From Myxococcota bacterium (GTDB lineage Bacteria > Myxococcota_A > UBA9160 > SZUA-336), in assembly GCA_035499075.1 (NCBI GenBank), contig DATJZN010000056.1:15718-79717 (forward strand): a DNA stretch of 64,000 nt. The letters are read 5' to 3'. The notes beneath the pieces are model-generated. The model saw nothing but the letters and a program-made list of their open reading frames with translations. It searched no databases and had not been told where the DNA came from. Both the position numbers and the translations under genes were made by a program. How positions within the stretch are numbered: the first letter of the stretch is position 1; every line of letters begins with the position of its first letter. Of this stretch, positions 1 to 64,000 are shown piece by piece.

Positions 1-1
1 T

Positions 2-106
2 CGGCGTCGCGCCCGCGCTGTGTCTCGTGATCGGCGACCGCGAAGACGCGGACGGCGAAGCCGCGAAGCGCGCGGGGATGCGCTTCCGGCGCATCGCCGG
101 GCTCTG
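2..106 (+). CDS. 3' end of an upstream gene, HAD-superfamily hydrolase-like C-terminus (partial, cut by the window edge)
   Basis: Frame 2 reads ...LVIGDREDADGEAAKRAGMRFRRIAGL* with GC-rich third positions. It resembles a HAD phosphatase C-terminal segment. Stop TGA at 104-106. Confidence 0.3.
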
Positions 107-114
107 AGGCCCGG

Positions 115-1662
115 ATGCGCGGGCGCCTGTTCGCGGCGATCGCGCTGCTTCTCACGCTGGCGCTCGCCGCCATGGCAGTGCTGTCGCTGTCGTGGCGGGT
201 GACCGTCGACGCTCCGATCATGCTCTACATGGGGCTGCTCGTGGAGCAGCGGCACGCCGTGCCGTACCGCGACTTCTTCGACATGAACCTGCCCGGCAGC
301 TACTGGCTGTACGGAATCCTGGGCCGCGTGTCGGGCGAGAGCGACCTCGGGCTGCGGATCCTGGACCTCGCGTACCTCGGAGCGCTCTCGTGCACGACGC
401 TCGTCTGGATGCGCCGGATCGCCTGGCAGAGCGCGTGGGCCGGCGCCGTGCTGTTCGGCTTCGCGTATCTCGACGGGGGGCCGCTGCTCAGCTTGCAGCG
501 CGAGTATTTCCTGTTGCTGCCGATCTCCGCGGCGGCCGTCCTGGCGGGCACGGAGCGCTGGGACGTGCGACTGCGGGCGCTCGGGGTCGGGCTCCTCTTC
601 GGGCTCACTTCGACGGTCAAGCCCCAGGCCGGTCTCGTGGGGCTACCGGTGCTGGCGGTGTTCCTCGGCGTCGTCGACGGGTCGCTCGCCCGCGGCCACG
701 TCTCCGCGCGGGACTGGCTCGCCCGCGCAGTGGCCCCGGCGGCACTCGGTGCGGCGCTCCCGACGCTTTGCGTGCTGTTCTACCTGTGGCACGCCGGCGC
801 GCTGGCCGACTTCGTGACCGTGGCGCGCGGCTATCTGCCCCTCTACGCCCGGCTCGACGGCTACGGCGAGGCGCGGGCCGGCGCTGCGCGCGCCGCCTAT
901 CTCGTGCGCGGCTTTCTGTTCTTCGGCGGAAACCTCGCCTGGTTCGTGCCGGCCGCGCTCGGCGTGTTCGTCGCGCTGTACCACTCGGAGCTGGCGACCG
1001 CGGCCCGTCGGCAGGTGGGCTTGCTCGTCGGGCTCGCGTTCGCGTACAGCGTCTATCCGCTGTTCTCGGGCCAGTTCTGGGGCTATCACTGGCTGCCGTT
1101 CGTGTATCTGCTGGTGCTCGCGAGCTCGCTGTGTCTCGTGCAGCCCGCCACCACGAGCTCCTTCGGCCGCGCGCTGCCGCCGCTCGCGCTGCTGTTCGCG
1201 TGCGTGCTCATGCTGCGGCCGCCGGACGCGATTCGCCTGCAGGTTCAGGGTCTGCCGCCGCGCCCGCCCGACGGCGGACGCGCCGACGAGATCGCGGCCT
1301 ACCTCGAGTCCCATCTCTTGCCGGGAGACACGGTGCAGCCGCTCGATTGGACCGGCGGCGCCGTGCACGCGATGCTCATCGCGCGCGCCCAGCTCGCGAC
1401 GCCGTTCCTCTACGACTTCCACTTCTATCACCACGTCTCGAGCCCCTTCATCCAGGGCCTGCGCGCGCGCTTCATGGCGGCTCTGCGCACGGCGCCGCCG
1501 CGCTTCGTGCTCCGGCTCGAGGCGAGGCCCTGGCCCAGCGGCCCCGACACGACGCGAGAGTTCCCCGAGCTCGAGGAGTTCCTCGCACAGCACTACGCGG
1601 TCTCCGCGCGCGGTGACGGCTACCAGATCCTCGAGCGAACGGACGCCGCGAGCCCGAGCTAG
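115..1662 (+). CDS. polytopic integral membrane protein, possibly a GT-C-type glycosyltransferase (ArnT/PMT-like); function unassigned
   Basis: 515-aa ORF with GC-rich third positions and more than 10 hydrophobic helices rich in W, Y and F (LLLTLALAAMAVL..., LVGLPVLAVFLGVV..., WLPFVYLLVLASSL...). Its 3' end overlaps the convergent purF stop by 4 nt. Confidence 0.55.
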   Translation: MRGRLFAAIALLLTLALAAMAVLSLSWRVTVDAPIMLYMGLLVEQRHAVPYRDFFDMNLPGSYWLYGILGRVSGESDLGLRILDLAYLGALSCTTLVWMRRIAWQSAWAGAVLFGFAYLDGGPLLSLQREYFLLLPISAAAVLAGTERWDVRLRALGVGLLFGLTSTVKPQAGLVGLPVLAVFLGVVDGSLARGHVSARDWLARAVAPAALGAALPTLCVLFYLWHAGALADFVTVARGYLPLYARLDGYGEARAGAARAAYLVRGFLFFGGNLAWFVPAALGVFVALYHSELATAARRQVGLLVGLAFAYSVYPLFSGQFWGYHWLPFVYLLVLASSLCLVQPATTSSFGRALPPLALLFACVLMLRPPDAIRLQVQGLPPRPPDGGRADEIAAYLESHLLPGDTVQPLDWTGGAVHAMLIARAQLATPFLYDFHFYHHVSSPFIQGLRARFMAALRTAPPRFVLRLEARPWPSGPDTTREFPELEEFLAQHYAVSARGDGYQILERTDAASPS

Positions 1663-3094
1663 TCGGCCTCGGGATCCTCGCCGCCGTGCGCGGGCTCGAA
1701 GAGCGGCAGCTGCGGCTCGGCCACCCCGACCTCGTCGACCGGGATGATGTAGTCGCCCGAGAAGCACGCGTCGCAGAAGCCGTGCTTCATCTGCGCCTCG
1801 ACGCGGCGCAAGGCGTCGAGGGACAGATACGCCAGGCTGTCGGCGCCGATCATGCGGCGGATCTCCTCGACGCTGTGCGTGGCGGCGATGAGCTCCTCGC
1901 GCTTGGGCGTGTCGATGCCGTAGTAGCAGGGCCCGGTCGTCGGCGGCGCCGACACACGAATGTGTACCTCGCGCGCGCCTGCGCCGCGGAACAGCGTGAC
2001 CAGCTTGTTCAGCGTGGTGCCGCGGACGATCGAGTCCTCGACCACGACCAGGCTCTTCCCGGTCACGAGCTCGCGGATCGGGTTGTGCTTCACGCGCACG
2101 CCGAACATGCGGATCGACTGCTCGGGCTCGATGAACGTGCGCCGCACGTAGTGGTTGCGGATGAGCGCGTTCTCGTACGTGATGCCGGACGCCTCGGCGT
2201 AGCCGAGCGCCGACACCGAGCCCGAGTCGAGCACCGGGACGACCATGTCGGCCGAGACCGGCGCCTCCTTGGCGAGCTCGCGGCCCAGCTGCTTGCGCGT
2301 GTAGTAGACGCTCGAGCCGAACACGAGCGAGTCGGGCCGCGCGAAGTAGATGTGCTCGAACACGCACAGCTTCTCCGGCGCGCGCGGCAAGGGCTGCACG
2401 GAGCGCAGGCGCCCGCGTTTGATCGTCACGATCTCGCCGGGCTCGACGTCGCGCTCGTAGACGGCGCCGATCAGGTCGAACGCGCACGTCTCGCTCGCCA
2501 CGACCCACGCGGGGCCGAGCCGGCCGAGCGAGAGCGGCCGGAAGCCGTACGGGTCGCGGGCGGCGACGAGCACGTCGTCGATCAGGAACACCGCCGACCA
2601 CGCGCCGCGCACGCGCGAGCACATGTCGCCGAGCCGCTCCTCGAGGGTGCCGCGCGCGCGCGCCAGGAGGTGCACGAACACTTCGGAATCCATCGTGCCC
2701 TGGAAGATCGAGCCGTGGCCCTCGAGCTCGGAGCGGATGGCGAGCGCGTTGGTCAGGTTGCCGTTGTGCGCCACCGCGATCTGCGAGCGCCCGGTGTTGG
2801 CGAGGAACGGCTGCGCGTTGCGCAGGCTGCTCTCGCCCGCCGTCGAGTAGCGCACGTGGCCGATCGCGATGCGCCCGGGCAGGCCGGCGAGCACGGGCTG
2901 CGAGAAGATCTCCGCCACGAGCCCCATGCCCTTGTGGATGTGGCTCTCGCCGCCCTCGCGCGTGACGATGCCCGCGGACTCCTGGCCGCGGTGCTGCAGC
3001 GCGTACAGGCCGAGATAGGTGAGGTTCGCGGCCTCGGGATGGCCGGCGATGCCCATGACCCCGCACTCTTCCCGAAAGCGATCCAAGGGGACGT

Positions 3095-3098
<4 letters not shown>
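1659..3098 (-). CDS. purF: amidophosphoribosyltransferase
   Basis: Translation starts [45 protein letters not shown]..., the class-II glutamine amidotransferase N-terminal Cys fused to a PRTase domain, about 479 aa. The start ATG at 3096-3098 overlaps the purL stop (ATGA). Confidence 0.95.
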
Positions 3099-5301
<2,203 letters not shown>

Positions 5302-5329
<28 letters not shown>

Positions 5330-5943
5330 GCGGCCATGAACGAGCGCAACAGGGGCGCGCCGTCGGTGGAGCCGAGCAGCGGATCGACCGCGTACTCGGG
5401 GTGCGGCATGAGTCCGACCACGTTGCCGGCTTCGTTCGCCACGCCTGCGATGTCGTCGGTCGAGCCGTTCGGGTTCGTGCCCACGTAGCGGAACGCCACG
5501 CGCGGCTTGTGGTCGGGGTCGGGCATGTACGCGCCCTCGCCGTGCTTCACGGGCAGGACGAGGTCGCGGCCGGGGGGGAGCTCCGCGCGCAGCTGGCCCG
5601 GATCTTCAACCACGATGCGCACGTCCTGGCACACGAACTTGAGATCGCGATTTCGCACGAGCGCGCCGGGCAGGAGCCCCGCCTCGCACAGGATCTGGAA
5701 GCCGTTGCACACGCCCAGCACGGGCCGGCCGCTCGCGGCGAAGTCGAGCACGGCGCGCATCACCGGCGAGAAGCGCGCCATCGCGCCGGCGCGCAGGTAG
5801 TCGCCGTACGAGAAGCCGCCCGGCGCGGCGATGCCGTCGAGCTCGGGCAGCCGCGTGTCCTTGTGCCAGACCATGCGGACGTCGGCGCCGAGCAGGCCGA
5901 AGCTGCGCCCCAGATCGCGGTCGTCGAGCGAGCCCGGGAACAT
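5302..5943 (-). CDS. purQ: phosphoribosylformylglycinamidine synthase subunit I (glutaminase, PurQ)
   Basis: ...[19 protein letters not shown]...[20 protein letters not shown]...MPHPEY, a class-I glutamine amidotransferase with the catalytic Cys in GVCNGFQ. Start is ATG at 5941-5943 (or GTG at 5947-5949), 20 nt after the purS stop. The upstream extension of the ORF is not coding. Confidence 0.85.
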
Positions 5944-5963
5944 GAGCACGCCGACCCGCGCGC

Positions 5964-6200
5964 TCAAGGAAGCACCTCGTACTGCTCGATCACGGGGTTC
6001 GCGAGCAGCTTCTCGCACAGCTCGGCGGCGAGCGCACGCGCCTTCGCGGGGTCGTCGGTGTCGAGGTCGACCACGACGAGCTTGCCCGTGCGCACGCCGT
6101 TCACCTGCGCGTAGCCCAGGTCGCGCAGCGCGTGCTCGATCGCGCGGCCCTGCGCGTCGAGCACGCCCGGCTTCAAGCTCACCAGCACGCGCAGCTTCAT
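5964..6200 (-). CDS. purS: phosphoribosylformylglycinamidine synthase PurS subunit
   Basis: 78 aa, MKLRVLVSLKPGVLDAQGRAIEHALRDLGYAQVNGVRTGKLVVVDLD..., a typical PurS. Its ATG overlaps the purB stop (ATGA). It is the true C-terminal part of the long track ORF 5964..7943. Confidence 0.85.
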   Translation of the reverse strand: MKLRVLVSLKPGVLDAQGRAIEHALRDLGYAQVNGVRTGKLVVVDLDTDDPAKARALAAELCEKLLANPVIEQYEVLP

Positions 6201-7510
6201 CGCCCCGCCCTCCCGTGCGCTGCCAACGTGCGCGCGAAGATCGCGTCGACGTTGCGGAGCTGTCGCTCGAGATCGAAGCACTCCACGAGCTCGTCCGGGT
6301 CGAGCACCTTGCCGAGCTCGGCGTCCGCGGCGAGCCGATCGTAGAAGTGCTCGCCCTGGTCCCACGCCGACAGCGCGTGCTTCTGCACCAGCCGGTACGC
6401 CTCCTGGCGCGACACGCCGTGCTTCGCCAGCGCGAGCAGGACGGCCTGCGAGAACACGAGCCCGCGCGCGGAGTCGAGGTTCTCGCGCATGCGCTGCGGG
6501 TGGACTTCCAGGCTGTCGATCAGGTCGGCCAGCCGGTGCATCATGAAGTGCACGGCGGCCGTCGCGTCGGGGAACACCACGCGCTCGACCGAGCTGTTCG
6601 AGATGTCGCGCTCGTGCCACAGCACGGTGTTCTCGAGGCCCGCCACCGCGTAGCCGCGCACCACGCGCGCGAGCCCCGTCAGCGTCTCGAAGCGCCAGGG
6701 GTTGCGCTTGTGCGGCATCGCCGAGCTGCCTTTCTGCTCGGAGCCGAAGAACTCCTGCACCTCGCCGACCTCGCTGCGCGCGAGGTGGCGCATCTCGACG
6801 GCGATCGCCTCGACCGCGCCCGCGGCCTGCGCGAGCGCGCTCAAAACTTCTGCGTGTCGGTCGCGCGAGACGACCTGCGTGGAGATCGGCGCGGCGCCCA
6901 AGCCCAGCGAGCCGAGCACCTCTTCCTCGATCGCAGGGTCCAGGTGCGCGAAGGTACCCACGGCGCCCGACAGCTTGCCCACGGCGGCCTGACTGCGCGC
7001 CCGAGCCAGGCGCTCGCGCCCGCGCGCCAGCTCGTCGAAGCCGCGCAGGAGCTTCAGCCCGAACGTGGTGGGCTCGGCGAAGATGCCGTGCGTGCGGCCG
7101 ACGCAGACCGTGTGCTTGAACTCGAGCGCGCGCCGCTCGAGCGCGGCGAGCGCGCGGTCGCACTCCGCGATCACCAGGTCGAGGGCCGCGGCGATCTGCA
7201 GCGCCAGGCACGTGTCGAGCACGTCCGACGACGTGAGCCCCAGGTGCACGTAGCGCGACGCCGGGCCGATCTGCTCGGCGAGCGCGTCGAGGAACGCGTT
7301 CACGTCGTGGTGCACGCGCGCCTCGATCTCGGCCACGCGCGCCGGGTCGACCTTCGCGCGCGACTCGATCGCCGCGAACGCGTCGCGCGGGATTTCGCCG
7401 CGCTTGGCGAGCGCGCGGCAGACCGCCACCTCGATGCGCGTCCAGAGCGCGTAGCGGTGGTCCTCGGACCAGACCGCCTCGAGGGCGGGGAGCGTGTAGC
7501 GCGAGATCAC
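6197..7510 (-). CDS. purB: adenylosuccinate lyase
   Basis: 437 aa: ...GRTHGIFAEPTTFGLK...SSAMPHKRNPWRFETL..., the fumarate-lyase signature. GTG start at 7508-7510. Confidence 0.95.
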   Translation of the reverse strand: MISRYTLPALEAVWSEDHRYALWTRIEVAVCRALAKRGEIPRDAFAAIESRAKVDPARVAEIEARVHHDVNAFLDALAEQIGPASRYVHLGLTSSDVLDTCLALQIAAALDLVIAECDRALAALERRALEFKHTVCVGRTHGIFAEPTTFGLKLLRGFDELARGRERLARARSQAAVGKLSGAVGTFAHLDPAIEEEVLGSLGLGAAPISTQVVSRDRHAEVLSALAQAAGAVEAIAVEMRHLARSEVGEVQEFFGSEQKGSSAMPHKRNPWRFETLTGLARVVRGYAVAGLENTVLWHERDISNSSVERVVFPDATAAVHFMMHRLADLIDSLEVHPQRMRENLDSARGLVFSQAVLLALAKHGVSRQEAYRLVQKHALSAWDQGEHFYDRLAADAELGKVLDPDELVECFDLERQLRNVDAIFARTLAAHGRAGR

Positions 7511-7537
7511 AGGGAGGGACTCCTCGGACGCGTGGGG

Positions 7538-8533
7538 CTACGCGGAGAGGCGCGTCCAGTAGTACGCGAGGAGGAGGTAGTACATCACCGGGATGCCGAG
7601 CAAGGCCGAATCGATGCGGTCGAGCACGCCGCCGACGCCCGGCAGCAAGCTGCCGGCATCCTTGATGGCGGCGTCGCGCTTCAGCACGGACTCGATCAGG
7701 TCGCCGAGCACCGCGAAGGCCGCGAGCACCATGCCGAACAGGAGCGCCGCCCCCCAGTCGAGGTCGCGCGCGAGGTCGCCGGGCACGAACAAGCTGAAGA
7801 ACGCCTTGGCCAGCACGGCCGCGAGGCCGCCGGTGAGCACGCCGCCGACCGCGCCCTCGACCGTCTTGTTCGGGCTGATCGCGGGCGCGAGCTTGCGCCG
7901 CCCGTAGGCGCGGCCGACGAAGTATGCACCGGCGTCGGACCACACGACCGCCGCCAGGGTCAGAATCATGTAGAAGAAGCCGACTTGCGGATCGACGTGC
8001 GCATCGAAGCGCCGGCCGAGCTCGTCGGAGATCTGGCGCACCGACACGGCATACGAGAGCAGCCAGCCCACGTAGATCACGCCGAAGAACGTCTCGGAGA
8101 CGCTCGCGATCGCCTCGCGGATCTCCTGCTTCGTGGTCTGCAGGATCATGAGCGTGAGCAGCGTCGCCGTGAGCGCGCTGGTGGCGAGCGAGGCGTCGCC
8201 CACGTAGGCGATGACCGGCAGCACGGCCGCAGCCACGTTGCCGAGCAGCCGGTGCGGCGTGGCGCCCTTCGCGCTGATGAGCCCGTAGAACTCGTTCAGC
8301 GCGGCCAGGATGAAGCCCATCACGAGGGCCACGTACGGCCAGCCGCCCGCCCAGCAGGCCCAGATGACCGGCGGCACGAGCAGGAGCGCCGTGACGAGCC
8401 GCAGGGTCAGGTTGGAGGGGGCCCAGTGCTCGGGCTCGGCCTCGCGCGGGCTCGGGCCGAGCGGATGAGACGCGGGGCCCGGCGCGGGGCCCGGCGCGGC
8501 TGCCGGTCGCCGGTCGCGATCTGCGGGTTCCAC
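7538..8533 (-). CDS. cdsA: phosphatidate cytidylyltransferase (CDP-diglyceride synthase)
   Basis: Multi-TM protein with a C-terminal ...[35 protein letters not shown]... CTP-transferase signature. The N-terminal ~40 aa are P/A-rich low complexity, so the true start may be an internal non-ATG codon. Confidence 0.8.
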   Translation of the reverse strand: [331 protein letters not shown]

Positions 8534-8606
8534 AGAGCTCCTCTTCCGGGGCGGGGAGATCTTAGCGCGGATTTCGGGGGCCCCCTGCGGCCGTTTCGGC
8601 GCTCGG

Positions 8607-9068
8607 CTAGCGGCCCGTGTGACCGAATCCGCCGGCGCCGCGCGGCGTCTCGCCGAGCTCTGCCTGCGCGCCGACCTCTTTCGGGACCGGCCGCGCCACG
8701 GCTGCGATCACGAGCTGGGCGATCCGGTCGCCGCGCCGCACGCGGAAGCCGTCGCGACCGGCGTTCACGAGGATCACCTGCACTTCGCCGCGGTAGTCGG
8801 CGTCGATCGTGCCCGGCGCGTTCGCGACGGTGACCCCGGCGTGCAGCGCGAGGCCGCTGCGCGGGCGCACCTGGCCTTCGTAGCCCGGCGGAATCGCCAG
8901 CGCGAAGCCCGTGGGCACGAGCGCGCGCTCGCCGGGGCCGAGGACCACGTCGTCCGCCACGGCCGCGCACAGGTCCAGGCCGGCGCTGCCCGCGGTCGCA
9001 TAGGCGGGCAGCGGGACGTCGGCGTCCCGGTCGCCGCGCACGCGCCAGATGCGGAGCTCCACGCGCAT
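8607..9068 (-). CDS. dut: dUTP diphosphatase
   Basis: 153 aa: ...[17 protein letters not shown]...[27 protein letters not shown]..., the five dUTPase motifs. Confidence 0.9.
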
Positions 9069-9082
9069 GAGTCTAGCCGGAG

Positions 9083-9952
9083 CTAGAGGCGCGCGTGCCG
9101 CACTTCCGTCTCGAGGATCGCCGCGCAGCCGATCTCCTCCAGGCGGTCGATCACGCCCTGCAGCTCGGCCTTCTCGACGAGCACCTTCACGGCGAGCCAG
9201 GCGGGGTCGCCCGTCTGCTGGATCGTCGGCGCGGAGAAGCCGGGCGTGATCCGGCGCGCCTGGTCGATCGACTTCGCAGGGCAGTTGTACTCGACGAGCG
9301 AGTAGCGCGCCGCGACGAGCACGCCGTCGATCCGGCGCAAGAGCCGGTCGCGCGCCACGGCGTCGTGCGGCGCGCGCGTGCCGATCAGCACCGTCTCGGC
9401 GTCGAGGATCACGGCGAGCTCGCGCAGGTCGTTCTCGACCAGGCTCGTGCCCGTCTCGACGATCTCGACGATCGCGTCGACGAGCCCGAGCGGCACCATC
9501 GCTTCGACCGCGCCCTGGATCTCGATCGTGTGCGCGTCGCGCGCGCCCTCACGCGCCAGGAACTCGGCGGCGAGCCGCAGGAACTTCGTGCCCACGCGCT
9601 TGCCGCCGAGGTCGCTCGGCCGCTGGTACGGCGCGTCGACGTGCACCGCGAGCGACAGGCGGCAGCGCCCGAAGCCGAGCCGCCGCCACTCCTCGACGTC
9701 GACGCCCTTCTCGAGCACGACGTCGCTGCCGGTGATGCCGAGCTCGACCGCGCCCTCGGCCACGAGCCCGGGGATGTCCTGCGTGTGCGCGAAGATCACG
9801 GCGATGCCGGTCTCGCTGCACACGGAGTGCAGGCGCCGGCCCTCCGAGCGAACGCGCAGGCCGGCCTGCGCGAGCAGCTCGACGGAGCGCTCGCGCAGCC
9901 GTCCCTTCGACGGCACGGCGATGCGCAGCGCCGGCTTCGCCGGCCCGCTCAT
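9083..9952 (-). CDS. hisG: ATP phosphoribosyltransferase (long form)
   Basis: 289 aa: [24 protein letters not shown]...[10 protein letters not shown]..., with the C-terminal regulatory domain present. A HisZ-independent long form. Confidence 0.9.
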
Positions 9953-10266
9953 CGCAGTGACCGGCTCGCCTTCTCGGCGAGCCCGCCCGTGCCGAAGCGC
10001 CGCTCGAGCTCACCGCAGACGGCGCCGAACGGCACGCCGCGCACGCCGAGCAGCACGAGCACGTGAAACAGCACGTCGGCCGCCTCGTGCGCGCTGTCGG
10101 CCGCGCCGGCGGCGGCACAGAGCTCACCGGCTTCTTCGCGGATCTTGGCCGCGATCGCCGGCTCGCCGCCGTCGAGCAGGCGCACCACGTAGCTGCCCGC
10201 AGGCCGCTCCCGGATGCGCCCCTCGATCACGCGCTCGAGCCGCTCGATCACGTCGCTCGCGGCCAT
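9949..10266 (-). CDS. hisE: phosphoribosyl-ATP pyrophosphatase
   Basis: [53 protein letters not shown]...; start is the ATG at 10264-10266 (M23 of the track ORF), overlapping the hisG start region by 4 nt. Confidence 0.8.
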
Positions 10267-10282
10267 CGCCGCCTCCGCGCGC

Positions 10283-12463
10283 TCAGGCCTGCGCTTCGCG
10301 CGAAGCCTCCAGCTGTTCGGCCAGCGCCGCACGGCGCGACAGCCGGATCTTGCCGCTCGGGTCGACGTCGAGGCACTTCACGACGACTTCGTCGCCCTCG
10401 TTCACGACGTCCTCGACCTTGCCCACGCGGCGATCCGCCAGCTCGGAGATGTGCAGGAGCCCGTCGGTGCCCGGGAAGATCTCCACGAACGCGCCGAAGT
10501 CGGTCACCTTGCGCACCTTGCCCACGTACGTGCGGCCGATCTCCGCCTCCTGAGTCACTTCCTCGACCATCTGCTGGCACTTCACCAGCGCGTCTCGGTT
10601 GGGCGCGAAGATCGTCACGCGGCCCGAGTCCTCGACGTCCACCTTCGCGGTCGTCGTCTCCTGGATGCCGCGGATCACCTTGCCGCCCGGCCCGATCAGG
10701 TCGCGGATGCGGTCCGGCTTGATCCAGATCACGCTGATGCGCGGCGCGTTCTCGCTGAGCTCGGTGCGCGGCTGGAAGCCGGGCAGCGAGTCGCGCGTCT
10801 CGTCGGCCATGCGCTGCAGGATGTGCACGCGGCCCTGGCGCGCCTGCTCCAGCGCCTTCTCCATCACGGCCCAGTCGAGGCCGTCGATCTTGATGTCCAT
10901 CTGGATGGCGGTAATGCCCTTCGTCGAACCCGCGACCTTGAAGTCCATGTCGCCCAGGTGGTCCTCGTCGCCGAGGATGTCGGAGAGCACCGCGTGGCGG
11001 CTGCCTTCCGAGATCAGCCCCATCGCGATGCCCGCGACCGGCGCCTGGATGGCGATGCCCGCGTCCATGAGCGCGAGCGCGCCGCCGCAGACCGAGGCCA
11101 TCGACGAGCTGCCGTTCGACTCGAGGATCTCCGACACGACGCGGATCGTGAACGGCGAGTCCTCGCCCTCGGGCAGCACCATCTTGATCGCCCGCTCGGC
11201 AAGCGCGCCGTGGCCCTGCTCGCGCCGGTTCGGCGCGCGCAGCGGCCGCACCTCGCCGGTCGAGAACGGCAGGAAGTTGTAGTGCATGAAGAACTTCCGG
11301 TAGAAGGTGTCCTTCAGGCCCTCGATCATCTGCTCGTCGCGCGTGCCGCCGAGCGTGACCGAGACCAACGCCTGCGTCTCGCCGCGCGTGAAGAGCGCCG
11401 AGCCGTGCGGGGCGCGGAGCTCAGCGACGCTCGCGGTGATCGGCCGGATGTCCGTCGTCGAGCGGCCGTCGATGCGGGCCTTGCCGTCGAGGATGTCCTC
11501 GCGCATCACCTTGCCGCGCAGGTCGTGCAGGATCTCCTTCACGTCGGCCGACAGCTTGCGGCCCGCGGACTGCGCGGCCTCGAGCTGCGCCAGCGTGCCG
11601 AGCTCGCGCGGCGCGTCACGGAACGGTGTCACGATCGCCTTCACGACTTCGGCGTCGATCGCGTCGAACGCCTCGTAGCGCTTCTTCTTCTCGCGCGTCT
11701 GGCTGGCCGCGCGGATGCGGTCGAGCGCCATCGTCTCGATCTTGCGCACGAGCTCCGCGTCCTTCGCGACCGGCGTGACCGAGCGCTTCGCCTTGCCGGC
11801 CTTCGCCACCAGCGCGAGCTGCGCGTCGATCAGCCGGCGGATCTCGGCGTGGCCGAAGCGCAGCGCTTCGAGCACCGCGGCCTCGGACACCTGCTTGGCG
11901 CCGCCTTCGACCATGACCAGCGCGTTCGCCGAGCCGGCCACGATGACGTTCAAGTCCGCGGCCTCGACCTCGGCGTGCGTGCCGTTCGCGACCAGCTTCC
12001 CGTCGACGCGCGATACGCGGACCGCCGCAATCGGCGCCGGGAACGGCACGTCCGACAGCATGACGGCGGCCGACGCGCCGATGAACGCGAGCACGTCCGT
12101 CTCGTACTCCGGGTCGGCCGACATGACCTGCGCGGTCACCTGCGTCTCGTCGCGATAGCCGTCCGGGAAGAGCGGCCGCAGCGCGCGGTCGATGAAGCGC
12201 GAGGTCAGCACCTCCTTCTCCGTCATGCCGCGCTCGCGCTTGAAGAACCCGCCGGGGATCTTCCCGGCCGCGTAGATCTTCTCCATGTAGTCGACGGTCA
12301 GCGGGAAGAAGTCGATGCCCTCGCGCGGCTTCGCGGAGTTCACCGTGACCAACACGGCCGACTTACCCTGCGTGACCAGGACAGAGCCGTTCGATTGCTT
12401 GGCGAGGCGGCCCGTCTCGATGCCGACGGACTTTCCGTCGACCATACACTGAACTGTTTCCAT
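10283..12463 (-). CDS. pnp: polyribonucleotide nucleotidyltransferase (PNPase)
   Basis: Two RNase PH domains, a KH domain and an S1 domain are all recognisable (...[16 protein letters not shown]..., ...[19 protein letters not shown]..., ...[15 protein letters not shown]...). The start is set at the ATG of [10 protein letters not shown] (12461-12463), preceded by an AAGGAA ribosome-binding site. The first codons have AT-rich third positions. Confidence 0.95.
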
Positions 12464-12625
12464 TCTCGTACTCATTCCTTCGTTTGGTGGATTCGCTCGC
12501 GGGCGCACGTGCGCGCGCGAAGCGGGGCGCGGAGGTCGGCGCGGAAAACGCGCGCGAGCCCGCGGCTCGGAAAACTTCTCATCTCTTCCTGTTCGACCCG
12601 AACCCCAATCCAGGGGGAACCGGCT
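12464..12625 (-). promoter_or_regulatory. rpsO-pnp intergenic leader with GC-rich imperfect inverted repeats; a likely rpsO terminator or pnp regulatory hairpin
   Basis: A 160-nt spacer contains CGCGGGCGCACGTGCGCGCGCG...CGCGCGCGAGCCCGCGG complementary arms. The position is analogous to the RNase III-processed pnp leader of other bacteria. Confidence 0.4.
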
Positions 12626-12901
12626 TCAGCGGCGCAGCCCCAGCTTGTCGATCAAGCTCTGGTAGCGGCCCTGATCCGTCCGGTTCAAGTAGTCGAGCAG
12701 GCTGCGCCTTTGGCTGACGAGCTTCAGGAGCCCGCGGCGCGAGGAATGGTCCTTCACATGGACCTGGAGATGATTCGTGAGTTCCGTGATGCGCTCGGAC
12801 AGGAGCGCGATCTGAACCTCGCAGGAGCCCGTGTCGCCGGGTTTGCGCTGGTTCTCTTCGATGATCTCGTGCCGGCGATCGGCGCGCAGCATGCTCTTCA
12901 T
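12626..12901 (-). CDS. rpsO: 30S ribosomal protein S15
   Basis: 91 aa: ...[67 protein letters not shown], a canonical S15. Confidence 0.9.
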
Positions 12902-12985
12902 ACCTTCCGAATTCGGGACGCTGTATAGCAGAGGCCCCCGGAGAACCGCAATCGGGAAGGCGATCCTGTCGCACCTTGCGTCGGC

Positions 12986-13879
12986 TTAGGGCTCGGTTCC
13001 GGCCACGAAGACGCGGATCGTGCGGAGCTCGGGAATGCCGCGCTGGGCTTCGACCAGCGCCACGAGCTTGCCGGCGTGGGCGAGCTGCAGAACGCCCTCG
13101 GTCGGGACGCCGCGGAGCTCGTGGCGGCCGAGCTGCACGCCGTTGCGCATGCGCCGGGCCACGCGCGCATCGACGTCGAACGTGGGCAGGCCCGTCGCGG
13201 CGAGCATCGGGATGAGCCGCGCCGCGAGCTCGGCCCCGGGCGCCTCGAGCGCTTCGAGCGACACGGCCTGGTCCAACGTGAACGGCCCGCTGCGCGTGCG
13301 GCACAGCTCGTAGAGATGCGCCCCGGTGCCGAGGGCGCCGCCCAGGTCGTGCGCCATCGAGCGCAGGTACGTGCCTGCGCTGCAGTCGACCTCGATCGAC
13401 AGGTACGGCGGCTCGTAGTGCGTGAGCAGCACGCGCGAGATCGACACGCGGCGCGGCTCGAGCACCACCGCTTCGCCCCGCCGCGCGCGCTTGTAGGCGG
13501 CCTGGCCGTCCTGCTTCACGGCGGAGTACGGCGGCGGCACCTGCTCGATCTCGCCTTCGAACGCTGACAGCGCCTTCTCGAGCACCGCGCGCGCCGGCCA
13601 CGGGCCCTCGCGCGTCGCGACGACCTCGCCCTCGCGGTCGTACGTGGTCGTCTCCACGCCGAGCAAGAGGGTCCCGCGGTAGCTTTTCGCGCCGTGCGTG
13701 AGGAGCTGGGACAGCTTGGTCGCCTCGCCGAGCGCGATCGGCAGCACGCCCGTGGCGAGCGGGTCGAGCGTGCCCAGGTGGCCCACGCGGCGCTGCTTCG
13801 CGATGCGCCGCACGCGCTGCACCACGTCGTGCGAGGTCAGCCCGCGCGGCTTGTCGATGACGAGGAAACCGTCGATCAC
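12986..13879 (-). CDS. truB: tRNA pseudouridine(55) synthase
   Basis: MIDGFLVIDKPRGLTSHDVVQRVRRI...VGHLGTLDPLATGVLPIALGEATK..., the catalytic Asp motif GTLDP. Confidence 0.9.
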   Translation of the reverse strand: MIDGFLVIDKPRGLTSHDVVQRVRRIAKQRRVGHLGTLDPLATGVLPIALGEATKLSQLLTHGAKSYRGTLLLGVETTTYDREGEVVATREGPWPARAVLEKALSAFEGEIEQVPPPYSAVKQDGQAAYKRARRGEAVVLEPRRVSISRVLLTHYEPPYLSIEVDCSAGTYLRSMAHDLGGALGTGAHLYELCRTRSGPFTLDQAVSLEALEAPGAELAARLIPMLAATGLPTFDVDARVARRMRNGVQLGRHELRGVPTEGVLQLAHAGKLVALVEAQRGIPELRTIRVFVAGTEP

Positions 13880-14229
13880 GACGATTCCTTCTCCGCGCGC
13901 TCGCGGGCCAGCTCGCGCAGCACGCCTTCCACGCGGTCGGCGCGCTCGATCGTGTCGTCGGGGCGGAAGTCGAGCTCGGGCACGCGGCGCACGGTGAGCT
14001 CGCCCGCGAGGCGCCGGCGGAGATACGGCTTCGCCTTCTCGAGCGCCGCAGCCGCCTCGTCGCGGTCGCCCAGCGTGCGGTAGAACACGCGCGCGAAGCT
14101 GGCATCGGGGGCGACCTTCACGTCGGTGATCGCCAGCAGCTCGAGCCGCGGGTCGCCCGTCCGTTCGCGAACGATCTCCGCGAGGCGCGCGTGAATCTCC
14201 TGCGACAGCCGGGCCGCTGAGTGCTTCAC
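13876..14229 (-). CDS. rbfA: ribosome-binding factor A
   Basis: 117 aa, ...RLAEIVRERTGDPRLELLAITDVKVAPDASFARVFY..., a KH-like RbfA fold. It overlaps truB by 4 nt. Confidence 0.9.
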   Translation of the reverse strand: MKHSAARLSQEIHARLAEIVRERTGDPRLELLAITDVKVAPDASFARVFYRTLGDRDEAAAALEKAKPYLRRRLAGELTVRRVPELDFRPDDTIERADRVEGVLRELARERAEKESS

Positions 14230-14233
14230 CGAG

Positions 14234-14590
14234 TCACTCCTGCGAGTCGGCGCGCCAGTCGTCGGGCGCGCCCTCGCCGTCTTCCTCGAGCTCTTCGATC
14301 TCGTCCAGGCGCAGCACGGTCACGTCGTCCGCGACGACCTCCGCGAGCCCCAGACTCTCGACGTATCGCACCACCTTCTCCATCGCGTCGCGCAAGTGCC
14401 TCGGGTCGACGCCCACCATCACGCAGCCGATGCACACCGAGTGGCGCTCGTCCTGGTCGGCGACCTCGGCCGCCGACACGTTGAACCGCTGGCGGATGCG
14501 GTCCTTCACGGAGCGCGCGACGCGCCGGCGCGCCTTGATCGTCTCCGCTTCGGGAAGCGCGAGTTCGATGAGCGCGGCCGCGATCAGCAT
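14234..14590 (-). CDS. DUF503 (YlxP-like) protein
   Basis: 118 aa, sitting at the conserved position between infB and rbfA. ...ELALPEAETIKARRRVARSVKDRIRQRFNVS... Confidence 0.75.
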   Translation of the reverse strand: MLIAAALIELALPEAETIKARRRVARSVKDRIRQRFNVSAAEVADQDERHSVCIGCVMVGVDPRHLRDAMEKVVRYVESLGLAEVVADDVTVLRLDEIEELEEDGEGAPDDWRADSQE

Positions 14591-14623
14591 TCCCGCCTCC
14601 GGCGGCGCCGAGCCGCCCGTTCG

Positions 14624-17158
14624 CTACAGCGTGTCCGGCGTCGCTTCGATCTCGAACGCTTCGATCCGATCTCCGACCTTCACGTCGTTGAAGTTCTCGA
14701 TGCCGATGCCGCACTCGAGCGGCGCCGCGACTTCGCGCACGTCGTCCTTGAAGCGGCGCAGCGACGACAGCTTCCCTGCGTAGATCACGATGCCGTCGCG
14801 CAGCACGCGCGCGCGCGCCTGGCGCGTGATCTTGCCGTCCTCGATGCCCGAGCCCGCGATCGTGCCGATCTTCGGGATCTGGAACAGCTCCTTCACGAGC
14901 GCGTGGCCGAGCAGCTTCTCGGTCTCCTTCGGCGGCAGCAGGCCGCGCATGAGGAGCGTGGCATCGTCGAGCAGCTCGTAGACGATGTCGAACGTGCGGA
15001 TCGCCACGCCCTCGCGCTCGGCGAGCTTGCGGGCCGCCGGCTCGGGCCGCACGTGGAAGCCGAACACGACCGCCTTCGAGGCGGCCGCGAGCATGACGTC
15101 GCTCTCCTTGATTCCTCCGACACCGGAGTGGATCACGGTGAGCTTCACCTTCTCGGTCGACAGCTTGCCCAGCGCCTCGCGGATGGCCTCCACCGTGCCC
15201 TGCACGTCGCCCTTCACCACGGCGAAGAGCTCCTTGCCGGTGTCGCCCGCGAGCTTCGCGAACAGATCCTCGGCGGAGAGGGCGGCCGGCGTCTCGGCGG
15301 TGGCCGCGGCCTTCTGCCTCTCTTCGGCGAGGCGCAGGTCCACGATCTCGCGCGCCTCGCGCTCGCTCTTCGCGACGAAGAACTCGTCGCCGGCGAGCGG
15401 CACGCCGGACAGGCCAACGACGCGCACCGGCGTCGACGGGCCGGCTTCCTTCAGCGCCGCACCCTCGGCGTCCGAGAGCGAGCGCACGCGGCCGTACGTG
15501 GTGCCCGCGACGAGCGCGTCGCCCGGGTGCAACGTCCCCTCGCGCACGAGCACGGTCGCGAGCGGACCGCGCCCGCGGTCGAGCTCGGCCTCGAGCACGG
15601 CGCCGCCTGCCGGGCCCGTCGGCCGCGCGCGCAGCTCGAGCACCTCGGCCTGCAGGGCGAGCATCTCGAGCAGCTTGTCGAGGCCCGTGCCCTTCGTGGC
15701 GGACACGTCGACGAAGATCGTGTCGCCGCCGAAGTCCTCGGCGACGAGCTGGTGCTCGAGCAGCGCCTGGCGTACGCGCTGCGGGTTCGCGTCGGACTTG
15801 TCGATCTTGTTGACGGCGACGAGGATCGGCACGCCGGCCGCGCGCGCATGGCTGATCGCCTCGACGGTCTGCGGCATGACGCCGTCGTCGGCCGCGACGA
15901 CGAGCACGACCAGGTCGGTGAGCTGCGCGCCGCGCGCGCGCATCTGCGAGAAGGCGGCGTGGCCCGGCGTGTCGACGAACGTCACCAGGCTGCCGTCGGC
16001 TGCGCGCGCCTGGTACGCACCGATGTGTTGGGTGATGCCGCCCGCCTCGCCCGCGGCGACGTTGGTCTTGCGGATCGCGTCGAGCAGCGACGTCTTCCCG
16101 TGGTCGACGTGACCCATCACGGTGACGACGGGCGGCCGCAGCACGAGCTCGGCATCGGTGGCCGCGGGCGCGCGCGCCGCCGCGATGCGCCGGTCGATCT
16201 CGGACTCGACGCGCTGCACCTCGAAGCCCAGGTCCTCGGCGACGAGCGCCGCGACGTCGCCCTCGAGGATCTCCTCGCTCGCGAGCTCCGCCTCGAGCGA
16301 GCGAGCGCGGCGCACGAGGTCGCGCACCTTCACGCCCGTCTGCCGCGACATGTCTACGAACGAGATCTGCGGGCCGATCTTCACCACGCGTTTCGTCTTG
16401 CCGGGCTGCGGCGGCACGACGAGCTTGCGCGGCTGCGGGGTGACGCGGCGGCGCTGCGACTGCGCGCGCGACTGCTGTTCGACGAGCATGCGCCGCCGCT
16501 CGAGCTGCGCTTGCACGTTCCCGCCGCGCATCATCCGCGCGATGGTCTCCTGCTCGCGCAGGGCCACGTCGGCGCGCACGGGCCGCGCGCGGGCCGGCTT
16601 GCGCACCGGCGAGTCCGCGCTCTCGCGCTCGTCGGCCTCGGCCGGCGCGGCGGTCGCCGCGGCGGCAGCTGCGACGCGCGGGGCGGCCGCTGCCTCGCCG
16701 CTCGGAGCCGCCGCCGCCGCGGGCTGCGCCGCGAGCGGATCTTCGACGACCACGACGGGGCGGTTCAGCGGCAGTGCGAGGCGCGGCTCGGACGGCCGCG
16801 GCGCGGACTCGGGCGCAGCGGCGGCGGCCAGCGGCTCGCCCGGCACGGCGGGCACGGCCTCGAGCTCGTGCGCGGCCTCGCCCCCCACCTCCGCGGCCTC
16901 GCCGACCGCCGCTTCCTCGCCGTCTTCGGTCTTGCGCTTGCGGCGGCGGATGACCGCCGAGCCGACGCGCTTCTGCACGGTCTCGGTGGCGGGCGTCGCG
17001 GCCAGCCTGCGCCGGATGGTGTTGACCTGCTCCTCGTCGAGGCTGGCCATCGGGTTGCGGATCTCGATGCCGATCTCCGCCGCCTTCTTGATGAGCTCCT
17101 CCCGCCCGAGCCCGAGCTCGGTCGCGAGGCTGTACGCTCTCATCCCTTTCGTGGCCAT
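14624..17158 (-). CDS. infB: translation initiation factor IF-2
   Basis: 844 aa with a GTPase G-domain ([16 protein letters not shown]...DTPGH...NKID) and beta-barrel domains. The N-terminus is [12 protein letters not shown]... An ATG five codons downstream is an alternative start. Confidence 0.95.
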
Positions 17159-17177
17159 GCGACGCTCTCCAGCCCTT

Positions 17178-18461
<1,284 letters not shown>

Positions 18462-18465
18462 CGGA

Positions 18466-18978
18466 TCACCTCTTCCGCTTCTGCGGCGCTTCGCTCGGCG
18501 AGAAGGCCTTGGCGCGCTCGATCGCGGCGAACTCGATGCGCGCGTCGCCGCCGTCGCCGCGCACGGTCGCGACCGCGCCGTCGAACGCGACGAGCTCGCC
18601 CTTGAAGCGGCGGCGGCCGGCGATGGGCGCGCGCGTCTCCAGCGCGACGCGCTTGCCGACGGCGCGCGCGAAGTCCACTTCGCGCGCGAGCGTGCGGTCC
18701 ACGCCGGGCGAGCTCACCTCGAGCGTGTACGCGCCCGCGATCAGCTCTGCGACGTCGAGCCCGTGGCCGAGCTCGCGCGACACCGCCGCGCACTCGTCGA
18801 CGAGCACGCGCCCGTCGCCGCTGGGCGTGTCCACGACCACGCGCAGGAGCGAGCGCGTCGGCCCGCGGCCGAGCGCCGCGTCGACGAGCTCGAGCCCGTG
18901 GGCGCGCACGACCGGCTCGACTACGCGTCGCAGGCTCTCGGGAATGTCTTTGTACATCGCGTCGTTCGCTTGAAGCAT
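18466..18978 (-). CDS. rimP: ribosome maturation factor RimP
   Basis: ...VVRAHGLELVDAAL.RGPTRSLLRVVVD... Start chosen at the ATG at 18976-18978 (MLQANDAMYK...), preceded by a GAAGGA ribosome-binding site. The 40 upstream codons of the track ORF are R/P-rich noncoding leader. Confidence 0.85.
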   Translation of the reverse strand: MLQANDAMYKDIPESLRRVVEPVVRAHGLELVDAALGRGPTRSLLRVVVDTPSGDGRVLVDECAAVSRELGHGLDVAELIAGAYTLEVSSPGVDRTLAREVDFARAVGKRVALETRAPIAGRRRFKGELVAFDGAVATVRGDGGDARIEFAAIERAKAFSPSEAPQKRKR

Positions 18979-19026
18979 GGATCCTTCGCTCGAGCCCGGA
19001 CCTCGCCGGCGTCGGATTTCAGCGAC

Positions 19027-19052
19027 AAAAAAAGGCGGACGCACGGCCCACC
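19027..19052 (-). terminator. rho-independent terminator-like hairpin followed by U7 (pyrKD operon terminator and/or attenuator in the rimP-nusA-infB leader)
   Basis: Minus-strand RNA GGUGGGC-CGUGC-GUCCGCC followed by UUUUUUU (plus-strand A7 at 19027-19033). A run of seven A/T is very rare in this ~70% GC sequence. Confidence 0.45.
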
Positions 19053-19156
19053 TTCGCCGGAGGTCCCGGTACCCGAAAAGCGGGGGGAGAGATACCAAAC
19101 TGGGGCGTACCGGGCAACGTAGAAGCTTGATTCCTGAAGAGAATCAGGCTCGCGGG

Positions 19157-20089
19157 CTAGTCCTCGGGCCCCCACTCGCGGAGCCCGCCCACGAGCTCGC
19201 GCACCGCGGCGACGCCCTGGCGGCGGCAGTAGGCGGCGATGCCGTCCCGCACCTCGATGCCCGCGCGAGGGTTGGTGTAGCCGACCGTGCCCACCTGCAC
19301 GGCGCTGGCGCCGCACAGCAGGAAGGCCACGGCGTCCTCGCCGCTCGAGATGCCGCCGATGCCGCAGAGGGGCAGCCGCACCGCGCGACGCGCCTGCCAG
19401 ACCAGGCGCAGCGCGATCGGCAGGATGGCCGGACCCGACAGGCCGCCGAGGCCGTTGCGCAGGAACGGCCGGCGCCGCTCCACGTCGACCAGCATGCCCT
19501 GCACCGCGTTGACCAGCGACAGCGCATCGGCGCCCTCGCCTTCGCAGACGCGCGCCATCTCGGCGATCGAGGTGACGTTGGGCGACAGCTTCACGAACAG
19601 CGGCTTCGCGGTGGCCGCGCGGCACGCGCGCACGAGCGAGGCGAGCAGCTTCGGGTCCTGGCCGAACTCGATGCCCCCGCTCTTCACGTGCGGGCAGCTC
19701 GCGTTCAGCTCGAGCGCCGCGATGCGGCCCACGCCGTCCAGCCGCTTACACACTTCTGCGTAGCGCTCGATCTCGGTCTCGAACACGCTCGACACCACGG
19801 TCGTGCCGGCCGGCAGCGCGGGCAGCTTCTCGCGCACGAAGGCCTCGACGCCCACGTTCTCGAGGCTGATCGCGTTCAGCATGCCCGCCGGCGCCTCGGT
19901 GATGCGCGGCGGCACGTTGCCCGCGCGCGGCTCGAGCGTCAGCGACTTCGCGACGATGCCACCCAGCTCGTCCAACGCCACGAACGGAGCCAGCTCGGCG
20001 CCGTAGCCGCACGTGCCGCTCGCGAGCAGCACCGGGTTGCGCAGCGCGACGGCGCCGAGCGACGTGCGCAGGTCGACCTCCGCGCTCAA
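19157..20089 (-). CDS. pyrD: dihydroorotate dehydrogenase catalytic subunit (class 1B)
   Basis: ...LSAEVDLRTSLGAVALRNPVLLASGTCGYG...LSPNVT...GGISSGEDA..., a TIM-barrel DHODH. Start is TTG at 20087-20089 (L68 of the track ORF), overlapping the pyrK TGA by 2 nt. Upstream ORF codons are the antisense of pyrK. Confidence 0.85.
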   Translation of the reverse strand: MSAEVDLRTSLGAVALRNPVLLASGTCGYGAELAPFVALDELGGIVAKSLTLEPRAGNVPPRITEAPAGMLNAISLENVGVEAFVREKLPALPAGTTVVSSVFETEIERYAEVCKRLDGVGRIAALELNASCPHVKSGGIEFGQDPKLLASLVRACRAATAKPLFVKLSPNVTSIAEMARVCEGEGADALSLVNAVQGMLVDVERRRPFLRNGLGGLSGPAILPIALRLVWQARRAVRLPLCGIGGISSGEDAVAFLLCGASAVQVGTVGYTNPRAGIEVRDGIAAYCRRQGVAAVRELVGGLREWGPED

Positions 20090-20823
20090 CTCGCGCTCCA
20101 GCCCAGCGCGCTCGAGTCGAACACCGGCCCGTGCGTGCACACGTAGCGGAAGCCCGCGCTCGTGCGCACGGCGCAGCCGAGGCAGACGCCGTAGCCGCAC
20201 GCCATGTTGTTCTCGAGCGACACGTGACAGCGCGCGCCGGCCCGCGCGGCGAGCTCGTGCGCGCGCCGCATCATCGGCGTCGGGCCGCACGCGTAGACCG
20301 TCTCGCCCGCCGCGGGGGCGACGAGCTCGGTCACGAAGCCGCGCGCGCCGTGCGAGCCGTCGTCGGTGGCGACGGCGAGGTCGGCGCCCAGCGCCTCGAA
20401 GTCGGCCAGGCCCAGGATGTCCGCGCGCGTGCGCCCGCCCAGGCGGATGCGCACGCCGCGCGGCGCGTCGCGCGCCAGCTCGTACAGCGAGGCGATGCCC
20501 GTGCCGCCGCCGACCAGCCAGTCGCCCGCACGAGGCGGTGCGAAGCCGTTCCCGAGCGGACCCAGCACCGAGAGCTCCGCGCCCGCCGCCAGCTCGCCGA
20601 GCAGGCGCGTGCCGCGCCCGACCGGCTTGAAGCGGAACTCGAGGTTCGCGCCCGACTGCCGGTACACCGCCATCGGACGCGGCAGCAGCGGATCGCGATG
20701 CCGCCGCGCGGGGTCGAGCCCGAGCATCGCGAACTGTCCCGGGCGATGGCCGGGCCAGCCCGGCACCGCGAGCGACAGGCCCGTCGGCCCCGCCTCCACC
20801 ACCACCCCTCGCGTGAAGATCAA
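20086..20823 (-). CDS. pyrK: dihydroorotate dehydrogenase electron-transfer subunit
   Basis: ...RPMAVYRQSG.NLEFRFKPVGRGTRLLGEL..., an FAD/NAD-binding ferredoxin-reductase fold, plus a C-terminal [2Fe-2S] Cys cluster (CGYGVCLGCAV). Start is TTG at 20821-20823, overlapping the GNAT stop. Confidence 0.8.
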   Translation of the reverse strand: MIFTRGVVVEAGPTGLSLAVPGWPGHRPGQFAMLGLDPARRHRDPLLPRPMAVYRQSGANLEFRFKPVGRGTRLLGELAAGAELSVLGPLGNGFAPPRAGDWLVGGGTGIASLYELARDAPRGVRIRLGGRTRADILGLADFEALGADLAVATDDGSHGARGFVTELVAPAAGETVYACGPTPMMRRAHELAARAGARCHVSLENNMACGYGVCLGCAVRTSAGFRYVCTHGPVFDSSALGWSAS

Positions 20824-21246
20824 AGCGTCACCCCGAGCGTGAGTGCGTCCTCGCCGTCGCGGTAGTAGCGCGCGCGGCGTCCCTGCGCTCGAAATCCGCA
20901 CGCGGCGTACAAGGCGAGCGCCGCGGCGTTGCCGCTGCGCACCTCGAGCGACACGTTGCGCGCGCCCGCGGCGCGCAACGTGTCGAGCGCGGCGTCGAGC
21001 AGCGCGCGTCCGAGCCCGCGCCGGCGCAGCCTCGTCTCGACCGCGATCGAGTGGAGCTCCGCTTCGTCGTCGGCGCGGAGCGCGAGCGCGAAGCCGACCA
21101 GGCGCGCGCCCTCCTCCGCGACCAGCGCCACGCCGGTCGGGCGCGCGAGCGCGGCGCGGTACGCGGCGGCGGTCCACGCCTCGGGCAGCGCGTCGGCCGC
21201 GAGCCGTGCGATCGCCGCCGCGTCGTCGGCCCGCGCGGCGCGCAGG

Positions 21247-21257
<11 letters not shown>
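20820..21257 (-). CDS. GNAT-family N-acetyltransferase (RimI-like)
   Basis: 145 aa with the acetyl-CoA motif ...RRRGLGRALLDAAL....GARNVSLEVRSGNAAALALYAACGF... Its start overlaps the 3' end of the response regulator gene. Confidence 0.75.
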
Positions 21258-22610
<1,353 letters not shown>

Positions 22611-22626
<16 letters not shown>

Positions 22627-24851
22627 GGCGCCTCGGTGCGCAGCGGAAGCTCGACGATGAAGCGGCTGCCGCGCGGGCGGTTGGCGGCGACGCGCACGTA
22701 GCCGGAGTGGTCGGAGACGATGCGCGACACGATCGCGAGCCCGAGCCCCGTGCCCGCGCGTTTGGTCGAGAAGCCCGCTTCGAACAGCCGCGCGCGGTCC
22801 TCGGGCTTGATGCCCGCTCCCGTGTCGGCGACCTGCAGGTGGATCGTGCCCACCGCCGCGTCGACGCGCGTCGACAGGCTGACCTTGCGCGGGCCCGGGC
22901 CGGCTTCGTCGATGGCCGCGACCGCGTTGTCGATCAAGTTGAGGATCACGCGCCGGATCTGCTGGCGGTCGAGGTCGAGCATGGGCACCGCCGGGTCGAG
23001 CGCGGTGGTGAACTCGATCGTCGCGTTGCCGCGGTACAGCTCGACGACCTCGGCGGCGACGCGGTTCAGGTCGGTCGGCACGGGGTCGGTCGCGGGCAGG
23101 CGCGCGAAGCTCGAGAACTCCGCGAGCAGGTGCTTCATCGCCTCGACCTCGGCCGTGATCGCGTCGGTGCTCTCGCGCAGGAGCGCGGCGGACTCCGGGT
23201 CCGCGAGCTTGCCGGCCAGCTTGCGGCGCAGCCGCTGCGCGGACAGCTGGATCGGCGTGAGCGGGTTCTTGATCTCGTGGGCGATGCGGCGCGCCATCTC
23301 GCGCCAGGCGGCCATGCGCTGCACGCGCATGAGCTCGGTCACGTCGTCGACGACGACCACGAAGCCCGCGGCCGCGCCCGCCGCGTCGTGCATGCGCGAC
23401 GCGGTCCAGTTGAGCGTGCGCATCTCGCCGGCCACCGCGAGCGGCATCTGCCGCCGCAGCGTCTCCTGCGGGCCCGACGCCAGACGGTGGAGCAGGCCGG
23501 TGAGCGCCTCGAGCGCAGGCCCGCCGAGCATCTCGCCGAGCTTCTTCCCGACCCACTCGCCCGCCGGCACACCCAAGAGGCGCAGCGCGGGCGGGTTGAT
23601 CGTGCGCACCGCGAGATCGGCGTCGAGCGACATCACGCCCGCGCCGACGGCGCGCAGGATGACCTCCATCTGCGTGCGGCGGCGCTCGAGGTCGGCGCGG
23701 TTCTTCGCGAGGTCGGTCGCCATGCGGTTGAAGCCGTCGACGAGCGCCGCGATCTCGTCGTGGCCGCCGCGCGGCACGCGCACGTCGAGGTTGCCGGCCG
23801 CCACCTCGGCCGTCGCGCCCGCGAGCTGCTCGATCGGCTCGGTGACCTGCTTGGCGAGGCGGAAGCCGATCCACGACGAGAAGAGCACGCTCGACAGCGT
23901 GATCATCGCTAGCAGCAGCATCATGCTGGCCTCGAAGGTGCCCTTGCGCGGCTGCAGGCGTTCGTACGCCGCGCGCGCGGAGCGGATGGCGGCCACGCGC
24001 GTCGAGATGTCGTGCGGCAGGAAGCGGTTCACCACGACGACGCCCGAGATCTCGCGCGCGTCGGCGCTCTGGTGCACGGGCACCACCGCGCGCACCAGCT
24101 CGCCCGGGCCGGCGCCCTGGATGACGCTGTGCTCCTCGCCCGCGAGGCCCGCGCGGATCAGCGCCGACGTCGGCGCCTCGAACGCCACGACCGCCACCTC
24201 GGGATGGCGCGCCGTCGCGAGCTCCTCGAGGTCGCGGTTGAACACCTCGACGACGCCGAGGTCGTACTCCGCCTGCTTCTGCGCGACGAACTCGCGCAGC
24301 GCGTCGAGCGAGCCCGGGCGCAGCAGCTTCTTCTCGTCGAGCTGCGCGGCGATCCGGCGCGCGAACGACAGCGAGGTGTCCTTCGCCTCCTTGTAGTACG
24401 CGTCCGCCACCTCGATCGACTGGCCCAGGCTGTCGGAGAGCTCGAGCTCGAACCACACGCTGACGGCGCGCGACACGAGCAGCGCCGACAGCACGAACAG
24501 CGCCGTCGACGACAGCGCCGTCGCGAACACGAACGACGTCACGAAGCGCGTGTTGAGCTTCGAGCCGAAGCGCCCCGCGCGGCGGTCGACGAACAGCTTC
24601 ACGACGTTGCGCGACAACAGGAACACGAGCAGGCCGATCAGCACGACGCTGACGTTCAGGATCGCCAGCAGCACGGTGTCGCTCGCGAGCGGGAGCGAGT
24701 GCGCGCGCGTCAGGAGCTCCTGTTCGACCGTGAACAGGAGCAGCAGAGCGGCGCCCACGCCCGCCGCGATGCGCCAATCGCGCCGGCGCCGCCAGCGCTC
24801 GGCGGGATCGGGGCTGCGCTCGGGTGGGTTCGCGGGTTCCAAGCGCCCCAA
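22611..24851 (-). CDS. sensor histidine kinase, NtrY-like (TM, HAMP, PAS, HisKA, HATPase)
   Basis: N-terminal hydrophobic helices, then a HAMP linker, a PAS-like segment, and the H-box (...ARRIAHEIKNPLTPIQLSAQRL). G1 and G2 boxes follow (...DTGAGIKPED...GTGLGLAIV). Start is probably TTG at 24849-24851 or 24840-24842. The rest of the 2,434-aa track ORF upstream is the antisense of the TPR gene. Confidence 0.8.
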
Positions 24852-24980
24852 CGCTAACGCAGGCGCGAATTTCCTTTCAACCTTTCCGCGCGCATGGCCT
24901 CGCCGTAAGACCGTGAAAAATCGCCGGTTTGGACGCGGTCCAGCGTCAAGAGTTACAGGGGGGATTCCGAAGAGGCCGGC

Positions 24981-27900
24981 ATGCAGCCGCGCCCGCGCAC
25001 GCCGTCCGTCCGCACGTCCCCGGAGCAGGCCGAGCGCATTCGGCGCTTGCTGCAGGGCTTCGCCACGAACCCGACCGACGCGCGCGCGTTCCGCACGCTC
25101 GAGGAGCACCTGTACCTCGAGGGGGCGTGGACGGAGCTCGCGAGCGTGTACGACTGCCGGCTCTCCGTGCTCGCGCCGACCAGCGCCGAGCGCGCCGAGG
25201 TGCTGTCGCGCGCGGCCGCGATCTACAGCGACCGCCTCGCCGACGTGGCACAGGCGCGCGCGCGCTACGAGGAGCTGCTGCGCATGCAGCCGCAGAACGC
25301 GGCCGCGCTGTCGAGCTTGCGGCGGCTGCTCGCGGCGGCGGGCGACGCGACGAGCGCGCTCCAGCTCGCGGAGGCCGAGGAGGCCCTGCCGCTGCCGCCG
25401 CGCGACCGCGCCCAGCTCTTCGCGGAGATCGGCCAGCTGTGGCGCGGCCTCGGCGACAAGGAAGAGGCGCGCCGCCGCTTCGAGGCCGCGCTCGAGCTCG
25501 ATCCCAAGTGCGACCCGGCGGTGCAGGGCGCGGCGCTGCTCGCCGAGGACGCCGGCGACCGCGCCCGCGCCCTCGCGCTGCACGAGAGCCGCCTGCCCGG
25601 GCTCACGGGCAACGTGCGCGCCGACGTGGTCGAGCGCATGGCGCGGCTCCTGCCGACCGAGGAGAGCGCGCGCCGCGCGGCGCTCCTGCGCGAGGTCGTG
25701 GCGAACCACCCCGAGCGGCGCGGCCCGCACGAGCGGCTGATCGAGATCGAGCGCGCGGCGCGGAACTACGCGGTCGTCGACGAGCTTCAGCGCGCGCTGT
25801 GGAAGCTCCTGCACGACCCCGTCGAGCGCGTCAGCCTGGCCAGCGGCGCGGCCGCGCTGCAGATGGACGAGGCGCAGAACGTCGAGTCCGCCGCGTACTG
25901 GGCCGAGCGCGCCGACGAGATCGCCTCCGACGACGCGGCCGTACAGAAGCTGCGCCTGCGCATCCACCGCAAGGCGGGCACGACGCGGGCGAGCCTCGAC
26001 GCGCTCGAGAAGCTGGCCGCGATCGAAGGCCACTCGCCCATGCGGCTGCTCGAGCTCGCCGTGCTGTACGAGCGCGAGGGCCAGTCGGCGCAGGCGATCG
26101 AGAAGCTCGAGCGCCTGCTCGCCCACGATGCCTACGACGCCGAGGCACTGGCGATCCTCGACCGCTGCCTGGCGCGCATGGGCCGCCACGCCGAGCGCGC
26201 CGAGGTGCTCGAGCGGCGCATGGCCGCCGCCGAGAGCAACGAGGACGCCGCCGACCTCATGGTCGAGCTCGGCGACCTGCACCTGCACGCGCTGGGCGAC
26301 GCCCGCAACGCCGAGGCCGCCTACCGCCGCGCGCTCGAGCAGGTGCCTGCGCACGCCGCGGGCGCCGCACAGCTGCGCGAGCTGTTGCGCTCGAGCGGCC
26401 GCGGCGGCGAGCTCTGTTCGCTCCTCGAAGGTCTGGCGCGCTCCGCACCGCAAGGGCGCGGGCGCGCGGCGCTCCTGTGCGAGCTGGCCCAGCTGCGGCT
26501 CGAGGCCGGCGCGCCGCCGGCCGAGGCGCACGCCGCGTACTCGGAGGCCCTGGAGTGCGACCCGAGCTGCGCGTCCGCGCTGGCGGGCATGCGCGAGCTC
26601 GCCGCGACCACCCGCGAGCCGCGGGCGCTGCTCGAGGTCGCCGAGCGCGAGCTCGCCCTCGAGCCGCCCGCCGAGCGCGCGGCCGCGCTCCTGGCCGACG
26701 TCGCGCAGGCTGCGCACGCGCTCGGCGAGCCCGAGCGGGCCCGCGCCGCCGCGCAGCGCTGGCTCGAGCTCGAGCCCTCGCCCGCCGCGCTGGGGCTCCT
26801 GGCCGAGCTCGCGCGCACCGACGGCGACTTCGCCGCGGAGGAGCGCTGGCTGGGCTCGCTCGAGGCCGTCGTCTCGGGCGCGGACCCGCGCGCCCACGCG
26901 CTCGTGTGCGTGCGCCTGGCCGAGCTCGCGCTCGCGAAGAGCGGGCCCGAGGCCGAGGCGGACGTGGAGCGCTGGTACCGCGCCGCGCGCGCGAGCGCGC
27001 CGACCGACGAGGCGCTCGGCGCGCGGCTCGTGGAGTTCTACCGCCGCACGCAGAAGCTGCCCGAGCTGGCGCGCGAGCTGCGCACACAGCTCGAAGCGGC
27101 CGGCGCCGCCGCGCCGCTCGCACAGGCGCTCGAGCTGGCGCGCACCCTGGCCGAGCTCGGCGACCTGGTGCAGGCGTCGGCCGTGCTGCAGCCGGCGTTC
27201 GAGCGCGAGCCCGAGTCCGTCGCCGCGGGCGACCTGCTCGAGAGCCTGCTCGCCGAACAGAACCGCATCGAAGAGCTGTGCGAGGTGCTCGCGCGGCGGC
27301 TGTCCCGCGAGCGCGACCCCGCGCGGCGGCGCGAGCTGGCGCACCGGCAGGCGGGCCTGCTGCTCGAAGGCCTGCGGCGCGCGCCCGACGCCATCGCCGT
27401 GCTGCGCGAGTTCGCCGACCCGACGCGCGACGGCCGGCTCGAGCACCTGTTCGCGCGCGCCCTCGAGGCCGGCGGCGAGACGCGGGAGCTCGAGAGCTGG
27501 CTCACCATGCGCGAGGGCCACGTCTCTGGGGCCGAGCGCACCGAGCTGCGCCTGCGTCTCGCCGCGCTGCTCGAGCGCGACGGCCGCGTCGCGGATGCGA
27601 TCGCTTGCCTGAAGCGCGCGCGCGACGGAGCCTCGAGCCCCGCGCTCGCCGCGACCGTGCGCGGCGCGCTGCTCGCGCTGCTGCGCGCGCACGGCACGGT
27701 CGATGACCAGCTCGCGTTCCTGGACGAAGGCATCCAGAGTGCGCCCGACGCGGAGGCGCGCGGCACGCTCCTCGTCGAGCGCGCGCGCATCTTCGCGGAA
27801 CGCGTGCGCGACCCGGCGCGCGCGCTCGCCGACTTGGAGCGCGCGCAGGCCGACGGCGCCCTGGGACCCGACGAGCTCCGACTCGTGGCCGAGCTCTCGG

Positions 27901-30900
27901 CCACGGCCGGCGCGCCCGAGCGCCAGGTGCACGCGCTGGAGCAGCTCGTCGAGACCGCGCGGGACCCCGAGACGCGGCGCGCGACGCGCCTCGAGCTGGC
28001 GCGCCTGTGGGCCGACGGTCCCGAAGCCGTGCGCGACGCCGCGCGCGGCGAAGAGATCTTGCGCGCACTGCTGCGCGAGAACGGCGCCGACGCCGACGCG
28101 TTCGACCGCTTGTCCGCGCTCTTCGAGCGGGCCGAGCGCGGCGTCGAGCTGCGCCGCTTGTTCGGCGAGCGCCTGGCCGAGAGCGCGCTGCGCCCCGGCG
28201 AGCGCGCGTCGCTGGCGCTGCGCCTGGCGCGCCTGCAGCTCGCGTCCGGCGACGCGCGCCAGGCCGTCGAGACGCTCGTCGGCGCGCGCGTCGGGGGCGA
28301 GACGCCGGACCCGGCCGTCGACGAGCTCCTGTACGGCGCGCTCGCACGCGCGGGGAACACCGGCGGCCAGATCAAGCTCGCGACCGAGCGCGCGCGCGGC
28401 GCGGCGGGTGCAGAGCGAGCGCGCTGGCTGCGGCGCTGGCTGACCGCGCTCGAAGCCGCGAGCCGGCCGGCGAGCGAGCGCTTGGAAGTCGTCGACGCGC
28501 TCTTCGCCGATGGCCCCGGCGACGCCGAGCTCCTGGCGCTGCGGCTGCCGCTCCTGCGCGAGGGCGCTCCGGCCGAGCGGCTCGCCGAAGGCCTCGAACG
28601 CGTGCTCGCGCGCGCCGACGCGGGCACGCCCGCCAGCCGGCGGCTGTGGGTGCGCGAGCTGCTGGCGCTGTACGAGGGTGCGCTCGAGCGGCCCGACCGC
28701 GCGCTCGCGCTCGTCGAGCGCGAGCTGGGCGCCGACTCCGGGCTGCGCGAGCCCGGCCTGCGCGCCGCGCGCGCGCTCGGCGACGAGTCGCGCGAGCTCG
28801 CGCTGCTGCGGCCGCTCGCCGGGGACGCCGGCCTCGCGCCCGCCGAGCTGCGCCGGCTCGGCCTGCTGCTCGCGCGCGCGGGCGAAGGCGACCTCGCCTA
28901 CACGATTCTGTGTCGCGCGCGGACCGCCGCGCCGCTCGACCGCGAAGTGCTCGAAGCGCTCGAGGCACTCGTGCGCGAATCGGGCGAAGACGGCGAGCTG
29001 CTCGGCGTGCTGTCCGCGCGCTTCGCGACCGAGGCCGGCGACGCGCGCCTGCGCGTGGCCCGCGACGCCGCCGCCGCGGCCGCGCGCGCGGGCGACGCGG
29101 CCGCCGAGCTGGCCTGGCTGCGCAAGCTCCACGCGCTGGCGCCGCTCGACCGCGAGGGCGCGTCGCGCTGGCTCGCGCTCGAGCGCCAGGCCGGTACGCC
29201 CGGCGGCCGGCTCGAGGCCGTGCGCGCGCGCGCCGCACTCGCGACCGAGCAGTCCGAGCGCGCCGAGCTCGCGGCGGCCGAAGGCGAGCTCCTCGCCGAC
29301 GGCGGCCAGCTCGCCGAGGCGAGCGCGTGCTACGCGCGCGCGCTGTCCGGCGCGCCGCGCGCGAAGCTGGCCTGGCTTCGCGCACAGAGCGAGCTGCTCC
29401 TGCGGCTCGGCCGCTCCGCCGAGCGCGTCGATCTGCTGCGCACGTTGGCGCGCCATCCCGAGGCGAGCGCCGACGAGCGGATGCGCTGGCAGCGCGAGCG
29501 CATCGAGCTGCTCGCCTCGCATCCCGAGCTCCGCGAAGAGGCCGCGCTCGAGCTGCGCATGTGGCTCGACTCCGACCCCGGCGCCTCGCGCGCAGCCCAG
29601 CTCGAGCGCATGCGCTCGCTGCTCGCGCTCTATGCCGAGCTCGGCCGCGACGCCGACTGGTGCGCCCTCGCGGAGCGCGCGCTGCCTCTCGCGCCCGACT
29701 CCGAGCGCGCCGAGCTCGAACGCCGCATCGCCGAGCGGCTCGGCACCTCCCTCGGCTCGACCGATCAGGCGATCTCGGCCTGGCAGCGCGTGCTCGCGCG
29801 CAACGCGAACGACCGGGACGCCCTCGCTGCGCTGGCCGGCCTGTTGCGCCGCCCCGGCGACGAGGCGCGCCGCGCGGACACGCTCGAGCGGCTGGCCGCG
29901 TCGGGCGCCGAGCACGCCGAATCACTCTGGCTCGCCGCCGCGCGCTTGCGCTGGCAGTCGCTCGGCGACGCGCCCGCCGCGCTCGTCGCGGTCGACCGCG
30001 CGCTCTCGCTCGCGCCGCGCCTCGACGGCGCGCACGACCTGCGCTCCGAGCTCTGCTCGCACCTCGACCGCCACGAGGACGAGGCCGCCTCGCTGCGCGC
30101 GCTGCTGGCGACCGACGCCGAGGGCCCGATGGCGGGCGACCGCTGGCTGCGGCTCGCCCAGCTCGTGGCCGCCCGGCGCGAGGGCTGGAGCGAGGCGATC
30201 GAAGCCGCCGAGCGGGCGCTGGCGACGGCGCCCGCCCAGACGTCCATGGTGCGCGAGGTGCGCCGCGTGTTCGAGCGGGCGAACGCCTGGGAGCGCGCAC
30301 GCGACCTGTTGCGGGAGGAGATCGGCGCGTCGACCGGCGAGGAGGCGCTCGGCCTGCACCGCCGGCTGGCGCGCATCGCCTGGGACGAGCTCTCCGACGA
30401 CGAGCTCGCCTGCAAGTCGCTCGCGGCGCTCGACGACGCGGAAGCGCTCCGCGGCGACGACCGCGAGCGCTACGCCGCTGCGCTCGCCGAGCAGGGGCGC
30501 TGGCGCGAGTCGCTCGACCAGCGCCACGCAGCGCTCCTCGAGTCGGGCGACCTCGCGACCGCGGCGCGCTGGCTCGAGCTGGCCCGCGACGCGCTCGCCA
30601 AGCTCGACGACCCGTCGCGCGCCCGCGAGGCCTGCGACCGCGCGCTCGAGCGCGAGCCAAAGCACCGCGACGCGCTGCAGCTGCGCACGCTCCTGCACGG
30701 CCGGCTGTGCGATCCGGCGCGCGAGTTCGGCGACGTGCTCCAGCTGGCCGAGCTCGAGTCCGACCCCTCGTCTGCGGCGGCGCTGTTCACACGCGCCGCC
30801 GAGATCGCGCGCGACCGGCTCGGCGATCCGCTGCGCGCCTGGGCGCTCTTCCGCACCGCGCTGAAGAAGGACGGCGCGCACCTGCCCGCCCTGCTCGGCG

Positions 30901-32741
30901 CCGGCCAGATCGCGCTCGAGCGCCACGAGTGGGCCGAGGCCGAGCGCGCCTTCGGGCTCGCGGCGTCGCTGTTGCGCGGGTCGCCCGACGAGGACAAGCT
31001 CGGCGGCGTGGCGCGCTCGGCGGCCTCGGCCGCGATCGCGCAGGAGCGCTTCGCCGAGGGCTTCCGCTACCTCGAGCTCGCGCTCGAACGCGAGCCCGCG
31101 CACCCCGAAGCGCTCGACGCGATGGCGGGCCTGGCCCTGCGGCTGGGCGCGCACGCGCGCGCGCGCGAGTGCCTCGAGACGCGGCTGCGCTCGCTCGAGC
31201 TCTCGCCCGAGGAGCGCGCCGACCGGCTCGTGAAGCTGGCGCAGGCGTGTGAGGGGCTCGCGCAGCTCGACCGCGCCGCGGCCGCGCTCGAAGAGGTGCT
31301 CTCGATCCGGCCGAGCGACGAGGTGTCACGCGCGCACGCCGTCGACCTGCTCGAGCGCCTCGGCGAAACCGAGCGCGCGGTGCTCCAGCTCGACGCCTGG
31401 AGCGAACACGTGCCGGCGGAGTTCGCGGCCCGCCTCGCGCTGCGCGCCGCGCAGCTCGAGCTCTCACAAGGCGACCGCGCGCACGCGCGCGAACGCCTCG
31501 AGGCGATCGTACAGGCACCGGCCGCGCCCGACGACGCGTGGGTGGCGCTGCTCGACCTGGTGCGCACCGACGACGGAGCGGCGGCCGGGCTCGATCTGGC
31601 GTCCGACGCGCTCGCCGCCGTGAAGGCGCCAAAGCCGCGCGCGGCGCTCTTGTGGACCGCGGCGTCGGCCTCGGCGTCGCTGGGCCAGAACGGCCCCGCG
31701 GCGCGCCGTGCGATGGAGGTGCTCACCTGCGACCCGGCGCACGTGGCGGCGGCGCGGATGCTCGCGGGCAACCTCGGCCACCTGGAGGATTGGGGCCAGG
31801 CGGTGAAGCTGCTCGAGCGCACGCTCGACAGCGCGCACCCCGAGCGCCCGGTCGAGGCCGAGCTCTGGGAGGCGGTGGGCCGGGCATACGCGGGTCCGCT
31901 CGAGGACATCGAGCGCGCGCAGCGCTGCTACCGCCGCGCGCTCGAGTGCAACCCGCTGCGCCAGAGCGCGCGCGAGGCGCTGGCGGACACGACTGCTTTC
32001 GATCCCGCGGCGCACCGCGAATCGGTCGAAGCGCACCGCGGCCTGCTCGAGCGACACCCGGGGCGGCGCAGCTCGTGGCGCTCGCTCGAGCGGATCGCCG
32101 CGCACTGGCGGCGCGACCGCGCGCAGACGACGTGCGTGGCCGTGCTGCAGGCGCTCGGGCCCGCGGGCGGCGCCACGCCGATCGAAGGCGCGCCGCTCGT
32201 CGACGTCGGCCCGCCGGCCGACTCGACGGTCGCGGCCGCGACCGAGCTCCTGCTCGCCGTCGGCGAGGCCGGCGCGCTGCCGGAGCCGAGCGAGCCGCGT
32301 CCCTACCCCGCGTTCGCGGGCGCGCTCGAAGAGGCGCTCGGCGCGCTCGTCGGCCCCGCATGGCGGCTCTCCGACGCCGCGCTGCGCGCGATCTGGAGCC
32401 AGCCGGGCGAGGACTCCACGCAGACGGGCGACGAAATCGGCCGGCGTGCGCGCCGCCGCCTGAAGCGCGCGCTGCGCAGCTTCGACACCGAGATGCTGCG
32501 CGTGCTCGCGCCCGACGTCTGGCGCGAGCAGGTGCTGGGCCAGGCCGCGGCGAAAGTGCTCGCGGCCGGAGGCATGGAGCTGCGCGACCTCTTGCTCGAG
32601 CTGCTCGCGGGCTGGCCCACGACGGCCCGGCTCGAGCTCCGCGCGAGCGGCGACGTGGCGTCGGCGGTCGCGCTCTGCCCGCCGGCGCGCGTGCTCTTGC
32701 TGCGCGTCGCGAGCGCCGTGATCGGAGCGCTGGGGCTCTAG
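24981..32741 (+). CDS. giant (2,586-aa) all-TPR-repeat protein, function unknown
   Basis: One uninterrupted 7,761-nt ORF with GC-rich third positions and an AAGAGG ribosome-binding site 7 nt upstream of its ATG. The product is A/L/R/E-rich, with 34-residue TPR-like signatures recurring from N- to C-terminus (AEAAYRRALEQVP, ALELDPKCDPA, ALEREPKHRDAL, ALECNPLRQSA...). There is no signal peptide or TM segment. Confidence 0.8.
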   Translation: MQPRPRTPSVRTSPEQAERIRRLLQGFATNPTDARAFRTLEEHLYLEGAWTELASVYDCRLSVLAPTSAERAEVLSRAAAIYSDRLADVAQARARYEELLRMQPQNAAALSSLRRLLAAAGDATSALQLAEAEEALPLPPRDRAQLFAEIGQLWRGLGDKEEARRRFEAALELDPKCDPAVQGAALLAEDAGDRARALALHESRLPGLTGNVRADVVERMARLLPTEESARRAALLREVVANHPERRGPHERLIEIERAARNYAVVDELQRALWKLLHDPVERVSLASGAAALQMDEAQNVESAAYWAERADEIASDDAAVQKLRLRIHRKAGTTRASLDALEKLAAIEGHSPMRLLELAVLYEREGQSAQAIEKLERLLAHDAYDAEALAILDRCLARMGRHAERAEVLERRMAAAESNEDAADLMVELGDLHLHALGDARNAEAAYRRALEQVPAHAAGAAQLRELLRSSGRGGELCSLLEGLARSAPQGRGRAALLCELAQLRLEAGAPPAEAHAAYSEALECDPSCASALAGMRELAATTREPRALLEVAERELALEPPAERAAALLADVAQAAHALGEPERARAAAQRWLELEPSPAALGLLAELARTDGDFAAEERWLGSLEAVVSGADPRAHALVCVRLAELALAKSGPEAEADVERWYRAARASAPTDEALGARLVEFYRRTQKLPELARELRTQLEAAGAAAPLAQALELARTLAELGDLVQASAVLQPAFEREPESVAAGDLLESLLAEQNRIEELCEVLARRLSRERDPARRRELAHRQAGLLLEGLRRAPDAIAVLREFADPTRDGRLEHLFARALEAGGETRELESWLTMREGHVSGAERTELRLRLAALLERDGRVADAIACLKRARDGASSPALAATVRGALLALLRAHGTVDDQLAFLDEGIQSAPDAEARGTLLVERARIFAERVRDPARALADLERAQADGALGPDELRLVAELSATAGAPERQVHALEQLVETARDPETRRATRLELARLWADGPEAVRDAARGEEILRALLRENGADADAFDRLSALFERAERGVELRRLFGERLAESALRPGERASLALRLARLQLASGDARQAVETLVGARVGGETPDPAVDELLYGALARAGNTGGQIKLATERARGAAGAERARWLRRWLTALEAASRPASERLEVVDALFADGPGDAELLALRLPLLREGAPAERLAEGLERVLARADAGTPASRRLWVRELLALYEGALERPDRALALVERELGADSGLREPGLRAARALGDESRELALLRPLAGDAGLAPAELRRLGLLLARAGEGDLAYTILCRARTAAPLDREVLEALEALVRESGEDGELLGVLSARFATEAGDARLRVARDAAAAAARAGDAAAELAWLRKLHALAPLDREGASRWLALERQAGTPGGRLEAVRARAALATEQSERAELAAAEGELLADGGQLAEASACYARALSGAPRAKLAWLRAQSELLLRLGRSAERVDLLRTLARHPEASADERMRWQRERIELLASHPELREEAALELRMWLDSDPGASRAAQLERMRSLLALYAELGRDADWCALAERALPLAPDSERAELERRIAERLGTSLGSTDQAISAWQRVLARNANDRDALAALAGLLRRPGDEARRADTLERLAASGAEHAESLWLAAARLRWQSLGDAPAALVAVDRALSLAPRLDGAHDLRSELCSHLDRHEDEAASLRALLATDAEGPMAGDRWLRLAQLVAARREGWSEAIEAAERALATAPAQTSMVREVRRVFERANAWERARDLLREEIGASTGEEALGLHRRLARIAWDELSDDELACKSLAALDDAEALRGDDRERYAAALAEQGRWRESLDQRHAALLESGDLATAARWLELARDALAKLDDPSRAREACDRALEREPKHRDALQLRTLLHGRLCDPAREFGDVLQLAELESDPSSAAALFTRAAEIARDRLGDPLRAWALFRTALKKDGAHLPALLGAGQIALERHEWAEAERAFGLAASLLRGSPDEDKLGGVARSAASAAIAQERFAEGFRYLELALEREPAHPEALDAMAGLALRLGAHARARECLETRLRSLELSPEERADRLVKLAQACEGLAQLDRAAAALEEVLSIRPSDEVSRAHAVDLLERLGETERAVLQLDAWSEHVPAEFAARLALRAAQLELSQGDRAHARERLEAIVQAPAAPDDAWVALLDLVRTDDGAAAGLDLASDALAAVKAPKPRAALLWTAASASASLGQNGPAARRAMEVLTCDPAHVAAARMLAGNLGHLEDWGQAVKLLERTLDSAHPERPVEAELWEAVGRAYAGPLEDIERAQRCYRRALECNPLRQSAREALADTTAFDPAAHRESVEAHRGLLERHPGRRSSWRSLERIAAHWRRDRAQTTCVAVLQALGPAGGATPIEGAPLVDVGPPADSTVAAATELLLAVGEAGALPEPSEPRPYPAFAGALEEALGALVGPAWRLSDAALRAIWSQPGEDSTQTGDEIGRRARRRLKRALRSFDTEMLRVLAPDVWREQVLGQAAAKVLAAGGMELRDLLLELLAGWPTTARLELRASGDVASAVALCPPARVLLLRVASAVIGALGL

Positions 32742-32754
32742 GCCGCGAGAGCGG

Positions 32755-33684
32755 TCAGCTGCGGGAGCGCGCGAGGGCCGGCTGCAGGACGCCGGCCTCG
32801 GGCGCGAGCTCGCGCTCGGCGCTCGGCGTCTCGAGCGTCCAGCAGGACGGGTTCGCGCGGATCTCCGCGACGAGCGCCTGGTGGAGCTGGTGGCCGCCGC
32901 GCACCGCCTTCACGTGGCCCTGCAGGGGCACGCCGAGCAGCGCGAGGTCGCCGACGAGGTCGAGCACCTTGTGGCGCGCGAACTCGTCGCGGAAGCGCAG
33001 GCCCTCGGGATTCAGCACGCGCGCGTCGTCGAGGACGATCGCGTTGGCGAGCGAGCCGCCGCGCGCGAGGCCGATGGCGCGGAGGCGCTGGGTATCCTTG
33101 AGGAAGCCGAACGTGCGCGCCGGCGCGATCTCGCGCGCGAACACCTCGGGGGTCAGCACGAGCGACTCGATCTGCTGCCGGCCGATGGCCGGGTGCGCGT
33201 AGTCGATCTCGACCGAGAGCTTCAACTCGCGCGAAGGGACGACCCGCACGTAGCGGTTGCCGTCGCGGACCTCGATCGGGCGGCGGATCACGAGGCGGCG
33301 GCGCATGCGGCCCTGCGCGCGGATGCCGGCCTGCTGAATCAGGTAGACGAACGCAGCGGCGCTGCCGTCCATGATCGGGACCTCGGGTCCCGAAACGCCG
33401 ACCGTGCAGTTGTCGATGCCCATGCCGCGCAGCGCGGAGACGAGGTGCTCGATCGTGGAGAGCCGCGCGTCCTCGTTGCCGAGCGTGGTGGCGAGCGTCG
33501 TGTCGATCACCCACTCGGCACGCGCCGGGAAGCGGACGGGGTGCTCGCCGTCATTGCGGACGAACAGGAGCCCCGTGCCGGCGGCGGCGGGCTTGAGCGA
33601 CAGCTCGACCGGCTCGCCTGTGTGGAGACCGATGCCGGTACACTGGACCGGCGACGCGATGGTTTGTTCTACGCCCCTCAGCAC
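32755..33684 (-). CDS. lpxC: UDP-3-O-acyl-N-acetylglucosamine deacetylase
   Basis: ...[21 protein letters not shown]...[13 protein letters not shown]...[26 protein letters not shown]..., LpxC zinc-binding motifs. Start chosen at the GTG at 33682-33684 (~309 aa). The 78 upstream codons of the track ORF have AT-rich third positions and are probably leader. Confidence 0.85.
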
Positions 33685-33963
33685 GGCTTGGCCCCGTTCC
33701 CCAGATGCAAGCTTGCCAGAAGCACTCGCCGTTGCTGCGGTCCCAACGCCATGAGCTGTGATCCCCCCCACGCGCGTCCGAGCTTGAGCAACCTGCGTGC
33801 CAGCTGCCTCTCCTACCGAATGAAATCGGAAGAAATCGCGAAGTTCTGGATTCATCTTGTGATTTGGCGCACATCGGCCGCAAGGGCGCCGGGGTGGCTC
33901 CCCCGCGTGCGCCGGCAACCGGCCCGGTCAGAGTGACGTTTCGATTACGCCGTGATGAGATGA
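33685..33963 (-). promoter_or_regulatory. atypical ~280-nt low-GC leader / promoter region upstream of lpxC
   Basis: The segment ...ccgaatgaaatcggaagaaatcgcgaagttctggattcatcttgtgatttggcgcacatcg... has much lower GC than its flanks. Its open frame uses AAT, CCA, GAA, CTT, GAT and TTT codons that this genome otherwise avoids. Confidence 0.35.
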
Positions 33964-36585
33964 TCACGAGCCCGGGGTGGGCGCGGCGGCGCGACCGCTC
34001 ACCCGGTCGAGCTCGTCCAGGAGGTCCTTGGCCGACTGGAAGCGGTCGGCCGGGGACTTCTGGAGGCAGCGCAGGATCAGCTTGGCCAGGCCCTCGGGGA
34101 GGTCGGCCTTGATGCTGCGCGGATCGGGCGGGGGCGTGTGCACGTGGTGGTACGGCACGTTGCCCTTCTGGAAGGGCAGCTCGCCGGTAGCCAGCTCGAA
34201 GAGCGTGACGCCCAGCGAGTAGATGTCGGTCCGGTGGTCGACGTCGCGACCCAGGGTCTGCTCGGGCGACATGTAGAAGGGCGTGCCCGAGATCATGGTC
34301 GTCGCGTTGCGCACCTCTTCCATGAGCTTCGCGAGGCCGAAGTCCATGATCTTCACGTGCTTCTCAGTCGTCCACATCGTGTTGGCGGTCTTGATGTCGC
34401 GGTGCACGACCTTGCGGCCGTGCGCGTACGCGAGCGCCGACGCCATCTGGCGCAGGATGTAGCTGGCCGCGTTCGCGGAGACGGCGCCGCGCTGGCGCAG
34501 GATTTCCTTCAGGGTCGTGCCCTCGACGAGCTCCATGGCCATGTAGAAGCCGTGCTCCGACTCGCCGGCGTCGTAGACGGTGACGATGTTCGGGTGGTTG
34601 AGCTGCGCCGCGGCCTTCGCCTCGCGCAGGAAGTTCTTCAGCGCGTTCGGATTGCCCCGCAGGCCCTCGGGTAGCACCTTGTACGCCACCTCGCGCTCGA
34701 GCACGGAGTCGCGCGCGAGATACACGACGCCCATGCCGCCGCGGCCCAGCTCGCGCACGATCTCGTAGCGCTTCTGCGTCGTCGGAATCTGCGTCGGGAC
34801 CGTCTGCGGCGGCGCCGTGTCGCCCGCCGGCTTCTTGCCGAGCTGCGCCTTGGTGCGCTCGAGGCACTCGCCCACGTCGCGATAGTGGTAGTCGAACGAG
34901 AGGATGCGCTCGTAGATGTCGACGGCGCCCGCGATGTCGCCCTTGCGCTCGTTCGCGCGCGCGAGCTCGTAGAACGCCTCGACGTTCGACTTGGTGAGCT
35001 GGTCCGAGCCCGCCGCCTCTTCGAATTTCTTGACGGAGAGGCTGTGCATGCCCTTGGCCTGGAACATGCGGCCCAGGATTGAGCAGGCCTCGCCGTAGCG
35101 GGCGTCGCCGGCGGGAATCTGCTGCAGCAGGCGGATCGCAGGATCGGTCTCGTTGAGCTCGGCGTAGAGCTTGCCCGCTTCGAAGGCACTGCCCGCCTTC
35201 TCGAGCATCTCGGCCTGCTTGTCCTTCTTGCCGACCTGGCCGTAGCAGATCGCGGCGTCGGCGAACTTCGCGCACGACGCGTACGCGTCGGCCGCGGGCT
35301 CGAGCTCCCCCGCCGCGCGGTACGCCTCGGCCGCGGCCGGGAAGTCCTGGGCGTTCGCGTACGCCGCGCCGGCCTCGGCGAAGCGGCCGAGCTTGCGGAA
35401 CAGATCGCCCGCCGCCGCGTGCTCGCCGGCCTTCACGAGGAACTCGACGGCCTCGGCGTCCTGGCCCTTGTCGCGCAGGAACTCGCCCTGCAGCCGCGCG
35501 GCGCCGACTTCGTCCCCCAGGCGTTCGAGCGCCTTGGCCGCGAGGTCGCCGCGGCGCACGCGCAGGAACAGCTCCGCCGCGCGTTTGTAGTTGCCCGTCT
35601 GGAACGCGACCTTCGCCGCCGGCCCGAACGACTCGGAGCGCACGAAGATGTTCTCGGCCTCTTCGAAGCGCTCGAGCTTCACCAGGATCTCGCCGGCCTT
35701 CTTGGCGATGCCGCGCATCTCCTTGGCCTTCTGGTCGCTCTTCGCGCCGGCCGTGCCGCCCTCCTCGTTGAACGCGTTGATGAGCGCCTCGGCCGCCTGC
35801 GCGTCGGCACCGGCCTTCAAGTAGGCCTGCGCGGCGTGGCGGTGGAAGCCGATCTTCTCGTAGCACTTGCCCGCCTCGCGGAAGTTCTCGGCGCGCTCGA
35901 ACATCTCTCCGGCGACCGAGAACTTGCCCGCAGCGAAGTAGCACTGCGCGGCCTCATCGTGGCGCTCGAGCTGCGCGAAGATCTTCCCGGCCTGCTCTTC
36001 CTTGCCGACCTTCTTGTAGAGCTCCGCCGCCTCGTCGAAGCGGTTCTGGTCGTAGCGGACCTCGGCGGCGCGCGCGAAGAGCTCGGCGTCCAGGAACAGG
36101 TCCGCCGCCTCGTCCTTCATGTTGTGGCCGAGCAGGTACTCGCCCGCCGCCTCGGCGCCCTTCTCCTCGCGGAGCTCCTCCGCCTTCTTGAGGTGCTTCT
36201 TGCCCTCTTTGCCCGACGGCGCGGCGACGGCCTCTTCCTCGGCCGCGTGCGCGCCCTTCTTGGCCTTCGCGGCCTCCGGCGCGGCCGCGGCGTCCTTCTT
36301 GGCGCCTTTGGCCGGCGCCGCCGACTTCCTCTTCCTCTTCCCGCCTCCGCCCGCGAGCGCGAACAGCACGAGCACGGCGGCGGCGCCGGCGACGTAGTGG
36401 GCGTCGGCGCGCAGGGTCTCGAGCTGAGCCATGACCGCCTTGCTGGCGGGCCCTGCCTTCGAGGCCTGCAGCTTCGCCTGCACCATCGCGGAGTCGCCCC
36501 CGTGCTGGAGCCACTCCCCCGCACCCCCGAGCAGGAGCAAGGGGATGGCCAGGAGAAACGCGAGAATCCGCAGGGCCGTGCGCAC
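33964..36585 (-). CDS. membrane-anchored Ser/Thr protein kinase with N-terminal TPR/Sel1-like repeat region and a C-terminal Hanks kinase domain
   Basis: Kinase motifs sit at the C-terminus: [27 protein letters not shown]. An N-terminal signal-anchor ([20 protein letters not shown]) is followed by about 560 aa of 19/38-aa A-, K- and E-rich repeats (...[37 protein letters not shown]...). The start is uncertain: GTG at 36583-36585, or ATG at 36484-36486. Confidence 0.8.
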
Positions 36586-36652
36586 GAGCTTAGAAATCGA
36601 CCAGACGCCCTCTCTATTTGAGCGCCTGGCGCGAGTGACTCGTGTGTCTCGC

Positions 36653-37699
36653 CTAGAGCAGCTTGTCCTGGCGGCCCGGAGTGCCCGCGCGCGGCGTGGC
36701 CCCGAAGTGCCGGTACGCACGCTCCGTGGCGACGCGCCCGCGCGGCGTGCGGTCCAGGTAGCCCTCCTGGATCAGGAACGGCTCGTAGATGTCTTCGATG
36801 GTGCCGCGGTCCTCGCCGATCGCCGCGGCGAGCGTGTCCAGGCCGACGGGTCCGCCGCCGTACTTCTCGATCAGCGCGCGCAGGAGCTGGCGGTCCATGC
36901 GGTCGAAGCCCGCTTCGTCGACGTCGAGCCGGCCGAGCGCGAAGCGCGCGAGCTCGCCCGTGATCTCGCGCGCCCCGTCGACTTCGGCGAAGTCGCGCAC
37001 GCGCCGCAGCAAACGGTTCGCGACGCGCGGCGTGCCGCGCGAGCGGCCGGCGATCTCGTTCGCGCCCGCGGCGTCGAGCGCGAGGCCGAGGATGCGCGCG
37101 CTCCGCGCGAGGATCTTCACGAGGTCGCTCGCCGGGTAGTAGTCGAGACGCGCGATCACGCCGAAGCGGTCGCGCAGGGGCGACGTGAGCAGCCCGGCGC
37201 GCGTGGTCGCGCCGATCAGCGTGAAGCGCGGCAGGTCGATCTTCACCGTCTGCGCGCTCGGACCCTGCCCGATCACGAGGTCGAGCTTCCCGTCCTCCAT
37301 CGCGGGATAGAGGATCTCCTCGACGGCGGGTGCGAGCCGGTGGATCTCGTCGATGAACAGCACGCCGCCGGGCTCGAGGTTGGTGAGGATCGCCGCCAGG
37401 TCGCCCGCGCGCTCGATCACCGGCCCCGCGGTCACGCGGAGCGGCGCGCCCATCTCGCGCGCGATGACGTGCGCGAGCGCCGTCTTGCCCAGGCCGGGCG
37501 GCCCGTAGAACAGGGCGTGGTCGAGCGGCTCGCCGCGGTCGCGCGCCGCGCGGATGAACACGCGCAGGTTCTCGCGCAGCGCGTCCTGCCCGACGAACTC
37601 GTCGAGCGAGCTCGGGCGCAGCTTCTCGTCGACGCCGCGTTCGAGCTCGAGCGAGTCGCCGCGCAGCGGCTCGGCGCGGCGTTCATCCGCTCGCGGCAC
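36653..37699 (-). CDS. ruvB: Holliday junction branch migration ATPase RuvB
   Basis: ...[51 protein letters not shown]..., a AAA+ ATPase with a C-terminal winged helix. Confidence 0.95.
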
Positions 37700-38276
37700 G
37701 CAGGGCCTCCTTGATCAGCGCCTCGAGCGCGGGGGATTCGCCGAGCGTCTCGAGCGCGCGCTTCACCGCCTTCTCCGCGTGCGCGCGGGGGTACCCCAGG
37801 TTCACGAGCGCACTCTCCGCCGACGCCGCAGCGCCGTCGCTCGCGGACCCGGCGGCCGACGGCGCGAGCTCCAGCGCGCCGACGCGGTCGCGCAGCTCGA
37901 CGACCATGCGCTCGGCCGTCTTCTTGCCGACGCCGGGGATGCCGACGAGCGCGGCGAGGTCGCCCGAGCGCAGCGCTGCGACGAGTCGCTCGACGGGCAG
38001 CCCCGACAGGATCGCGAGCGCCAGCTTCGGCCCGACGCCGCTCGCGCCGAGCAGCAGCCGGAACAGCGTGCGCTCGAGGTCCGTCGCGAAGCCGAACAGC
38101 CAGAACGCGTCCTCGCGCACGTGCGTGTGCACGCGCAGGCGCACGAGCTTGCCCTCGTCGGGCAGCGCGAAGAACGTGGACAGCGGCACGCGCAGCTCGT
38201 AGCCGACGCCGTGCACGTCGAGCACCAGCAGCTCCGGCGTCTTCTCCGCGATCACGCCTTCGAGCTGCGCGATCAC
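37683..38276 (-). CDS. ruvA: Holliday junction DNA helicase RuvA
   Basis: [31 protein letters not shown]...[18 protein letters not shown]..., an OB-fold followed by HhH motifs. It overlaps ruvB by 17 nt. Confidence 0.9.
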
Positions 38277-38755
38277 GCGCGCGCTCCGGGCCGGCGCCGC
38301 GACAGTGCGTGGCAGATCGCCACGGCGAGCGCGTCGGCCTCGTCGCTCGCCGGCTCCATGGCGAGCCCGAGCAGCCGCTGCACCATCTTCATGACCTGGG
38401 ACTTCTCCGCGCGCCCGTAGCCGGTCACGGCGACCTTCACCTGCGCGGGCGTGTACTCGTCGGTGCCGAGGCCCGCGAACGCGCAGGCGGCGAGCGCCAC
38501 GCCGCGCGAGTGGCCGAGCACGAGCGCCGAGCGCGGATTCTTCGCGCTGAACACGGACTCGAGCGCCGCGGCGTCGGGCGCGAGCGCCGCGATCGCGCGC
38601 TCGAGCTCGCGCTGCAGATGGGCGAGCCGCTCGGCGAGCGTGTCGCCGCGCGTCCGAATCGTTCCGCTGCCCAGCCTGCGCAGCGAGCTGCCCTCGACCG
38701 CGACGACGCCGTAGCCCGTCGCGTTCGAGCCCGGGTCGATGCCCAAGACCCTCAC
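38273..38755 (-). CDS. ruvC: crossover junction endodeoxyribonuclease RuvC
   Basis: MRVLGIDPGSNATGYGVV...YTPAQVKVAVTGYGRAEKSQV..., an RNase H-like resolvase. Confidence 0.9.
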   Translation of the reverse strand: MRVLGIDPGSNATGYGVVAVEGSSLRRLGSGTIRTRGDTLAERLAHLQRELERAIAALAPDAAALESVFSAKNPRSALVLGHSRGVALAACAFAGLGTDEYTPAQVKVAVTGYGRAEKSQVMKMVQRLLGLAMEPASDEADALAVAICHALSRRRPGARA

Positions 38756-38795
38756 CCGACCCCCCAGTCAGAGAGACTGGTGCGAGTGTACCGGA

Positions 38796-39548
38796 TCAGG
38801 CTCCAGTTGCCGCCGTCATGTCCTCGTCGGAGATCTCGAAGTTCGCGAAGACCTCCGCGACGTCCTCGTGCTCGTCGAGGGCTTCGTAGAGCTTCAGCAT
38901 CTGCTGCGCGTTCGCGCCGGCGAGCTTCACGGTCGAGCTCGGCACCATGGCGAGCTTGGCGCTCGCGGCCGTGAGGGACTTGCTCTCGAGCGCCTCCTTC
39001 ACCGCGTTGAAGGCGTCGGGCGAGGTCTGCACCGTGATCGTCTCGAGGTCCTCGACGACGTCGCGCGCGTTGGCGTCGATCGCCGCCTCCATGAGCGCGT
39101 CGGCGTCGACGGCGGCGCGGTCGAACTCGAGCACGCCCATGCGCTCGAACATGAACGCGACGCAGCCCGTGGCGCCGAGGTTGCCGTTGAAGCGGCTGAA
39201 GATGTGGCGGATCTCGCCGCCGGTGCGGTTGCGATTGTCCGTCGTGGCCTCGACGATGACCGCCACGCCGCCCGGGCCGTAGCCCTCGTAGCGGATCTCC
39301 TCGAAGGCGTCGCCGCCGAGCTCGCCCGTGCCCTTCTTGATGGCGCGCTCGATGTTGTCCTTGGGCATGTTGACCGCGCGCGCCTTCTGGATGGCCAGGC
39401 GCAGACGCGGGTTCGCGTTCGGATCGCCGCCGGCGATGCCCGCGGCGATGGAGATCTCGCGGATCAGCTGCGTGAAGATCTTGCCGCGCTTGGCGTCAGC
39501 CGCGCCTTTCTTGCGCTTGATGGTCGCCCATTTCGAGTGACCGGACAT
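38796..39548 (-). CDS. yebC: YebC/PmpR-family DNA-binding transcriptional regulator
   Basis: MSGHSKWATIKRKKGAADAKRGKIFTQLIREI... is a YebC N-terminus. Start is the ATG at 39546-39548, with a GGAGG ribosome-binding site 9 nt upstream. The track's upstream 34 codons are leader. Confidence 0.9.
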   Translation of the reverse strand: MSGHSKWATIKRKKGAADAKRGKIFTQLIREISIAAGIAGGDPNANPRLRLAIQKARAVNMPKDNIERAIKKGTGELGGDAFEEIRYEGYGPGGVAVIVEATTDNRNRTGGEIRHIFSRFNGNLGATGCVAFMFERMGVLEFDRAAVDADALMEAAIDANARDVVEDLETITVQTSPDAFNAVKEALESKSLTAASAKLAMVPSSTVKLAGANAQQMLKLYEALDEHEDVAEVFANFEISDEDMTAATGA

Positions 39549-39685
39549 GTCGCGAGCCTCCTGCCCGAACGGCGGGGAGTCGGGATAACACCGTGCCCCC
39601 ACGGGGTCAATCGCTTCAGTCGGCTCGGGAAGCTTGCCGATGAAGTGCACGCACAGGAGCGTGGCCCGGACCGCGCAGGCGAGAG

Positions 39686-41608
39686 ATGAGCAAGGACGTC
39701 ACGATCGGCATCGACCTCGGCACGAGCAACTCGTGCGTGTGCGCGATGCTCGACGGCAAGCCGACCGTGCTCGCCAACAAGAAGGGCGAGCGCGTGATCG
39801 CGTCCGTCGTGGCCTTCCACGACGGCGGGAAGATCGAGGTCGGCAACGCGGCGAAGCAGCGCATCATCCTCGACCCCAAGCACACGGTGTCGTCGGCCAA
39901 GCGCCTGATCGGCCGCTACTTCTTCAGCGAGGAAGTCCGCAAGGCGCGCGCGGTCTGCAAGTACGAGATCGTCCCGGGCGAGAACCACGGCGTCCGCATC
40001 AAGATCCGCGAGGAGGAGTTCTCGCTGCCCGAGATCTCCGCGTTCGTGCTGAAGGAGATGAAGGCGATCGCCGAGGGCGCGCTCGGCCAACCCGTCTCGG
40101 GCGCGGTGATCACGGTTCCCGCGTACTTCAACGACAACCAGCGCCAGGCGACGAAAGACGCGGGGCGCATCGCCGGCCTCGACGTGCTGCGCATCCTGAA
40201 CGAGCCCACCGCCGCGGCGCTCTCGTACGGCTACGGCAAGGAGCTGCGCCAGAAGGTCGCCATCTACGACCTCGGCGGCGGCACGTTCGACGTCTCGATC
40301 CTCGAGATCGGCAAGGACGTGTTCGAGGTGCTCGCGACGTCGGGCGACACGTACCTCGGCGGCGACGACTTCGACGACCGCGTGATCGACCTGCTCGCCG
40401 ACCGCGTGCAGTCCGAGCACGGCGTGAACGTGCGCACCGACCCCTACGCGTTCGCCAAGCTGCGCATGGCGGCCGAGACCGCGAAGATCGAGCTGGCCGA
40501 GCACGAAGAGGCCAAGATCTCGATCCCCGACCTCGCCGAGCACGAAGGCAAGCAGATCGCGATCGAGTACACGCTCACGCGGAAGGAGTTCGACAAGCTC
40601 GTCCGCGACCTGATCCTGCGCACCTTCAAGGTGTGCGACGAGGCGCTGCAGCAGGCGAGCCTGACCACGCGCGACCTGAACGGCGTGATCCTCGTCGGCG
40701 GTCCGACGCGCCTGCCCTCGATCCGCAACGCGGTGCGCGACTACTTCCAGCGCGAGCCCGAGACCGACATCAACCCCGACGAGGTCGTCGCGATCGGCGC
40801 CGCGATCCACGCGGCCTCGCTCGCCTCGCCCGAGGCGGGCAGCTACCTGCTCGACGTCACGCCGCTGACGCTGCGCATGGGCATCGCGGGCGGGCTCAGC
40901 GAGCCGATCATCGAGCGCAACAGCCCCGTACCCATCGACCACACGCGGGTGTTCACGACGGTGCGCGACCGCCAGGAGGCCATCGCGGTGCGCATCTTCC
41001 AGGGCGAGTCGCGCCAGGCCGAGGGCAACACGCTGCTCGGCGAGTTCGAGTTCTCCGGCTTCGCACCCGGCCCGCGCGGCGAGGTGAAGATCGAGGTCAC
41101 GTTCTCGATCAACACCGAAGGCATCGTCAAGGTGCAGGCGCGCGACCCGAAGACGGGCGCCGAGGCGTCGACCACGGTGTCGATGTCGAGCGGCCTGTCG
41201 GAAGAGCAGATCCAGGCGATCATCGCGAAGGACCGCGCGTCCGACGTCGCCCCGAACTCCGCGCCCGCTCCGGCGGGCGGCCGCAAGGCCAAGGGCAAGG
41301 CCGACAACGCGCCGCTGCCGGTCGTCGAGCTCGAAGAGGTCGAGGACGGCCTGCTCGACATGCCGGCGCTCGAAGCCGACGTGCAGGAGCTCGCCGAGAA
41401 GCCCGACGCGGAGCAGCCGCTGTTCGGCAAGGTCGAGGGCGATCTCGGCGGCGAGGCGCAGGAGCCCATCCGCCCGGCCGGCGAGAGCAGCTTCGGCGGC
41501 GGCGATCCGTCGGAGCGCACGTTCGGCGGCGAATCGAACGAGATCGAGCTGCAAGAGGCCGACGTCGAGCCCGATGGCGACGACGACAAGGTCCTCGGCG
41601 ACGACTGA
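39686..41608 (+). CDS. Hsp70-family chaperone (atypical DnaK paralogue; HscA/HscC-like, acidic C-terminal tail, no EEVD)
   Basis: IGIDLGTSNSCV..., DLGGGTFDVSILE, ...VILVGGPTRLPSIRNAV...: actin-like ATPase motifs plus a substrate-binding beta-sandwich. The C-terminal ~120 aa are G/E/D-rich low complexity. Confidence 0.9.
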   Translation: MSKDVTIGIDLGTSNSCVCAMLDGKPTVLANKKGERVIASVVAFHDGGKIEVGNAAKQRIILDPKHTVSSAKRLIGRYFFSEEVRKARAVCKYEIVPGENHGVRIKIREEEFSLPEISAFVLKEMKAIAEGALGQPVSGAVITVPAYFNDNQRQATKDAGRIAGLDVLRILNEPTAAALSYGYGKELRQKVAIYDLGGGTFDVSILEIGKDVFEVLATSGDTYLGGDDFDDRVIDLLADRVQSEHGVNVRTDPYAFAKLRMAAETAKIELAEHEEAKISIPDLAEHEGKQIAIEYTLTRKEFDKLVRDLILRTFKVCDEALQQASLTTRDLNGVILVGGPTRLPSIRNAVRDYFQREPETDINPDEVVAIGAAIHAASLASPEAGSYLLDVTPLTLRMGIAGGLSEPIIERNSPVPIDHTRVFTTVRDRQEAIAVRIFQGESRQAEGNTLLGEFEFSGFAPGPRGEVKIEVTFSINTEGIVKVQARDPKTGAEASTTVSMSSGLSEEQIQAIIAKDRASDVAPNSAPAPAGGRKAKGKADNAPLPVVELEEVEDGLLDMPALEADVQELAEKPDAEQPLFGKVEGDLGGEAQEPIRPAGESSFGGGDPSERTFGGESNEIELQEADVEPDGDDDKVLGDD

Positions 41609-41617
41609 GCGCACAGC

Positions 41618-42160
41618 ATGGGCGAAACGGACCAGAGCCTGCAGGAGATCAAGGCGCTCGCGCGGGTCATCGACCGCGTCGACTACTACCGGCTGTTGAA
41701 GCTCGACCCGCGCGCGGATTCCGACGCCGTGCGCAGTGCGTACCACGACGCGCGCCGCCGCTTCCATCCCGACGCCTTCCTCGCGCAGCCCGACGACGTG
41801 CGCGACGCCGTGGACCGCATCGCGCGCCGCATCACCGAGGGCTACCTCGTGCTGCGCGACCGCACGCGCCGCGCGGCCTACGACTCCGCGCTGTCGACGG
41901 GCCAGATGCGCTACAACCCCGAGCTCGAGCAGGAGAAGCGCACCGAGGCCGAAGCCGCGCGCGGCTCCACGCCCAACGGCAAGCGCTACTTCGGCCTGCA
42001 CCAGGAAGCGGAGCGCGCGGGCGACATCGTCAAGTCGCACGCGCACCTCAAGACGGCGCTCACGTTCGAGCCGAAGAACGCGGCGTTCCGCACGAAGCTC
42101 GACGCGCTCGAAGCGCAGCTCAAGGCGGCGCGCAAGAAGGCGAAGAACCCGGGCGTTTGA
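41618..42160 (+). CDS. J-domain protein (DnaJ-like co-chaperone lacking the Zn-finger and C-terminal domains)
   Basis: DYYRLLKLDPRADSDAVRSAYHDARRRFHPDA is a J-domain with the HPD motif. It sits 9 nt downstream of the Hsp70 gene. 180 aa. Confidence 0.8.
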   Translation: MGETDQSLQEIKALARVIDRVDYYRLLKLDPRADSDAVRSAYHDARRRFHPDAFLAQPDDVRDAVDRIARRITEGYLVLRDRTRRAAYDSALSTGQMRYNPELEQEKRTEAEAARGSTPNGKRYFGLHQEAERAGDIVKSHAHLKTALTFEPKNAAFRTKLDALEAQLKAARKKAKNPGV

Positions 42161-42218
42161 CCCTGGCGATTCGGGTGGCGCAGAATCGTCTGCCGAACCC
42201 CTTCGTCGAGGTGCGTCC

Positions 42219-42659
42219 ATGTCCGAGGCTGCTGCCGCGGCTGCGAAGAAGCCGCTTCCGATCGTCCCCTTCCTGAAGATCCCCGAGAAGGGCGAGCCCT
42301 ATCTCGAAGGCGCGCGCTGCACCGCCTGCAAAGCCGTGTTCCTCGGCTCGCGCGACGTGTGCGCGTCGTGCGGAGCGCGCCGCCAGCTCGAGCCCACGAA
42401 GCTGTCGAACCGGGGCGAGCTCTACGTGTATTCCATCACGCACCGCTCGTTCCCGGGCATCGAGACGCCCTACGTGTCGGCAGTCGTCGATCTCGAGGGC
42501 GGCGGCACGGTGAAGGGCAACCTGATCGGCATCGATCCGGACCCGAAGCAGATCAAGATGGGCATGAAGGTCGAGGTGATCTACAAGATCGCCCCGCGCA
42601 AGGACCGCGAAGGCAACGAGTACCTGACTTACTACTTCCAGCCCGCCAAGAGCGCGTGA
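42219..42659 (+). CDS. DUF35-type Zn-ribbon / OB-fold protein (thiolase-associated)
   Basis: 146 aa starting at the ATG at 42219. A CxxC...CxxC rubredoxin-like knuckle (CTACKAV...CASCGAR) is followed by an OB fold (...GELYVYSITHRSF...GNLIGIDPDPKQIKMGMKVEV...). Confidence 0.8.
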   Translation: MSEAAAAAAKKPLPIVPFLKIPEKGEPYLEGARCTACKAVFLGSRDVCASCGARRQLEPTKLSNRGELYVYSITHRSFPGIETPYVSAVVDLEGGGTVKGNLIGIDPDPKQIKMGMKVEVIYKIAPRKDREGNEYLTYYFQPAKSA

Positions 42660-42676
42660 GCTGAGAGGAGAACGCC

Positions 42677-43825
42677 ATGGGCGACGTCTACATCCTCGGC
42701 ACGGACATGATCAAGTTCGGGAAGCTGTCGGATCGCTCGGTCCCGCAGCTCGGCGCGGAGGCGGCGCTGCTCGCGCTCGACGACGCCGGACTCACCATCC
42801 ACGACATGGAGGCACTCTACTGCGGCAACCTCATGCAGGCGAGCGGGATGGTCGGCCAGCGCGTGCTGCAGCAGATCGGCCAGACGGGGATCCCGGTCGT
42901 GAACTGCGCGAACGCGTGCGCGACCGGCGCCACGGCGTTCCGCGAAGGCTGGACCGCGATCAAGGCCGGCCTGTACGACCTCGTGCTCTGCGTCGGCGTG
43001 GAGCAGATGGCCGGCGCGGGCCTGCTCGGCGGGGGCGGCGGCGGCAAGGGCATCCCGACCGAGGGCCTGCTCGGCTCGGGCACGATGCCCGCCGTGTTCG
43101 CGGAAGCGGGCATGGAGCACTCGCGCAAGTACGGCACCACCTTCGAGCAGTTCGCGAAGGTGTCGGTGAAGAACCACTGGCACTCCACCATGAACCCCAA
43201 GGCGCGCTACCAGATCGAGACGCCGCTCGACGAGGTCATGAACGCCGAGATGATCTCGTACCCGAACACCAAGCTCATGTGCTCGGTGAACGTCGACGGC
43301 TCGGCCGCGGCGGTGCTCGCGTCGGAGAAGAAGGCGCGCGAGCTCGGCATGAAGCGGGCGGTGCGCGTGCGCGCGTCGGTGCTCACGAGCGACCGCTTCA
43401 CGCAGCGCGACCTCACCATGCCCGACGTCAACACGTGCACGCGCGAAGCCGCCAATAAGGCGTACGAGATGGCGGGCGTCGGTCCGAACGACATCAACCT
43501 GATCGAGCTGCACGACTGCTTCGCGACCGCCGAGATCCTGCATTACGAGAACCTCGGCATCTGCAAGGACGGCGAGGCCGGCCGCATGATCGACGAGAAG
43601 CAGACGTACCTCGGCGGGCGCATTCCCGTGAACGTTTCGGGCGGGCTCCTGTCCAAGGGACATCCCCTCGGGGCGACCGGGATCGCGAACATCTACGAGG
43701 TGACGACCCACCTCCGCGGCGAAGCTGGCAAACGCCAGGTTCAGAACGCGAGACTCGGGCTGACGCACGTGATCGGCCTCGGCTCGGCCTGCGGCGTCCA
43801 CGTGCTCGAAAAAGTGGCGAACTGA
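42677..43825 (+). CDS. thiolase-fold protein of the SCP-x / nonspecific lipid-transfer-protein thiolase type
   Basis: ...VVNCANACATGATAFREGWTAIKAGLYDLVL... carries the active-site Cys; ...NVSGGLLSKGHPLGATGIANIYEV... is the C-terminal His/Cys region. 382 aa. It sits immediately downstream of the DUF35 partner. Confidence 0.85.
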   Translation: MGDVYILGTDMIKFGKLSDRSVPQLGAEAALLALDDAGLTIHDMEALYCGNLMQASGMVGQRVLQQIGQTGIPVVNCANACATGATAFREGWTAIKAGLYDLVLCVGVEQMAGAGLLGGGGGGKGIPTEGLLGSGTMPAVFAEAGMEHSRKYGTTFEQFAKVSVKNHWHSTMNPKARYQIETPLDEVMNAEMISYPNTKLMCSVNVDGSAAAVLASEKKARELGMKRAVRVRASVLTSDRFTQRDLTMPDVNTCTREAANKAYEMAGVGPNDINLIELHDCFATAEILHYENLGICKDGEAGRMIDEKQTYLGGRIPVNVSGGLLSKGHPLGATGIANIYEVTTHLRGEAGKRQVQNARLGLTHVIGLGSACGVHVLEKVAN

Positions 43826-43856
43826 GCTCCAACGAGAAGAACGCGAGAGGAGTCCC

Positions 43857-45263
43857 ATGAGCGACTACACGATGACCATCGACGGCAAGGCCGAATCCGC
43901 GAAGGCGACGTTCGGCGTCATCAACCCCGCGACCGAGCAGGTGTTCGCGCAGCCGCCGGAGTGCACCAAGGCGCAGCTCGACTCCGCCATGGAGTCCGCG
44001 CAGGCGGCCTACAAGGGCTGGTCGAAGGACGAGGCCAAGCGCCGCACCACGCTGCTCGAGATCGGCGAGGCCATCAAGTCGCGCGGCGGCGAGATCGCCC
44101 CGCTGCTCACGCAGGAGCAGGGCAAGCCCGTCGACAAGGCGATGATGGAAGTGATCGGCGCGTCGATCTGGTTCCAGTACACGGCGTCGCTGCAGATCCC
44201 CATCGAGGTGATCAGTGACACGCCCCAGAACCGCACCGAGGTGCGCCGCCGGCCGCTCGGCGTCGTCGCCGCGATCACGCCCTGGAACTTCCCGCTCATG
44301 CTCGCGGTGTGGAAGATCGCGCCGGCGCTCCTGGCCGGGAACACGGTCGTCATCAAGCCCTCGCCGTACACGCCGCTCACCACGCTGAAGCTCGGCGAGA
44401 TCCTGCGCAGCGTGGTCCCGCCGGGCGTCGTGAACGTCGTGTCGGGCGGCAACGAGCTCGGCGGCTGGATGACCAGCCACCCGATCCCGCGCAAGATCTC
44501 GTTCACGGGCTCGGTCGCGACGGGCAAGAAGGTGGCCGCGGCAGCGGCGCCCGACCTGAAGCGCACGACGCTCGAGCTCGGCGGCAACGACGCCGCGATC
44601 CTGCTCGGCGACGTCGACGTGAAGTCGACCGCGCAGAAGATCTTCTGGGGCGCGTTCGAGAACTCGGGCCAGATCTGCAGCGCGATCAAGCGCGTGTACG
44701 TGCCCGAGAGCCTGTACGGCCCGGTCGTCGCGGAGCTGCAGGAGATCGCGAAGTCCGTGAAGGTCGGGAACGGCCTCGAGGCGGGCACGCAGCTCGGCCC
44801 GCTCAACAACAAGATGCAGTACGACAAGGTCCGCGAGATGATCGACGACGCCAGGAAGCACGGCGCCAAGGTCGTCAACGGCGGCCAGCAGCTGTCGAGC
44901 AAGGGCTACTTCATCGCGCCGACCATCATCTCGGAAGTCGCCGAGGGCGTGCGCATCGTCGACGAGGAGCAGTTCGGCCCGGCCCTGCCGGTGATCCCGT
45001 ACCGCAACGTCGAGGACGCCGTCGAGCGCGCGAACGGCACCATGTATGGCCTGTCCGGCTCGGTCTGGTCGGCGAACCCGGAGAAGGCCGCCGAAGTCGC
45101 GCGCCAGCTCGATACGGGCACGGCCTGGGTGAACCAGCACCTGGCGATCGCGCCGAACCTGCCGTTCGGCGGCGCCAAGTGGTCGGGGATCGGCGTCGAG
45201 AACGGCCCGTGGGGCCTGCTCGGCTTCACCGAGCTGCAGGTGGTCAACGTCGCGAAGGGCTAA
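43857..45263 (+). CDS. NAD(P)-dependent aldehyde dehydrogenase
   Basis: ...ITPWNFPLMLAVWKIAPALLAGNTVVIKPSPYTP...ELGGNDAAIL...ENSGQICSAIKRVYV..., with the catalytic Cys and Glu motifs. 468 aa. Confidence 0.9.
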   Translation: MSDYTMTIDGKAESAKATFGVINPATEQVFAQPPECTKAQLDSAMESAQAAYKGWSKDEAKRRTTLLEIGEAIKSRGGEIAPLLTQEQGKPVDKAMMEVIGASIWFQYTASLQIPIEVISDTPQNRTEVRRRPLGVVAAITPWNFPLMLAVWKIAPALLAGNTVVIKPSPYTPLTTLKLGEILRSVVPPGVVNVVSGGNELGGWMTSHPIPRKISFTGSVATGKKVAAAAAPDLKRTTLELGGNDAAILLGDVDVKSTAQKIFWGAFENSGQICSAIKRVYVPESLYGPVVAELQEIAKSVKVGNGLEAGTQLGPLNNKMQYDKVREMIDDARKHGAKVVNGGQQLSSKGYFIAPTIISEVAEGVRIVDEEQFGPALPVIPYRNVEDAVERANGTMYGLSGSVWSANPEKAAEVARQLDTGTAWVNQHLAIAPNLPFGGAKWSGIGVENGPWGLLGFTELQVVNVAKG

Positions 45264-45288
45264 GGCCCTCGCGCGCCAGCCGAAGACG

Positions 45289-45320
45289 AGCGCGCCTCGG
45301 TGTTCGCACCGAGGCGCGCT
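45289..45320. terminator. perfect 14-bp inverted repeat with TTCG tetraloop between convergent genes (bidirectional terminator)
   Basis: AGCGCGCCTCGGTG-TTCG-CACCGAGGCGCGCT lies exactly between the ALDH stop (45261-45263) and the minus-strand membrane protein stop (45321-45323), followed by TCATTTG. Confidence 0.6.
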
Positions 45321-45797
45321 TCATTTGCGGCGAAGCGCGAGCGCCGCGAGCGGGCTCGCGAGCACGGCCGCGTAGATCAGATAGAGCCACGGGAACTGGC
45401 CGACGTAGAAGTCGTGCGCCGAGAGCGAGACCGGCGTGCGCAGCCAGACGAAGCCGAGGTAGTCGACGGGCAGCGCGAGCGCGAGCCAGAGCGCGCCGAG
45501 CGCCCAGCCTTCCCTGCGCGCCGCCAGGCCGCGCGCGCGCCCGCGGAAGTAGAGCGCGGCGAACGGCGTCCACACGGCCAGGTTCAGGATCGGCAAGAAC
45601 CTTTCGGCGAAGCGATAGCCCGGCGAGTCGAGCGGGCGGCCCGCCGGCGCGTCGCCGAGCCAGGCGACGGCGGCCAGGCAGAAGGCGGTGGCGACGACCG
45701 TGACGGCCGCGTACGCGGCCGCGAAGGTCCACAGCGCCCTCGGCCAGCGAATCGGATACTGGATACTTCTACTATCCATAATAGGGATACTAGACAT
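45321..45797 (-). CDS. small W/Y-rich integral membrane protein (function unknown)
   Basis: GC-rich third positions. Four predicted TM helices (...WTFAAAYAAVTVVATAFCLAAVAWL..., ...GWALGALWLALALPV..., ...FPWLYLIYAAVLASPLAALAL). The annotated N-terminus (MSSIPIMDSRSIQYPI) is encoded by the AT-rich operator region, so the real start is probably further downstream. Confidence 0.5.
   Translation of the reverse strand: MSSIPIMDSRSIQYPIRWPRALWTFAAAYAAVTVVATAFCLAAVAWLGDAPAGRPLDSPGYRFAERFLPILNLAVWTPFAALYFRGRARGLAARREGWALGALWLALALPVDYLGFVWLRTPVSLSAHDFYVGQFPWLYLIYAAVLASPLAALALRRK
45754..45791. promoter_or_regulatory. AT-rich operator/promoter island: three GGATACT direct repeats, a TGGATA-N7-TATCCA dyad and a CATAAT -10-like hexamer
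   Basis: GGATACT at 45754-60, 45761-67 and 45785-91. Palindrome TGGATACTTCTACTATCCA at 45760-45778. CATAAT at 45777-82. 36-70 bp upstream of the MerR-family gene and overlapping the 5' end of the divergent membrane-protein ORF. Confidence 0.5.
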
Positions 45798-45826
45798 GTC
45801 CGCTCACCCGGGTCAAATTCCCGCGC

Positions 45827-46537
45827 GTGCGGCTGGCCGAGCTCTCGGAACGCGCGGGCGTGCCCCGCTCGACGATCAAGTTCTACATCCGCGAGGGGCT
45901 GCTCTCGCCGGGCGCCGTCCACGCGCGCAACCAGGCGAGCTACGGCAGCCAACACGTCGAGCGGCTCGCGCTGATCCGCGCGCTGCGCGAGGTCGCGGGC
46001 CTGCCGCTCGAAGTGGTGGCACGCGTGACGAAGGAGCTCGACCGCGGCTGGGAAGGCGACCCGTTCGCCGAGGCCATGCTCGCACTCTCCGCGCCGCCCG
46101 CTGCCCCGCCCGCCGGCGCCGCCGAGCGGCGCCGCGCCACCGAAGAGGTGCGCGCGTTCCTGCGCGGCCTGCCGTGGACGACGGCGCACACGCGCTACTA
46201 CTTCGCCGACGAGCTCGCCGCGGCGCTCGTCGCGGTGCGGCGCTGGCTCTACCCCGACTTCCCGGTCGCTGCGCTCGCGAAGTACGCGCAGCTGGCCTGG
46301 CTGCTGTCCGAAGTCGAGTTCGACCTCGCGCCCGGCGGCGCGCGCGTGCCGCTGCGCGCCCGCGGCGACGACGTCGCCGAGCCGACCCGCCGCGCGATCC
46401 TCTCGAGCGTCCTCTTCGAACGAATCTTCTCCGCGCTCCGCCGCTGCGCGAACTCCATGCGCTCGATCCGTCTGGCCACCGGCACGCGAGTGCCCGCAGC
46501 ACGCGCGCCCGGGCTTCGCCGCGCCAGACGCCGCTAG
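45827..46537 (+). CDS. MerR-family transcriptional regulator with a long C-terminal extension
   Basis: (V)RLAELSERAGVPRSTIKFYIREGLLSPG is a MerR helix-turn-helix. 236 aa. GTG start. Confidence 0.8.
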   Translation: MRLAELSERAGVPRSTIKFYIREGLLSPGAVHARNQASYGSQHVERLALIRALREVAGLPLEVVARVTKELDRGWEGDPFAEAMLALSAPPAAPPAGAAERRRATEEVRAFLRGLPWTTAHTRYYFADELAAALVAVRRWLYPDFPVAALAKYAQLAWLLSEVEFDLAPGGARVPLRARGDDVAEPTRRAILSSVLFERIFSALRRCANSMRSIRLATGTRVPAARAPGLRRARRR

Positions 46538-46541
46538 CGGC

Positions 46542-46979
46542 TCAGCTCCCCGCCGTGCTCAGCGCCTCGGCGAGAGCCTCCCAAGCCAACGTGGCGCAGC
46601 GCTGACGCGAAGGCAGCGCCGCCACGCGCCCGAAGGCGCGCAAGCGCGGATCGAGCTCGGGTCCGGGCGGCTCGCCGCGCACCACGCGCGCGAGCTCGGC
46701 GCCGAGCGCGCGCGCTTGGGCCGGCACTGCGCCGTGGACCAGCTCGGTCATCACGCTGCCCGAGGCCACGGCGATCGAGCAGCCGCGCGCGCGGGCGGAC
46801 ACGTCGGCGATCTTGCCGCCGGCGAGCTGCACCTCGACGCGCACCTGGTCGCCGCAGATCGGGTTCGCGACCTGCGCTTCGCCGCTCGGCGCCGCCAGCG
46901 GCGCGCGGTGGCGCGGGTTGCGGTAGTGCTCGAGCACGACCTCGCGGTAGAGCGACTCGAGCTCGCTCAGGTCGGACAC
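46542..46979 (-). CDS. sufU: SufU/IscU-like Fe-S cluster assembly scaffold (Zn-dependent sulfurtransferase type)
   Basis: ...LYREVVLEHYRNPRHRAPL....ANPICGDQVRVEV...GCSIAVASGSVMTELVHG..., the three conserved Cys of the NifU N-terminal domain. GTG start at 46977-46979; 145 aa. It is the 3' part of track ORF 46542..47465. Confidence 0.7.
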   Translation of the reverse strand: MSDLSELESLYREVVLEHYRNPRHRAPLAAPSGEAQVANPICGDQVRVEVQLAGGKIADVSARARGCSIAVASGSVMTELVHGAVPAQARALGAELARVVRGEPPGPELDPRLRAFGRVAALPSRQRCATLAWEALAEALSTAGS

Positions 46980-47836
46980 TTCGCGGACTCGAGCGGGCCG
47001 TCGGGCACCTCGACGCCCGCGTCCGTGATCCGCACGCCCTTCACGTCCATGAGCCGGCGCGCCGTCGTGTCCGCGCCGCGCAGCCGCTGCACGATCTCGG
47101 CCAGGATCGAGAGCGCGATCTCCTGCGGCGTCACCGCGGCCAGGTCGAGCCCCGCGGGCGACGCCACGCGGCGCAACCGCTCTGCCGACACGCCGTCCTC
47201 GTGCAGCCGCTCGAGCACGAGCGCGCTGCGCTTGCGGCTCGCGACGAGCCCCACGTAGGCCGGCGACTGGCGCAGCACGCGCTGCAACGCCTCGTAGTCG
47301 CTCTTGTGCTGGGTGGCGATCACGACGTAGGTCTGCGCGTCGCATTCGGCCTTTGCGTAATCGGGGTCCTCGGTGACGCGCAGGTCGGCGTCGGGGAACG
47401 CCTCGCGCGTCGCCAGCGCGTCGTTCACGGTGACGTGGAAGCCGAGCGCGTGGCCGAAGCGGCACAGCGTCTCAGCGATCGAGCCGTGACCCAGCACGAG
47501 AAGCTTCGGAGCTTGCATCATCGCCTCGACGTAGATGTCCATGTGACCGCCGCAGGGCATGCCGACGCCGAGCACCTCGTCGTCGAGGTCGAGCCGCACC
47601 AGGCGCGAGCCTCGCTCGGCCATCACCTCGCGCGCGACGTCGCGCACGGTCGATTCCGCGCAGCCGCCGCCGACCCAGCCGAACACGGTGCGGCCCTGCG
47701 CGTCGATGATCGACTTTGCGCCCGGCTTGGCCGACGCGCTCCCTTCGACGCGTACGACCGTCGCGACCGCGACGTTCTCACCCGCCGCGAGCCGCGCGGC
47801 GAGCGCGCGGGCGAAGTCCGTGGCCGAGGCTGCCAT
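46967..47836 (-). CDS. XdhC/CoxI-family molybdenum-cofactor insertion accessory protein
   Basis: ...AVATVVRVEGSASAKPGAKSIIDAQGRTVFGWVGGGCAE... is the XdhC N-domain. ...KLLVLGHGSIAETLCRFGHALGFHVTVND... is the Rossmann-like C-domain. Confidence 0.8.
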   Translation of the reverse strand: MAASATDFARALAARLAAGENVAVATVVRVEGSASAKPGAKSIIDAQGRTVFGWVGGGCAESTVRDVAREVMAERGSRLVRLDLDDEVLGVGMPCGGHMDIYVEAMMQAPKLLVLGHGSIAETLCRFGHALGFHVTVNDALATREAFPDADLRVTEDPDYAKAECDAQTYVVIATQHKSDYEALQRVLRQSPAYVGLVASRKRSALVLERLHEDGVSAERLRRVASPAGLDLAAVTPQEIALSILAEIVQRLRGADTTARRLMDVKGVRITDAGVEVPDGPLESAKCPT

Positions 47837-47905
47837 GCGCGGGAAAGTCTAGACGGATCCTCCCCCCCGTGCGACCTTCGCCCGTCCCCGGATTCGCGAG
47901 GCCAG

Positions 47906-49813
47906 ATGCGCGTTCAGCCGAGGTTTGCCCAGCTCGCGGCGGGCGCCGCATTCGCCGTCGTGGTCGCCACTGCGGCGCTCTGGCTCGACCCGCCGTCGCA
48001 GGCCGGGGCGCAGGGCCGCCCGACCCAGTACCTGGCGCGCTTCGAGGGCAGCACCCTCGACGGCAAGCGCGCCGGCTCGGACCTGTTCCAGAAGCGTCGC
48101 GGCGTGATCTTCTTGTGGGCCGACAAGGACCCCGACCGCGACCGCGCCGCGAAGCTGCTCACGGGCCTCACGCGGGACGCGGAGCGCGCGAACGTGGGCG
48201 TGCTCGGCGTGAGCCGCGACCCCGACCCCGCGCTGGCGCAGCACTACGCCAGGCTGCGCGGCTTCGAGTTCCCGATCCTGGTCGACGGCGACGGCGCGAT
48301 CGCGCGCAAGCTCGACGCCCCGCCCGGCACGTCCATGCTCGTGCTCGTCGACGCCGAGGGCAAGATCGTGGCCCAGCTCGCCGGGCTCGCGAGCCAGCCG
48401 ACCGAGATCGACGCCGGCCTGGTGGCGCAGATGCGCCAGCTCATGCAGCTCCCGCCCGACGACGCAGCCGCGACGCCGATCTTCGGCGTACTGCCCGCCG
48501 CGCCGCCGTTCTCGGTCACGAGCACCGACGGCGCGCACACCGCGCAGCTCTCGGACTACTCGGGCAAGGTGCTCGTGTTCCTCTTCTTCCTGCCCACCTG
48601 CCCGCACTGCCACGCGATGCTGAAGTACCTGAACGGGCTCGCCGCGCAGCTCGGCGCCCAGGATCTCGCGATCGTCCCGGTGTCGGTGTCGGACAAGAAG
48701 TACGTGGTCGAAGAGATGGTGAGCGACCTGAAGCTCGGCTTCCCCGCCTACCTCGACCCCGACCGCAAGGCGCAGAACGCCTACGGCTCCCTCGGTGAGG
48801 TGCCCGAGGTCTTCGTGATCGACCGTGCGGGCAAGGTCGTGCAGCGCACGGCAGGCGACTCGCCCCGTATCGAGGCGCTGGTGACGCTCTCCATCCGCCA
48901 CGAGCTGGGCGGCCCGCCGCAGATCCTGCTCGACAAGGCGGGCTACAGCGGCGACGAGTTCTGCGCGGTGTGCCACCGCGATCAGCACGCGACGTGGCTG
49001 CTCACCGGGCACGCGAACGCGTGGGACACGCTCGTCGAGCACGGCGCCGACCGCGACCCGCAGTGCCTGCGCTGCCACACCGTGGGCTTCGGCAAGCCCG
49101 GCGGCTTCGACCCGGAGCAGCGCCCCGACCACCTGAAGGGCGTGCAGTGCGAGAACTGCCACGGTCGCGGCGGCCCGCACCAATCGCCCGACTTCGCGAA
49201 GACGGGCTTCGAGCCCGTCTGCCTGGGCTGCCATGACGCCGACCACTCGCTGCACTTCGTGTACGCGGAGCGGCTGCCCATGATCTCGCACGCGGCGAAC
49301 GCCGCCGCGCTCGCCAACCTGTCCGTCGACGAGCGGCGCAAGCTCGCCGAGAAACGCGCCAAGCGCGACCGGCAGATCTTCGACCCCGGCGAGTTCGTCG
49401 GCTCGGCGGCGTGCGAGAGCTGCCACGCGAAGGAAGCCAAGCTGTGGGCCGAGTCGGGCCATGCGCGCGCGTTCGAGACCCTCGACAAGCGCCACGAGGC
49501 CAAGAACGCCGACTGCCAGAAGTGCCACACCACGGGCTTCGGCCAGCCGACCGGCTTCCCGACGGGTGGGGCTACACTCGCGAGTGTAGGCTGCGAGAGC
49601 TGTCACGGGCCGGGCAAGCGCCACGTCGAAGACCAGGGCAAGACGTCGGGCACGATCCTGGCGCTCACCAACAAGTGCGACACGTGCGCGATCCAGATGA
49701 TCTGCGGCACGTGCCACGACGACGCGAACGACAAGGGCTTCGAGTTCGCCATCGAAACCAAGCTCGCGAAGATCAAGCACGGCTTCCGCGAGAAGAAGAC
49801 GGCGGAGAAGTGA
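47906..49813 (+). CDS. secreted fusion protein: two TlpA/redoxin-like thioredoxin-fold domains followed by an octaheme c-type cytochrome domain
   Basis: Signal peptide [27 protein letters not shown]. Thioredoxin fold with active site LPTCPHC. Then eight CxxCH motifs (CAVCH, CLRCH, CENCH, CLGCH, CESCH, CQKCH, CESCH, CGTCH) arranged as two tetraheme cytochrome c554/c552-like modules (CxxCH..W..GH). The ATG is at 47906-47908. Confidence 0.8.
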
Positions 49814-50568
49814 CGACACGGGGCGACGCCGACACCTGGATCGCGGTGCGGGAGGGCCTGCGCGACCTCGTCGCGGACGGCATCGACTTCGTACCGCGCG
49901 CGGAGCGCAGCGCGAAGCCGGCCGCGCCGCGTGCGCCGAGCGGCTTCCGGCCGCGCGTCGCGCCGCTCGCCCCGCCCGCGCACGTCGGCGCAGATGCGGC
50001 CGCGAAGGCGGCGCTGCTCGAGGCGGTGCGGGCGGAGATCGGCGACTGCCGCCGGTGCACGCTGTGCGAGCGCCGCACGAACATCGTCTTCGGCGAGGGC
50101 TGCCCCGAGGCGCGCGTCGTGTTCGTCGGCGAAGGCCCCGGCGAGGAAGAGGACAAGAGCGGCCGCCCGTTCGTCGGTCGCGCGGGCGAGCTGCTCACCA
50201 AGATGATCGAAGCGGTGGGCTGGCGGCGCGAGGACGTCTACATCTGCAACATCGTGAAGTGTCGCCCGCCGGGAAACCGCGACCCCCAGCCGCTCGAAGT
50301 CGCCACGTGCGAGCCCTTCCTGCACCAGCAGATCCGGGCGATCGCACCCGCCGCGATCGTCACGCTCGGCAAGCCGGCGATCTCGGCGCTGCTCGGGCGC
50401 GTCGTGCCGATCACCAAGCTGCGCGGGCGCTGGCAGGCGTGGCAGGGCATCGAGGTCATGCCGACGTACCACCCCGCGTACCTGCTGCGGAATTACACGC
50501 GCGAGACGCGCCAGGCGGTCTGGGACGATCTGCGCGCCGTGCGCGAGCGTGTCGAGGGCGCGCGCTAG
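49810..50568 (+). CDS. uracil-DNA glycosylase, family 4
   Basis: ...[27 protein letters not shown]...[14 protein letters not shown]... are family-4 UDG motifs. The preceding Cys cluster ([14 protein letters not shown]) is the [4Fe-4S] cluster typical of this family. GTG start overlapping the cytochrome TGA (GTGA). Confidence 0.85.
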
Positions 50569-51832
50569 CGCGTTGGGCGCGGCGGCGCTGCTCGCGCTCG
50601 CGGCGGGCGCGCGCGCCGACGGCCTGCGCGCCGGCTTCGGCACGGCGCCGCTGCCCGTCCGCACCGGCGAGTCGATGGGCGGCTACGGCGGACTGTCGAC
50701 GCGGCGCGCCGACGGCGTGCTGGACCCGCCGGAAGCGCGTGCGCTCGTGCTGGAGGACTCGGGCGCGCGCGTCGGCATCGTGGCGCTCGACGTCGTGATC
50801 GCGCGGCCGAGCCTGCGCGAGCTCGTGGTGGATGGCACGCGCGATCTGCACCTGGACTGGCTCGCGCTCGTCGCCACGCACACGCACTCGGGGCCCGGCG
50901 GCTACTTGCCGGGCTGGCTCTCGGAACGGCTCACCGCGGGCGAGTTCGAGCCGAACATGCCCGGCGCGCTCGCGCACGCGGCGAGCCAGGCGCTGGCGCT
51001 CGCCGTGCGCGACCTCGCGCCCGCGACGCTGTCGAGCGGGAACGCGGTCGTGCGGCTCGCGCGCAACCGGCGCTTCGCGGACGGCGCGAACGAGAGCGAG
51101 CTCGCACTCCTGCGCGCCGACTTCGCCGGGGCGCGCCCGCCGGTGCTGCTGTTCGAGTTCGGCGTGCACGCGACCGTGCTGTCCGCCGACAACCACCAGC
51201 TCTCGGCGGACTGGCCCGGCGTGGCGCGGAGTGAGCTCGCCGCCGCGGGCTGGCGCGCGCTGTTCGTGCCCGGGCCGCTCGGCGATCAGGAGCCGGCCGT
51301 CGACCTGCCCGCGCTCGCGAGCCTGGACGAGGAGCGCGCCGCGCTCGTCGAGTTCGGGCACCGCTTCGCGCGCGAGGCCGACGCCGCAGCGCGGGCGCTC
51401 GCGCCCGCCGTGCCCGCGCCGCTCGTGTCGGTCGAGCGCTGGGTCGACACCCCGCCGCCCCAGCTGCGCAGCTTCTGCTCGCTGTGGTGGCTCTCGCCGC
51501 TGGTGAGCTCGTCGCTCGACGCATTCGTATCCAAGCGCGTGCCGTTCCAAGGCCTGCGCGCGGGCGGCGCGGAGCTCGTCACCGTGCCTGCCGAGCCGAT
51601 CTCGGCCGTGGGCTCCGCGATCCGCGCGGTGCTCCCCACCGGGCGCACGCGCTTCGTCGTGGCGCATGCGAACGACTGGCTCGGCTACGTGGTCGACCCG
51701 CCGACGTACGAGCGCGGCGGCTACGAGTCGTGCCTGTGCTTGTTCGGCGCGGGCACGTCGAAGTGGCTGATCGACTCCGCGGCGGCGACGGTGCGCGCGC
51801 TCGACGCGCGCGCGGAGGCGCCGGCGCGATGA
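50549..51832 (+). CDS. secreted neutral/alkaline ceramidase-like hydrolase (tentative)
   Basis: Signal peptide ...ALGAAALLALAAGARA; ...GESMGGYGG...LVATHTHSGPGGY... resembles the N-terminal catalytic region of the neutral ceramidase family. 427 aa. The start overlaps the UDG 3' end by 20 nt (GTG, or the TTG at 50572). Confidence 0.55.
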   Translation: MSRARASALGAAALLALAAGARADGLRAGFGTAPLPVRTGESMGGYGGLSTRRADGVLDPPEARALVLEDSGARVGIVALDVVIARPSLRELVVDGTRDLHLDWLALVATHTHSGPGGYLPGWLSERLTAGEFEPNMPGALAHAASQALALAVRDLAPATLSSGNAVVRLARNRRFADGANESELALLRADFAGARPPVLLFEFGVHATVLSADNHQLSADWPGVARSELAAAGWRALFVPGPLGDQEPAVDLPALASLDEERAALVEFGHRFAREADAAARALAPAVPAPLVSVERWVDTPPPQLRSFCSLWWLSPLVSSSLDAFVSKRVPFQGLRAGGAELVTVPAEPISAVGSAIRAVLPTGRTRFVVAHANDWLGYVVDPPTYERGGYESCLCLFGAGTSKWLIDSAAATVRALDARAEAPAR

Positions 51833-52629
51833 CGCGCGCGCGCTGCGGCATCGTGCTCCACCCCGCCGGGCACACGCTCTCGCCGGTACTGCACCGCACC
51901 GCCTACGCGGCGCTCGGGCTCGACGCGGAGTTCGACGTCTGGGACGTGCCCGCCGAGGAGCTCCGCGCGAAGCTGGCGGAGCTTCGCGGAGTAACACAAC
52001 TATGTGTATCCCTGCCGCACAAGGAAGCGGCGCTCGCTCTGGCCGTCGAAGTCTCGGAGTCGGCGCGCGCGATCGGCGCGGCGAACACGCTCACCGCGCG
52101 CGGGGGCGGCTTCGCGGCCGACAACACCGACTGGCTCGGCGTCACGGCCGCCGTCGAGCCGCACGGCCCGTGGCGCGGCAAACGCGCGCTCGTGCTGGGC
52201 GCGGGAGGCGCGGCGCGCGCCGTCGTGTTCGCGCTGCGCCAGCTCGGCATGGACGTCGCCCTTCACAACCGCACGCGCGCGCGCGCCGAACGCGTCGCCC
52301 GCGAGCTCGGCGCGCGCGTCGCCGGCTCCGACGAACCGTGGGAGATGCTCGTGAACGCCACGTCGGTGGGCATGGCGCCCGACGCCGGCGCCACCCCGCT
52401 CGCCGCCGAGAAGCTCCGCGCCGGCGCGTTCGTGTTCGACACCGTCTACCGCCCGCTCGAGACGCGGCTCCTGCGCGAGGCGCGCCAGCGGGGCCTGCGC
52501 GTGCAGGACGGCCTCGCCATGCTCGTGTCTCAAGCCGTCGAGCAGATCCGCATCTGGAGCGGCCGCCGTGCCGACGCGGCGCCGTTGCGCCAGGCCGCAC
52601 TCGACGCGCTACGCTCGGCCGCACGATGA
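51829..52629 (+). CDS. aroE: shikimate dehydrogenase
   Basis: ...QLCVSLPHKEAALALA...IGAANTL......NTDWLGV...LVLGAGGAARAV... ATG overlapping the upstream TGA (ATGA). 266 aa. Confidence 0.85.
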   Translation: MTRARCGIVLHPAGHTLSPVLHRTAYAALGLDAEFDVWDVPAEELRAKLAELRGVTQLCVSLPHKEAALALAVEVSESARAIGAANTLTARGGGFAADNTDWLGVTAAVEPHGPWRGKRALVLGAGGAARAVVFALRQLGMDVALHNRTRARAERVARELGARVAGSDEPWEMLVNATSVGMAPDAGATPLAAEKLRAGAFVFDTVYRPLETRLLREARQRGLRVQDGLAMLVSQAVEQIRIWSGRRADAAPLRQAALDALRSAAR

Positions 52630-53894
52630 CGGAAGCGAAGCTCGAATGGGACGGCCCGATGTACCGGCTCGCCGTGGCGCAGCTCGACCAGACCGCGGCG
52701 CAGATGCACCTCGACGAGAACATCTGGGAGCGCCTGCGCATGCCGCAGCGCTCGCTCATCGTGTCGTTCCCGTTCCGCCGCGACGACTACAAGACGGTCG
52801 ACACGGTGTACGGGTACCGCGTGCAGCACGTGCTGACGATGGGCCCCACGAAGGGCGGGGTGCGCTACGACGAAGACGTGCACCTGGGTGAGGTCGTCGC
52901 CCTCTCGATGTGGATGACGTGGAAGTGCGCGCTCATCGGTCTGCCGTTCGGCGGCGCGAAGGGCGGCGTGCGCATCGACCCCAGGAAGGTGTCGCGCACC
53001 GAGCTGCAGCGCATCACGCGGCGCTACACGATGGAGATCATCGAGATGATCGGCCCGGACAAGGACATCCCGGCGCCGGACATGGGCACCGACGAGCAGG
53101 TGATGGCCTGGATGATGGACACGTACTCGGGCCAGAAGGGCCACGCGGTCCCCGGAGTGGTGACCGGCAAGCCGATCGAGATCGGCGGCTCGCTCGGCCG
53201 GCGCGAGGCCACCGGGCGCGGCGTCGTCACGTGCGTCGCCGAGGCGTGCAAGCACGTCGGCATCGCGTTCGAGGGCGCGCGCGTCGCCGTGCAGGGCTAC
53301 GGCAACGTGGGCTCGAACGCGGCGCGCATCGCGGCGAAGAGCGGCGCGCGCGTGGTCGCGGTGTCGGACGTGAAGGGCGGCGTGTACGACCCGCGCGGGC
53401 TCGACTTCGCGGAGCTCGACGCCTGGGTCGCCGAGCATCGCTACCTGGAGGGCTACCCCGGCGCCGAGCGCGTCACGAACGAAGAGCTGCTCGAGCTCGA
53501 CTGCGAGGTGCTCGTGCCCGCCGCGCTGCAGAACCAGCTCACCGACAAGAACGCGGGCGGCGTGCGGGCGCGCGTCGTCGTCGAAGGTGCGAACGGGCCG
53601 ACCACGCTCGAAGCCGACGCGATCCTGCGCGACCGCGGCGTGTTCGTCGTGCCCGACGTGCTCGCGAACTCGGGCGGCGTGACGGTGTCGTACTTCGAGT
53701 GGGTGCAGGACGCTCAGCAGCTGTTCTGGAGCGAGGAAGAAGTGAACGAGCGCCTGCACAAGATCCAGTCGGCCGCATTTCGCGCCACGCTCGACTTCGC
53801 ACAGGCGAAGCAGCTCGACATGCGCACGGCCTCGCTCTGGCGCGGCATCGAGCGCGTCGCCGAAGCGAAGCGCCGCCGCGGCGTGTTCCCCTAG
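52626..53894 (+). CDS. Glu/Leu/Phe/Val-family amino-acid dehydrogenase (glutamate dehydrogenase-like)
   Basis: ...CALIGLPFGGAKGGVRIDP... is the catalytic Lys motif; ...VAVQGYGNVGSNAA... is the NAD(P) Rossmann. ATGA overlap with aroE. 422 aa. Confidence 0.9.
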   Translation: MTEAKLEWDGPMYRLAVAQLDQTAAQMHLDENIWERLRMPQRSLIVSFPFRRDDYKTVDTVYGYRVQHVLTMGPTKGGVRYDEDVHLGEVVALSMWMTWKCALIGLPFGGAKGGVRIDPRKVSRTELQRITRRYTMEIIEMIGPDKDIPAPDMGTDEQVMAWMMDTYSGQKGHAVPGVVTGKPIEIGGSLGRREATGRGVVTCVAEACKHVGIAFEGARVAVQGYGNVGSNAARIAAKSGARVVAVSDVKGGVYDPRGLDFAELDAWVAEHRYLEGYPGAERVTNEELLELDCEVLVPAALQNQLTDKNAGGVRARVVVEGANGPTTLEADAILRDRGVFVVPDVLANSGGVTVSYFEWVQDAQQLFWSEEEVNERLHKIQSAAFRATLDFAQAKQLDMRTASLWRGIERVAEAKRRRGVFP

Positions 53895-54946
53895 GCCCGC
53901 CTCCAGAGGTCGGCGGGCACGGCCGCGCCGCCCGGCCGGAACGGCAGCGCGACCTCCGCGCCGCCCCGCCCGGCCGACGCGTACGCCGCCAGCAGGAGCT
54001 CGAGCACCGCGCGGCCGTCTTCGGCCGACTCCTCGAGCGGCGCGCCGCGCGCCGCGGCGAGGAAGTGCGACAGCTCGCCGGTGTAGCCATGATCGACGAG
54101 CGGATCGACTGGCGGGCGGCTTTGCGCGCCGTCGCGCTGGGTCAGCCGCAGACCCGTCTCGCTGGTGAGGTCGGCGACGAGCGTTCCTTCGGTGCCGTGC
54201 ACCTCGAGCCGGCTCTCCAGGCCGCCGAGCGCCGCCCACGAGCTCTCGGACACGAGCGTGGCGCCGCTCGCCAGCTCGAGCCGCACCACCGCGTCGTCTT
54301 CCAACGCCGTCTTCTCGCCGTGCAGCACGGTCGCGAGCCGCGCCGACACGGCGCGGACCACGGGCTTGTCGAACACGAAGCGCAGCACTTCGATGCCGTG
54401 GCAGCCCATGTCCATGAGCGCGCCGCCGCCGGCCTCGCGCCGGTCGAAGAACCACGGCGAGTACGGGCCGCCATGCTTCTCGACCTGCCGCGCGAACAGC
54501 AGCCGGCCCAAGGCGCCGGAGCGCACGAGCTCGCGCGCGCGCCGGAACAGCGGCGCGAAGCACAGGTTCTCGGCGTAGCCCAACACCAATTTGTGTCGCT
54601 TCGCCGCCGCGCACATGTGCTCCGCTTCGTCGAGCCCGAAGCAGAGCGGCTTCTCGACGACGGTGTGCTTCCCCGCCTCGAGCGCCGCGAGCGCGTGCTC
54701 GGCGTGCAGCCGATTCGGCGAGTTCACGAACACGAGGTGCACGTCCGGCTCGGCGAGCAGTCGCGGCAGCTCGTCGAACCCGAACGCCTTGGCGTGACGC
54801 CCCGCCGCGAGCTTCTCCGCCGCCGCGCGCGTACGCGAGGCGACCGCTGCGAGCCGCGCGCCGCCCACTCGGTCGAGCGCGGCCAGGTAGACGCGCGAGA
54901 TCCAGCCGGCTCCGAGGAGCGCGACGCCGAGAGGCTCAGGCGTCAG
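53891..54946 (-). CDS. Gfo/Idh/MocA-family NAD(P)-dependent oxidoreductase
   Basis: ...LGVALLGAGWISRVYLAALDRV..ARLAAVASR... is the N-terminal Rossmann; ...EKPLCFGLDEAEHM... follows. The only start-like codon preserving the GxGxxG motif is CTG at 54944-54946, overlapping the acyl-CoA dehydrogenase TGA. The upstream part of the track ORF is the antisense of that dehydrogenase. Confidence 0.7.
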   Translation of the reverse strand: MTPEPLGVALLGAGWISRVYLAALDRVGGARLAAVASRTRAAAEKLAAGRHAKAFGFDELPRLLAEPDVHLVFVNSPNRLHAEHALAALEAGKHTVVEKPLCFGLDEAEHMCAAAKRHKLVLGYAENLCFAPLFRRARELVRSGALGRLLFARQVEKHGGPYSPWFFDRREAGGGALMDMGCHGIEVLRFVFDKPVVRAVSARLATVLHGEKTALEDDAVVRLELASGATLVSESSWAALGGLESRLEVHGTEGTLVADLTSETGLRLTQRDGAQSRPPVDPLVDHGYTGELSHFLAAARGAPLEESAEDGRAVLELLLAAYASAGRGGAEVALPFRPGGAAVPADLWRRA

Positions 54947-56064
54947 AGCTTCAAGAGCTGCGCGACGCGCTCGCGGTGCTCGGTCGAGTCGCCGTAGGTG
55001 ACCTCGATCGCCTTCGCGCGCTTGAAGTACAGGTGGCAGTCGTACTCCCACGTGAAGCCGACGCCGCCGTGAATCTGGATGTTCTCCGCGGACGTAGCAC
55101 GGTACGCGTCGCTCGTGTACGCCTTGGCCATCGACGCCGCGAGCTCCGCCTCCGCCGTCTTCTCGGCCACGGCCCACGCGGCGTAGTACGTGATCGACTT
55201 CGAGGACTCGACCTGGATCAGCATGTCGGCGCACTTGTGCTTGATCGCCTGATTCACGCCGATCGGCTTGCCGAACTGGACGCGCTCCTTGGCGTACTTC
55301 ACCGAGTCCTCGAGCACCTTCTGCGCCCCGCCGAGCGCCTCGGCGGACAGGTGCACGAGCGTGTGCGCGCGCACCGTCTTCCACGTGGCCCAGCCGGACT
55401 CGGGCGAGCCCAGCACTTGCGCGGGCGTCTCTTCGAAGCGCACCTCGGCGATGCGGCGCGTCTGGTCCATCGACGCGAGCGGCGTGATCGCGAGCCCCGG
55501 GGCGCCCTTCTCGACCAGGAACAGCGCGATGCCCGCCTCGCCCGGCCCGCCGCTGCGCGCGGCCACCACGAGCACGTCCGCGTTCTGCGCGTCGGGCACG
55601 AAGAGCTTCGTGCCCGTGAGCGCGTAGCCGGCGCCCTTGCGCTCCGCGCGCGTGGTCAGCTCGTCCGGGTTCTCGTTGCCCGCTTCCTCGGTGATCGCGA
55701 AGGTGAGGATCTTCCGCCCCGCCGCGACGTCGGGCAGGAGCTCCTTCTTCTGCGTCTCGGTGCCGGCGTGCAGCACGGCGAGCGCGCCCTGGAACGTGGC
55801 CAGGAACGGCGACGGCGTGAGCGCGCGGCCGAGCTCCTCGGCGACCACGATCTCGTCGACCAGGCTGAGCCCCGCGCCGCCGTACTCTTCGGGCAGCAGC
55901 AGGCCCAGCCAGCCGAGCTCGGCCAGCTTCGCCCAGGTCTCGGGGCGGTAGCCGCGCGGGTCGTCCATGAGCTCGCGCACCGCCGTCATCGGCGCCTCGC
56001 GCGCCAGGAACTCGCGCGCGGTGCTGCGGAGCAGCTCCTGTTCCTCGGAGAAGCCGAAATTCAC
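54943..56064 (-). CDS. acyl-CoA dehydrogenase family protein
   Basis: MNFGFSEEQELLRSTAREF......FAITEEAGNENP....AITPLASMDQTRR..., the three-domain ACAD architecture. 373 aa. Confidence 0.9.
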   Translation of the reverse strand: MNFGFSEEQELLRSTAREFLAREAPMTAVRELMDDPRGYRPETWAKLAELGWLGLLLPEEYGGAGLSLVDEIVVAEELGRALTPSPFLATFQGALAVLHAGTETQKKELLPDVAAGRKILTFAITEEAGNENPDELTTRAERKGAGYALTGTKLFVPDAQNADVLVVAARSGGPGEAGIALFLVEKGAPGLAITPLASMDQTRRIAEVRFEETPAQVLGSPESGWATWKTVRAHTLVHLSAEALGGAQKVLEDSVKYAKERVQFGKPIGVNQAIKHKCADMLIQVESSKSITYYAAWAVAEKTAEAELAASMAKAYTSDAYRATSAENIQIHGGVGFTWEYDCHLYFKRAKAIEVTYGDSTEHRERVAQLLKL

Positions 56065-56255
56065 GGCGGCGATTCTATGACTCGGCCGTTTGGAGGGTCA
56101 AACGTGTGCGTTGCGGCCTTCCGCTTCGCTGGCGTAGGGTGGCGCCCGAGCATGAGCAAACGAGCGAGGGCCGCCCCGAGCGAGCTCGCAAGCCGAGAAG
56201 CGGCGCGCAGCGAGCCGCAGGCGAGCGCAGTCGATTGGGGCGGGGAGCGACGGAG

Positions 56256-56987
56256 ATGAGCGCGAAGATCGAAGCGCAGGGCGTGTGCAAGCGCTTCGGC
56301 AAGGTGGTGGCGCTCGACGCGCTCTCGCTCGAGATCGCGGCCGGCGAGATCTTCGGGCTGATCGGCCCGAACGGCGCGGGCAAGACGACCTTCATCCGCA
56401 TCCTCACGGGCTACTGGCTCGCCTCCGAGGGCGACGTGCGCGTGGACGGCCTGTCGGTCACGCGCCAGCGCTTCCAGGTGCAGGCGCGGCTCGGCTATGC
56501 GTGCGAACAGCCGAAGCTCTACCCCGACCACCGCGTGGACAAGTTCCTGCACATGATGGGCGAGCTGCGCGGGCTCGCCGGCGCCAAGCTGCGCCGCGCG
56601 ACGGACCTGGCGGTCGAACGGCTCGGGCTCGGCCCCGTCTTGCATCGACACATCGGTGTGTTGTCGAAGGGCTTCCGGCAGCGCGTGGCGCTGGCGCAGG
56701 CGATCCTGCACGAGCCGGCCGTGCTCGTCGTCGACGAGCCCACCGTGGGCCTCGATCCCGCCCAGCAGATCGAGCTCCGCCGCATCCTGGTCGGCTTCAA
56801 GGGCCAGCACACGGTGGTGCTGTGCACGCACCAGCTGCACGAGGCCGAGATGGTGTGCGACCGCGTGGCGCTGCTCGACCAGGGCCGCCTCGCGGCTCTG
56901 GCGACGGCCGACGAGATCCGCGCGGGCGGCAGCCTCGAGGCGCTCTTCCTCGCCAAGGTCGGCACGCACCACGAGGAGGCGCCGTGA
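56256..56987 (+). CDS. ABC transporter ATP-binding protein (GldA-like, ABC-2 exporter type)
   Basis: Walker A GPNGAGKTT, signature LSKGFRQRV, Walker B LLVVDEP. Start is the ATG at 56256 (MSAKIEAQGVCKRFG...). The track's upstream extension is leader. Confidence 0.85.
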   Translation: MSAKIEAQGVCKRFGKVVALDALSLEIAAGEIFGLIGPNGAGKTTFIRILTGYWLASEGDVRVDGLSVTRQRFQVQARLGYACEQPKLYPDHRVDKFLHMMGELRGLAGAKLRRATDLAVERLGLGPVLHRHIGVLSKGFRQRVALAQAILHEPAVLVVDEPTVGLDPAQQIELRRILVGFKGQHTVVLCTHQLHEAEMVCDRVALLDQGRLAALATADEIRAGGSLEALFLAKVGTHHEEAP

Positions 56988-57781
56988 TCCGCCGACTCTG
57001 GGCGCTGTCGCGCAAGGAGCTGCGCCAGCTCTTCGCTTCGCCGATCGCGTACGTGGTGCTGACCGTCTACGTCGCGCTCACGGGCATCTACTTCTTCCAG
57101 CACCTGGTCAGCTACAACCAGCTGCTGTTCGTGTACCAGTCCGAGGGGCTCACCGCAGGCGGCTTCGACCAGGGCACGGTGCCGAGCCAGATCAACGTGC
57201 TGAACGAGGTGTTCGTGCCCTCGGCGGACGACTTCGGGCTGTTCCTCCTGGTCGTGCTGCCGCTCGTGACCATGCGTGTGTTCGCGGAGGAGCGCGCGAA
57301 CGGCACCGATGAGCTGCTCCTCACCTGCGGGCTGCGGCCGTACGAGGTGGCGCTCGCGAAGCACGGCGTGACGTACTTCTTCGTGCTGCTGCTCTTGTTG
57401 GGCAGCGCGATCTACCCGGCGGTCGTGGTGCTGCGCGCGGGGCTCGGGCTCGAGCACCTGGTCGCGCTGTACAGCGGCCAGCTGCTGTACGGCTGCGCGG
57501 TGGCGTCGCTCGGCCTCGCCTGCTCGTCGTTCACGTCGAGCCAGATCGTCGCCGCGGTGCTCGGTTACGCGATCCCCTTCGTGCTGCTCGACTTCGCGTG
57601 GCTGTCGAACACGGTGTCGGAGAGCGTCGCGGCGGTGCTGCGCGAGGTCGCGCTGCTGTCGCACTACGGCTCGTTCGCGCGCGGCGTGATCGAGCTGCGC
57701 CACGTGGTGTACTTCGCGGGGATCGCCGGACTCGGCTGGCTCGCGTCGGTCGCCTCGCTCGAGCTGGCGCGGGCGCGCTGA
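56984..57781 (+). CDS. ABC-2-type transporter permease (GldF-like)
   Basis: Six predicted TM helices. GTG overlapping the ATPase stop (GTGA). (V)IRRLWALSRKELRQLFASPIAYVVLTVYVAL... Confidence 0.75.
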   Translation: MIRRLWALSRKELRQLFASPIAYVVLTVYVALTGIYFFQHLVSYNQLLFVYQSEGLTAGGFDQGTVPSQINVLNEVFVPSADDFGLFLLVVLPLVTMRVFAEERANGTDELLLTCGLRPYEVALAKHGVTYFFVLLLLLGSAIYPAVVVLRAGLGLEHLVALYSGQLLYGCAVASLGLACSSFTSSQIVAAVLGYAIPFVLLDFAWLSNTVSESVAAVLREVALLSHYGSFARGVIELRHVVYFAGIAGLGWLASVASLELARAR

Positions 57782-59331
57782 TGTCGTTCCTGCCCGCTGC
57801 CGGCGTCGTGATGATCCTCGTCGCCGTCGGCTCGTACTACGCGACGCGCTCGCTGCACGGGTTCTCGGCGTTCTCGGGCGCCAATCTGTTGCTGGGCGCG
57901 CTGCTGCTCGCGGTGGGCGTGGTCGCGCAGGCCCGGCGCTTCCGCGGCTTTTCGGGCGCCGAGTCGCGGCGGGTGGTCCTGCGCTGGTCGGCGAGCCTCG
58001 TCGGCGCGCTCGCGCTCGTGGTGGGCGTCGACGTCGCCGCGCGCGGCTGGACCTCGCGCATCGACCTGACGCTCGACCACAGCTACACGCTCTCGGAGCA
58101 GACGATCGCCCTGTGCCAGAAGCTCGCGCAGCGCGGCGGCGAGCCGATCCAGCTGGTGTTCTTCGAGGACGCGCTGCTCGCGAAGGACGTCCGACTGCTC
58201 GTCGCCGCCTACGGCGACCGCTGCCCCGCCGTCGAGACGCGCGATGCCCGCCGGCGCGAGCCGCCGCAGGCGGCGCGCGATCTGTACACCACGACCGCGA
58301 CCACGGTGATCGCCTGCCGCGGCGACGTGTGCGATCCGGTCGGCTACCCATCCGAGCGCAACATCACCAGCGCCATCCTGCGGCTGTCGCGCGAGCGCGC
58401 GGTGCACGTGTACTTCACCGTGGGCCACGGCGAGATCGACCTCGCGAGCGAGTCCGACACCGGCTACGCGGCGGTCGCCGCGACGCTGCGCGACCAGGGC
58501 ATGGACCCGAAGGCGCTCGTCAGCCCGGCCGCCCCCGACGTCCCCGAGGATGCCGACGTGCTGGTCATCGGCGCGCCCGAGCGCGACTTCCTGCCCGAGG
58601 AGCTCGCGGTGCTCGAACGCTACCTGTCGCGCGGCGGGCGGCTGCTCGTGCTGGCAGACGCGGGCCAACACTCCAATGTGTACAGCGAGCTCCTGCCGCG
58701 CTGGGGCTTCGTGCTCGACGACTCGGTCGTGCTCGACCAGGCTGCAAGCCCGCTGCTGAAGGAAGCCACGCCCGTCAACCTGCTCGTGCACCTGTTCGCG
58801 CCGTACGACCCGGTCACGCGCAACCTGTCGCAGCGCACGATGCTGCTGTTCCCGCGCGCGCGTCCGGTCGGGCTCGGCCGCAAGCCGCAGCCGGACGACA
58901 AGCTCGCGCAGGTGGCGTTCGCGAGCCCGCGCTCGTGGCTGTCGCAGAACCTCGCGCGCGCGCTGGCCGGCGGCGAGCTCCAGCCGCCCGCGGGCGCGCA
59001 GACGGGCAACATCGGCGTGGTCGCGACGGGCCGCTTCCCGCGCGGCACCGGCGAGCCGCCCGCCGAGGCGCGCATCGTCGTGATCGGCGACCGCGACTTC
59101 GCGCAGAACCGCCTGCTCGAAGCGCTGTACAACCGCGACCTCCTGCTCAACGCCGTGCGCTGGCTCGGCAACGACGAGCAGGCGATCGCGCTCACGGACA
59201 AGGGCTGGACGCCGAACCAGGATCCGCTGACGCTGCAGCAGACCGTCGCGTACTTCTACTTCCTCGCCTTCGCGCTGCCCGAGACGCTGCTGCTGCTCGG
59301 CATCTACGCGTGGTGGCGGCAGCGCGCCTGA
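57781..59331 (+). CDS. GldG-like ABC-transporter auxiliary protein (N- and C-terminal TM anchors, large periplasmic domain)
   Basis: Start MSFLPAAGVVMILVAV... overlaps the permease TGA (TGATG). C-terminal TM ...TVAYFYFLAFALPETLLLLGIYAWW. 516 aa. Gene order ATPase-permease-GldG matches gldA/F/G-type loci. Confidence 0.7.
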   Translation: MSFLPAAGVVMILVAVGSYYATRSLHGFSAFSGANLLLGALLLAVGVVAQARRFRGFSGAESRRVVLRWSASLVGALALVVGVDVAARGWTSRIDLTLDHSYTLSEQTIALCQKLAQRGGEPIQLVFFEDALLAKDVRLLVAAYGDRCPAVETRDARRREPPQAARDLYTTTATTVIACRGDVCDPVGYPSERNITSAILRLSRERAVHVYFTVGHGEIDLASESDTGYAAVAATLRDQGMDPKALVSPAAPDVPEDADVLVIGAPERDFLPEELAVLERYLSRGGRLLVLADAGQHSNVYSELLPRWGFVLDDSVVLDQAASPLLKEATPVNLLVHLFAPYDPVTRNLSQRTMLLFPRARPVGLGRKPQPDDKLAQVAFASPRSWLSQNLARALAGGELQPPAGAQTGNIGVVATGRFPRGTGEPPAEARIVVIGDRDFAQNRLLEALYNRDLLLNAVRWLGNDEQAIALTDKGWTPNQDPLTLQQTVAYFYFLAFALPETLLLLGIYAWWRQRA

Positions 59332-59386
59332 ACTAACCTCGGCGCACCGCTTGCGGAACGAACCGGGGATGGAGAGGAGACGGGGC

Positions 59387-60121
59387 ATGCGTCAAATCGC
59401 GCTCGCTGCGGCGGCGCTCTGGCTCGCGACCGCGGGCGCGGCCTGCGGGCCGTCGAGCAAGGACGTCGCCGAGCTGAGGTCCAAGCAGGACGAGATCCTG
59501 GCGAAGCTCGCGTCGATCGAGGACACGCAGAAGAAGATCCTCGCGCAGCCCGCGCGCGCGGCCGGCCCGCCGGGCGAGGACTTCGACAAGGTCTACACGA
59601 TCGCGCTCGAAGGCTCGCCGGTGCGCGGCGACGCGGGCGGCGCGGTCACGATCGTCGAGTTCTCCGACTTCCAGTGCCCCTTCTGCGCGCGCGCGGCGCC
59701 GCTCATCACCGAGCTGCTGAAGAAGTACCCGAAGGGCGTGAAGTTCGTGTACAAGCAGTTCCCGCTGCCGATGCACCCGTCGGCGCGCGCGGCGGCCGAA
59801 GCGTCGCTCGCGGCGCAGGAGCAGGGGAAGTTCTGGGAGATGCACGACGTGCTGATCCAGAACCAGCCGTCGCTCGACGCCGCGAAGCTCGATGACTACG
59901 CCAAGCAGGCGGGTCTCGACGTGAAACGCTTCCGCAGCGACCTCGACAAGAACAAGGCCGCGTACGACAAGCGCATCGACGCCGAGGTGAAGCTCGGCAA
60001 CGACGTCGACGTGCGCGGCACGCCCACGCTCTACATCGACGGCAAGAAGGTGCGGATCCGCACCGTGGAAGGCATGAGCGCGATGATCGACGCCGGCCTC
60101 GCGCCCAAGCCCGCGTCCTGA
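59387..60121 (+). CDS. DsbA-family thiol:disulfide oxidoreductase lipoprotein
   Basis: MRQIALAAAALWLATAGAACG is a signal peptide plus lipobox Cys. Active site FQCPFCA. GGAGAGGAGA ribosome-binding site 6 nt upstream of the ATG at 59387. The track's TTG at 59351 is less likely. Confidence 0.8.
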   Translation: MRQIALAAAALWLATAGAACGPSSKDVAELRSKQDEILAKLASIEDTQKKILAQPARAAGPPGEDFDKVYTIALEGSPVRGDAGGAVTIVEFSDFQCPFCARAAPLITELLKKYPKGVKFVYKQFPLPMHPSARAAAEASLAAQEQGKFWEMHDVLIQNQPSLDAAKLDDYAKQAGLDVKRFRSDLDKNKAAYDKRIDAEVKLGNDVDVRGTPTLYIDGKKVRIRTVEGMSAMIDAGLAPKPAS

Positions 60122-60122
60122 G

Positions 60123-60839
60123 TCAGCCCGCCTTCGCGAGCGCGCTCATGTAGGCCTCCACGCGCTTGGCGTTCGCGCCGAGGTCACTCTGGCCCACGCG
60201 CGAGCGCGAGCGCATGTCGACGCGCGAGCCCCCGCCGTCGGCGCGCACGCGGATCACGATGTCGTCCTTGAAGTGGAAGAGCCCCGTCGTCGCGATCGCC
60301 TCGATGCGCCGGGACTCGGTGTCGGCGCTCGTCACCTGCCAGCCGGGCATGGCCTCGGCCACCTGCTTCGCGCGCGCGAACGCCTGCGGCGGCGGCAAGG
60401 CCAGGGTCGCGGCCGCGACGGCCGGATACGCCGCCTTCTGCATGGCCTCGACCTGTGCGCGCAACGCGTCGTCGGGGTCCTTGTTCGGCGAGGCCTCCTT
60501 CACTTCCTTCGTGAACTCGAGCCGGTCGGCGAAATCGGTCGAGATGTCGTGGATCATCGGCACGCCCTGCGAGCGCGACACGAGGAACAGGGTCGCCACG
60601 CCGACGGCGAGCGGCACCGCCGCAGCCCGCACCGCGCGCGGCCGCCACGCCTTGCCCGTGGCGGCGGCGAACGCCGCAGCGCCCGCGAGCCCGATGCCGA
60701 ACACCACGCCGACGAGCAGTCCCAGCAGCATGAGCGAGAAGCCCGTCAGGCCGGGAAACAGGCCCAGGAACGCGCCGAGCGGGCCCGCGACGAGCAGGGT
60801 CACGATGACGTAGGTCGGGACGTACCACAGGCGTTCCAT
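60123..60839 (-). CDS. DUF1499-family membrane protein
   Basis: MERLWYVPTYVIVTLLVAGPLGAFLGLF... has two N-terminal TM helices followed by a soluble domain. Start at the ATG at 60837-60839. Confidence 0.65.
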   Translation of the reverse strand: MERLWYVPTYVIVTLLVAGPLGAFLGLFPGLTGFSLMLLGLLVGVVFGIGLAGAAAFAAATGKAWRPRAVRAAAVPLAVGVATLFLVSRSQGVPMIHDISTDFADRLEFTKEVKEASPNKDPDDALRAQVEAMQKAAYPAVAAATLALPPPQAFARAKQVAEAMPGWQVTSADTESRRIEAIATTGLFHFKDDIVIRVRADGGGSRVDMRSRSRVGQSDLGANAKRVEAYMSALAKAG

Positions 60840-60897
60840 GAAGAACCTCCTGGCCCGCAATTCTAGCCTGGGGCAAGCTCTCTCTGGTGAGTCGGGC

Positions 60898-61839
60898 GTG
60901 ACACACGATCACGGCGCACACGCGCACTCGCATGCCGCGCACGGACACGACCATGCGCACGCGCGCGCGCCCGCGTCCGAATCGACCGCGCTCTCGCGCG
61001 CGTTCGGGCTGACGGCCGTGGTGCTCGTGGTCGAAGCCGTCGGCGGCTTCGCGTTCGGCTCCGTCGCGCTGCTCGCGGACGCAGGCCACATGCTGACCGA
61101 CGTCGGCGCGCTCGGCATCGCGCTCTTCGCCGCATGGGCGGTGAACCGGCCGCGCGGCCGGCGCCACAGCTTCGGGTACGGCCGCGCCGAGGTGCTGGCC
61201 GCACTGCTCAACGGGCTCTTGCTGGGCGGCGTGTCGGTCGGCATCGCGGTCGAGGCGTTCTCGCGCCTCGCCGCGCCGCACGAGATCCGGGCGCTGCCCG
61301 TGATGGCCATCGCGGCGGTGGGCCTGGTCGCGAACCTGATCTCGGGTCTGTTCCTCCTGCGCAGCGCGAGCACGAGCATGAACGTGCGCGCGGCGCTGTA
61401 CCACGTGGCGGGCGACGCCATCGGCTCGCTGGCGGCGCTCGCCGCCGGCGCGGCGATCTGGTGCTTCGGCTGGTCGCGCGCCGACGCGCTGGCGGGCATC
61501 GCGATCGCGCTGCTCCTGGTGGTCTCGGCGGCGCGGCTCGTGCGCGACTCGGTGCACATCCTGCTCGAAGGCGCGCCGCCGCACCTCGACCTGGACGAGA
61601 TCGCGAGGCGCGTCGGCGCCGTGCCGGGCGTCGCGCGCCTGCACGACCTGCACATCTGGAACATCGGGAGCGGCTTCCCCGCCATGAGCGCGCACGTGGA
61701 CCTCTCGCCGGGCGCGAACCCCGAGAGCGTGCGGCGCGCGGTGCACCGCCTCCTGCACCAGGAGTACGCGGTCGCGCACACCACGATCCAGACGGAATCC
61801 GCGCCTCCCCTGCTGCAGGTCGACGGGCCGCCGCTATAA
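60898..61839 (+). CDS. cation diffusion facilitator (CDF) family metal efflux transporter with His-rich N-terminus
   Basis: (V)THDHGAHAHSHAAHGHDHAH is the His-rich tail. ...AVVLVVEAVGGFAFGSVALLADAGHMLTDVGAL... is the TM2 metal site (HxxxD). A C-terminal cytoplasmic domain follows. Start chosen at the GTG at 60898 because the first 20 codons of the track ORF (AAT, TCT, CAA, GCT, GGT) are atypical. Confidence 0.8.
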   Translation: MTHDHGAHAHSHAAHGHDHAHARAPASESTALSRAFGLTAVVLVVEAVGGFAFGSVALLADAGHMLTDVGALGIALFAAWAVNRPRGRRHSFGYGRAEVLAALLNGLLLGGVSVGIAVEAFSRLAAPHEIRALPVMAIAAVGLVANLISGLFLLRSASTSMNVRAALYHVAGDAIGSLAALAAGAAIWCFGWSRADALAGIAIALLLVVSAARLVRDSVHILLEGAPPHLDLDEIARRVGAVPGVARLHDLHIWNIGSGFPAMSAHVDLSPGANPESVRRAVHRLLHQEYAVAHTTIQTESAPPLLQVDGPPL

Positions 61840-61852
61840 TCCCGCCCGCTCG

Positions 61853-62101
61853 ATGTCGAAAAAAGATCTCATCACGGTCAGCGGCGCCATCGCCAAGATC
61901 CTCGGCGGGGGCCGCTACCTCGTGAAGCTCGAGAACGGCAGCGAGATCACGGCGCAGCTCTCGGGGCGCATGCGCCGCTTCCACATCCGCGTGATCCAGG
62001 GCGATCGGGTGCAGTGCGGCGTCTCGCCGTACGACCCCTCGCACGGGTTCATCACGTACCGCGAGCCGCCGGGCGGCTCGCCCCGCCCCGAGAACGGCTA
62101 G
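61853..62101 (+). CDS. infA: translation initiation factor IF-1
   Basis: MSKKDLITVSGAIAKILGGGRYLVKLENGSEITAQLSGRMRRFHIRVIQGDRVQCGVSPYDPSHGFITYRE is a canonical S1-fold IF-1, here with an ~11-aa C-terminal extension. Confidence 0.9.
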   Translation: MSKKDLITVSGAIAKILGGGRYLVKLENGSEITAQLSGRMRRFHIRVIQGDRVQCGVSPYDPSHGFITYREPPGGSPRPENG

Positions 62102-63225
62102 GCGCTCGCCGCCCGCTGGCCGCGGCCGATCTTCTTCCGCCCGCGGTTCAGCTCGACCAGCTCCGCCATCGCGGCGTCGGCGACGTCCTGCCCCACGACC
62201 TCGTCGCGCTCGCGGGAGAGCTCGTCCATGTCGACCCACATCGCGTAGGTGGCGCGCGTGCGCTCGGTGATGATGCCGGCCTTCAGCAGCGTCTTGATGA
62301 GCACGCGGAAGATGTTCGTGCTGCGCGTCATCATGCGGCGGCGGTCGGCGTCGCTGAACGCCTCGAGCACCGCGCCGCGCACCCACTGCCAGTCGAGGCC
62401 GAAGCGGCCGTAGATGTGCTGCTTCTGCTCCGAGTTCACCAGGTTGAAGAGCAGCGTCTGGAAGCACTTCGCCGCCCACGTCTCGACGCGCTCGTGCTCC
62501 TCTTCGCTGAGCTTCGGCACCGTGCGATCGGCCCAGATCTTCCCGAAGCGGTGGTGGAACGCTTCGTCGGTCATCACGAGCTGCACGGTGCGGCGCAGCA
62601 GCGGGTCCTCGGTCAGCGAATGGATCGTCGCGAACGCGCCCATGGCGAGGCCTTCGACGAGCATCTGCATGCCGACGAGCTTCTTGTACACCTCGGGCGC
62701 GAGCACGAGCTCCTCGAGCAGGTCGCCGAGCGTCGGGCCGACCGGCAGCGGCGTGCCGAAGCGCGACGCCACGTAGCGGGAGAACGCCGTGACGTGCCGC
62801 GCCTCTTCGCGCGCCTGGTTCGCGGCGTACTCCTGCGCACCGGGGTCGCGCAGGATCTGGCACAGCGACACCGACAGCGACAGCGCGCCCTGCTCGCCGT
62901 GCAGGATCGACGACAGGCTGAAGCGCGTGCTCTCGTTCGCGAGCTCGATCTGCTGCTGCGGCGTGAGCTTGTCGGCGACGGCGCAGTTCAGCTCGACCGT
63001 GAAGTCGCGCGGCATGATGAGGCGCTCGCGCACGTCGAACGCGCTCGAGAAGTCGACGTACGCCGGGTCGAGCGGGTCCCAGAAGTGGTCCTCGGTCGCC
63101 GAGATGATGGCGTCGAACGCGTCGCTGCGTTCGCCGTACCGGTCGACCTCGATCATGGCCGCGAAGTCGTCGCGGTCGACCGTGTCGTAGGCCTTGTTGT
63201 GCGTGATGTGCGACGCGGGATTCAT
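62098..63225 (-). CDS. ferritin-like di-iron carboxylate protein (AurF/N-oxygenase-like family), function unknown
   Basis: Two ExxH motifs with the expected spacing (...ANQAREEARHVTAF... and ...MTDEAFHHRFGK...). Start at the ATG at 63223-63225 (MNPASHITHNKAYDT), with a GGAGG ribosome-binding site. It overlaps the TetR stop (ATGA). The track's 54 upstream codons are the antisense/alternate frame of the TetR gene. Confidence 0.7.
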   Translation of the reverse strand: MNPASHITHNKAYDTVDRDDFAAMIEVDRYGERSDAFDAIISATEDHFWDPLDPAYVDFSSAFDVRERLIMPRDFTVELNCAVADKLTPQQQIELANESTRFSLSSILHGEQGALSLSVSLCQILRDPGAQEYAANQAREEARHVTAFSRYVASRFGTPLPVGPTLGDLLEELVLAPEVYKKLVGMQMLVEGLAMGAFATIHSLTEDPLLRRTVQLVMTDEAFHHRFGKIWADRTVPKLSEEEHERVETWAAKCFQTLLFNLVNSEQKQHIYGRFGLDWQWVRGAVLEAFSDADRRRMMTRSTNIFRVLIKTLLKAGIITERTRATYAMWVDMDELSRERDEVVGQDVADAAMAELVELNRGRKKIGRGQRAASA

Positions 63226-63887
63226 GAGGGCCCTCCTCGAATGCCGGAGAGTTGGAGATCGACCATCGTCTCGAGAACCGCGGCGCGCGGCGCACGCCCC
63301 GGAGCTTCCGCCCACCAGGACACGACGCGCGCCCACATGCCGACGATCGCCTGGGCCGCCACCGATGGCTGCAGCCCCGCTTTCCACTCGTCCGGCTCGG
63401 TGCAGAGCTCGAGCTCGAGGCGCGCGGCCAGGTGGTCGAGCGCGTCCGCGCCCACGCTCGCGCCCTCCGCGCCGCGGCCGAACGCGAGCCGCACGAGCCC
63501 GGTGTGCTCCTCCGCGAACGCGAGCAGCACCTCGGCGCGCGCGCGCGCGACCGCCTCGGGCCGGCCGCGCAGTGGGTGCACGTGTGTCTCGAAGCGCTGC
63601 TCGAGCTCGCCGACCGCTTCGAAGACGAGCTCGCGGAAGAGCTCCTCCTTGTCGGCGAAGTGCAGGTAGAACGTGCCGGCGGCGACGCCGGCCTGGGCGG
63701 CGACGTCGTGCGTGGTGACCGCGTGGAGCCCGCGCTCGGCGAACAGCTCGAGGCCGCTCTGGCGCAAGCGCTCGCGCGTGGCGGCGCGGGCGCGCTCGCT
63801 CGCGCGGCCGGCGCCGGGCTCCGCACTCGCGCGTGCGCGCGGCAGCGGCGTGCGCGATTTGCGGCTGCGCGTGCGACTGACAGCCAT
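63222..63887 (-). CDS. TetR/AcrR-family transcriptional regulator
   Basis: ...TRERLRQSGLELFAERGLHAVTTHDVAAQAGVAAGTFYLHFADKEELF... is a TetR N-terminal helix-turn-helix. Start at the ATG at 63885-63887, inside the palindrome. Confidence 0.8.
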   Translation of the reverse strand: MAVSRTRSRKSRTPLPRARASAEPGAGRASERARAATRERLRQSGLELFAERGLHAVTTHDVAAQAGVAAGTFYLHFADKEELFRELVFEAVGELEQRFETHVHPLRGRPEAVARARAEVLLAFAEEHTGLVRLAFGRGAEGASVGADALDHLAARLELELCTEPDEWKAGLQPSVAAQAIVGMWARVVSWWAEAPGRAPRAAVLETMVDLQLSGIRGGPS

Positions 63888-63894
63888 GTCAGTC
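63875..63894. promoter_or_regulatory. 20-bp perfect palindrome GACTGACA-GCCA-TGTCAGTC overlapping the TetR start codon (putative autoregulatory operator)
   Basis: The inverted repeat is centred on the TetR ATG (63885-63887). Further TGAC/GTCA half-sites lie at 63897-63910 (TGACAATAACGTCA). Confidence 0.5.
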
Positions 63895-64000
63895 GATGAC
63901 AATAACGTCAGCGGAGGGAGCCCGTCAAGCCGGCCGCGGCCGCCCTGGGCTTGGTGATCTGGGCCGGGATGCCGATCCGCCGCTGCGCTGCCTTCTCCAC

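Follow-up and report, generated by a model that had tools for sequence, protein, structure and literature searches.

The window, by which we mean the whole 64-kb stretch of DNA analysed here, carries one giant TPR gene on its plus strand (Table 1), and in this central point the initial annotation, which had described a giant gene consisting of TPR repeats throughout, was confirmed. The reading frame contains no further in-frame start codon 5' of its ATG. The GC content of the three codon positions was 0.84, 0.54 and 0.95, evenly across the whole gene, and 60% of the residues of the product were alanine, leucine, arginine or glutamate. Both the GC-rich third positions and the AAGAGG ribosome-binding site reported before were found again. 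A public protein search returned an entry (P0001) which was 100% identical to the window protein; its cluster includes HTO71996.1, labelled “hypothetical protein [Myxococcota bacterium]”. We were aware of the fact that non-coding frames can stay open over very long distances in DNA of 72–79% GC, and an antisense frame of 2,434 codons (22611..29915) indeed stays open for 4.9 kb over the TPR gene. This frame is an artefact, as had been proposed: it is the frame of the divergent sensor kinase gene running on across the antisense strand of the TPR gene. The probability that the TPR frame is another such chance opening in GC-rich DNA and no real gene is practically nil. It was rejected on the basis of a GC3 of 0.95 combined with a GC2 of 0.54, which is a coding signature, of Pfam TPR matches above gathering scores, of approximately 100 orthologues conserved from end to end and of AlphaFold (AF2) pLDDT values of 91–95 for the modelled parts. 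The orthologues in these approximately 100 clusters are single genes of equal length, in agreement with one intact gene.

Table 1. Coordinates of the giant TPR gene, its parts and its neighbours in the window.
Feature	Position	Strand	Evidence and remarks
NtrX-like sigma54-dependent response regulator (REC-AAA+-HTH_8)	21247..22620	-	Pfam; best NCBIfam match NtrX, 506 bits (cut-off 600)
NtrY-like sensor histidine kinase (TM region-HAMP-PAS-HisKA-HATPase), divergent	22611..24851	-	Pfam; TTG start
AAGAGG ribosome-binding site	24970..24975	+	5 nt 5' of ATG; direct sequence reading
Giant TPR protein CDS	24981..32741	+	2,586 aa plus stop; ATG start; GC3 0.954
TPR-like alpha-solenoid, ~66 helical hairpins = ~33 double units of ~72 residues	25038..32156	+	Residues ~20-2392
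Conserved N-terminal block	25038..25400	+	~Residues 20-140; columns at least 90% conserved, 98 sequences
Most conserved block, last TPR-like hairpins	31857..32156	+	Residues 2293-2392; 19 columns at least 90% conserved per 100 residues; pLDDT 96-98
22-residue loop from solenoid to C-terminal domain	32157..32222	+	Residues 2393-2414; DSSP coil, model residues 158-179
Family-specific all-helical C-terminal domain (172 aa)	32223..32738	+	Residues 2415-2586; AF2 pLDDT 94.7, pTM 0.92
Arg-rich helix RRARRRLKRALR, part of the C-terminal domain	32442..32477	+	Residues 2488-2499; family alignment; helix at model residues 253-264
lpxC, convergent (13-bp gap to the TPR stop codon)	32755..33918	-	Pfam LpxC 350 bits; TIGR00325 337 bits (cut-off 187)
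Ser/Thr protein kinase, N-terminal TPRs and C-terminal kinase domain	33964..36720	-	Pfam Pkinase (residues 652-899) and TPR families; upstream of lpxC, same strand

All Pfam matches of the protein were to TPR-type families, with TPR_8 at 48.7 bits (cut-off 25.7), TPR_1 at 39.2 (27.8) and TPR_2 at 34.1 (27). With an iterated repeat HMM, 56 TPR-like segments were recognised from residue 72 to residue 2575, and self-similarity was maximal at an offset of 72 residues (z 6.2) with harmonics at 143–144, 214 and 287–288. AlphaFold, which the initial annotation had recommended, was run on parts of the protein. For residues 760–1700, the stretch with the weakest repeat sequence signal, it yielded 52 helices in 941 residues at a pLDDT of 91, forming unbroken helical hairpins; the C-terminal module was modelled at the pLDDT given in Table 1. 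The hairpins of the solenoid average 36 residues and follow a 72-residue double-repeat pattern. By profile as well as by tandem hairpins the giant protein is a member of the TPR superfamily. Neither a hydrophobic stretch nor a signal peptide was found at the N-terminus, and the Kyte-Doolittle maximum (19-residue) of 1.75 lies within an Arg-containing C-terminal helix, which makes a transmembrane segment unlikely. Judged from the absence of both, the protein is most likely cytoplasmic. No catalytic or nucleotide-binding domain was detected by Pfam, by NCBIfam or in the AF2 models of the parts, no NCBIfam family reached its cut-off, and PADLOC gave no defence-system match. These results fit the previous description as a cytoplasmic, TPR-like solenoid devoid of signal peptide, transmembrane segment and catalytic or nucleotide-binding motifs. 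PrsT, the TPR lipoprotein of XrtA/PEP-CTERM systems, was considered and rejected, with TIGR02917 at 122.6 bits versus a cut-off of 312.2 and no signal peptide.

Columns conserved to at least 90% concentrate at residues 1–200 and 2300–2400 of the protein, and outside the most conserved block 1–12 of them were counted per 100 residues. Diagnostic for the N-terminal block are P31, F37, L40, E41, E42, W50, L53, Y57 and R60, and its collinear BLAST matches stayed within the 2,600-aa class. A degenerate DNA motif built by hand from these residues for a locus search found 119 loci, 81 of which were confirmed. At the other end, residues 2293–2392 carry the motif GRxxAGPLED...YRRALE.NP...AREALAD...HR.LL...P.R..S.R, followed by the loop, the least conserved stretch of the protein. 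The compact non-TPR C-terminal domain behind it packs against the last TPRs in the AF2 model. Its profile matched 181 of 1.84e9 protein cluster representatives; among the matches listed the domain was always C-terminal, and none of the 150 matches listed was a protein of more than 2,700 aa. Searches of Pfam, NCBIfam and PDB with this domain gave no match. Within its Arg-rich helix the R at alignment positions 87/88 hardly varies across the family, and a conserved helix of the pattern G-R-[RW]-x-R-R-[RK] is a candidate interface element. A non-repeat tail had been noticed before, and a distinct C-terminal end does exist; its size, however, is 172 aa instead of the approximately 150 aa assumed.

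A total of 98 homologues aligned with the window protein over the full length at 25–100% identity, which substantiates the conservation of the complete architecture, and their length was 2,610 ± 30 aa (n = 98). Not a single whole repeat was gained or lost among them, and at approximately 26% identity indels within the 2,150-residue repeat region did not exceed 10 residues. The family was defined by a collinear N-terminal block, a series of approximately 66 hairpins and its own C-terminal domain within approximately 2,530–2,700 aa, a definition into which the window protein falls. Repeat number and total length stay constant while identity drops to approximately 25%, with conservation peaking at both ends. 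The fixed repeat number shows constraint, without telling the purpose of this constraint. Named members in the protein searches were all from uncultured Myxococcota MAGs and annotated as “hypothetical” or “TPR repeat protein”, and the literature, searched for further giant TPR proteins of Myxococcota apart from GltI, offered nothing relevant. The window protein is the founding member of a length-conserved and so far unstudied family from uncultured Myxococcota; its nearest likeness is GltI, yet it is no GltI member.

The conserved gene order comprises pyrDK, the NtrX/NtrY-like pair, the divergent TPR gene, a small PilZ gene, lpxC, the TPR Ser/Thr kinase gene and ruvBAC, with lpxC, the kinase gene and ruvBAC on the strand opposite the TPR gene. 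Pfam and NCBIfam bore out the divergent NtrY/NtrX-like system, at the reported intergenic gap of 129 bp if the kinase begins at the TTG at 24851; the kinase orthologue in one related locus (L131) showed a weak NtrY_N match. The convergent lpxC gene was found at the distance given before. Its coordinates in Table 1 refer to the longest possible ORF, and the true start probably lies near 33680. Of the Ser/Thr kinase next door, presented as a TPR/Sel1-repeat protein, the TPRs and the kinase domain stood, whereas no Sel1 family was among its Pfam matches at E <= 0.001. The expectation of a conserved neighbourhood held for lpxC and the TPR Ser/Thr kinase, both present in 10 of 10 related loci examined, but not universally for the NtrYX-like pair, for which a divergent position, with the kinase gene directly upstream of the TPR gene, was recorded in 30 of the 58 informative loci. 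The intergenic region between the sensor kinase and the TPR gene was searched in 42 loci for a sigma54 promoter (GG-N10-GC, TGGCAC-N5-TTGCW), and no conserved site was found. The sole candidate in the window, TGGACGCGGTCCAGCG, agreed at 5 of 11 specified positions, was missing in the closest relative and was discarded.

The TPR gene is present in single copy, vertically inherited and located at a constant position within the housekeeping surroundings in a clade of uncultured Myxococcota. Since the surrounding block consists of conserved housekeeping genes (infB-nusA, pyrDK, ruvABC, yebC, dnaK), the adjacency of lpxC is weak evidence for the envelope role which had been read from the neighbourhood. 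The position of lpxC apart from other lipid A genes, previously emphasized, is a normal placement; the lpxC gene of Escherichia coli forms the end of the dcw cluster. LapB (YciM) is a TPR protein at the cytoplasmic face which controls LpxC turnover. If the window protein regulated LpxC stability and lipopolysaccharide synthesis in the manner of LapB/YciM, this would explain why a convergent lpxC directly adjoins the TPR gene in every locus examined, and the LapB models of NCBIfam did match weakly. These equivalog models, however, scored 22.2 and 19 bits versus cut-offs of 363 and 474. LapB possesses a membrane anchor and a rubredoxin-type C-terminal domain, whereas the window protein has neither, ends in an all-helical domain and is approximately 6.6 times longer. 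Moreover, the TPR gene and lpxC are convergent and therefore not co-transcribed. We regard a LapB-like function as highly improbable.

The most telling neighbour of the TPR gene is not visible in the window. In 7 of 7 distant relatives a small PilZ gene follows directly 3' on the same strand, at a distance of 21–132 bp and at one locus with a 4-bp overlap. Its product scored above the Pfam gathering cut-off for PilZ. The second PilZ motif, DYATTLGAGG, is non-canonical, which renders c-di-GMP binding uncertain. By tblastn the gene was absent from the window and its close relatives, and a 146-aa ORF found downstream in one locus (L002) had no Pfam match. PilZ is an ancestral neighbour which was lost in the sub-lineage of the window; being absent there, it cannot be essential to the role of the TPR protein in these organisms. 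A paper on PilZ in M. xanthus (PMC8316039) contained no link to the TPR family.

TPR-only proteins of more than 2,000 aa had been called rare and functionally uncharacterised. The latter holds for the 2,600-aa family members, but as a general statement it was overstated. The first protein search produced 1,804 matches at E <= 1e-10, many Myxococcota proteins of 2,600–4,000 aa among them, and GltI/AgmK of Myxococcus xanthus, which belongs to the gliding machinery as a cytoplasmic TPR protein of 3,822 aa, has been studied (PMC11761067, PMC3169522). GltI is approximately 1,100 Å long, ends in a helical C-terminal domain behind its TPRs and is predicted to have multiple docking sites (PMC11761067); it has neither a signal peptide nor a transmembrane segment (PMC3169522, Table 1). 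It carries the locus tag MXAN_4863 and forms part of the focal adhesion of Agl-Glt gliding. The GltI-like reference set used for comparison was defined by the synteny of one protein, P0080, with gltD/E/F/G-like genes and does not include M. xanthus GltI itself.

Several similarities would agree with the window protein being the GltI (AgmK) orthologue of its lineage, an Agl-Glt platform binding GltG-FHA and GltJ-GYF. Both proteins come from the same phylum, are giant and cytoplasmic, lack a signal peptide and transmembrane segments, and combine TPRs with a helical C-terminal domain. The dominant 72-residue period is common to the window family and the GltI-like proteins P0080 and P0087, and TPR blocks of the family aligned with GltI-like arrays at hhalign probabilities of 97–99.6%. 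These matches, however, lay anywhere along the arrays and thus reflect generic repeat similarity; a 97.9% match of the penultimate TPR block was dismissed because equal matches were found all along the arrays. The last 187–200 residues of the family reached hhalign probabilities of 0.1–0.2% with the C-termini of 16 GltI-like proteins. By profile comparison the C-terminal domains are unrelated, consistent with the size limit of the profile matches listed above, and the N-terminal block is family-specific; collinearity of both terminal blocks was confined to the 2,600-aa class. In size, the window protein (2,586 aa) and its family stand against GltI and the GltI-like proteins (3,400–4,100 aa), and form a class separate from that of 3,400–4,000 aa. 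No glt or agl genes were found in the window or in 10 related loci, whereas P0080 has gltD/E/F/G-like genes nearby and follows TPR(1318), TPR(497), 87-aa and FHA(689) genes; the window family thus lies outside the glt cluster. A name-based search meant to connect M. xanthus AgmK with the 3,400–4,000-aa class yielded only hypothetical or unnamed proteins, mostly short, from Nannocystaceae and MAGs. Taking both sides together, we consider orthology to GltI decidedly unlikely.

As best explanation, which we favour with modest confidence, the protein would be an elongated cytoplasmic alpha-solenoid serving as a scaffold or “ruler” of fixed geometry tied to signalling proteins. Its approximately 33 double repeats would be capped by the N-terminal block and by the C-terminal domain docked on the last repeats. 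Specific partners may be bound at its two ends, and others may dock in the numerous TPR grooves, as has been suggested for GltI in the focal adhesion of gliding M. xanthus. Candidate signalling inputs or partners would be the ancestral co-directional PilZ protein, the divergent NtrYX-like pair and the TPR Ser/Thr kinase. The rod length is estimated at approximately 60–70 nm, a value extrapolated from the published 0.29 Å per residue of GltI and the superhelix pitch of designed TPR proteins, and not taken from a model of the protein. Constant repeat number, own terminal domains and a fixed core-genome position point to a precise architectural role. The neighbour order could be inherited housekeeping synteny without functional link, and the missing conserved sigma54 promoter, like the loss of PilZ in the sub-lineage of the window, counts against this explanation. 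The former interpretation as a large signalling or envelope-associated scaffold is supported in part.

The same neighbours would also suit a protein that is mainly a signalling hub and no structural ruler, gathering PilZ with its c-di-GMP input, the TPR Ser/Thr kinase and the NtrYX-like system. Protein docking is a classic function of TPR arrays, the PilZ gene resembles that of an operon partner in all distant loci, and the other two are kept at the frequencies described. We nevertheless find this rather doubtful: the sub-lineage of the window lost PilZ while the protein remained unchanged, c-di-GMP binding is uncertain with the non-canonical motif, the kinase gene and lpxC lie on the opposite strand inside a conserved housekeeping block, and a hub does not obviously require that exactly approximately 66 repeats are kept for so long. 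Starting again from the favoured scaffold, a more far-reaching version, speculative and unlikely, would see the family as a new bacterial cytoskeleton-like element independent of Glt gliding. In it, the exact length of a rigid TPR superhelix of the estimated dimension would set a size or spacing for envelope or polar machinery, the terminal domains would anchor it, and c-di-GMP, via the ancestral PilZ protein, together with phosphorylation through the NtrYX-like system or the Ser/Thr kinase would govern its assembly or its choice of partners.

Giant repeat proteins are usually dismissed in annotation as “TPR repeat protein”, and the hosts of this family form a clade of uncultured Myxococcota which is widespread in soil and sediment. 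If it is a second, GltI-independent giant scaffold, the known cytoplasmic platforms of Myxococcota would be widened and a natural case for how repeat number encodes length would be available. At present the outcome is a new and clearly delimited protein family, for which a list of candidate partners can be tested; a new mechanism is not claimed. Within the same phylum, SgmX of M. xanthus is a large cytoplasmic TPR adaptor which stimulates type IV pili together with MglA; by description it is similar in kind but, with approximately 1,060 aa, much smaller. Designed CTPR arrays, the TPR domain of O-GlcNAc transferase, MamA and TTC21B/IFT-A contain 3–20 repeats versus approximately 66 in the window chain, and in comparison with generic TPR superhelices the mean hairpin of 36 residues, the 72-residue double repeat and the unique C-terminal cap are features of the window protein.

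The open reading frame at 24981-32741 (plus strand) was present exactly as the initial annotation had described it, with 2,586 codons, an ATG start, no in-frame start further 5' and an AAGAGG ribosome-binding site at 24970-24975, 5 nt 5' of the ATG. GC contents at codon positions 1, 2 and 3 were 0.84, 0.54 and 0.95, uniform over the gene. The antisense open frame had rightly been regarded as an artefact, being the continuing frame of the divergent histidine kinase gene; long open antisense frames are a known consequence of extreme GC3. An ORF-length-based gene caller could wrongly lengthen this kinase gene, its frame being open to 29915. Ala, Leu, Arg and Glu made up 60% of the giant TPR product, in agreement with the A/L/R/E-rich composition claimed. 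As no hydrophobic N-terminus was found and the top 19-residue Kyte-Doolittle hydropathy was only 1.75, in a stretch including arginines, the protein was taken to be cytoplasmic.

Pfam matches were all of TPR type, three families exceeding their gathering scores, consistent with the TPR-only content proposed. Iterating a repeat HMM on the protein itself yielded 56 TPR-like segments, the strong ones spaced by 70-72 residues (72, 144, ... 424, 496, 568 ... 2080, 2150, 2221, 2293). A BLOSUM self-similarity scan gave a top offset of 72 (z 6.2 versus shuffles), harmonics at about 144, 214 and 288, and lesser peaks at 17, 34-37 and 55. For residues 760-1700, where the sequence signal was weakest, AlphaFold2 (input alignment of 56 sequences) predicted 52 helices of 9-19 residues with short loops between, forming an unbroken series of one hairpin each 36 residues (mean pLDDT 91). 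Within residues 2236-2586 (pLDDT 94.7, pTM 0.92) the last predicted TPR-like hairpins reached residue 2392, followed by a 22-residue loop and, at 2415-2586, a compact all-helical domain including the Arg-rich helix RRARRRLKRALR. The non-repeat C-terminal end noticed earlier was therefore real, with 172 instead of ~150 residues. Together, these results describe a solenoid of ~66 TPR-like hairpins (~33 double units), capped by a domain of 172 residues. Extrapolated from the published dimensions of GltI (3,822 aa, about 1,100 Å; PMC11761067), the solenoid would measure roughly 60-70 nm.

The first database search with this protein gave 1,804 matches at E <= 1e-10, of which the top ~100 formed a narrow size class. 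The 98 family sequences (2,528-2,702 aa, mean 2,610, SD 30) aligned end to end and almost gap-free at 25-100% identity, showing a real gene with conserved full-length architecture. Compared with members at ~26% identity, the 2,150-residue repeat region contained no repeat gains or losses and no indel above 10 residues; the repeat number is fixed. A total of 167 columns were conserved at >= 90%, 118 of them Ala or Leu, densest at residues 1-200 and, most of all, at 2300-2400 (GRxxAGPLED...YRRALE.NP...AREALAD...HR.LL...P.R..S.R). BLAST with the first 140 or last 330 residues gave collinear matches solely inside the ~2,600-aa size class. The C-terminal domain profile matched 181 proteins among 1.84 billion cluster representatives. 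In all 150 matches listed the domain stopped at, or at most ~55 residues before, the protein end; nine were 2,560-2,659 aa long and the remainder, shorter, were read as metagenomic fragments.

A degenerate DNA motif designed on the N-terminal block matched at least 119 loci in species-representative genomes, 81 of which tblastn confirmed as family. The loci listed were nearly all from MAGs labelled Myxococcota, Deltaproteobacteria or Myxococcales, with no cultured genera among them; the sole species-level label, 'Haliangium ochraceum' (MAG locus L075), was not a family match. Named entries are 'hypothetical protein' or 'tetratricopeptide repeat protein [Myxococcota bacterium]', and HTO71996.1 shares a 90%-identity cluster with the window protein. 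Nine loci with clear N-terminal matches (L009, L022, L031, L043, L066, L070, L076, L079, L084) came from MAGs whose labels read Geobacter, Spirochaetales/Spirochaetaceae, Gammaproteobacteria, Opitutales or Desulfobacterales. In six of them (all but L009, L031 and L079) the upstream gene was also typical of the family, being pyrK or NtrY-like. Mislabelled taxonomy or bin contamination is a likelier explanation for the nine than presence outside Myxococcota.

Giant TPR-only proteins had been considered functionally uncharacterised, which is overstated in view of GltI/AgmK of Myxococcus xanthus, recruited to gliding focal adhesions and predicted by AlphaFold to bind several GltG FHA domains (PMC11761067, PMC3169522). 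The search matches contained a second size class of 3,400-4,000 aa, including P0080, whose gene follows genes for TPR (1318 aa), TPR (497 aa), 87-aa and FHA (689 aa) proteins, fitting gltD, gltE, gltF and gltG in size and domains (PMC3169522 Table 1). The search gave no name link from this GltI-like reference class to M. xanthus GltI. A true GltI replacement, for which the 72-residue period shared with these GltI-like proteins would speak, was less well supported. Termini of the window protein matched only its own size class, its C-terminal domain was dissimilar to the GltI-like C-terminus by profile comparison (Prob 0.1-0.2%) and never occurred on a GltI-length protein among the 150 matches listed, TPR-block similarity was scattered anywhere along GltI-like arrays, and no glt genes lie nearby, unlike at the P0080 locus. 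By these sequence comparisons the window protein is not a GltI. LapB, PrsT and other named TPR families scored far under cut-offs, no defence-system match was obtained, and no PDB counterpart of the C-terminal domain was found.

The window is a housekeeping region (purL, purB, cdsA, hisG, pnp, rbfA, infB, nusA, pyrD/pyrK, then ruvB, ruvC, yebC, dnaK). The neighbourhood proved conserved in ten related loci, as rimP-nusA-infB, pyrD-pyrK (plus a GNAT gene in some) and the giant TPR gene, then lpxC, the TPR-Pkinase kinase and ruvBAC on the opposite strand, with the two-component pair and a PilZ gene as variable elements. The TPR Ser/Thr kinase gene, whose TPR and kinase domains stand in the opposite order to that usual in bacteria, lies ~45 bp 5' of lpxC on the same strand, a pairing kept in all ten loci; the two may therefore be co-transcribed. 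A LapB-like regulator of LpxC, suggested by the constant lpxC neighbour, was less well supported as a role of the giant protein.

The divergent sensor kinase is NtrY-like (HAMP-PAS-HisKA-HATPase; weak NtrY_N match in one orthologue) and its response regulator NtrX-like (best NCBIfam NtrX, 506 bits, under the 600-bit cut-off). Of 58 informative loci, 30 had this pair as the nearest upstream neighbour and 15 had PyrK there; 42 kinase/TPR intergenic regions contained no conserved sigma54 -24/-12 element. All seven distant-clade loci carried a PilZ gene (71-117 codons) directly 3' of the giant TPR gene, at 21-132 bp in six. Four copies scanned directly scored 37-41 bits (Pfam gathering score 22.5); RxxxR is kept, and the second c-di-GMP motif, DYATTLGAGG, is non-canonical. 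Neither the window nor either of its two closest sequenced relatives carries PilZ; in these, just 13 bp lie from TPR stop to lpxC. Both elements occur in L131, so that an ancestor probably had ntrX-ntrY divergent from giantTPR-pilZ, and the window's sub-lineage has since lost PilZ. The NtrYX-like pair, the TPR kinase and, in the ancestral state, PilZ may regulate the giant protein or act as its partners. The giant protein probably acts as a fixed-geometry docking scaffold, as proposed for GltI, and its terminal modules would be specific attachment points; a pure signalling hub, which such neighbours would suit, was less well supported. The ~2,600-aa giant TPR proteins represent a new, well-defined family inside an already known kind of protein.

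Coordinates of features in the window and in related loci (L-numbers)
Feature	Locus	Position	Strand	Remarks
Antisense run-on ORF	window	22611-29915	-	2,434 codons, GC3 0.88; real NtrY-like kinase gene 22611-24851
Ser/Thr kinase	window	33964-36720	-	TPRs N-terminal; kinase domain C-terminal, residues 652-899
ORF at GNAT-equivalent position	window	20831-21391	-	no Pfam match
Long ORF	window	31-1659	+	no Pfam match (stretch 31-1662)
Long ORF	window	47852-49819	-	no Pfam match (stretch 47849-51997)
Long ORF	window	49606-50664	-	as previous
Long ORF	window	50459-51997	-	as previous
Glutamate/leucine-type dehydrogenase	window	52002-53894	+	
GNAT-PyrK-like fusion	L003	8551-9819		
GNAT-PyrK-like fusion	L128	8638-9942		
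GNAT-PyrK-like fusion	L130	4391-5773		
GNAT-PyrK-like fusion	L131	733-2073		
PilZ gene	L003	17878-18222	as TPR gene	
PilZ gene	L126	17980-18330	as TPR gene	
PilZ gene	L127	18022-18360	as TPR gene	
PilZ gene	L128	18031-18372	as TPR gene	4-bp overlap with TPR gene
PilZ gene	L129	14064-14279	as TPR gene	71 aa, weak PilZ match only
PilZ gene	L130	13952-14296	as TPR gene	precomputed PilZ match
PilZ gene	L131	13921-14274	as TPR gene	precomputed PilZ match

Several relatives encode the PyrK-like protein (DHODB Fe-S / NAD-binding) as a fusion with a GNAT domain; in L001 and L002 the GNAT acetyltransferase is a gene of its own. At the P0080 locus (L006:1-9510 and 22078-26404) the 3,965-aa gene lies downstream of the gltD/E/F/G-like set; next come genes for an FHA-GAF-guanylate/adenylate cyclase and for a response regulator / histidine kinase pair. 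Many short (340-530 aa) 'hypothetical' proteins, P0080 not itself among them, matched the C-terminal 320 residues of P0080. Some came from cultured Nannocystaceae genomes with long contigs, for example P0294 of Paraliomyxa miuraensis (346 aa) and P0310 of Nannocystis sp. (419 aa). This type of C-terminal domain may be encoded on its own, or gene callers may have split giant genes.

Follow-up and report, generated by a model that had tools for sequence, protein, structure and literature searches.

A gene in the window analysed here, a 64,000-nucleotide stretch of a Myxococcota contig, encodes an 873-aa protein with the predicted layout of a membrane-tethered repeat-scaffold Ser/Thr kinase (33964..36585, minus strand; defined by the ORF list, the sequence, an identical gene call, P0001, and homologues). 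Its anatomy, conservation and domain order are established, and we consider it probable that the product is a PknB-like kinase which a hairpin keeps on the inside of the cytoplasmic membrane and which is equipped with a cytoplasmic scaffold arm. We see the protein as an atypical form of a signalling enzyme that is widespread in bacteria, and not as a new type of system. Its family is large, uncharacterised and comes from uncultured Myxococcota. For its pathway, the conserved core-genome neighbourhood is the one pointer, and it hints loosely at cell-envelope or lipopolysaccharide (LPS) homeostasis.

In the mechanism that we propose, a two-helix membrane hairpin with an N-in/C-in orientation would serve mainly as an anchor, followed by a flexible 40-residue tether, a rigid cytoplasmic solenoid (~460 aa), a 22-residue S/T/P-rich linker and, last, the catalytic domain. 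The solenoid may act as a docking platform that brings partners or substrates to the membrane, with a near-invariant polar patch, RAAEVRHDQNRF (residues 172-183; columns R172 to F183), as the best candidate binding site. Once activated by autophosphorylation at T762/T763, the tethered kinase would phosphorylate proteins held on the scaffold.

A PknB-like kinase domain at the C-terminus

The earlier note had placed a Hanks-type kinase with full catalytic signatures at the C-terminus, and the domain prediction it proposed bears this out, with Pfam returning both Pkinase and TPR models above their gathering scores. The catalytic domain, as delimited by Pfam, Foldseek and invariant motifs, occupies residues 606-863 (33997..34770, minus strand). 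Pkinase (PF00069) matches residues 607-854 with an E-value of 4.7e-56 and 190.5 bits (cut-off 31.7), and every named motif is present: GRGGMG at 614, VAYK at 633 (with K636), E655, HRDIKTAN at 728, DFG at 748 and SPE at 773. Across an alignment of 75 homologues, with overall identity down to 44%, G614-G619, K636, E655, H728-D730, K732, N735, F749 and S773-E775 are invariant, and D748 and G750 are nearly so. The AF2 model has the bilobal kinase fold and comes closest, by Foldseek, to 1o6y, the kinase domain of M. tuberculosis PknB (E 1.6e-18, 40% identity; target-normalised TM-score 0.84, rmsd 3.7 Å).

The HRD arginine (R729) is present, which makes this an RD kinase. Two activation-loop threonines (34297..34302, minus strand) are conserved in the same 75 homologues, T763 invariantly and T762 nearly so, and by analogy with PknB both are likely autophosphorylation sites. 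The Pfam match, the fold and the invariant catalytic residues together argue for an active PknB-like Ser/Thr kinase. With a whole-model pTM of 0.51, inter-domain packing is uncertain and autoinhibition by the solenoid is not inferable. A role in a defence system was considered and rejected, because the NCBIfam matches in question (MADS6, BREX PglW and lanthipeptide synthetase) lie far below their cut-offs and cover the kinase region only, and because the gene sits in a housekeeping setting with nusA, infB, pnp and pyrD nearby.

A solenoid of 13-residue helical units

Ahead of the kinase lies a structured repeat region of ~460 aa (residues 125-582) with disordered linkers on either side (~80-124 and 583-605). 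Of the ~560 aa of TPR/Sel1-like repeats described in the earlier note, the long TPR-like helical array stands; the length does not, nor does the Sel1 assignment, as the Pfam Sel1 model gave no match at E <= 1 and the period is 13 instead of 36-44 residues. A 19/38-residue repeat had also been read from the sequence. Autocorrelation over residues 141-490, compared with 500 shuffles, replaces it with a period of 13 (z = 10.5, 10.0 and 8.2 at lags 13, 26 and 39), with no signal at 19, 34 or 38 residues (z = 1.4, -1.9 and -1.1); the value at lag 34 also means that this stretch lacks the 34-residue TPR periodicity.

Autocorrelation, in-register units and the AF2 model delimit an alpha-solenoid of ~24 such units at residues 125-487 (35125..36213, minus strand). 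The unit consensus is [A/L/V]-G-x-[F/H]-x-E-A-[A/G]-x-x-[Y/F/L]-x-x, and the array has a single insertion, at residues 275-306. In the model, each unit is a 10-residue helix and a 3-residue turn (pLDDT 95-98; solenoid mean 92.9). No dedicated Pfam or NCBIfam model for a 13-residue helix unit was matched.

The array ends in two to three canonical TPR-like hairpins at residues 497-582 (34840..35097, minus strand), recognised from Pfam TPR models, profile matches and AF2 helices of 12-14 residues, and closed by a conserved FDYHYxDV motif. Helices of TPR length are confined to these last hairpins, and the best stretch for TPR_2, TPR_6 and TPR_14 lies at residues 536-565. The Pfam gathering scores were passed marginally (TPR_7, 29.8 vs 27.9; TPR_2, 28.6 vs 27; TPR_6, 27.7 vs 26.3), and profile positions 347-464 match consensus TPR proteins, OGT and SPINDLY. 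The modelled fold is an antiparallel helix-hairpin solenoid whose top 50 Foldseek matches are nearly all TPR or TPR-like (APC/C subunits, OGT, SPINDLY and IFT-A), with E-values of ~1e-8 and query-normalised TM-scores of at most 0.36. Between solenoid and kinase runs an S/T/P-rich disordered linker (residues 583-605; 34771..34839, minus strand; pLDDT <50 at 585-603). Across the 75 homologues it measures ~22 aa and contains 10% Thr, against 3.3% for the whole protein, and it is a possible autophosphorylation or docking segment.

Conserved neighbourhood and candidate pathways

Directly downstream of the kinase gene lies lpxC (32755-33684, minus strand), which in turn adjoins a convergent gene for a giant TPR protein of 2586 aa (24981-32741, plus strand). 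Homology between this giant protein and the solenoid was considered and rejected, as it showed neither an HMM match nor a 13-residue period. The placement of the kinase beside lpxC and the giant TPR gene, pointed out in the earlier note, has been kept in lineages whose kinase identity is 37-59%, and a block of DnaJ-Hsp70, YebC-RuvC-RuvA-RuvB-kinase-LpxC and the giant TPR gene recurs in five other lineages (L002-4, L005, L006, L085 and L087). Such conserved synteny may be plain vertical inheritance. Within the flanks fetched for the Acidobacteriota homologues (L007 and L022), none of the neighbour genes of the window were found. An NtrY-like/sigma-54 two-component pair follows downstream in the locus.

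The lpxC gene has its own conserved sigma-54 promoter with upstream palindromes, and it probably does not share a transcript with the kinase gene. A search of 33500-36800 gave no sigma-70-like promoter, the ruvB-kinase and kinase-lpxC gaps contain none of the four terminator-like matches, Rfam gave no RNA family within the window, and neither an FHA protein nor a PP2C phosphatase was present among the neighbours scanned.

These neighbours suggest a specific version of our main explanation, not contrary to it, in which the protein is a LapB-like controller of LPS synthesis. The arm would bind LpxC, the membrane helices perhaps FtsH, the kinase would replace the LapB rubredoxin, and phosphorylation would set LpxC activity or stability. 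In LapB, the membrane helix binds FtsH and the TPRs bind LpxC (PMC12444477), and the order of anchor, cytoplasmic TPR-like array and C-terminal effector seen here is a parallel layout. The repeat profile also matches LapB chains (E 3.6e-7 to 8e-5), but no better than it matches dozens of unrelated TPR proteins, and these matches fall on the canonical-TPR tail; a rubredoxin domain match is missing. That lpxC directly follows the kinase gene, here and in five other lineages, fits this proposal as well, although adjacency by itself counts for little, lpxC has a promoter of its own, and it is not adjacent in the 41%-identity homologue L086 or in L007 and L022. The NtrY-like kinase and sigma-54 activator at the same locus also count in its favour, since in two alphaproteobacteria NtrYX reportedly controls the transcription of lpxC (PMC12444477). 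Our literature search found no paper tying a Ser/Thr kinase to LpxC. On balance, we regard a LapB-like role as doubtful. Slightly more doubtful is the fuller scheme in which the kinase, as a LapB-like scaffold, sets LpxC activity by phosphorylation instead of or besides targeting it to FtsH, while the NtrY-like kinase and sigma-54 activator drive lpxC from the sigma-54 promoter.

The genes on the other side of the kinase point elsewhere, to a partnership with the RuvABC Holliday-junction machinery or with YebC, through which recombination or repair might, for example, be linked with the cell cycle or with the membrane. ruvCAB is the most widely conserved neighbour of the kinase. In the window, YebC-RuvC-RuvA-RuvB precedes the kinase gene on its own strand, with a gap of 67 nt that lacks a terminator-like site, so that co-transcription with ruvB is possible; the arrangement is also found in L002-6, L085, L087 and even L086. 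One gene call, P0149, combines RuvB domains with a match to part of the repeat region of the kinase protein. The yebC-ruvCAB cluster is, however, widely conserved as a unit of its own; in L002, L005, L006 and L086, ruvB and the kinase gene lie 0.8-2 kb apart or have other genes between them, and a membrane anchor would be odd for a regulator of DNA repair. We therefore consider this partnership improbable and retain the scaffold kinase, loosely linked to the envelope, as the preferred explanation.

Membrane hairpin and predicted topology

Hydropathy analysis identifies two hydrophobic segments, at residues 1-26 and 61-82, followed by a KRKRK stop-transfer motif at residue 83, so the signal-anchor helix, second hydrophobic segment and basic motif listed in the earlier note were all recovered. 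The first predicted helix, TM1 (residues ~7-25; 36511..36567, minus strand), follows a short R-rich N-tail, has a mean Kyte-Doolittle value above 2, is conserved and is modelled as a helix with pLDDT 85-90. Charge, conservation and AF2 helices at 30-43 and 46-77 define a short, predicted helical extracytoplasmic loop (residues ~26-63; 36397..36510, minus strand), which among the 75 homologues is conserved in length (~44 aa) but poorly in sequence, with no invariant columns. TM2 (residues ~64-82; 36340..36396, minus strand) is supported by hydropathy and by conservation across homologues. From KRKRK onwards, a K/A/E/P-rich disordered tether spans residues 83-124 (36214..36339, minus strand; pLDDT <50 at 80-117).

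The charge distribution is asymmetric. Net charge per residue across the 75 homologues is +0.19 in the N-tail and +0.17 after TM2, against +0.016 in the loop, and the 15 residues after TM2 contain on average 4.0 K/R across homologues. Hydropathy reveals no hydrophobic segment between residue 83 and the kinase. Because of the positive-inside rule and because no membrane segment separates repeats from kinase, the 790-aa C-terminal part, comprising both, is placed in the cytoplasm with good support from hydropathy and charge counts, leaving ~38 residues outside. An alternative for TM1 is a signal peptide that is cleaved off; repeats and kinase would then still lie inside. That a kinase domain needs cytoplasmic ATP is established knowledge, and PMC11032199 argues likewise.

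These predictions bear on the inverted domain order described in the earlier note: read as an "inverted PknB", it would imply that the repeats are a sensor across the membrane from the kinase. For a true receptor kinase of inverted order, an external repeat array would sense a ligand and a membrane segment would precede the cytoplasmic kinase. Sensor-membrane-kinase orders do exist in our background sample: L079 (labelled Elusimicrobia) has N-terminal TPR-like sequence, a hydrophobic segment and then the kinase, and in L009, L027 and L080 a C-terminal kinase is preceded by a large N-terminal region and membrane segments. In the present protein, the repeats come after both membrane segments, the distribution of charge assigns the side after TM2 to the interior, the stretch from residue 83 to the kinase is free of hydrophobic segments, and a kinase beside an external array would have no ATP. 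The topology check returned a cytoplasmic kinase with the repeats on the same side; an inverted receptor is already contradicted by these sequence features, and we give it very little probability. A membrane-tethered scaffold kinase is the well-supported reading.

Gene integrity and domain order across the family

The gene is real and intact, confirming the original sequence observation. It is one unbroken ORF from a GTG at 36585 to a stop codon at 33964-33966, and no in-frame ATG, GTG or TTG was found between the ruvB stop (36653) and 36585. Both the GTG start and the single-gene status are supported by over 200 full-length homologues (850-900 aa), many with ATG at the equivalent residue; TM1 is kept in nearly all full-length homologues, which removes the downstream ATG, with TM1 untranslated, that the earlier note had named as a possible refutation. 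Its other concern, a frameshift joining two genes, fails too, as the lone apparently split copy examined (L087) comes from an assembly with broken YebC, RuvA and TPR genes. Kinase-less relatives were likewise rejected as a real sub-architecture, since P0125 stems from a frameshifted assembly and most others end at the solenoid end. An artefact, whether a wrong start codon, frameshift-joined repeat and kinase genes or a dead pseudokinase, is already contradicted and has next to no probability, because, although no Shine-Dalgarno sequence was found near the GTG and some database entries hold repeats without a kinase, TM1 and its start position are conserved, the 873-aa call P0001 on an independent JGI contig is identical, the kinase-less entries are mostly fragments and the catalytic residues are all invariant or nearly so.

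A word-index search with the repeat region alone gave 45 matches, probably owing to low query complexity, and an exhaustive profile search was used instead. It delineated a family of at least 544 clusters at 50% identity (E <= 1e-30). Among the best 150 representatives of these 544 clusters, all 125 kinase-bearing members have the solenoid before the kinase and none the reverse, so the homologue search proposed in the earlier note turned up the same architecture in each of these 125, and the order of repeats then kinase is not an artefact.

For comparison, we drew on a scan of 185,579 species genomes with TP[FY]YMSPE and [LI]GRGGMG[VI]V, which are generic kinase motifs; among the matches listed, the family members were only L005, L006, L007 and L022, and the other 76 loci were reused as background. 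Among those listed matches, 67 of 80 loci have the kinase within 150 aa of the N-terminus, and just 8 of 80 have it at the C-terminus, 4 of these 8 being from the same family. The kinase-last order is, as had been claimed, unlike that of most bacterial kinases. No match list contained a homologue from a characterised protein or a cultured organism, source names in these lists read only "protein kinase" or "TPR repeat protein", and our literature search found no paper on an anchor-solenoid-kinase architecture.

Implications

The usual reading of bacterial Hanks kinases puts the kinase at the N-terminus and a sensor after it, and the anchor-scaffold-kinase family falls outside this reading. It occupies a conserved core-genome position in many Myxococcota-labelled metagenome genomes, and its scaffold unit of 13 residues is unusually short. 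A family model with the corrected topology would improve on the present generic annotations. The biological value hangs on the unproven envelope/LPS link. LpxC regulation is understood mainly from work on E. coli, and a real link would add a phosphorylation-based mechanism to it: a previously undescribed Ser/Thr-phosphorylation route regulating lipid A synthesis, at an envelope-control locus in uncultured Myxococcota.

Relation to known kinases and scaffolds

With PknB of M. tuberculosis and Stk1 of S. aureus, the protein shares the catalytic domain, the RD type, the activation-loop threonines, the full set of motifs, membrane binding and a cytoplasmic kinase. It differs in that the kinase is C-terminal, the external loop measures only ~38 aa, the accessory array is cytoplasmic and PASTA domains are lacking: Pfam detected none in the 873 aa, and the NCBIfam model PknB_PASTA_kin (NF033483) reached 318.6 bits against a cut-off of 450, over profile positions 6-270 of 563, the kinase part only.

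Like the TPR-array Ser/Thr kinases of myxobacteria and planctomycetes, the protein joins a Hanks kinase to a long array of TPR type, and it does so in a phylum rich in kinases (PMC11032199). In Sorangium cellulosum, 26% of kinases were reported to have C-terminal TPRs, and in planctomycete membrane kinases the TPR array follows the kinase and is mostly predicted to be periplasmic (PMC11032199). The array described here, in contrast, precedes the kinase, consists of 13-residue units and is predicted to be cytoplasmic.

PknG of Mycobacterium and Corynebacterium is soluble, with a rubredoxin-like N-terminal domain and the TPR after the kinase. As in our protein, its kinase and TPR are both cytoplasmic, whereas the membrane anchor, the reversed order and the far longer array set the present family apart. 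The PknG TPR is thought to mediate protein contacts (PMC11032199).

LapB (YciM) of E. coli is analogous in layout, with an N-terminal anchor, a cytoplasmic TPR array and a C-terminal effector, and it too has a connection to LpxC, which is physical for LapB (PMC12444477) and here one of genomic adjacency only. Two membrane helices against one, a kinase in place of rubredoxin and a sequence match amounting to generic TPR similarity are the differences.

Outside bacteria, the 13-mer profile matches the IFT-A proteins (IFT144/WDR19, IFT121/WDR35, IFT122 and IFT140), the clathrin leg and alpha-SNAP (E 8e-9 to 1e-3), and IFT-A chains give the highest query-normalised Foldseek TM-scores for the solenoid (0.32-0.36, at an rmsd of 14-16 Å). 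The corresponding Pfam models stay below their gathering scores (Clathrin, 23.7 vs 29.6; TPR_IFT122, 19.4 vs 75; TPR_WDR35, 14.5 vs 27; TPR_GEMI5, 23.1 vs 33), the SNAP match to the kinase protein is also sub-threshold, and the AF2 model contains only helices and disordered linkers, and no beta-propeller, between the membrane hairpin and the kinase. The resemblance to IFT-A and clathrin probably reflects a shared helix-hairpin geometry, not specific ancestry.

Gene model and kinase domain

In the list of open reading frames of the window, the kinase is encoded by a single frame on the minus strand (36720 to 33964), in which the GTG at 36585 is the earliest possible start downstream of the end of ruvB (36653) and gives a protein of 873 aa. 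An independent JGI metagenome contig carries an identical 873-aa gene call (P0001, locus L001). The G+C content of the window is ~72%. Two homologue searches, the first returning proteins with 45–81% identity to the window protein, yielded more than 200 full-length homologues of 850–900 aa. In nearly all of them the N-terminus has the same two hydrophobic segments and then an Arg/Lys cluster, and many have an ATG start at the residue corresponding to the window's GTG, which contradicts the wrong start that the earlier note had considered. Its second concern, two genes joined by a frameshift, is contradicted by the apparently kinase-less homologues. One of these, P0125 (locus L087), comes from a broken assembly that also splits YebC, RuvA and the TPR gene; downstream of P0125 lies a kinase fragment. 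Of the 150 best family representatives, 25 have no kinase; most of these stop just a few residues from where the repeat region ends and therefore look like truncated gene calls. Read-through or a frameshift at the ruvB–kinase junction of one contig is suggested by a 502-aa database gene call (P0149) that has RuvB domains and aligns to 17% of the repeat-region query with 79% identity.

Pfam places the protein kinase domain at residues 607–854 (E = 4.7e-56), and every motif listed from the sequence was found (KRKRK at 83, GRGGMG at 614, VAYK at 633, HRDIKTAN at 728, DFG at 748 and SPE at 773). The closest solved structure is the kinase domain of M. tuberculosis PknB (40% identity, E = 1.6e-18, TM-score 0.84). 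Across 75 homologues, the catalytic residues, the HRD arginine R729 and the activation-loop residues T762 and T763 are invariant or nearly so; by analogy with PknB, we infer an RD kinase that would be switched on by activation-loop autophosphorylation. The linker ahead of the domain (~22 aa) contains 10% Thr, compared with 3.3% for the whole protein. Seven family members of ~980–1200 aa (P0279, P0295, P0305, P0339, P0345, P0364 and P0382) show a post-solenoid kinase-profile match spanning ~500–590 residues, suggesting two tandem kinase domains, one perhaps a pseudokinase.

A predicted short-unit solenoid on a membrane tether

An AlphaFold2 model built from the 75-sequence alignment (mean pLDDT 87.7) comprises a helical membrane hairpin (residues 2–77), a tether (about 80–124; pLDDT <50 at 80–117), uninterrupted helices (125–582; pLDDT 95–98), a second linker (about 583–605; pLDDT <50 at 585–603) and the kinase fold (607–863); modelled alone, the repeat region reached a pLDDT of 92.9. 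Autocorrelation of this region peaked at lags of 13, 26 and 39 (z = 10.5, 10.0 and 8.2 against 500 shuffles), with no signal at lags 19, 34 or 38 against the same shuffles. Each unit consists of a helix of 10 residues and a turn of 3, with the consensus [A/L/V]-G-x-[F/H]-x-E-A-[A/G]-x-x-[Y/F/L]-x-x; 23 of the 24 units have Ala at position 7. A canonical TPR match is confined to the last 2–3 hairpins (residues 497–582), which have longer helices, and no Pfam Sel1 model matched the protein. For the 13-mer part, Pfam matches to the Clathrin, IFT122, WDR35, GEMI5 and SNAP models were all sub-threshold, profile matches to IFT-A subunits, alpha-SNAP and LapB were modest, and Foldseek with the repeat region returned generic TPR solenoids at TM-scores ≤0.36. 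The region is therefore best described, from sequence and model, as a predicted TPR-like, short-unit variant without a close solved relative. The earlier observation as a whole is confirmed, its 19/38-residue period giving way to 13 residues and its repeat length of ~560 aa to residues 125–582; of the TPR/Sel1 likeness, the TPR half holds, with canonical TPR matches in the last hairpins only.

The protein has only two hydrophobic segments, both ahead of the repeats. In the 75 homologues, K/R frequency and net charge per residue are 0.25 and +0.19 in the N-tail, 0.13 and +0.016 in the loop of about 44 aa, and 0.27 and +0.17 in the 15 residues after TM2. The positive-inside rule predicts a cytoplasmic location for the N-terminus and for all residues beyond TM2. 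Protein kinases need ATP, which fits a cytoplasmic kinase domain. The extracytoplasmic loop lacks any invariant column in the alignment and so probably belongs to an anchor rather than acting as a specific sensor. We rejected the repeats as an external sensor: both membrane segments precede them, and the charge puts the post-TM2 side inside. Of the earlier interpretation, the C-terminal Hanks-type kinase after TPR-like repeats stands, whereas reading the protein as an "inverted PknB" is misleading, since hydropathy and charge counts predict repeats and kinase alike to be cytoplasmic. The predicted picture is of a cytoplasmic scaffold that is tethered to the membrane and ends in a kinase.

Domain order and family distribution

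Among 80 background kinase loci, listed by a poorly targeted genome scan, the kinase domain lies within 150 aa of the N-terminus in 67 and is C-terminal in 8, so the C-terminal order is a minority, though not unprecedented. Four of these eight belong to the window kinase's family; the others (L009, L027, L079 and L080) have big N-terminal regions and membrane segments in sensor–TM–kinase order. In published surveys, TPR arrays follow the kinase in Sorangium and planctomycetes, and are mostly periplasmic in planctomycete membrane kinases (PMC11032199). Used as the profile in an exhaustive search, the repeat region gave 544 clusters (50% identity) at E ≤ 1e-30; in the best 150, repeats precede the kinase in 125 and the reverse order never occurs. 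Nearly all taxon-labelled matches are Myxococcota, "Deltaproteobacteria" or unclassified-bacterium metagenome genomes, and the labels of family matches include neither a cultured-species name nor a characterised protein. Two genomes labelled Acidobacteriota (L007 and L022) carry relatives with an identity of about 30%.

A conserved neighbourhood and a putative lpxC promoter

In the window, lpxC (32755–33684) is followed, in order of coordinates, by the kinase, ruvB, ruvA, ruvC and yebC, all on the minus strand. A giant TPR gene (24981–32741, plus; 2586 aa, A/L/R/E-rich) converges with lpxC, and the region at 39686–42160 (plus), divergent from yebC, encodes a DnaK-like Hsp70 of 640 aa and a small protein of 180 aa with a DnaJ domain. 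Further out lie nusA, infB, pnp and genes for dihydroorotate dehydrogenase, thiolase and aldehyde dehydrogenase; the locus is core genome. The noted proximity of the kinase to lpxC and the giant TPR gene recurs: the block DnaJ-Hsp70 | YebC-RuvCAB-kinase-LpxC | giant TPR was found in five other lineages (kinase identity 37–59%), with the Hsp70–DnaJ pair in the same position in all five. Locus L086 (41% kinase identity) retains ruvCAB upstream and lacks the adjacent lpxC. Two loci with the full Myxococcota-type block, L005 (CAZUYC010000013.1) and L006 (JACKFD010000001.1), are labelled Spirochaetales and Spirochaetaceae; these labels look wrong, and "MYXO" is part of the name of one isolate.

The giant TPR protein is conserved in position (the L085 copy is 45.6% identical over its full length), is split over two or more gene calls in L085 and L087, and has no clear membrane segment. 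As a homologue of the 13-mer solenoid it was rejected, with neither a solenoid-profile match nor a 13-residue period. In L007 (labelled Thermoanaerobaculia, 32% identity), the genes around the kinase encode a protein with TPR and cyclic-nucleotide-binding parts (4626–5693, plus), an exosortase-like protein and a sigma-54 activator with an FHA domain (11604–13430, minus). FHA domains bind phosphothreonine, so the kinase of that lineage could plausibly target this activator. A weak repeat-region match, P0153, also has a cNMP-binding domain.

The kinase stop and lpxC are 280 bp apart, and this gap contains TGGCACGCAGGTTGCT (33787–33802, minus), the sole perfect sigma-54 −24/−12 consensus (TGGCAY-N5-TTGCW) in the 64-kb window (0.02 expected by chance); ~103 nt separate it from the downstream GTG start of lpxC. 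About 130–165 nt further upstream are two tandem GTRAY-N6-RTCAC palindromes (33933–33948 and 33952–33967, minus), the second overlapping the kinase stop codon. Four lineages have both site and palindromes conserved ahead of lpxC (besides the window: L085, 11620–11801; L002–L004, 12619–12797; L087, 11615–11792); L005 and L006 have shorter gaps without either. Divergent from the giant TPR gene is a pair comprising an NtrY-like histidine kinase (22611–24932, minus; HAMP-PAS-HisKA-HATPase_c) and a sigma-54 response regulator with GAFTGA and Walker A motifs (21247–22617, minus). A similar pair occupies the same place in L002 and L003, as does at least the histidine kinase in L087. lpxC thus appears to have a sigma-54 promoter, and the conserved elements, together with the nearby GAFTGA-bearing activator, suggest sigma-54-dependent transcription, with the pair as candidate activator. 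NtrYX reportedly controls lpxC transcription in two alphaproteobacteria (PMC12444477); we found no description of sigma-54-dependent lpxC in the literature.

Proposed mechanism and comparison with LapB

In the best-supported arrangement, the scaffold kinase would sit on the cytoplasmic side of the membrane, where its solenoid would dock partners for phosphorylation by the tethered kinase; among candidate binding sites, the near-invariant RAAEVRHDQNRF patch ranks first. As for the pathway, the surrounding genes hint at control of the envelope or of LPS. That the kinase exerts such control in a LapB-like manner, acting on LpxC, would agree with its layout and the adjoining lpxC, but we consider it improbable: the similarity of solenoid and LapB sequences is generic, lpxC has its own predicted promoter, and the kinase–lpxC adjacency is lost in more distant relatives. 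The parallel is nevertheless suggestive: LapB binds FtsH through a membrane helix and LpxC through cytosolic TPRs (PMC12444477), and the scaffold kinase would likewise join a membrane tether to a TPR-like solenoid.

Follow-up and report, generated by a model that had tools for sequence, protein, structure and literature searches.

Within the 64-kb window, by which we mean the whole stretch of DNA that was analysed, we characterized a gene that encodes two thioredoxin-fold domains and eight predicted heme sites in one chain (Table 1). The open reading frame runs from an ATG at 47906 to a TGA at 49811-49813, and a GAGG Shine-Dalgarno-like motif lies 5' of the ATG; a longer frame starting from a GTG at 47201 was rejected, as it would overlap the divergent XdhC-like gene. 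From the N- to the C-terminus, the protein consists of a signal or anchor helix, a cysteine-free redoxin fold (Trx1), a ResA/TlpA-like domain (Trx2), and two tandem c554-type tetraheme units (A and B). This agrees with the first-pass annotation, which had described two thioredoxin-fold modules joined to an octaheme cytochrome: Pfam AhpC-TSA/Redoxin and Cytochrome_C554 were each matched twice within the one reading frame, CPHC was found in the second thioredoxin module (residues 232-235), and the eight CxxCH motifs form two tandem tetraheme units. The thioredoxin part, which had been put at about 400 residues, does hold two modules but covers approximately 300, with the cytochrome part beginning at about residue 345.

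Table 1. Features of the thioredoxin-octaheme gene and its immediate neighbors, in window positions.
Feature	Position	Strand	Details and basis
NifU_N-like gene	46542-46997	-	Pfam; upstream of the thioredoxin-cytochrome gene, in the same divergent block (46542..47836) as the XdhC/CoxI-like gene
XdhC/CoxI-like gene	46967-47836	-	Pfam; divergent, 70 bp upstream of the thioredoxin-cytochrome gene
Trx-Trx-octaheme gene	47906..49813	+	Single intact ORF, 635 aa, predicted secreted
Putative N-terminal signal peptide or membrane anchor	47906..48010	+	aa 1-~35; sequence reading and AF2
Trx1, redoxin/thioredoxin fold	48023..48445	+	aa ~40-180; no cysteine
Trx2, ResA/TlpA/CcmG-like thiol-disulfide oxidoreductase domain	48488..48910	+	aa ~195-335; cis-Pro loop V299-P300
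Active site C232-P-H-C235 and H236	48599..48613	+	Homologue conservation
Tetraheme unit A	48938..49330	+	aa ~345-475; CxxCH at 353, 387, 415, 439
Tetraheme unit B	49388..49789	+	aa ~495-628; CxxCH at 503, 537, 563, 600
Unit-B-specific 13-aa insertion I584-I596	49655..49693	+	Gap in unit A/B alignment
Family-4 uracil-DNA glycosylase (UDG) gene	49810..50568	+	Pfam UDG 1.9e-41

The GTG start of the UDG gene overlaps the stop codon of the thioredoxin-cytochrome gene (GTGA). In the closer clade, the gene order was NifU_N and XdhC upstream, the thioredoxin-cytochrome gene, UDG, a ceramidase-like gene, and AroE. The synteny with XdhC and NifU_N was encountered among closer homologues only (at least 48% identity), and UDG and AroE remained neighbors of thioredoxin-cytochrome genes whose products were as little as 36% identical. 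These neighbors are housekeeping or cytoplasmic genes, the window is a core-genome region, and the context is uninformative on function.

The N-terminus carries a hydrophobic helix (residues 6-25) and a possible cleavage site (A-G-A/Q-G) without a lipobox cysteine, and the AF2 model places a helix over the same residues, followed by a stretch of low pLDDT (residues 25-36). These features suggest a Sec-type signal peptide or an anchor. The heme-free AF2 model of the whole protein scored pLDDT 87.4 and pTM 0.83, with linkers at pLDDT 85-88; the packing of the domains is confidently predicted to be rigid, which points to a working enzyme. When this model was searched with Foldseek, no full-architecture match was returned from the PDB (best TM(query) <=0.22). 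No curated NCBIfam family was found for the combined thioredoxin and octaheme architecture, and literature searches on 6I5B, on Trx/TlpA plus multiheme fusions, and on UshA-like proteins retrieved no description of it. The architecture is unusual compared to characterised proteins, as the first-pass annotation had held, yet it is not rare in metagenomes.

The same fusion is carried in other genomes by more than 120 colinear homologues (46-75% identity), almost all from uncultured Myxococcota MAGs, and the 118 full-length ones keep all 20 cysteines. A frameshift or assembly artefact was rejected on the basis of this colinearity, and no stop or frameshift was found between the thioredoxin and cytochrome parts, the event that had been named as fatal to the claim of a fusion. 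On a 99.9%-identical contig, an amber stop was observed at codon 411, which falls inside unit A and not at the junction. A search with unit B alone returned just 16 short fragments, among which it emerged that the gene had been called in two pieces on a near-identical contig. The wider family comprises approximately 230 clusters at 50% identity (E<=1e-30), including variants with two thioredoxin domains, with one, and with TPR plus thioredoxin domains, and a sister subfamily with one thioredoxin domain and an octaheme part gave 758 matches. Three octaheme relatives without a thioredoxin domain (P0228, P0267, and P0198) are complete stand-alone proteins. In one subgroup the only N-terminal domain is Cys-free, and the N-terminal domain of the P0173 group matched Trx1 weakly in hhalign (E 0.002, probability 13%).

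When Trx1 was searched as an isolated segment, residues ~45-157 matched AhpC-TSA of Pfam with E 2.8e-8, and a Redoxin match was also obtained (1.6e-5); its PDB profile matches were to BCP/DsbF (profile positions 36-166), and its secondary-structure elements follow the order of those of Trx2 in the AF2 model. The first cysteine of the whole protein is residue 232, and Trx1 is therefore Cys-free and, as judged from its sequence, redox-dead. For Trx2 (residues ~201-316), the Pfam matches were AhpC-TSA (E 7e-22) and Redoxin (3.5e-17), and profile searches against the PDB gave values between 5e-21 and 1e-16, including 3kcm (5e-21) and ResA (7.6e-20). The AF2 model of Trx2 aligned to ResA (1ST9/1SU9) in Foldseek over 136 columns with TM(target) 0.88-0.90 and rmsd 1.6-1.8 A, and the domain possesses the extra N-terminal hairpin and central insert of the TlpA/ResA-type fold. 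The redox cysteines C232 and C235 are invariant, as is P300, which aligned to the cis-proline of ResA. Trx2 scored well below the curated cut-offs for ResA (NF002854; 69.5 vs 170 bits), TlpA (NF047696; 25.7 vs 230), and DsbE (TIGR00385; 24.5 vs 123), and on these scores it is a member of the TlpA-like superfamily outside the named orthologue groups ResA, TlpA, and DsbE.

Like ResA, TlpA, and CcmG (DsbE), with which it shares the fold, Trx2 has its CxxC where helix 1 begins and a 'VPE/D..VID' motif in the cis-Pro loop, and it is predicted to be extracytoplasmic, as they are. Those proteins, however, consist of one domain, either free-standing or anchored in the membrane; CcdA/DsbD recycles them, and their targets in trans are apocytochromes or Cu proteins. 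Trx2, in contrast, is fused to a dead thioredoxin copy and eight hemes, carries a DsbA-type CPHC, and is without an equivalent of ResA Glu80, the aligned position being non-acidic. An assignment as a peroxiredoxin was rejected: the PxxxT/SxxC motif, which calls for the Thr at -3, is absent, the Thr of the active-site sequence F-L-P230-T231-C232-P-H-C235 lying at -1 relative to C232 and at -4 relative to C235, and Trx1 is without any cysteine. The Pfam AhpC-TSA match arises because the fold is shared. Many of the homologues have been named 'Peroxiredoxin' by JGI.

Within the close clade C232, H234, and C235 are invariant and P233 is nearly so, and the distant members possess CPHC followed by K/Q/R/M/L/I, or CSHC or CGHC; one of these three motifs is found in most family members. 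Although CPHC is the active-site motif of DsbA, membership of that family was rejected, as no Pfam DSBA/Thioredoxin_4 match was obtained and the fold is ResA-like, without the inserted helical domain of DsbA. A separate true DsbA-like gene is located elsewhere in the window (59351-60121). The regex C..CH matched nine times in the protein (mean 0.02 and maximum 2 over 20,000 shuffles), the ninth match arising because His236 follows CPHC. As CPHCH fits the CxxCH consensus and H236 is present in 116 of 118 close homologues, the active site of this clade could be read as a thioredoxin site converted to a ninth covalent heme site. We regard this as scarcely credible: His236 is specific to the clade, with distant members of the same architecture carrying other residues after CPHC, the second cysteine of a thioredoxin fold is buried, and a normal ResA-like site was modelled by AF2.

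All eight CxxCH motifs, the predicted heme sites, are invariant in 280 relatives. The whole protein matched Pfam Cytochrome_C554 (PF13435) with 92.9 bits over two stretches against a cut-off of 20.8. Unit A (E 4e-15, 57.0 bits) had a PDB sequence match to OcwA (6I5B), unit B (E 7.7e-14, 52.8 bits) aligned to Nitrosomonas cytochrome c554 (1BVB/1FT5), and the two units are 31% identical (E 9e-19). The c554-like spacing described in the first-pass annotation held with respect to the family match, but the motif is CxxCH-x6-W and not CxxCH-x3-W. Each unit has the Pfam match in common with the c554 (Nitrosomonas CycA) and OcwA modules; c554 and both units share CxxCH-x6-W-x4-H and a stretch of ten residues, and unit B is also like c554 in having three conserved distal histidines per four hemes. 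Compared with c554 and OcwA, the module is here duplicated, fused to thioredoxin domains, and furnished with a C591xxC594 insertion before the fourth heme, which is absent from the aligned parts of both. The protein is not the nitrifier cytochrome c554 CycA (NF043010 equivalog; 70.7 bits vs a cut-off of 400).

Among the 280 relatives, the family-wide candidates for distal histidines in unit A were H369, H425, H447, and H462, and in unit B only three were found for four hemes (H519, H573, and H625). Where unit A has H447, unit B has N or W in 258 of the 280. H511 is a histidine in 61% of relatives and could be the fourth distal ligand in many members. The insertion of unit B holds a tenth CxxC, C591-D-T-C594, which had escaped the first-pass annotation and lies six residues ahead of the heme-8 motif at C600; among the eight-heme relatives C594 is present in 280/280 and C591 in 272/280. 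It is absent from the stand-alone octahemes P0228 and P0267, which have 'CH-NP-H' after the fourth heme motif in both units. AF2 modelled the insertion with less confidence than any other part (pLDDT 59-71), and C591/C594 are also found in relatives that have no active thioredoxin domain (P0173 group, P0198). The pair may be a structural disulfide.

We propose, tentatively, that the protein is a single-chain periplasmic thiol/disulfide:cytochrome c oxidoreductase, with thiol oxidation weakly favoured. The CPHC site of Trx2 would perform thiol-disulfide exchange with a substrate. C594 and C591 would adjoin a five-coordinate or His/Cys-ligated heme, as suggested by the invariant C594 and the three conserved distal histidines for four hemes of unit B, and it is at this site that the two-electron dithiol/disulfide of Trx2 would be matched to the one-electron hemes. 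The other hemes would wire the site to the periplasmic cytochrome pool, and Trx1, without catalysis of its own, may provide a scaffold or bind the substrate, in the manner of the PDI b domains or of the second thioredoxin domain of QSOX. The relay is favoured because an invariant extra cysteine pair lies close to the heme-8 motif and unit B has one conserved distal histidine too few for its hemes, because the fusion is conserved and colinear with the CxxC and cis-proline of Trx2 intact, and because S-S bonds are known to be formed or cleaved at other centers of heme plus Cys/Sec. For a thioredoxin-fold CxxC, we know of no case in which electrons pass directly from heme to disulfide with no flavin, FeS, or quinone involved. 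Against the relay stand the presence of C591/C594 without an active thioredoxin domain, the low pLDDT of the insertion, and the possibility that H511 is the fourth ligand.

Electrons probably pass between the cysteine pairs and the hemes, and of the two functions put forward in the first-pass annotation, this transfer between thiol and heme is the better supported, with C591/C594 and the missing histidine suggesting it. The other, that the cytochrome carries its own maturation reductase, fared poorly. On that account, Trx2 would keep the 16 heme-binding cysteines reduced in cis during Ccm/System II heme attachment, a job that ResA and CcmG do in trans, and Trx2 is ResA-like. It was judged very unlikely, since a single CxxC would need eight recyclings by an external reductant, so that the fusion gives no autonomy, and since the octaheme part is kept both in relatives with a Cys-free N-terminal domain and in those with none, the octahemes without a thioredoxin domain (P0228, P0267, P0198) being complete proteins by themselves. 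It also leaves Trx1, the C591/C594 insertion, and the missing distal histidine unexplained, and the CPHC dipeptide is unlike those of known apocytochrome reductases.

It is improbable, too, that the molecule has no internal redox link and that its two parts work independently, the thioredoxin domains being simply tethered to the cytochrome or else giving an ordinary octaheme electron carrier a docking site or structural support. Trx1 is already redox-dead and one subgroup possesses only a Cys-free N-terminal domain, as such an account would have it, and multiheme modules have been described as promiscuously grafted onto other domains (10.1101/2025.05.29.656830). However, the CxxC and cis-proline of Trx2 and C594 are invariant over 46-100% identity and two subfamilies, and the arrangement of the domains is predicted by AF2 to be rigid, with confidence.

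The residues of unit B could also be read as a catalytic center, in which heme and C594 act on an inorganic or small S or Se compound (polysulfide, thiosulfate/tetrathionate, sulfide, or selenite) and Trx2 resolves or regenerates a Cys594 adduct. S-S bonds are formed or cleaved in TsdA, SoxAX, DsrJ, and MccSep by a Cys or Sec located at a heme or next to it, and the hemes accept or supply the electrons (10.1101/2025.11.18.688581); MccSep represents a heme-Cys/Sec reduction of polysulfide. The invariance of C594 where the thioredoxin CxxC can be missing (P0173 group, P0198) and the want of a conserved fourth distal histidine in unit B are consistent with such a center. The same tetraheme module also ends the NF041198 UshA-like (seleno)protein family, which has a CxU motif (PMC2398784), and is there appended to another periplasmic Cys/Sec enzyme. 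This PCGU-type family was the best NCBIfam match (183.9 bits), its C-terminal ~130 profile positions matching both tetraheme units; membership was rejected, as the cut-off is 275, only positions ~387-518/519 matched, and the N-terminal 5'-nucleotidase-like (COG0737) part is absent. We consider a sulfur or selenium enzyme rather improbable, given that no sulfur-metabolism neighbors were found at any locus examined and that the context is one of housekeeping genes, not that of a niche respiratory enzyme. TsdA, SoxAX, DsrJ, and MccSep are likewise periplasmic c-type (multi)heme proteins, but there is no sequence relationship to them, and none has a thioredoxin-fold CxxC domain.

Returning to the thiol/disulfide:cytochrome relay, its direction was weighed. 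Disulfide formation, in which the hemes would take up the electrons, is weakly favoured because the CxHC dipeptide is of the type of oxidases and isomerases, because electron flow from a dithiol to the cytochrome pool is downhill, and because the surroundings of the gene are housekeeping genes and not a respiratory cluster. Such a reaction may also be reversible. Reductants carry CEPC, CVPC, CPTC, or CGPC, and CxHC is atypical among them. In the opposite direction, which appears unlikely, low-potential hemes would feed C591/C594 and then the Trx2 disulfide, giving a heme-driven periplasmic disulfide reductase independent of DsbD/CcdA, whose clients could be apocytochromes, methionine-sulfoxide reductases, peroxiredoxins, or isomerases. 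The fold and best matches of Trx2 belong to the reductive ResA/TlpA/CcmG/DsbE class, a fold that most often serves reductants and so counts against an oxidase, and multiheme c7/c554-type hemes are often of low potential. Introducing CPHC into AfTrx3 raised its Em by only +66 mV, to -221 mV (PMC4395160), and by analogy the motif alone would not make a thioredoxin scaffold oxidising. Two stand-alone redoxins, possible clients, lie beside the gene of one distant member, and no CcdA, DsbD, ResB, or Ccm gene was found among the scanned ORFs of the window. Against a reductase, the active site is CxHC and the position equivalent to ResA Glu80 is non-acidic, and the reduction of disulfides from a quinol-poised cytochrome pool would be uphill unless the donors were of very low potential.

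To our knowledge, the known routes between dithiol/disulfide pairs and electron chains all use a converter between two- and one-electron steps, or else a transmembrane cysteine relay (DsbD, CcdA). The converters are quinone in DsbB/VKOR, FAD in Erv/QSOX/thioredoxin reductase, and an FeS cluster in FTR/Hdr. It is possible, if doubtful, that the protein represents the first example of a heme-wired thioredoxin, in which a CxxC exchanges electrons directly with c-type hemes through a cysteine pair beside a five-coordinate or His/Cys-ligated heme, without flavin, quinone, or FeS, and which would serve a large uncultured Myxococcota lineage as a housekeeping machine for generating (DsbB/QSOX-like) or reducing (DsbD-like) disulfides. 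If so, a thioredoxin active site hard-wired to c-type hemes would be a further solution for coupling dithiols to electron chains, and envelope thiol redox homeostasis would be joined directly to the periplasmic cytochrome pool. QSOX, VKOR-Trx, and DsbA-DsbB share the logic of an active CxxC thioredoxin coupled via a second cysteine pair to an electron-accepting cofactor, and QSOX has one active and one redox-inactive thioredoxin domain with a second CxxC beside the cofactor. The likeness is one of analogy only, as the cofactor domain is non-homologous and holds a c-type heme chain here in place of FAD or quinone. In this large family, the residues on which the coupling would depend can be named precisely: C232, C235, C591, C594, and, in unit B, the distal histidine that is missing. 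If the coupling is absent, the protein would be a common uncharacterised domain fusion of Myxococcota MAGs.

No partner gene emerged from the neighborhoods at the loci examined, which vary between subfamilies. A Rosetta-stone test was negative, with an AAA ATPase and no redoxin upstream of the stand-alone octaheme P0198. The contexts of the one-thioredoxin subfamily all differed and comprised a GMC oxidoreductase, an FGE-sulfatase with two redoxins, an MFS transporter, and an NAD synthase. The P0228 locus was characterized by an EET-like multiheme/ResB/CcsA cluster.

We found that two thioredoxin folds and a multiheme cytochrome are encoded together in one open reading frame (frame +2), which lies in a window of 70-79% G+C, has a plausible ATG start with a GAGG motif a few bases upstream, and ends at a TGA stop. 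An upstream GTG (47201), reached by mechanical extension of the ORF, was rejected as the start because that stretch overlaps a divergently transcribed XdhC-like gene. Of the 20 cysteines in the 635-aa product, two belong to C232-P-H-C235, 16 lie in eight CxxCH motifs (starting at residues 353, 387, 415, 439, 503, 537, 563, and 600), and two make up an extra C591-D-T-C594 pair. A C..CH pattern search gave nine matches, the ninth arising from His236 after CPHC, compared to a mean of 0.02 in shuffled product sequences. The coordinates of the features are collected in the table below.

Features of the window and of the Trx-cytochrome protein (nt, window positions; aa, residues of the product)
Feature	Position	Strand	Remarks
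Trx-cytochrome gene	nt 47906-49813	+	ATG 47906; TGA 49811-49813
Trx1 (N-terminal redoxin fold)	aa ~40-180		Pfam, segment alone, E 2.8e-8
Trx2 (second redoxin fold)			Pfam, segment alone, E 7e-22
CPHCH	nt 48599-48613 (aa 232-236)
Heme unit A			Pfam, segment alone, E 4e-15
Heme unit B			Pfam, segment alone, E 7.7e-14
Unit-B insertion	aa I584-I596		contains C591xxC594
Codon 411	nt 49136		AAG to TAG on L095
Residue 511	nt 49436-49438		Ala
XdhC-like gene	nt 46967-47836	-
XdhC/CoxI-like + NifU_N-like genes	nt 46542-47836	-	70 bp upstream, divergent
Family-4 uracil-DNA glycosylase (UDG)	nt 49810-50568		GTG 49810 overlaps Trx-cytochrome stop (GTGA)
DsbA-like protein	nt 59351-60121	+	Thioredoxin_4/DSBA
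2586-aa ORF	nt 24981-32741	+	77-79% G+C
2434-aa antisense ORF	nt 22611-29915	-
ORF	nt 115-1662	+
ORF	nt 20929-22614	+
ORF	nt 22720-24396	+
ORF	nt 45321-45797	-

Pfam assigned two AhpC-TSA/Redoxin and two Cytochrome_C554 domains to the product. This agrees with the first-pass annotation, which had proposed two thioredoxin folds with CPHC in the second, followed by eight CxxCH motifs in two c554-like tetraheme units, all in one gene. Trx1 is free of cysteine and aligns in register with Trx2 at 20% identity, and the heme units are 31% identical to each other (E 9e-19). Against the PDB, the Trx2 region of the family profile matched the thioredoxin-family structure 3KCM (5e-21) and ResA (7.6e-20 and weaker), while the heme part aligned in sequence with OcwA (6I5B) and Nitrosomonas cytochrome c554, including a ten-residue motif. 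An AlphaFold2 model built from a 72-sequence alignment (mean pLDDT 87.4, pTM 0.83; interdomain linkers 85-88) superposed on ResA with a TM of 0.88-0.90 and an rmsd of 1.6-1.8 A, and no PDB chain matched more than one domain of the model (query-normalised TM at most 0.22).

The fusion is conserved. A search of 5.8 billion proteins returned 430 matches, of which the best 120 were nearly all 600-677 aa long, with 92-100% query coverage, 46-75% identity, the same Pfam set, and generic names ('redoxin domain-containing protein [Myxococcota bacterium]', 'peroxiredoxin', 'multiheme c-type cytochrome'). All 20 cysteines were kept in 118 full-length homologues, and CPHCH was invariant in at least 98% of these. 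The 17 best matches among GTDB species representatives (L005-L021) were all MAGs labelled Myxococcota or 'Deltaproteobacteria', apart from a few with other labels, and included no cultured organism; 16 were full length, the exception (L019) being without Trx1. Orthologues are therefore not consistently split into two genes; it was consistent splitting that the first-pass annotation had named as refuting the fusion.

Profile searching across 1.84 billion cluster representatives yielded 230 clusters (E<=1e-30), among whose architectures are: two Trx and eight hemes; one Trx and eight hemes (440-515 aa), a sister subfamily with 758 matches of its own at E<=1e-20; TPR, Trx, and eight hemes (P0145, 1082 aa); and a Cys-poor N-terminal domain of about 195 aa, of no assigned family, with eight hemes. 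In this last group (P0173, P0179, P0181, P0188; e.g., L090:309-1754) the N-terminal domain is without a redox CxxC and precedes an octaheme with the C591xxC594 insertion; by hhalign, it matched Trx1 weakly (E 0.002, probability 13%).

It was noted that a JGI metagenome contig (Ga0335079_10099046, L095), 99.9% identical with 3 mismatches in 3305 bp, carries an amber codon in place of K411 (contig position 1630) and N417T 19 nt past it. With it, the gene is called as two parts, of 410 aa and 223 aa, that break inside heme unit A, away from the Trx/cytochrome junction; the amber is either a sequencing error or a population nonsense allele.

Judged by fold and motifs, Trx2 belongs to the TlpA-like superfamily. 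It was rejected as a ResA, TlpA, or DsbE orthologue, as all scores fell far below the cut-offs. Its motif is CPHC in the close clade (46-75% identity), followed by His236 in 116 of the 118-119 sequences, and mostly CPHC, CSHC, or CGHC across representatives; this CxHC is of the DsbA/PDI type, whereas ResA, TlpA, and CcmG carry CEPC, CVPC, or CPTC. The CPHCH stretch fits the CxxCH heme-attachment consensus, and a ninth heme there is a weaker alternative. His236 is fixed in the close clade, but distant members have K, Q, R, and other residues, so that a general ninth heme site seems unlikely.

We then compared the cytochrome parts of 280 aligned eight-heme relatives from both subfamilies. Unit A possesses four family-wide non-motif histidines (H369, H425, H447, H462) and unit B only three (H519, H573, H625), the unit-B equivalent of H447 being Asn or Trp in 258 of 280; the H361, H379, and H511 positions are variable. 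At residue 511, the unit-B equivalent of H361, the 118 aligned sequences carry His (77%), Tyr (14%), or Phe (8%), with Ala in the query alone. Unit B also contains a 13-residue insertion directly before the motif of its last heme (heme 8), within which C594 occurs in all 280 relatives and C591 in 272 of them; in a broader survey, all ten sequences without C591 retained C594. The insertion has the lowest model confidence within the heme domains (pLDDT 59-71), as expected for a cofactor-dependent loop. Two true stand-alone octahemes without Trx (P0228, P0267) have a His three residues past the fourth-heme His in both units and are without the Cys insertion; P0198 is a stand-alone octaheme with both features. 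P0228 sits in an EET-like multiheme cluster beside ResB/CcsA genes.

Taken together, the three versus four family-wide histidines, the invariant C594, and the insertion lead us to infer that one unit-B heme lacks a conserved sixth ligand and adjoins an invariant cysteine. Such a heme would be five-coordinate, as heme II of c554 is, or His/Cys-ligated. In TsdA, SoxAX, and MccSep, S-S bonds are formed or cleaved at hemes with His/Cys ligation (10.1101/2025.11.18.688581). Weaker alternatives are an enzyme for small sulfur or selenium compounds, with the heme and C594 at its centre, independent thioredoxin and cytochrome modules that are only tethered, and maturation of the cytochrome by its own Trx. 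The best-supported reading is that the protein would act as a thiol/disulfide:cytochrome oxidoreductase, in which substrate would exchange thiol and disulfide with Trx2, C594/C591 and the ligand-deficient heme would form a two-electron/one-electron junction, the remaining hemes would link this junction to the periplasmic cytochrome pool, and Trx1 would be a non-catalytic module. If confirmed, heme-coupled disulfide exchange by a thioredoxin fold would be new chemistry.

Thiol oxidation is weakly favoured as the direction because the dipeptide is CxHC, electrons would run downhill into a cytochrome pool, and the context is a housekeeping one. Its closest analogies are QSOX, VKOR-Trx fusions, and DsbA-DsbB, and QSOX similarly combines a redox-dead second Trx with a further CxxC beside its cofactor. 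Reduction, by which the protein would supply reducing power independently of DsbD, remains a strong rival, since CPHC grafted into an archaeal thioredoxin raised the Em only to -221 mV (PMC4395160) and users of the ResA/TlpA scaffold are mostly reductants.

The heme units belong to Cytochrome_C554 and were rejected as c554 CycA orthologues (70.7 bits against a cut-off of 400). The top NCBIfam match, NF041198 UshA-like (seleno)protein (183.9 bits, cut-off 275), shares only its C-terminal tetraheme module with the Trx-cytochrome protein, which shows this module joined to a further periplasmic enzyme that contains Cys/Sec. In the literature searched, no paper describing a fusion of Trx/TlpA to a multiheme part was found. 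The building blocks are familiar; their combination, so far uncharacterised, is conserved and occurs widely among uncultured Myxococcota.

The window belongs to the core genome, with purL, purB, hisG, PNPase, IF-2, NusA, dihydroorotate dehydrogenase, LpxC, Ser/Thr kinase, DnaK/DnaJ-like (assigned by synteny), thiolase, aldehyde dehydrogenase, MerR, NifU_N, and XdhC genes; past the Trx-cytochrome gene lie UDG, a ceramidase-like gene, AroE, GDH, and acyl-CoA dehydrogenase, and toward the end an ABC system, the DsbA-like protein, DUF1499, and a CDF transporter. UDG, directly downstream, and AroE stay beside the gene down to 36% identity, and the XdhC and NifU_N pair only in the closer clade (at least 48%), with no molybdoenzyme gene near XdhC. 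The one-Trx subfamily has different neighbours at every locus examined. This context suggests a housekeeping rather than niche respiratory role and names no partner. The window ORFs scanned include no ccm, ResB/CcsA, CcdA, or DsbD.

The GTGA overlap makes co-translation with UDG probable, an odd operon pairing of a periplasmic redox protein and a cytoplasmic DNA-repair enzyme. The DsbA-like protein, about 9.5 kb downstream, is syntenic in L001, L003, and L004, with no DsbB or VKOR gene seen in the window. At the locus of the one-Trx member P0176 (L087:3352-9121), two stand-alone redoxins and a 494-aa protein of no known kind precede the gene and an FGE-sulfatase-domain protein follows it, which could be a multi-redoxin operon. 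The four ORFs closing the table have no Pfam match (E<=1e-4 or 1e-5), and show coding-like codon bias or considerable length. The 2586-aa ORF lies where the G+C content of the window is highest and is mirrored and overlapped by the antisense ORF; it has only a few TPR matches in Pfam and may encode a giant repeat-rich protein.
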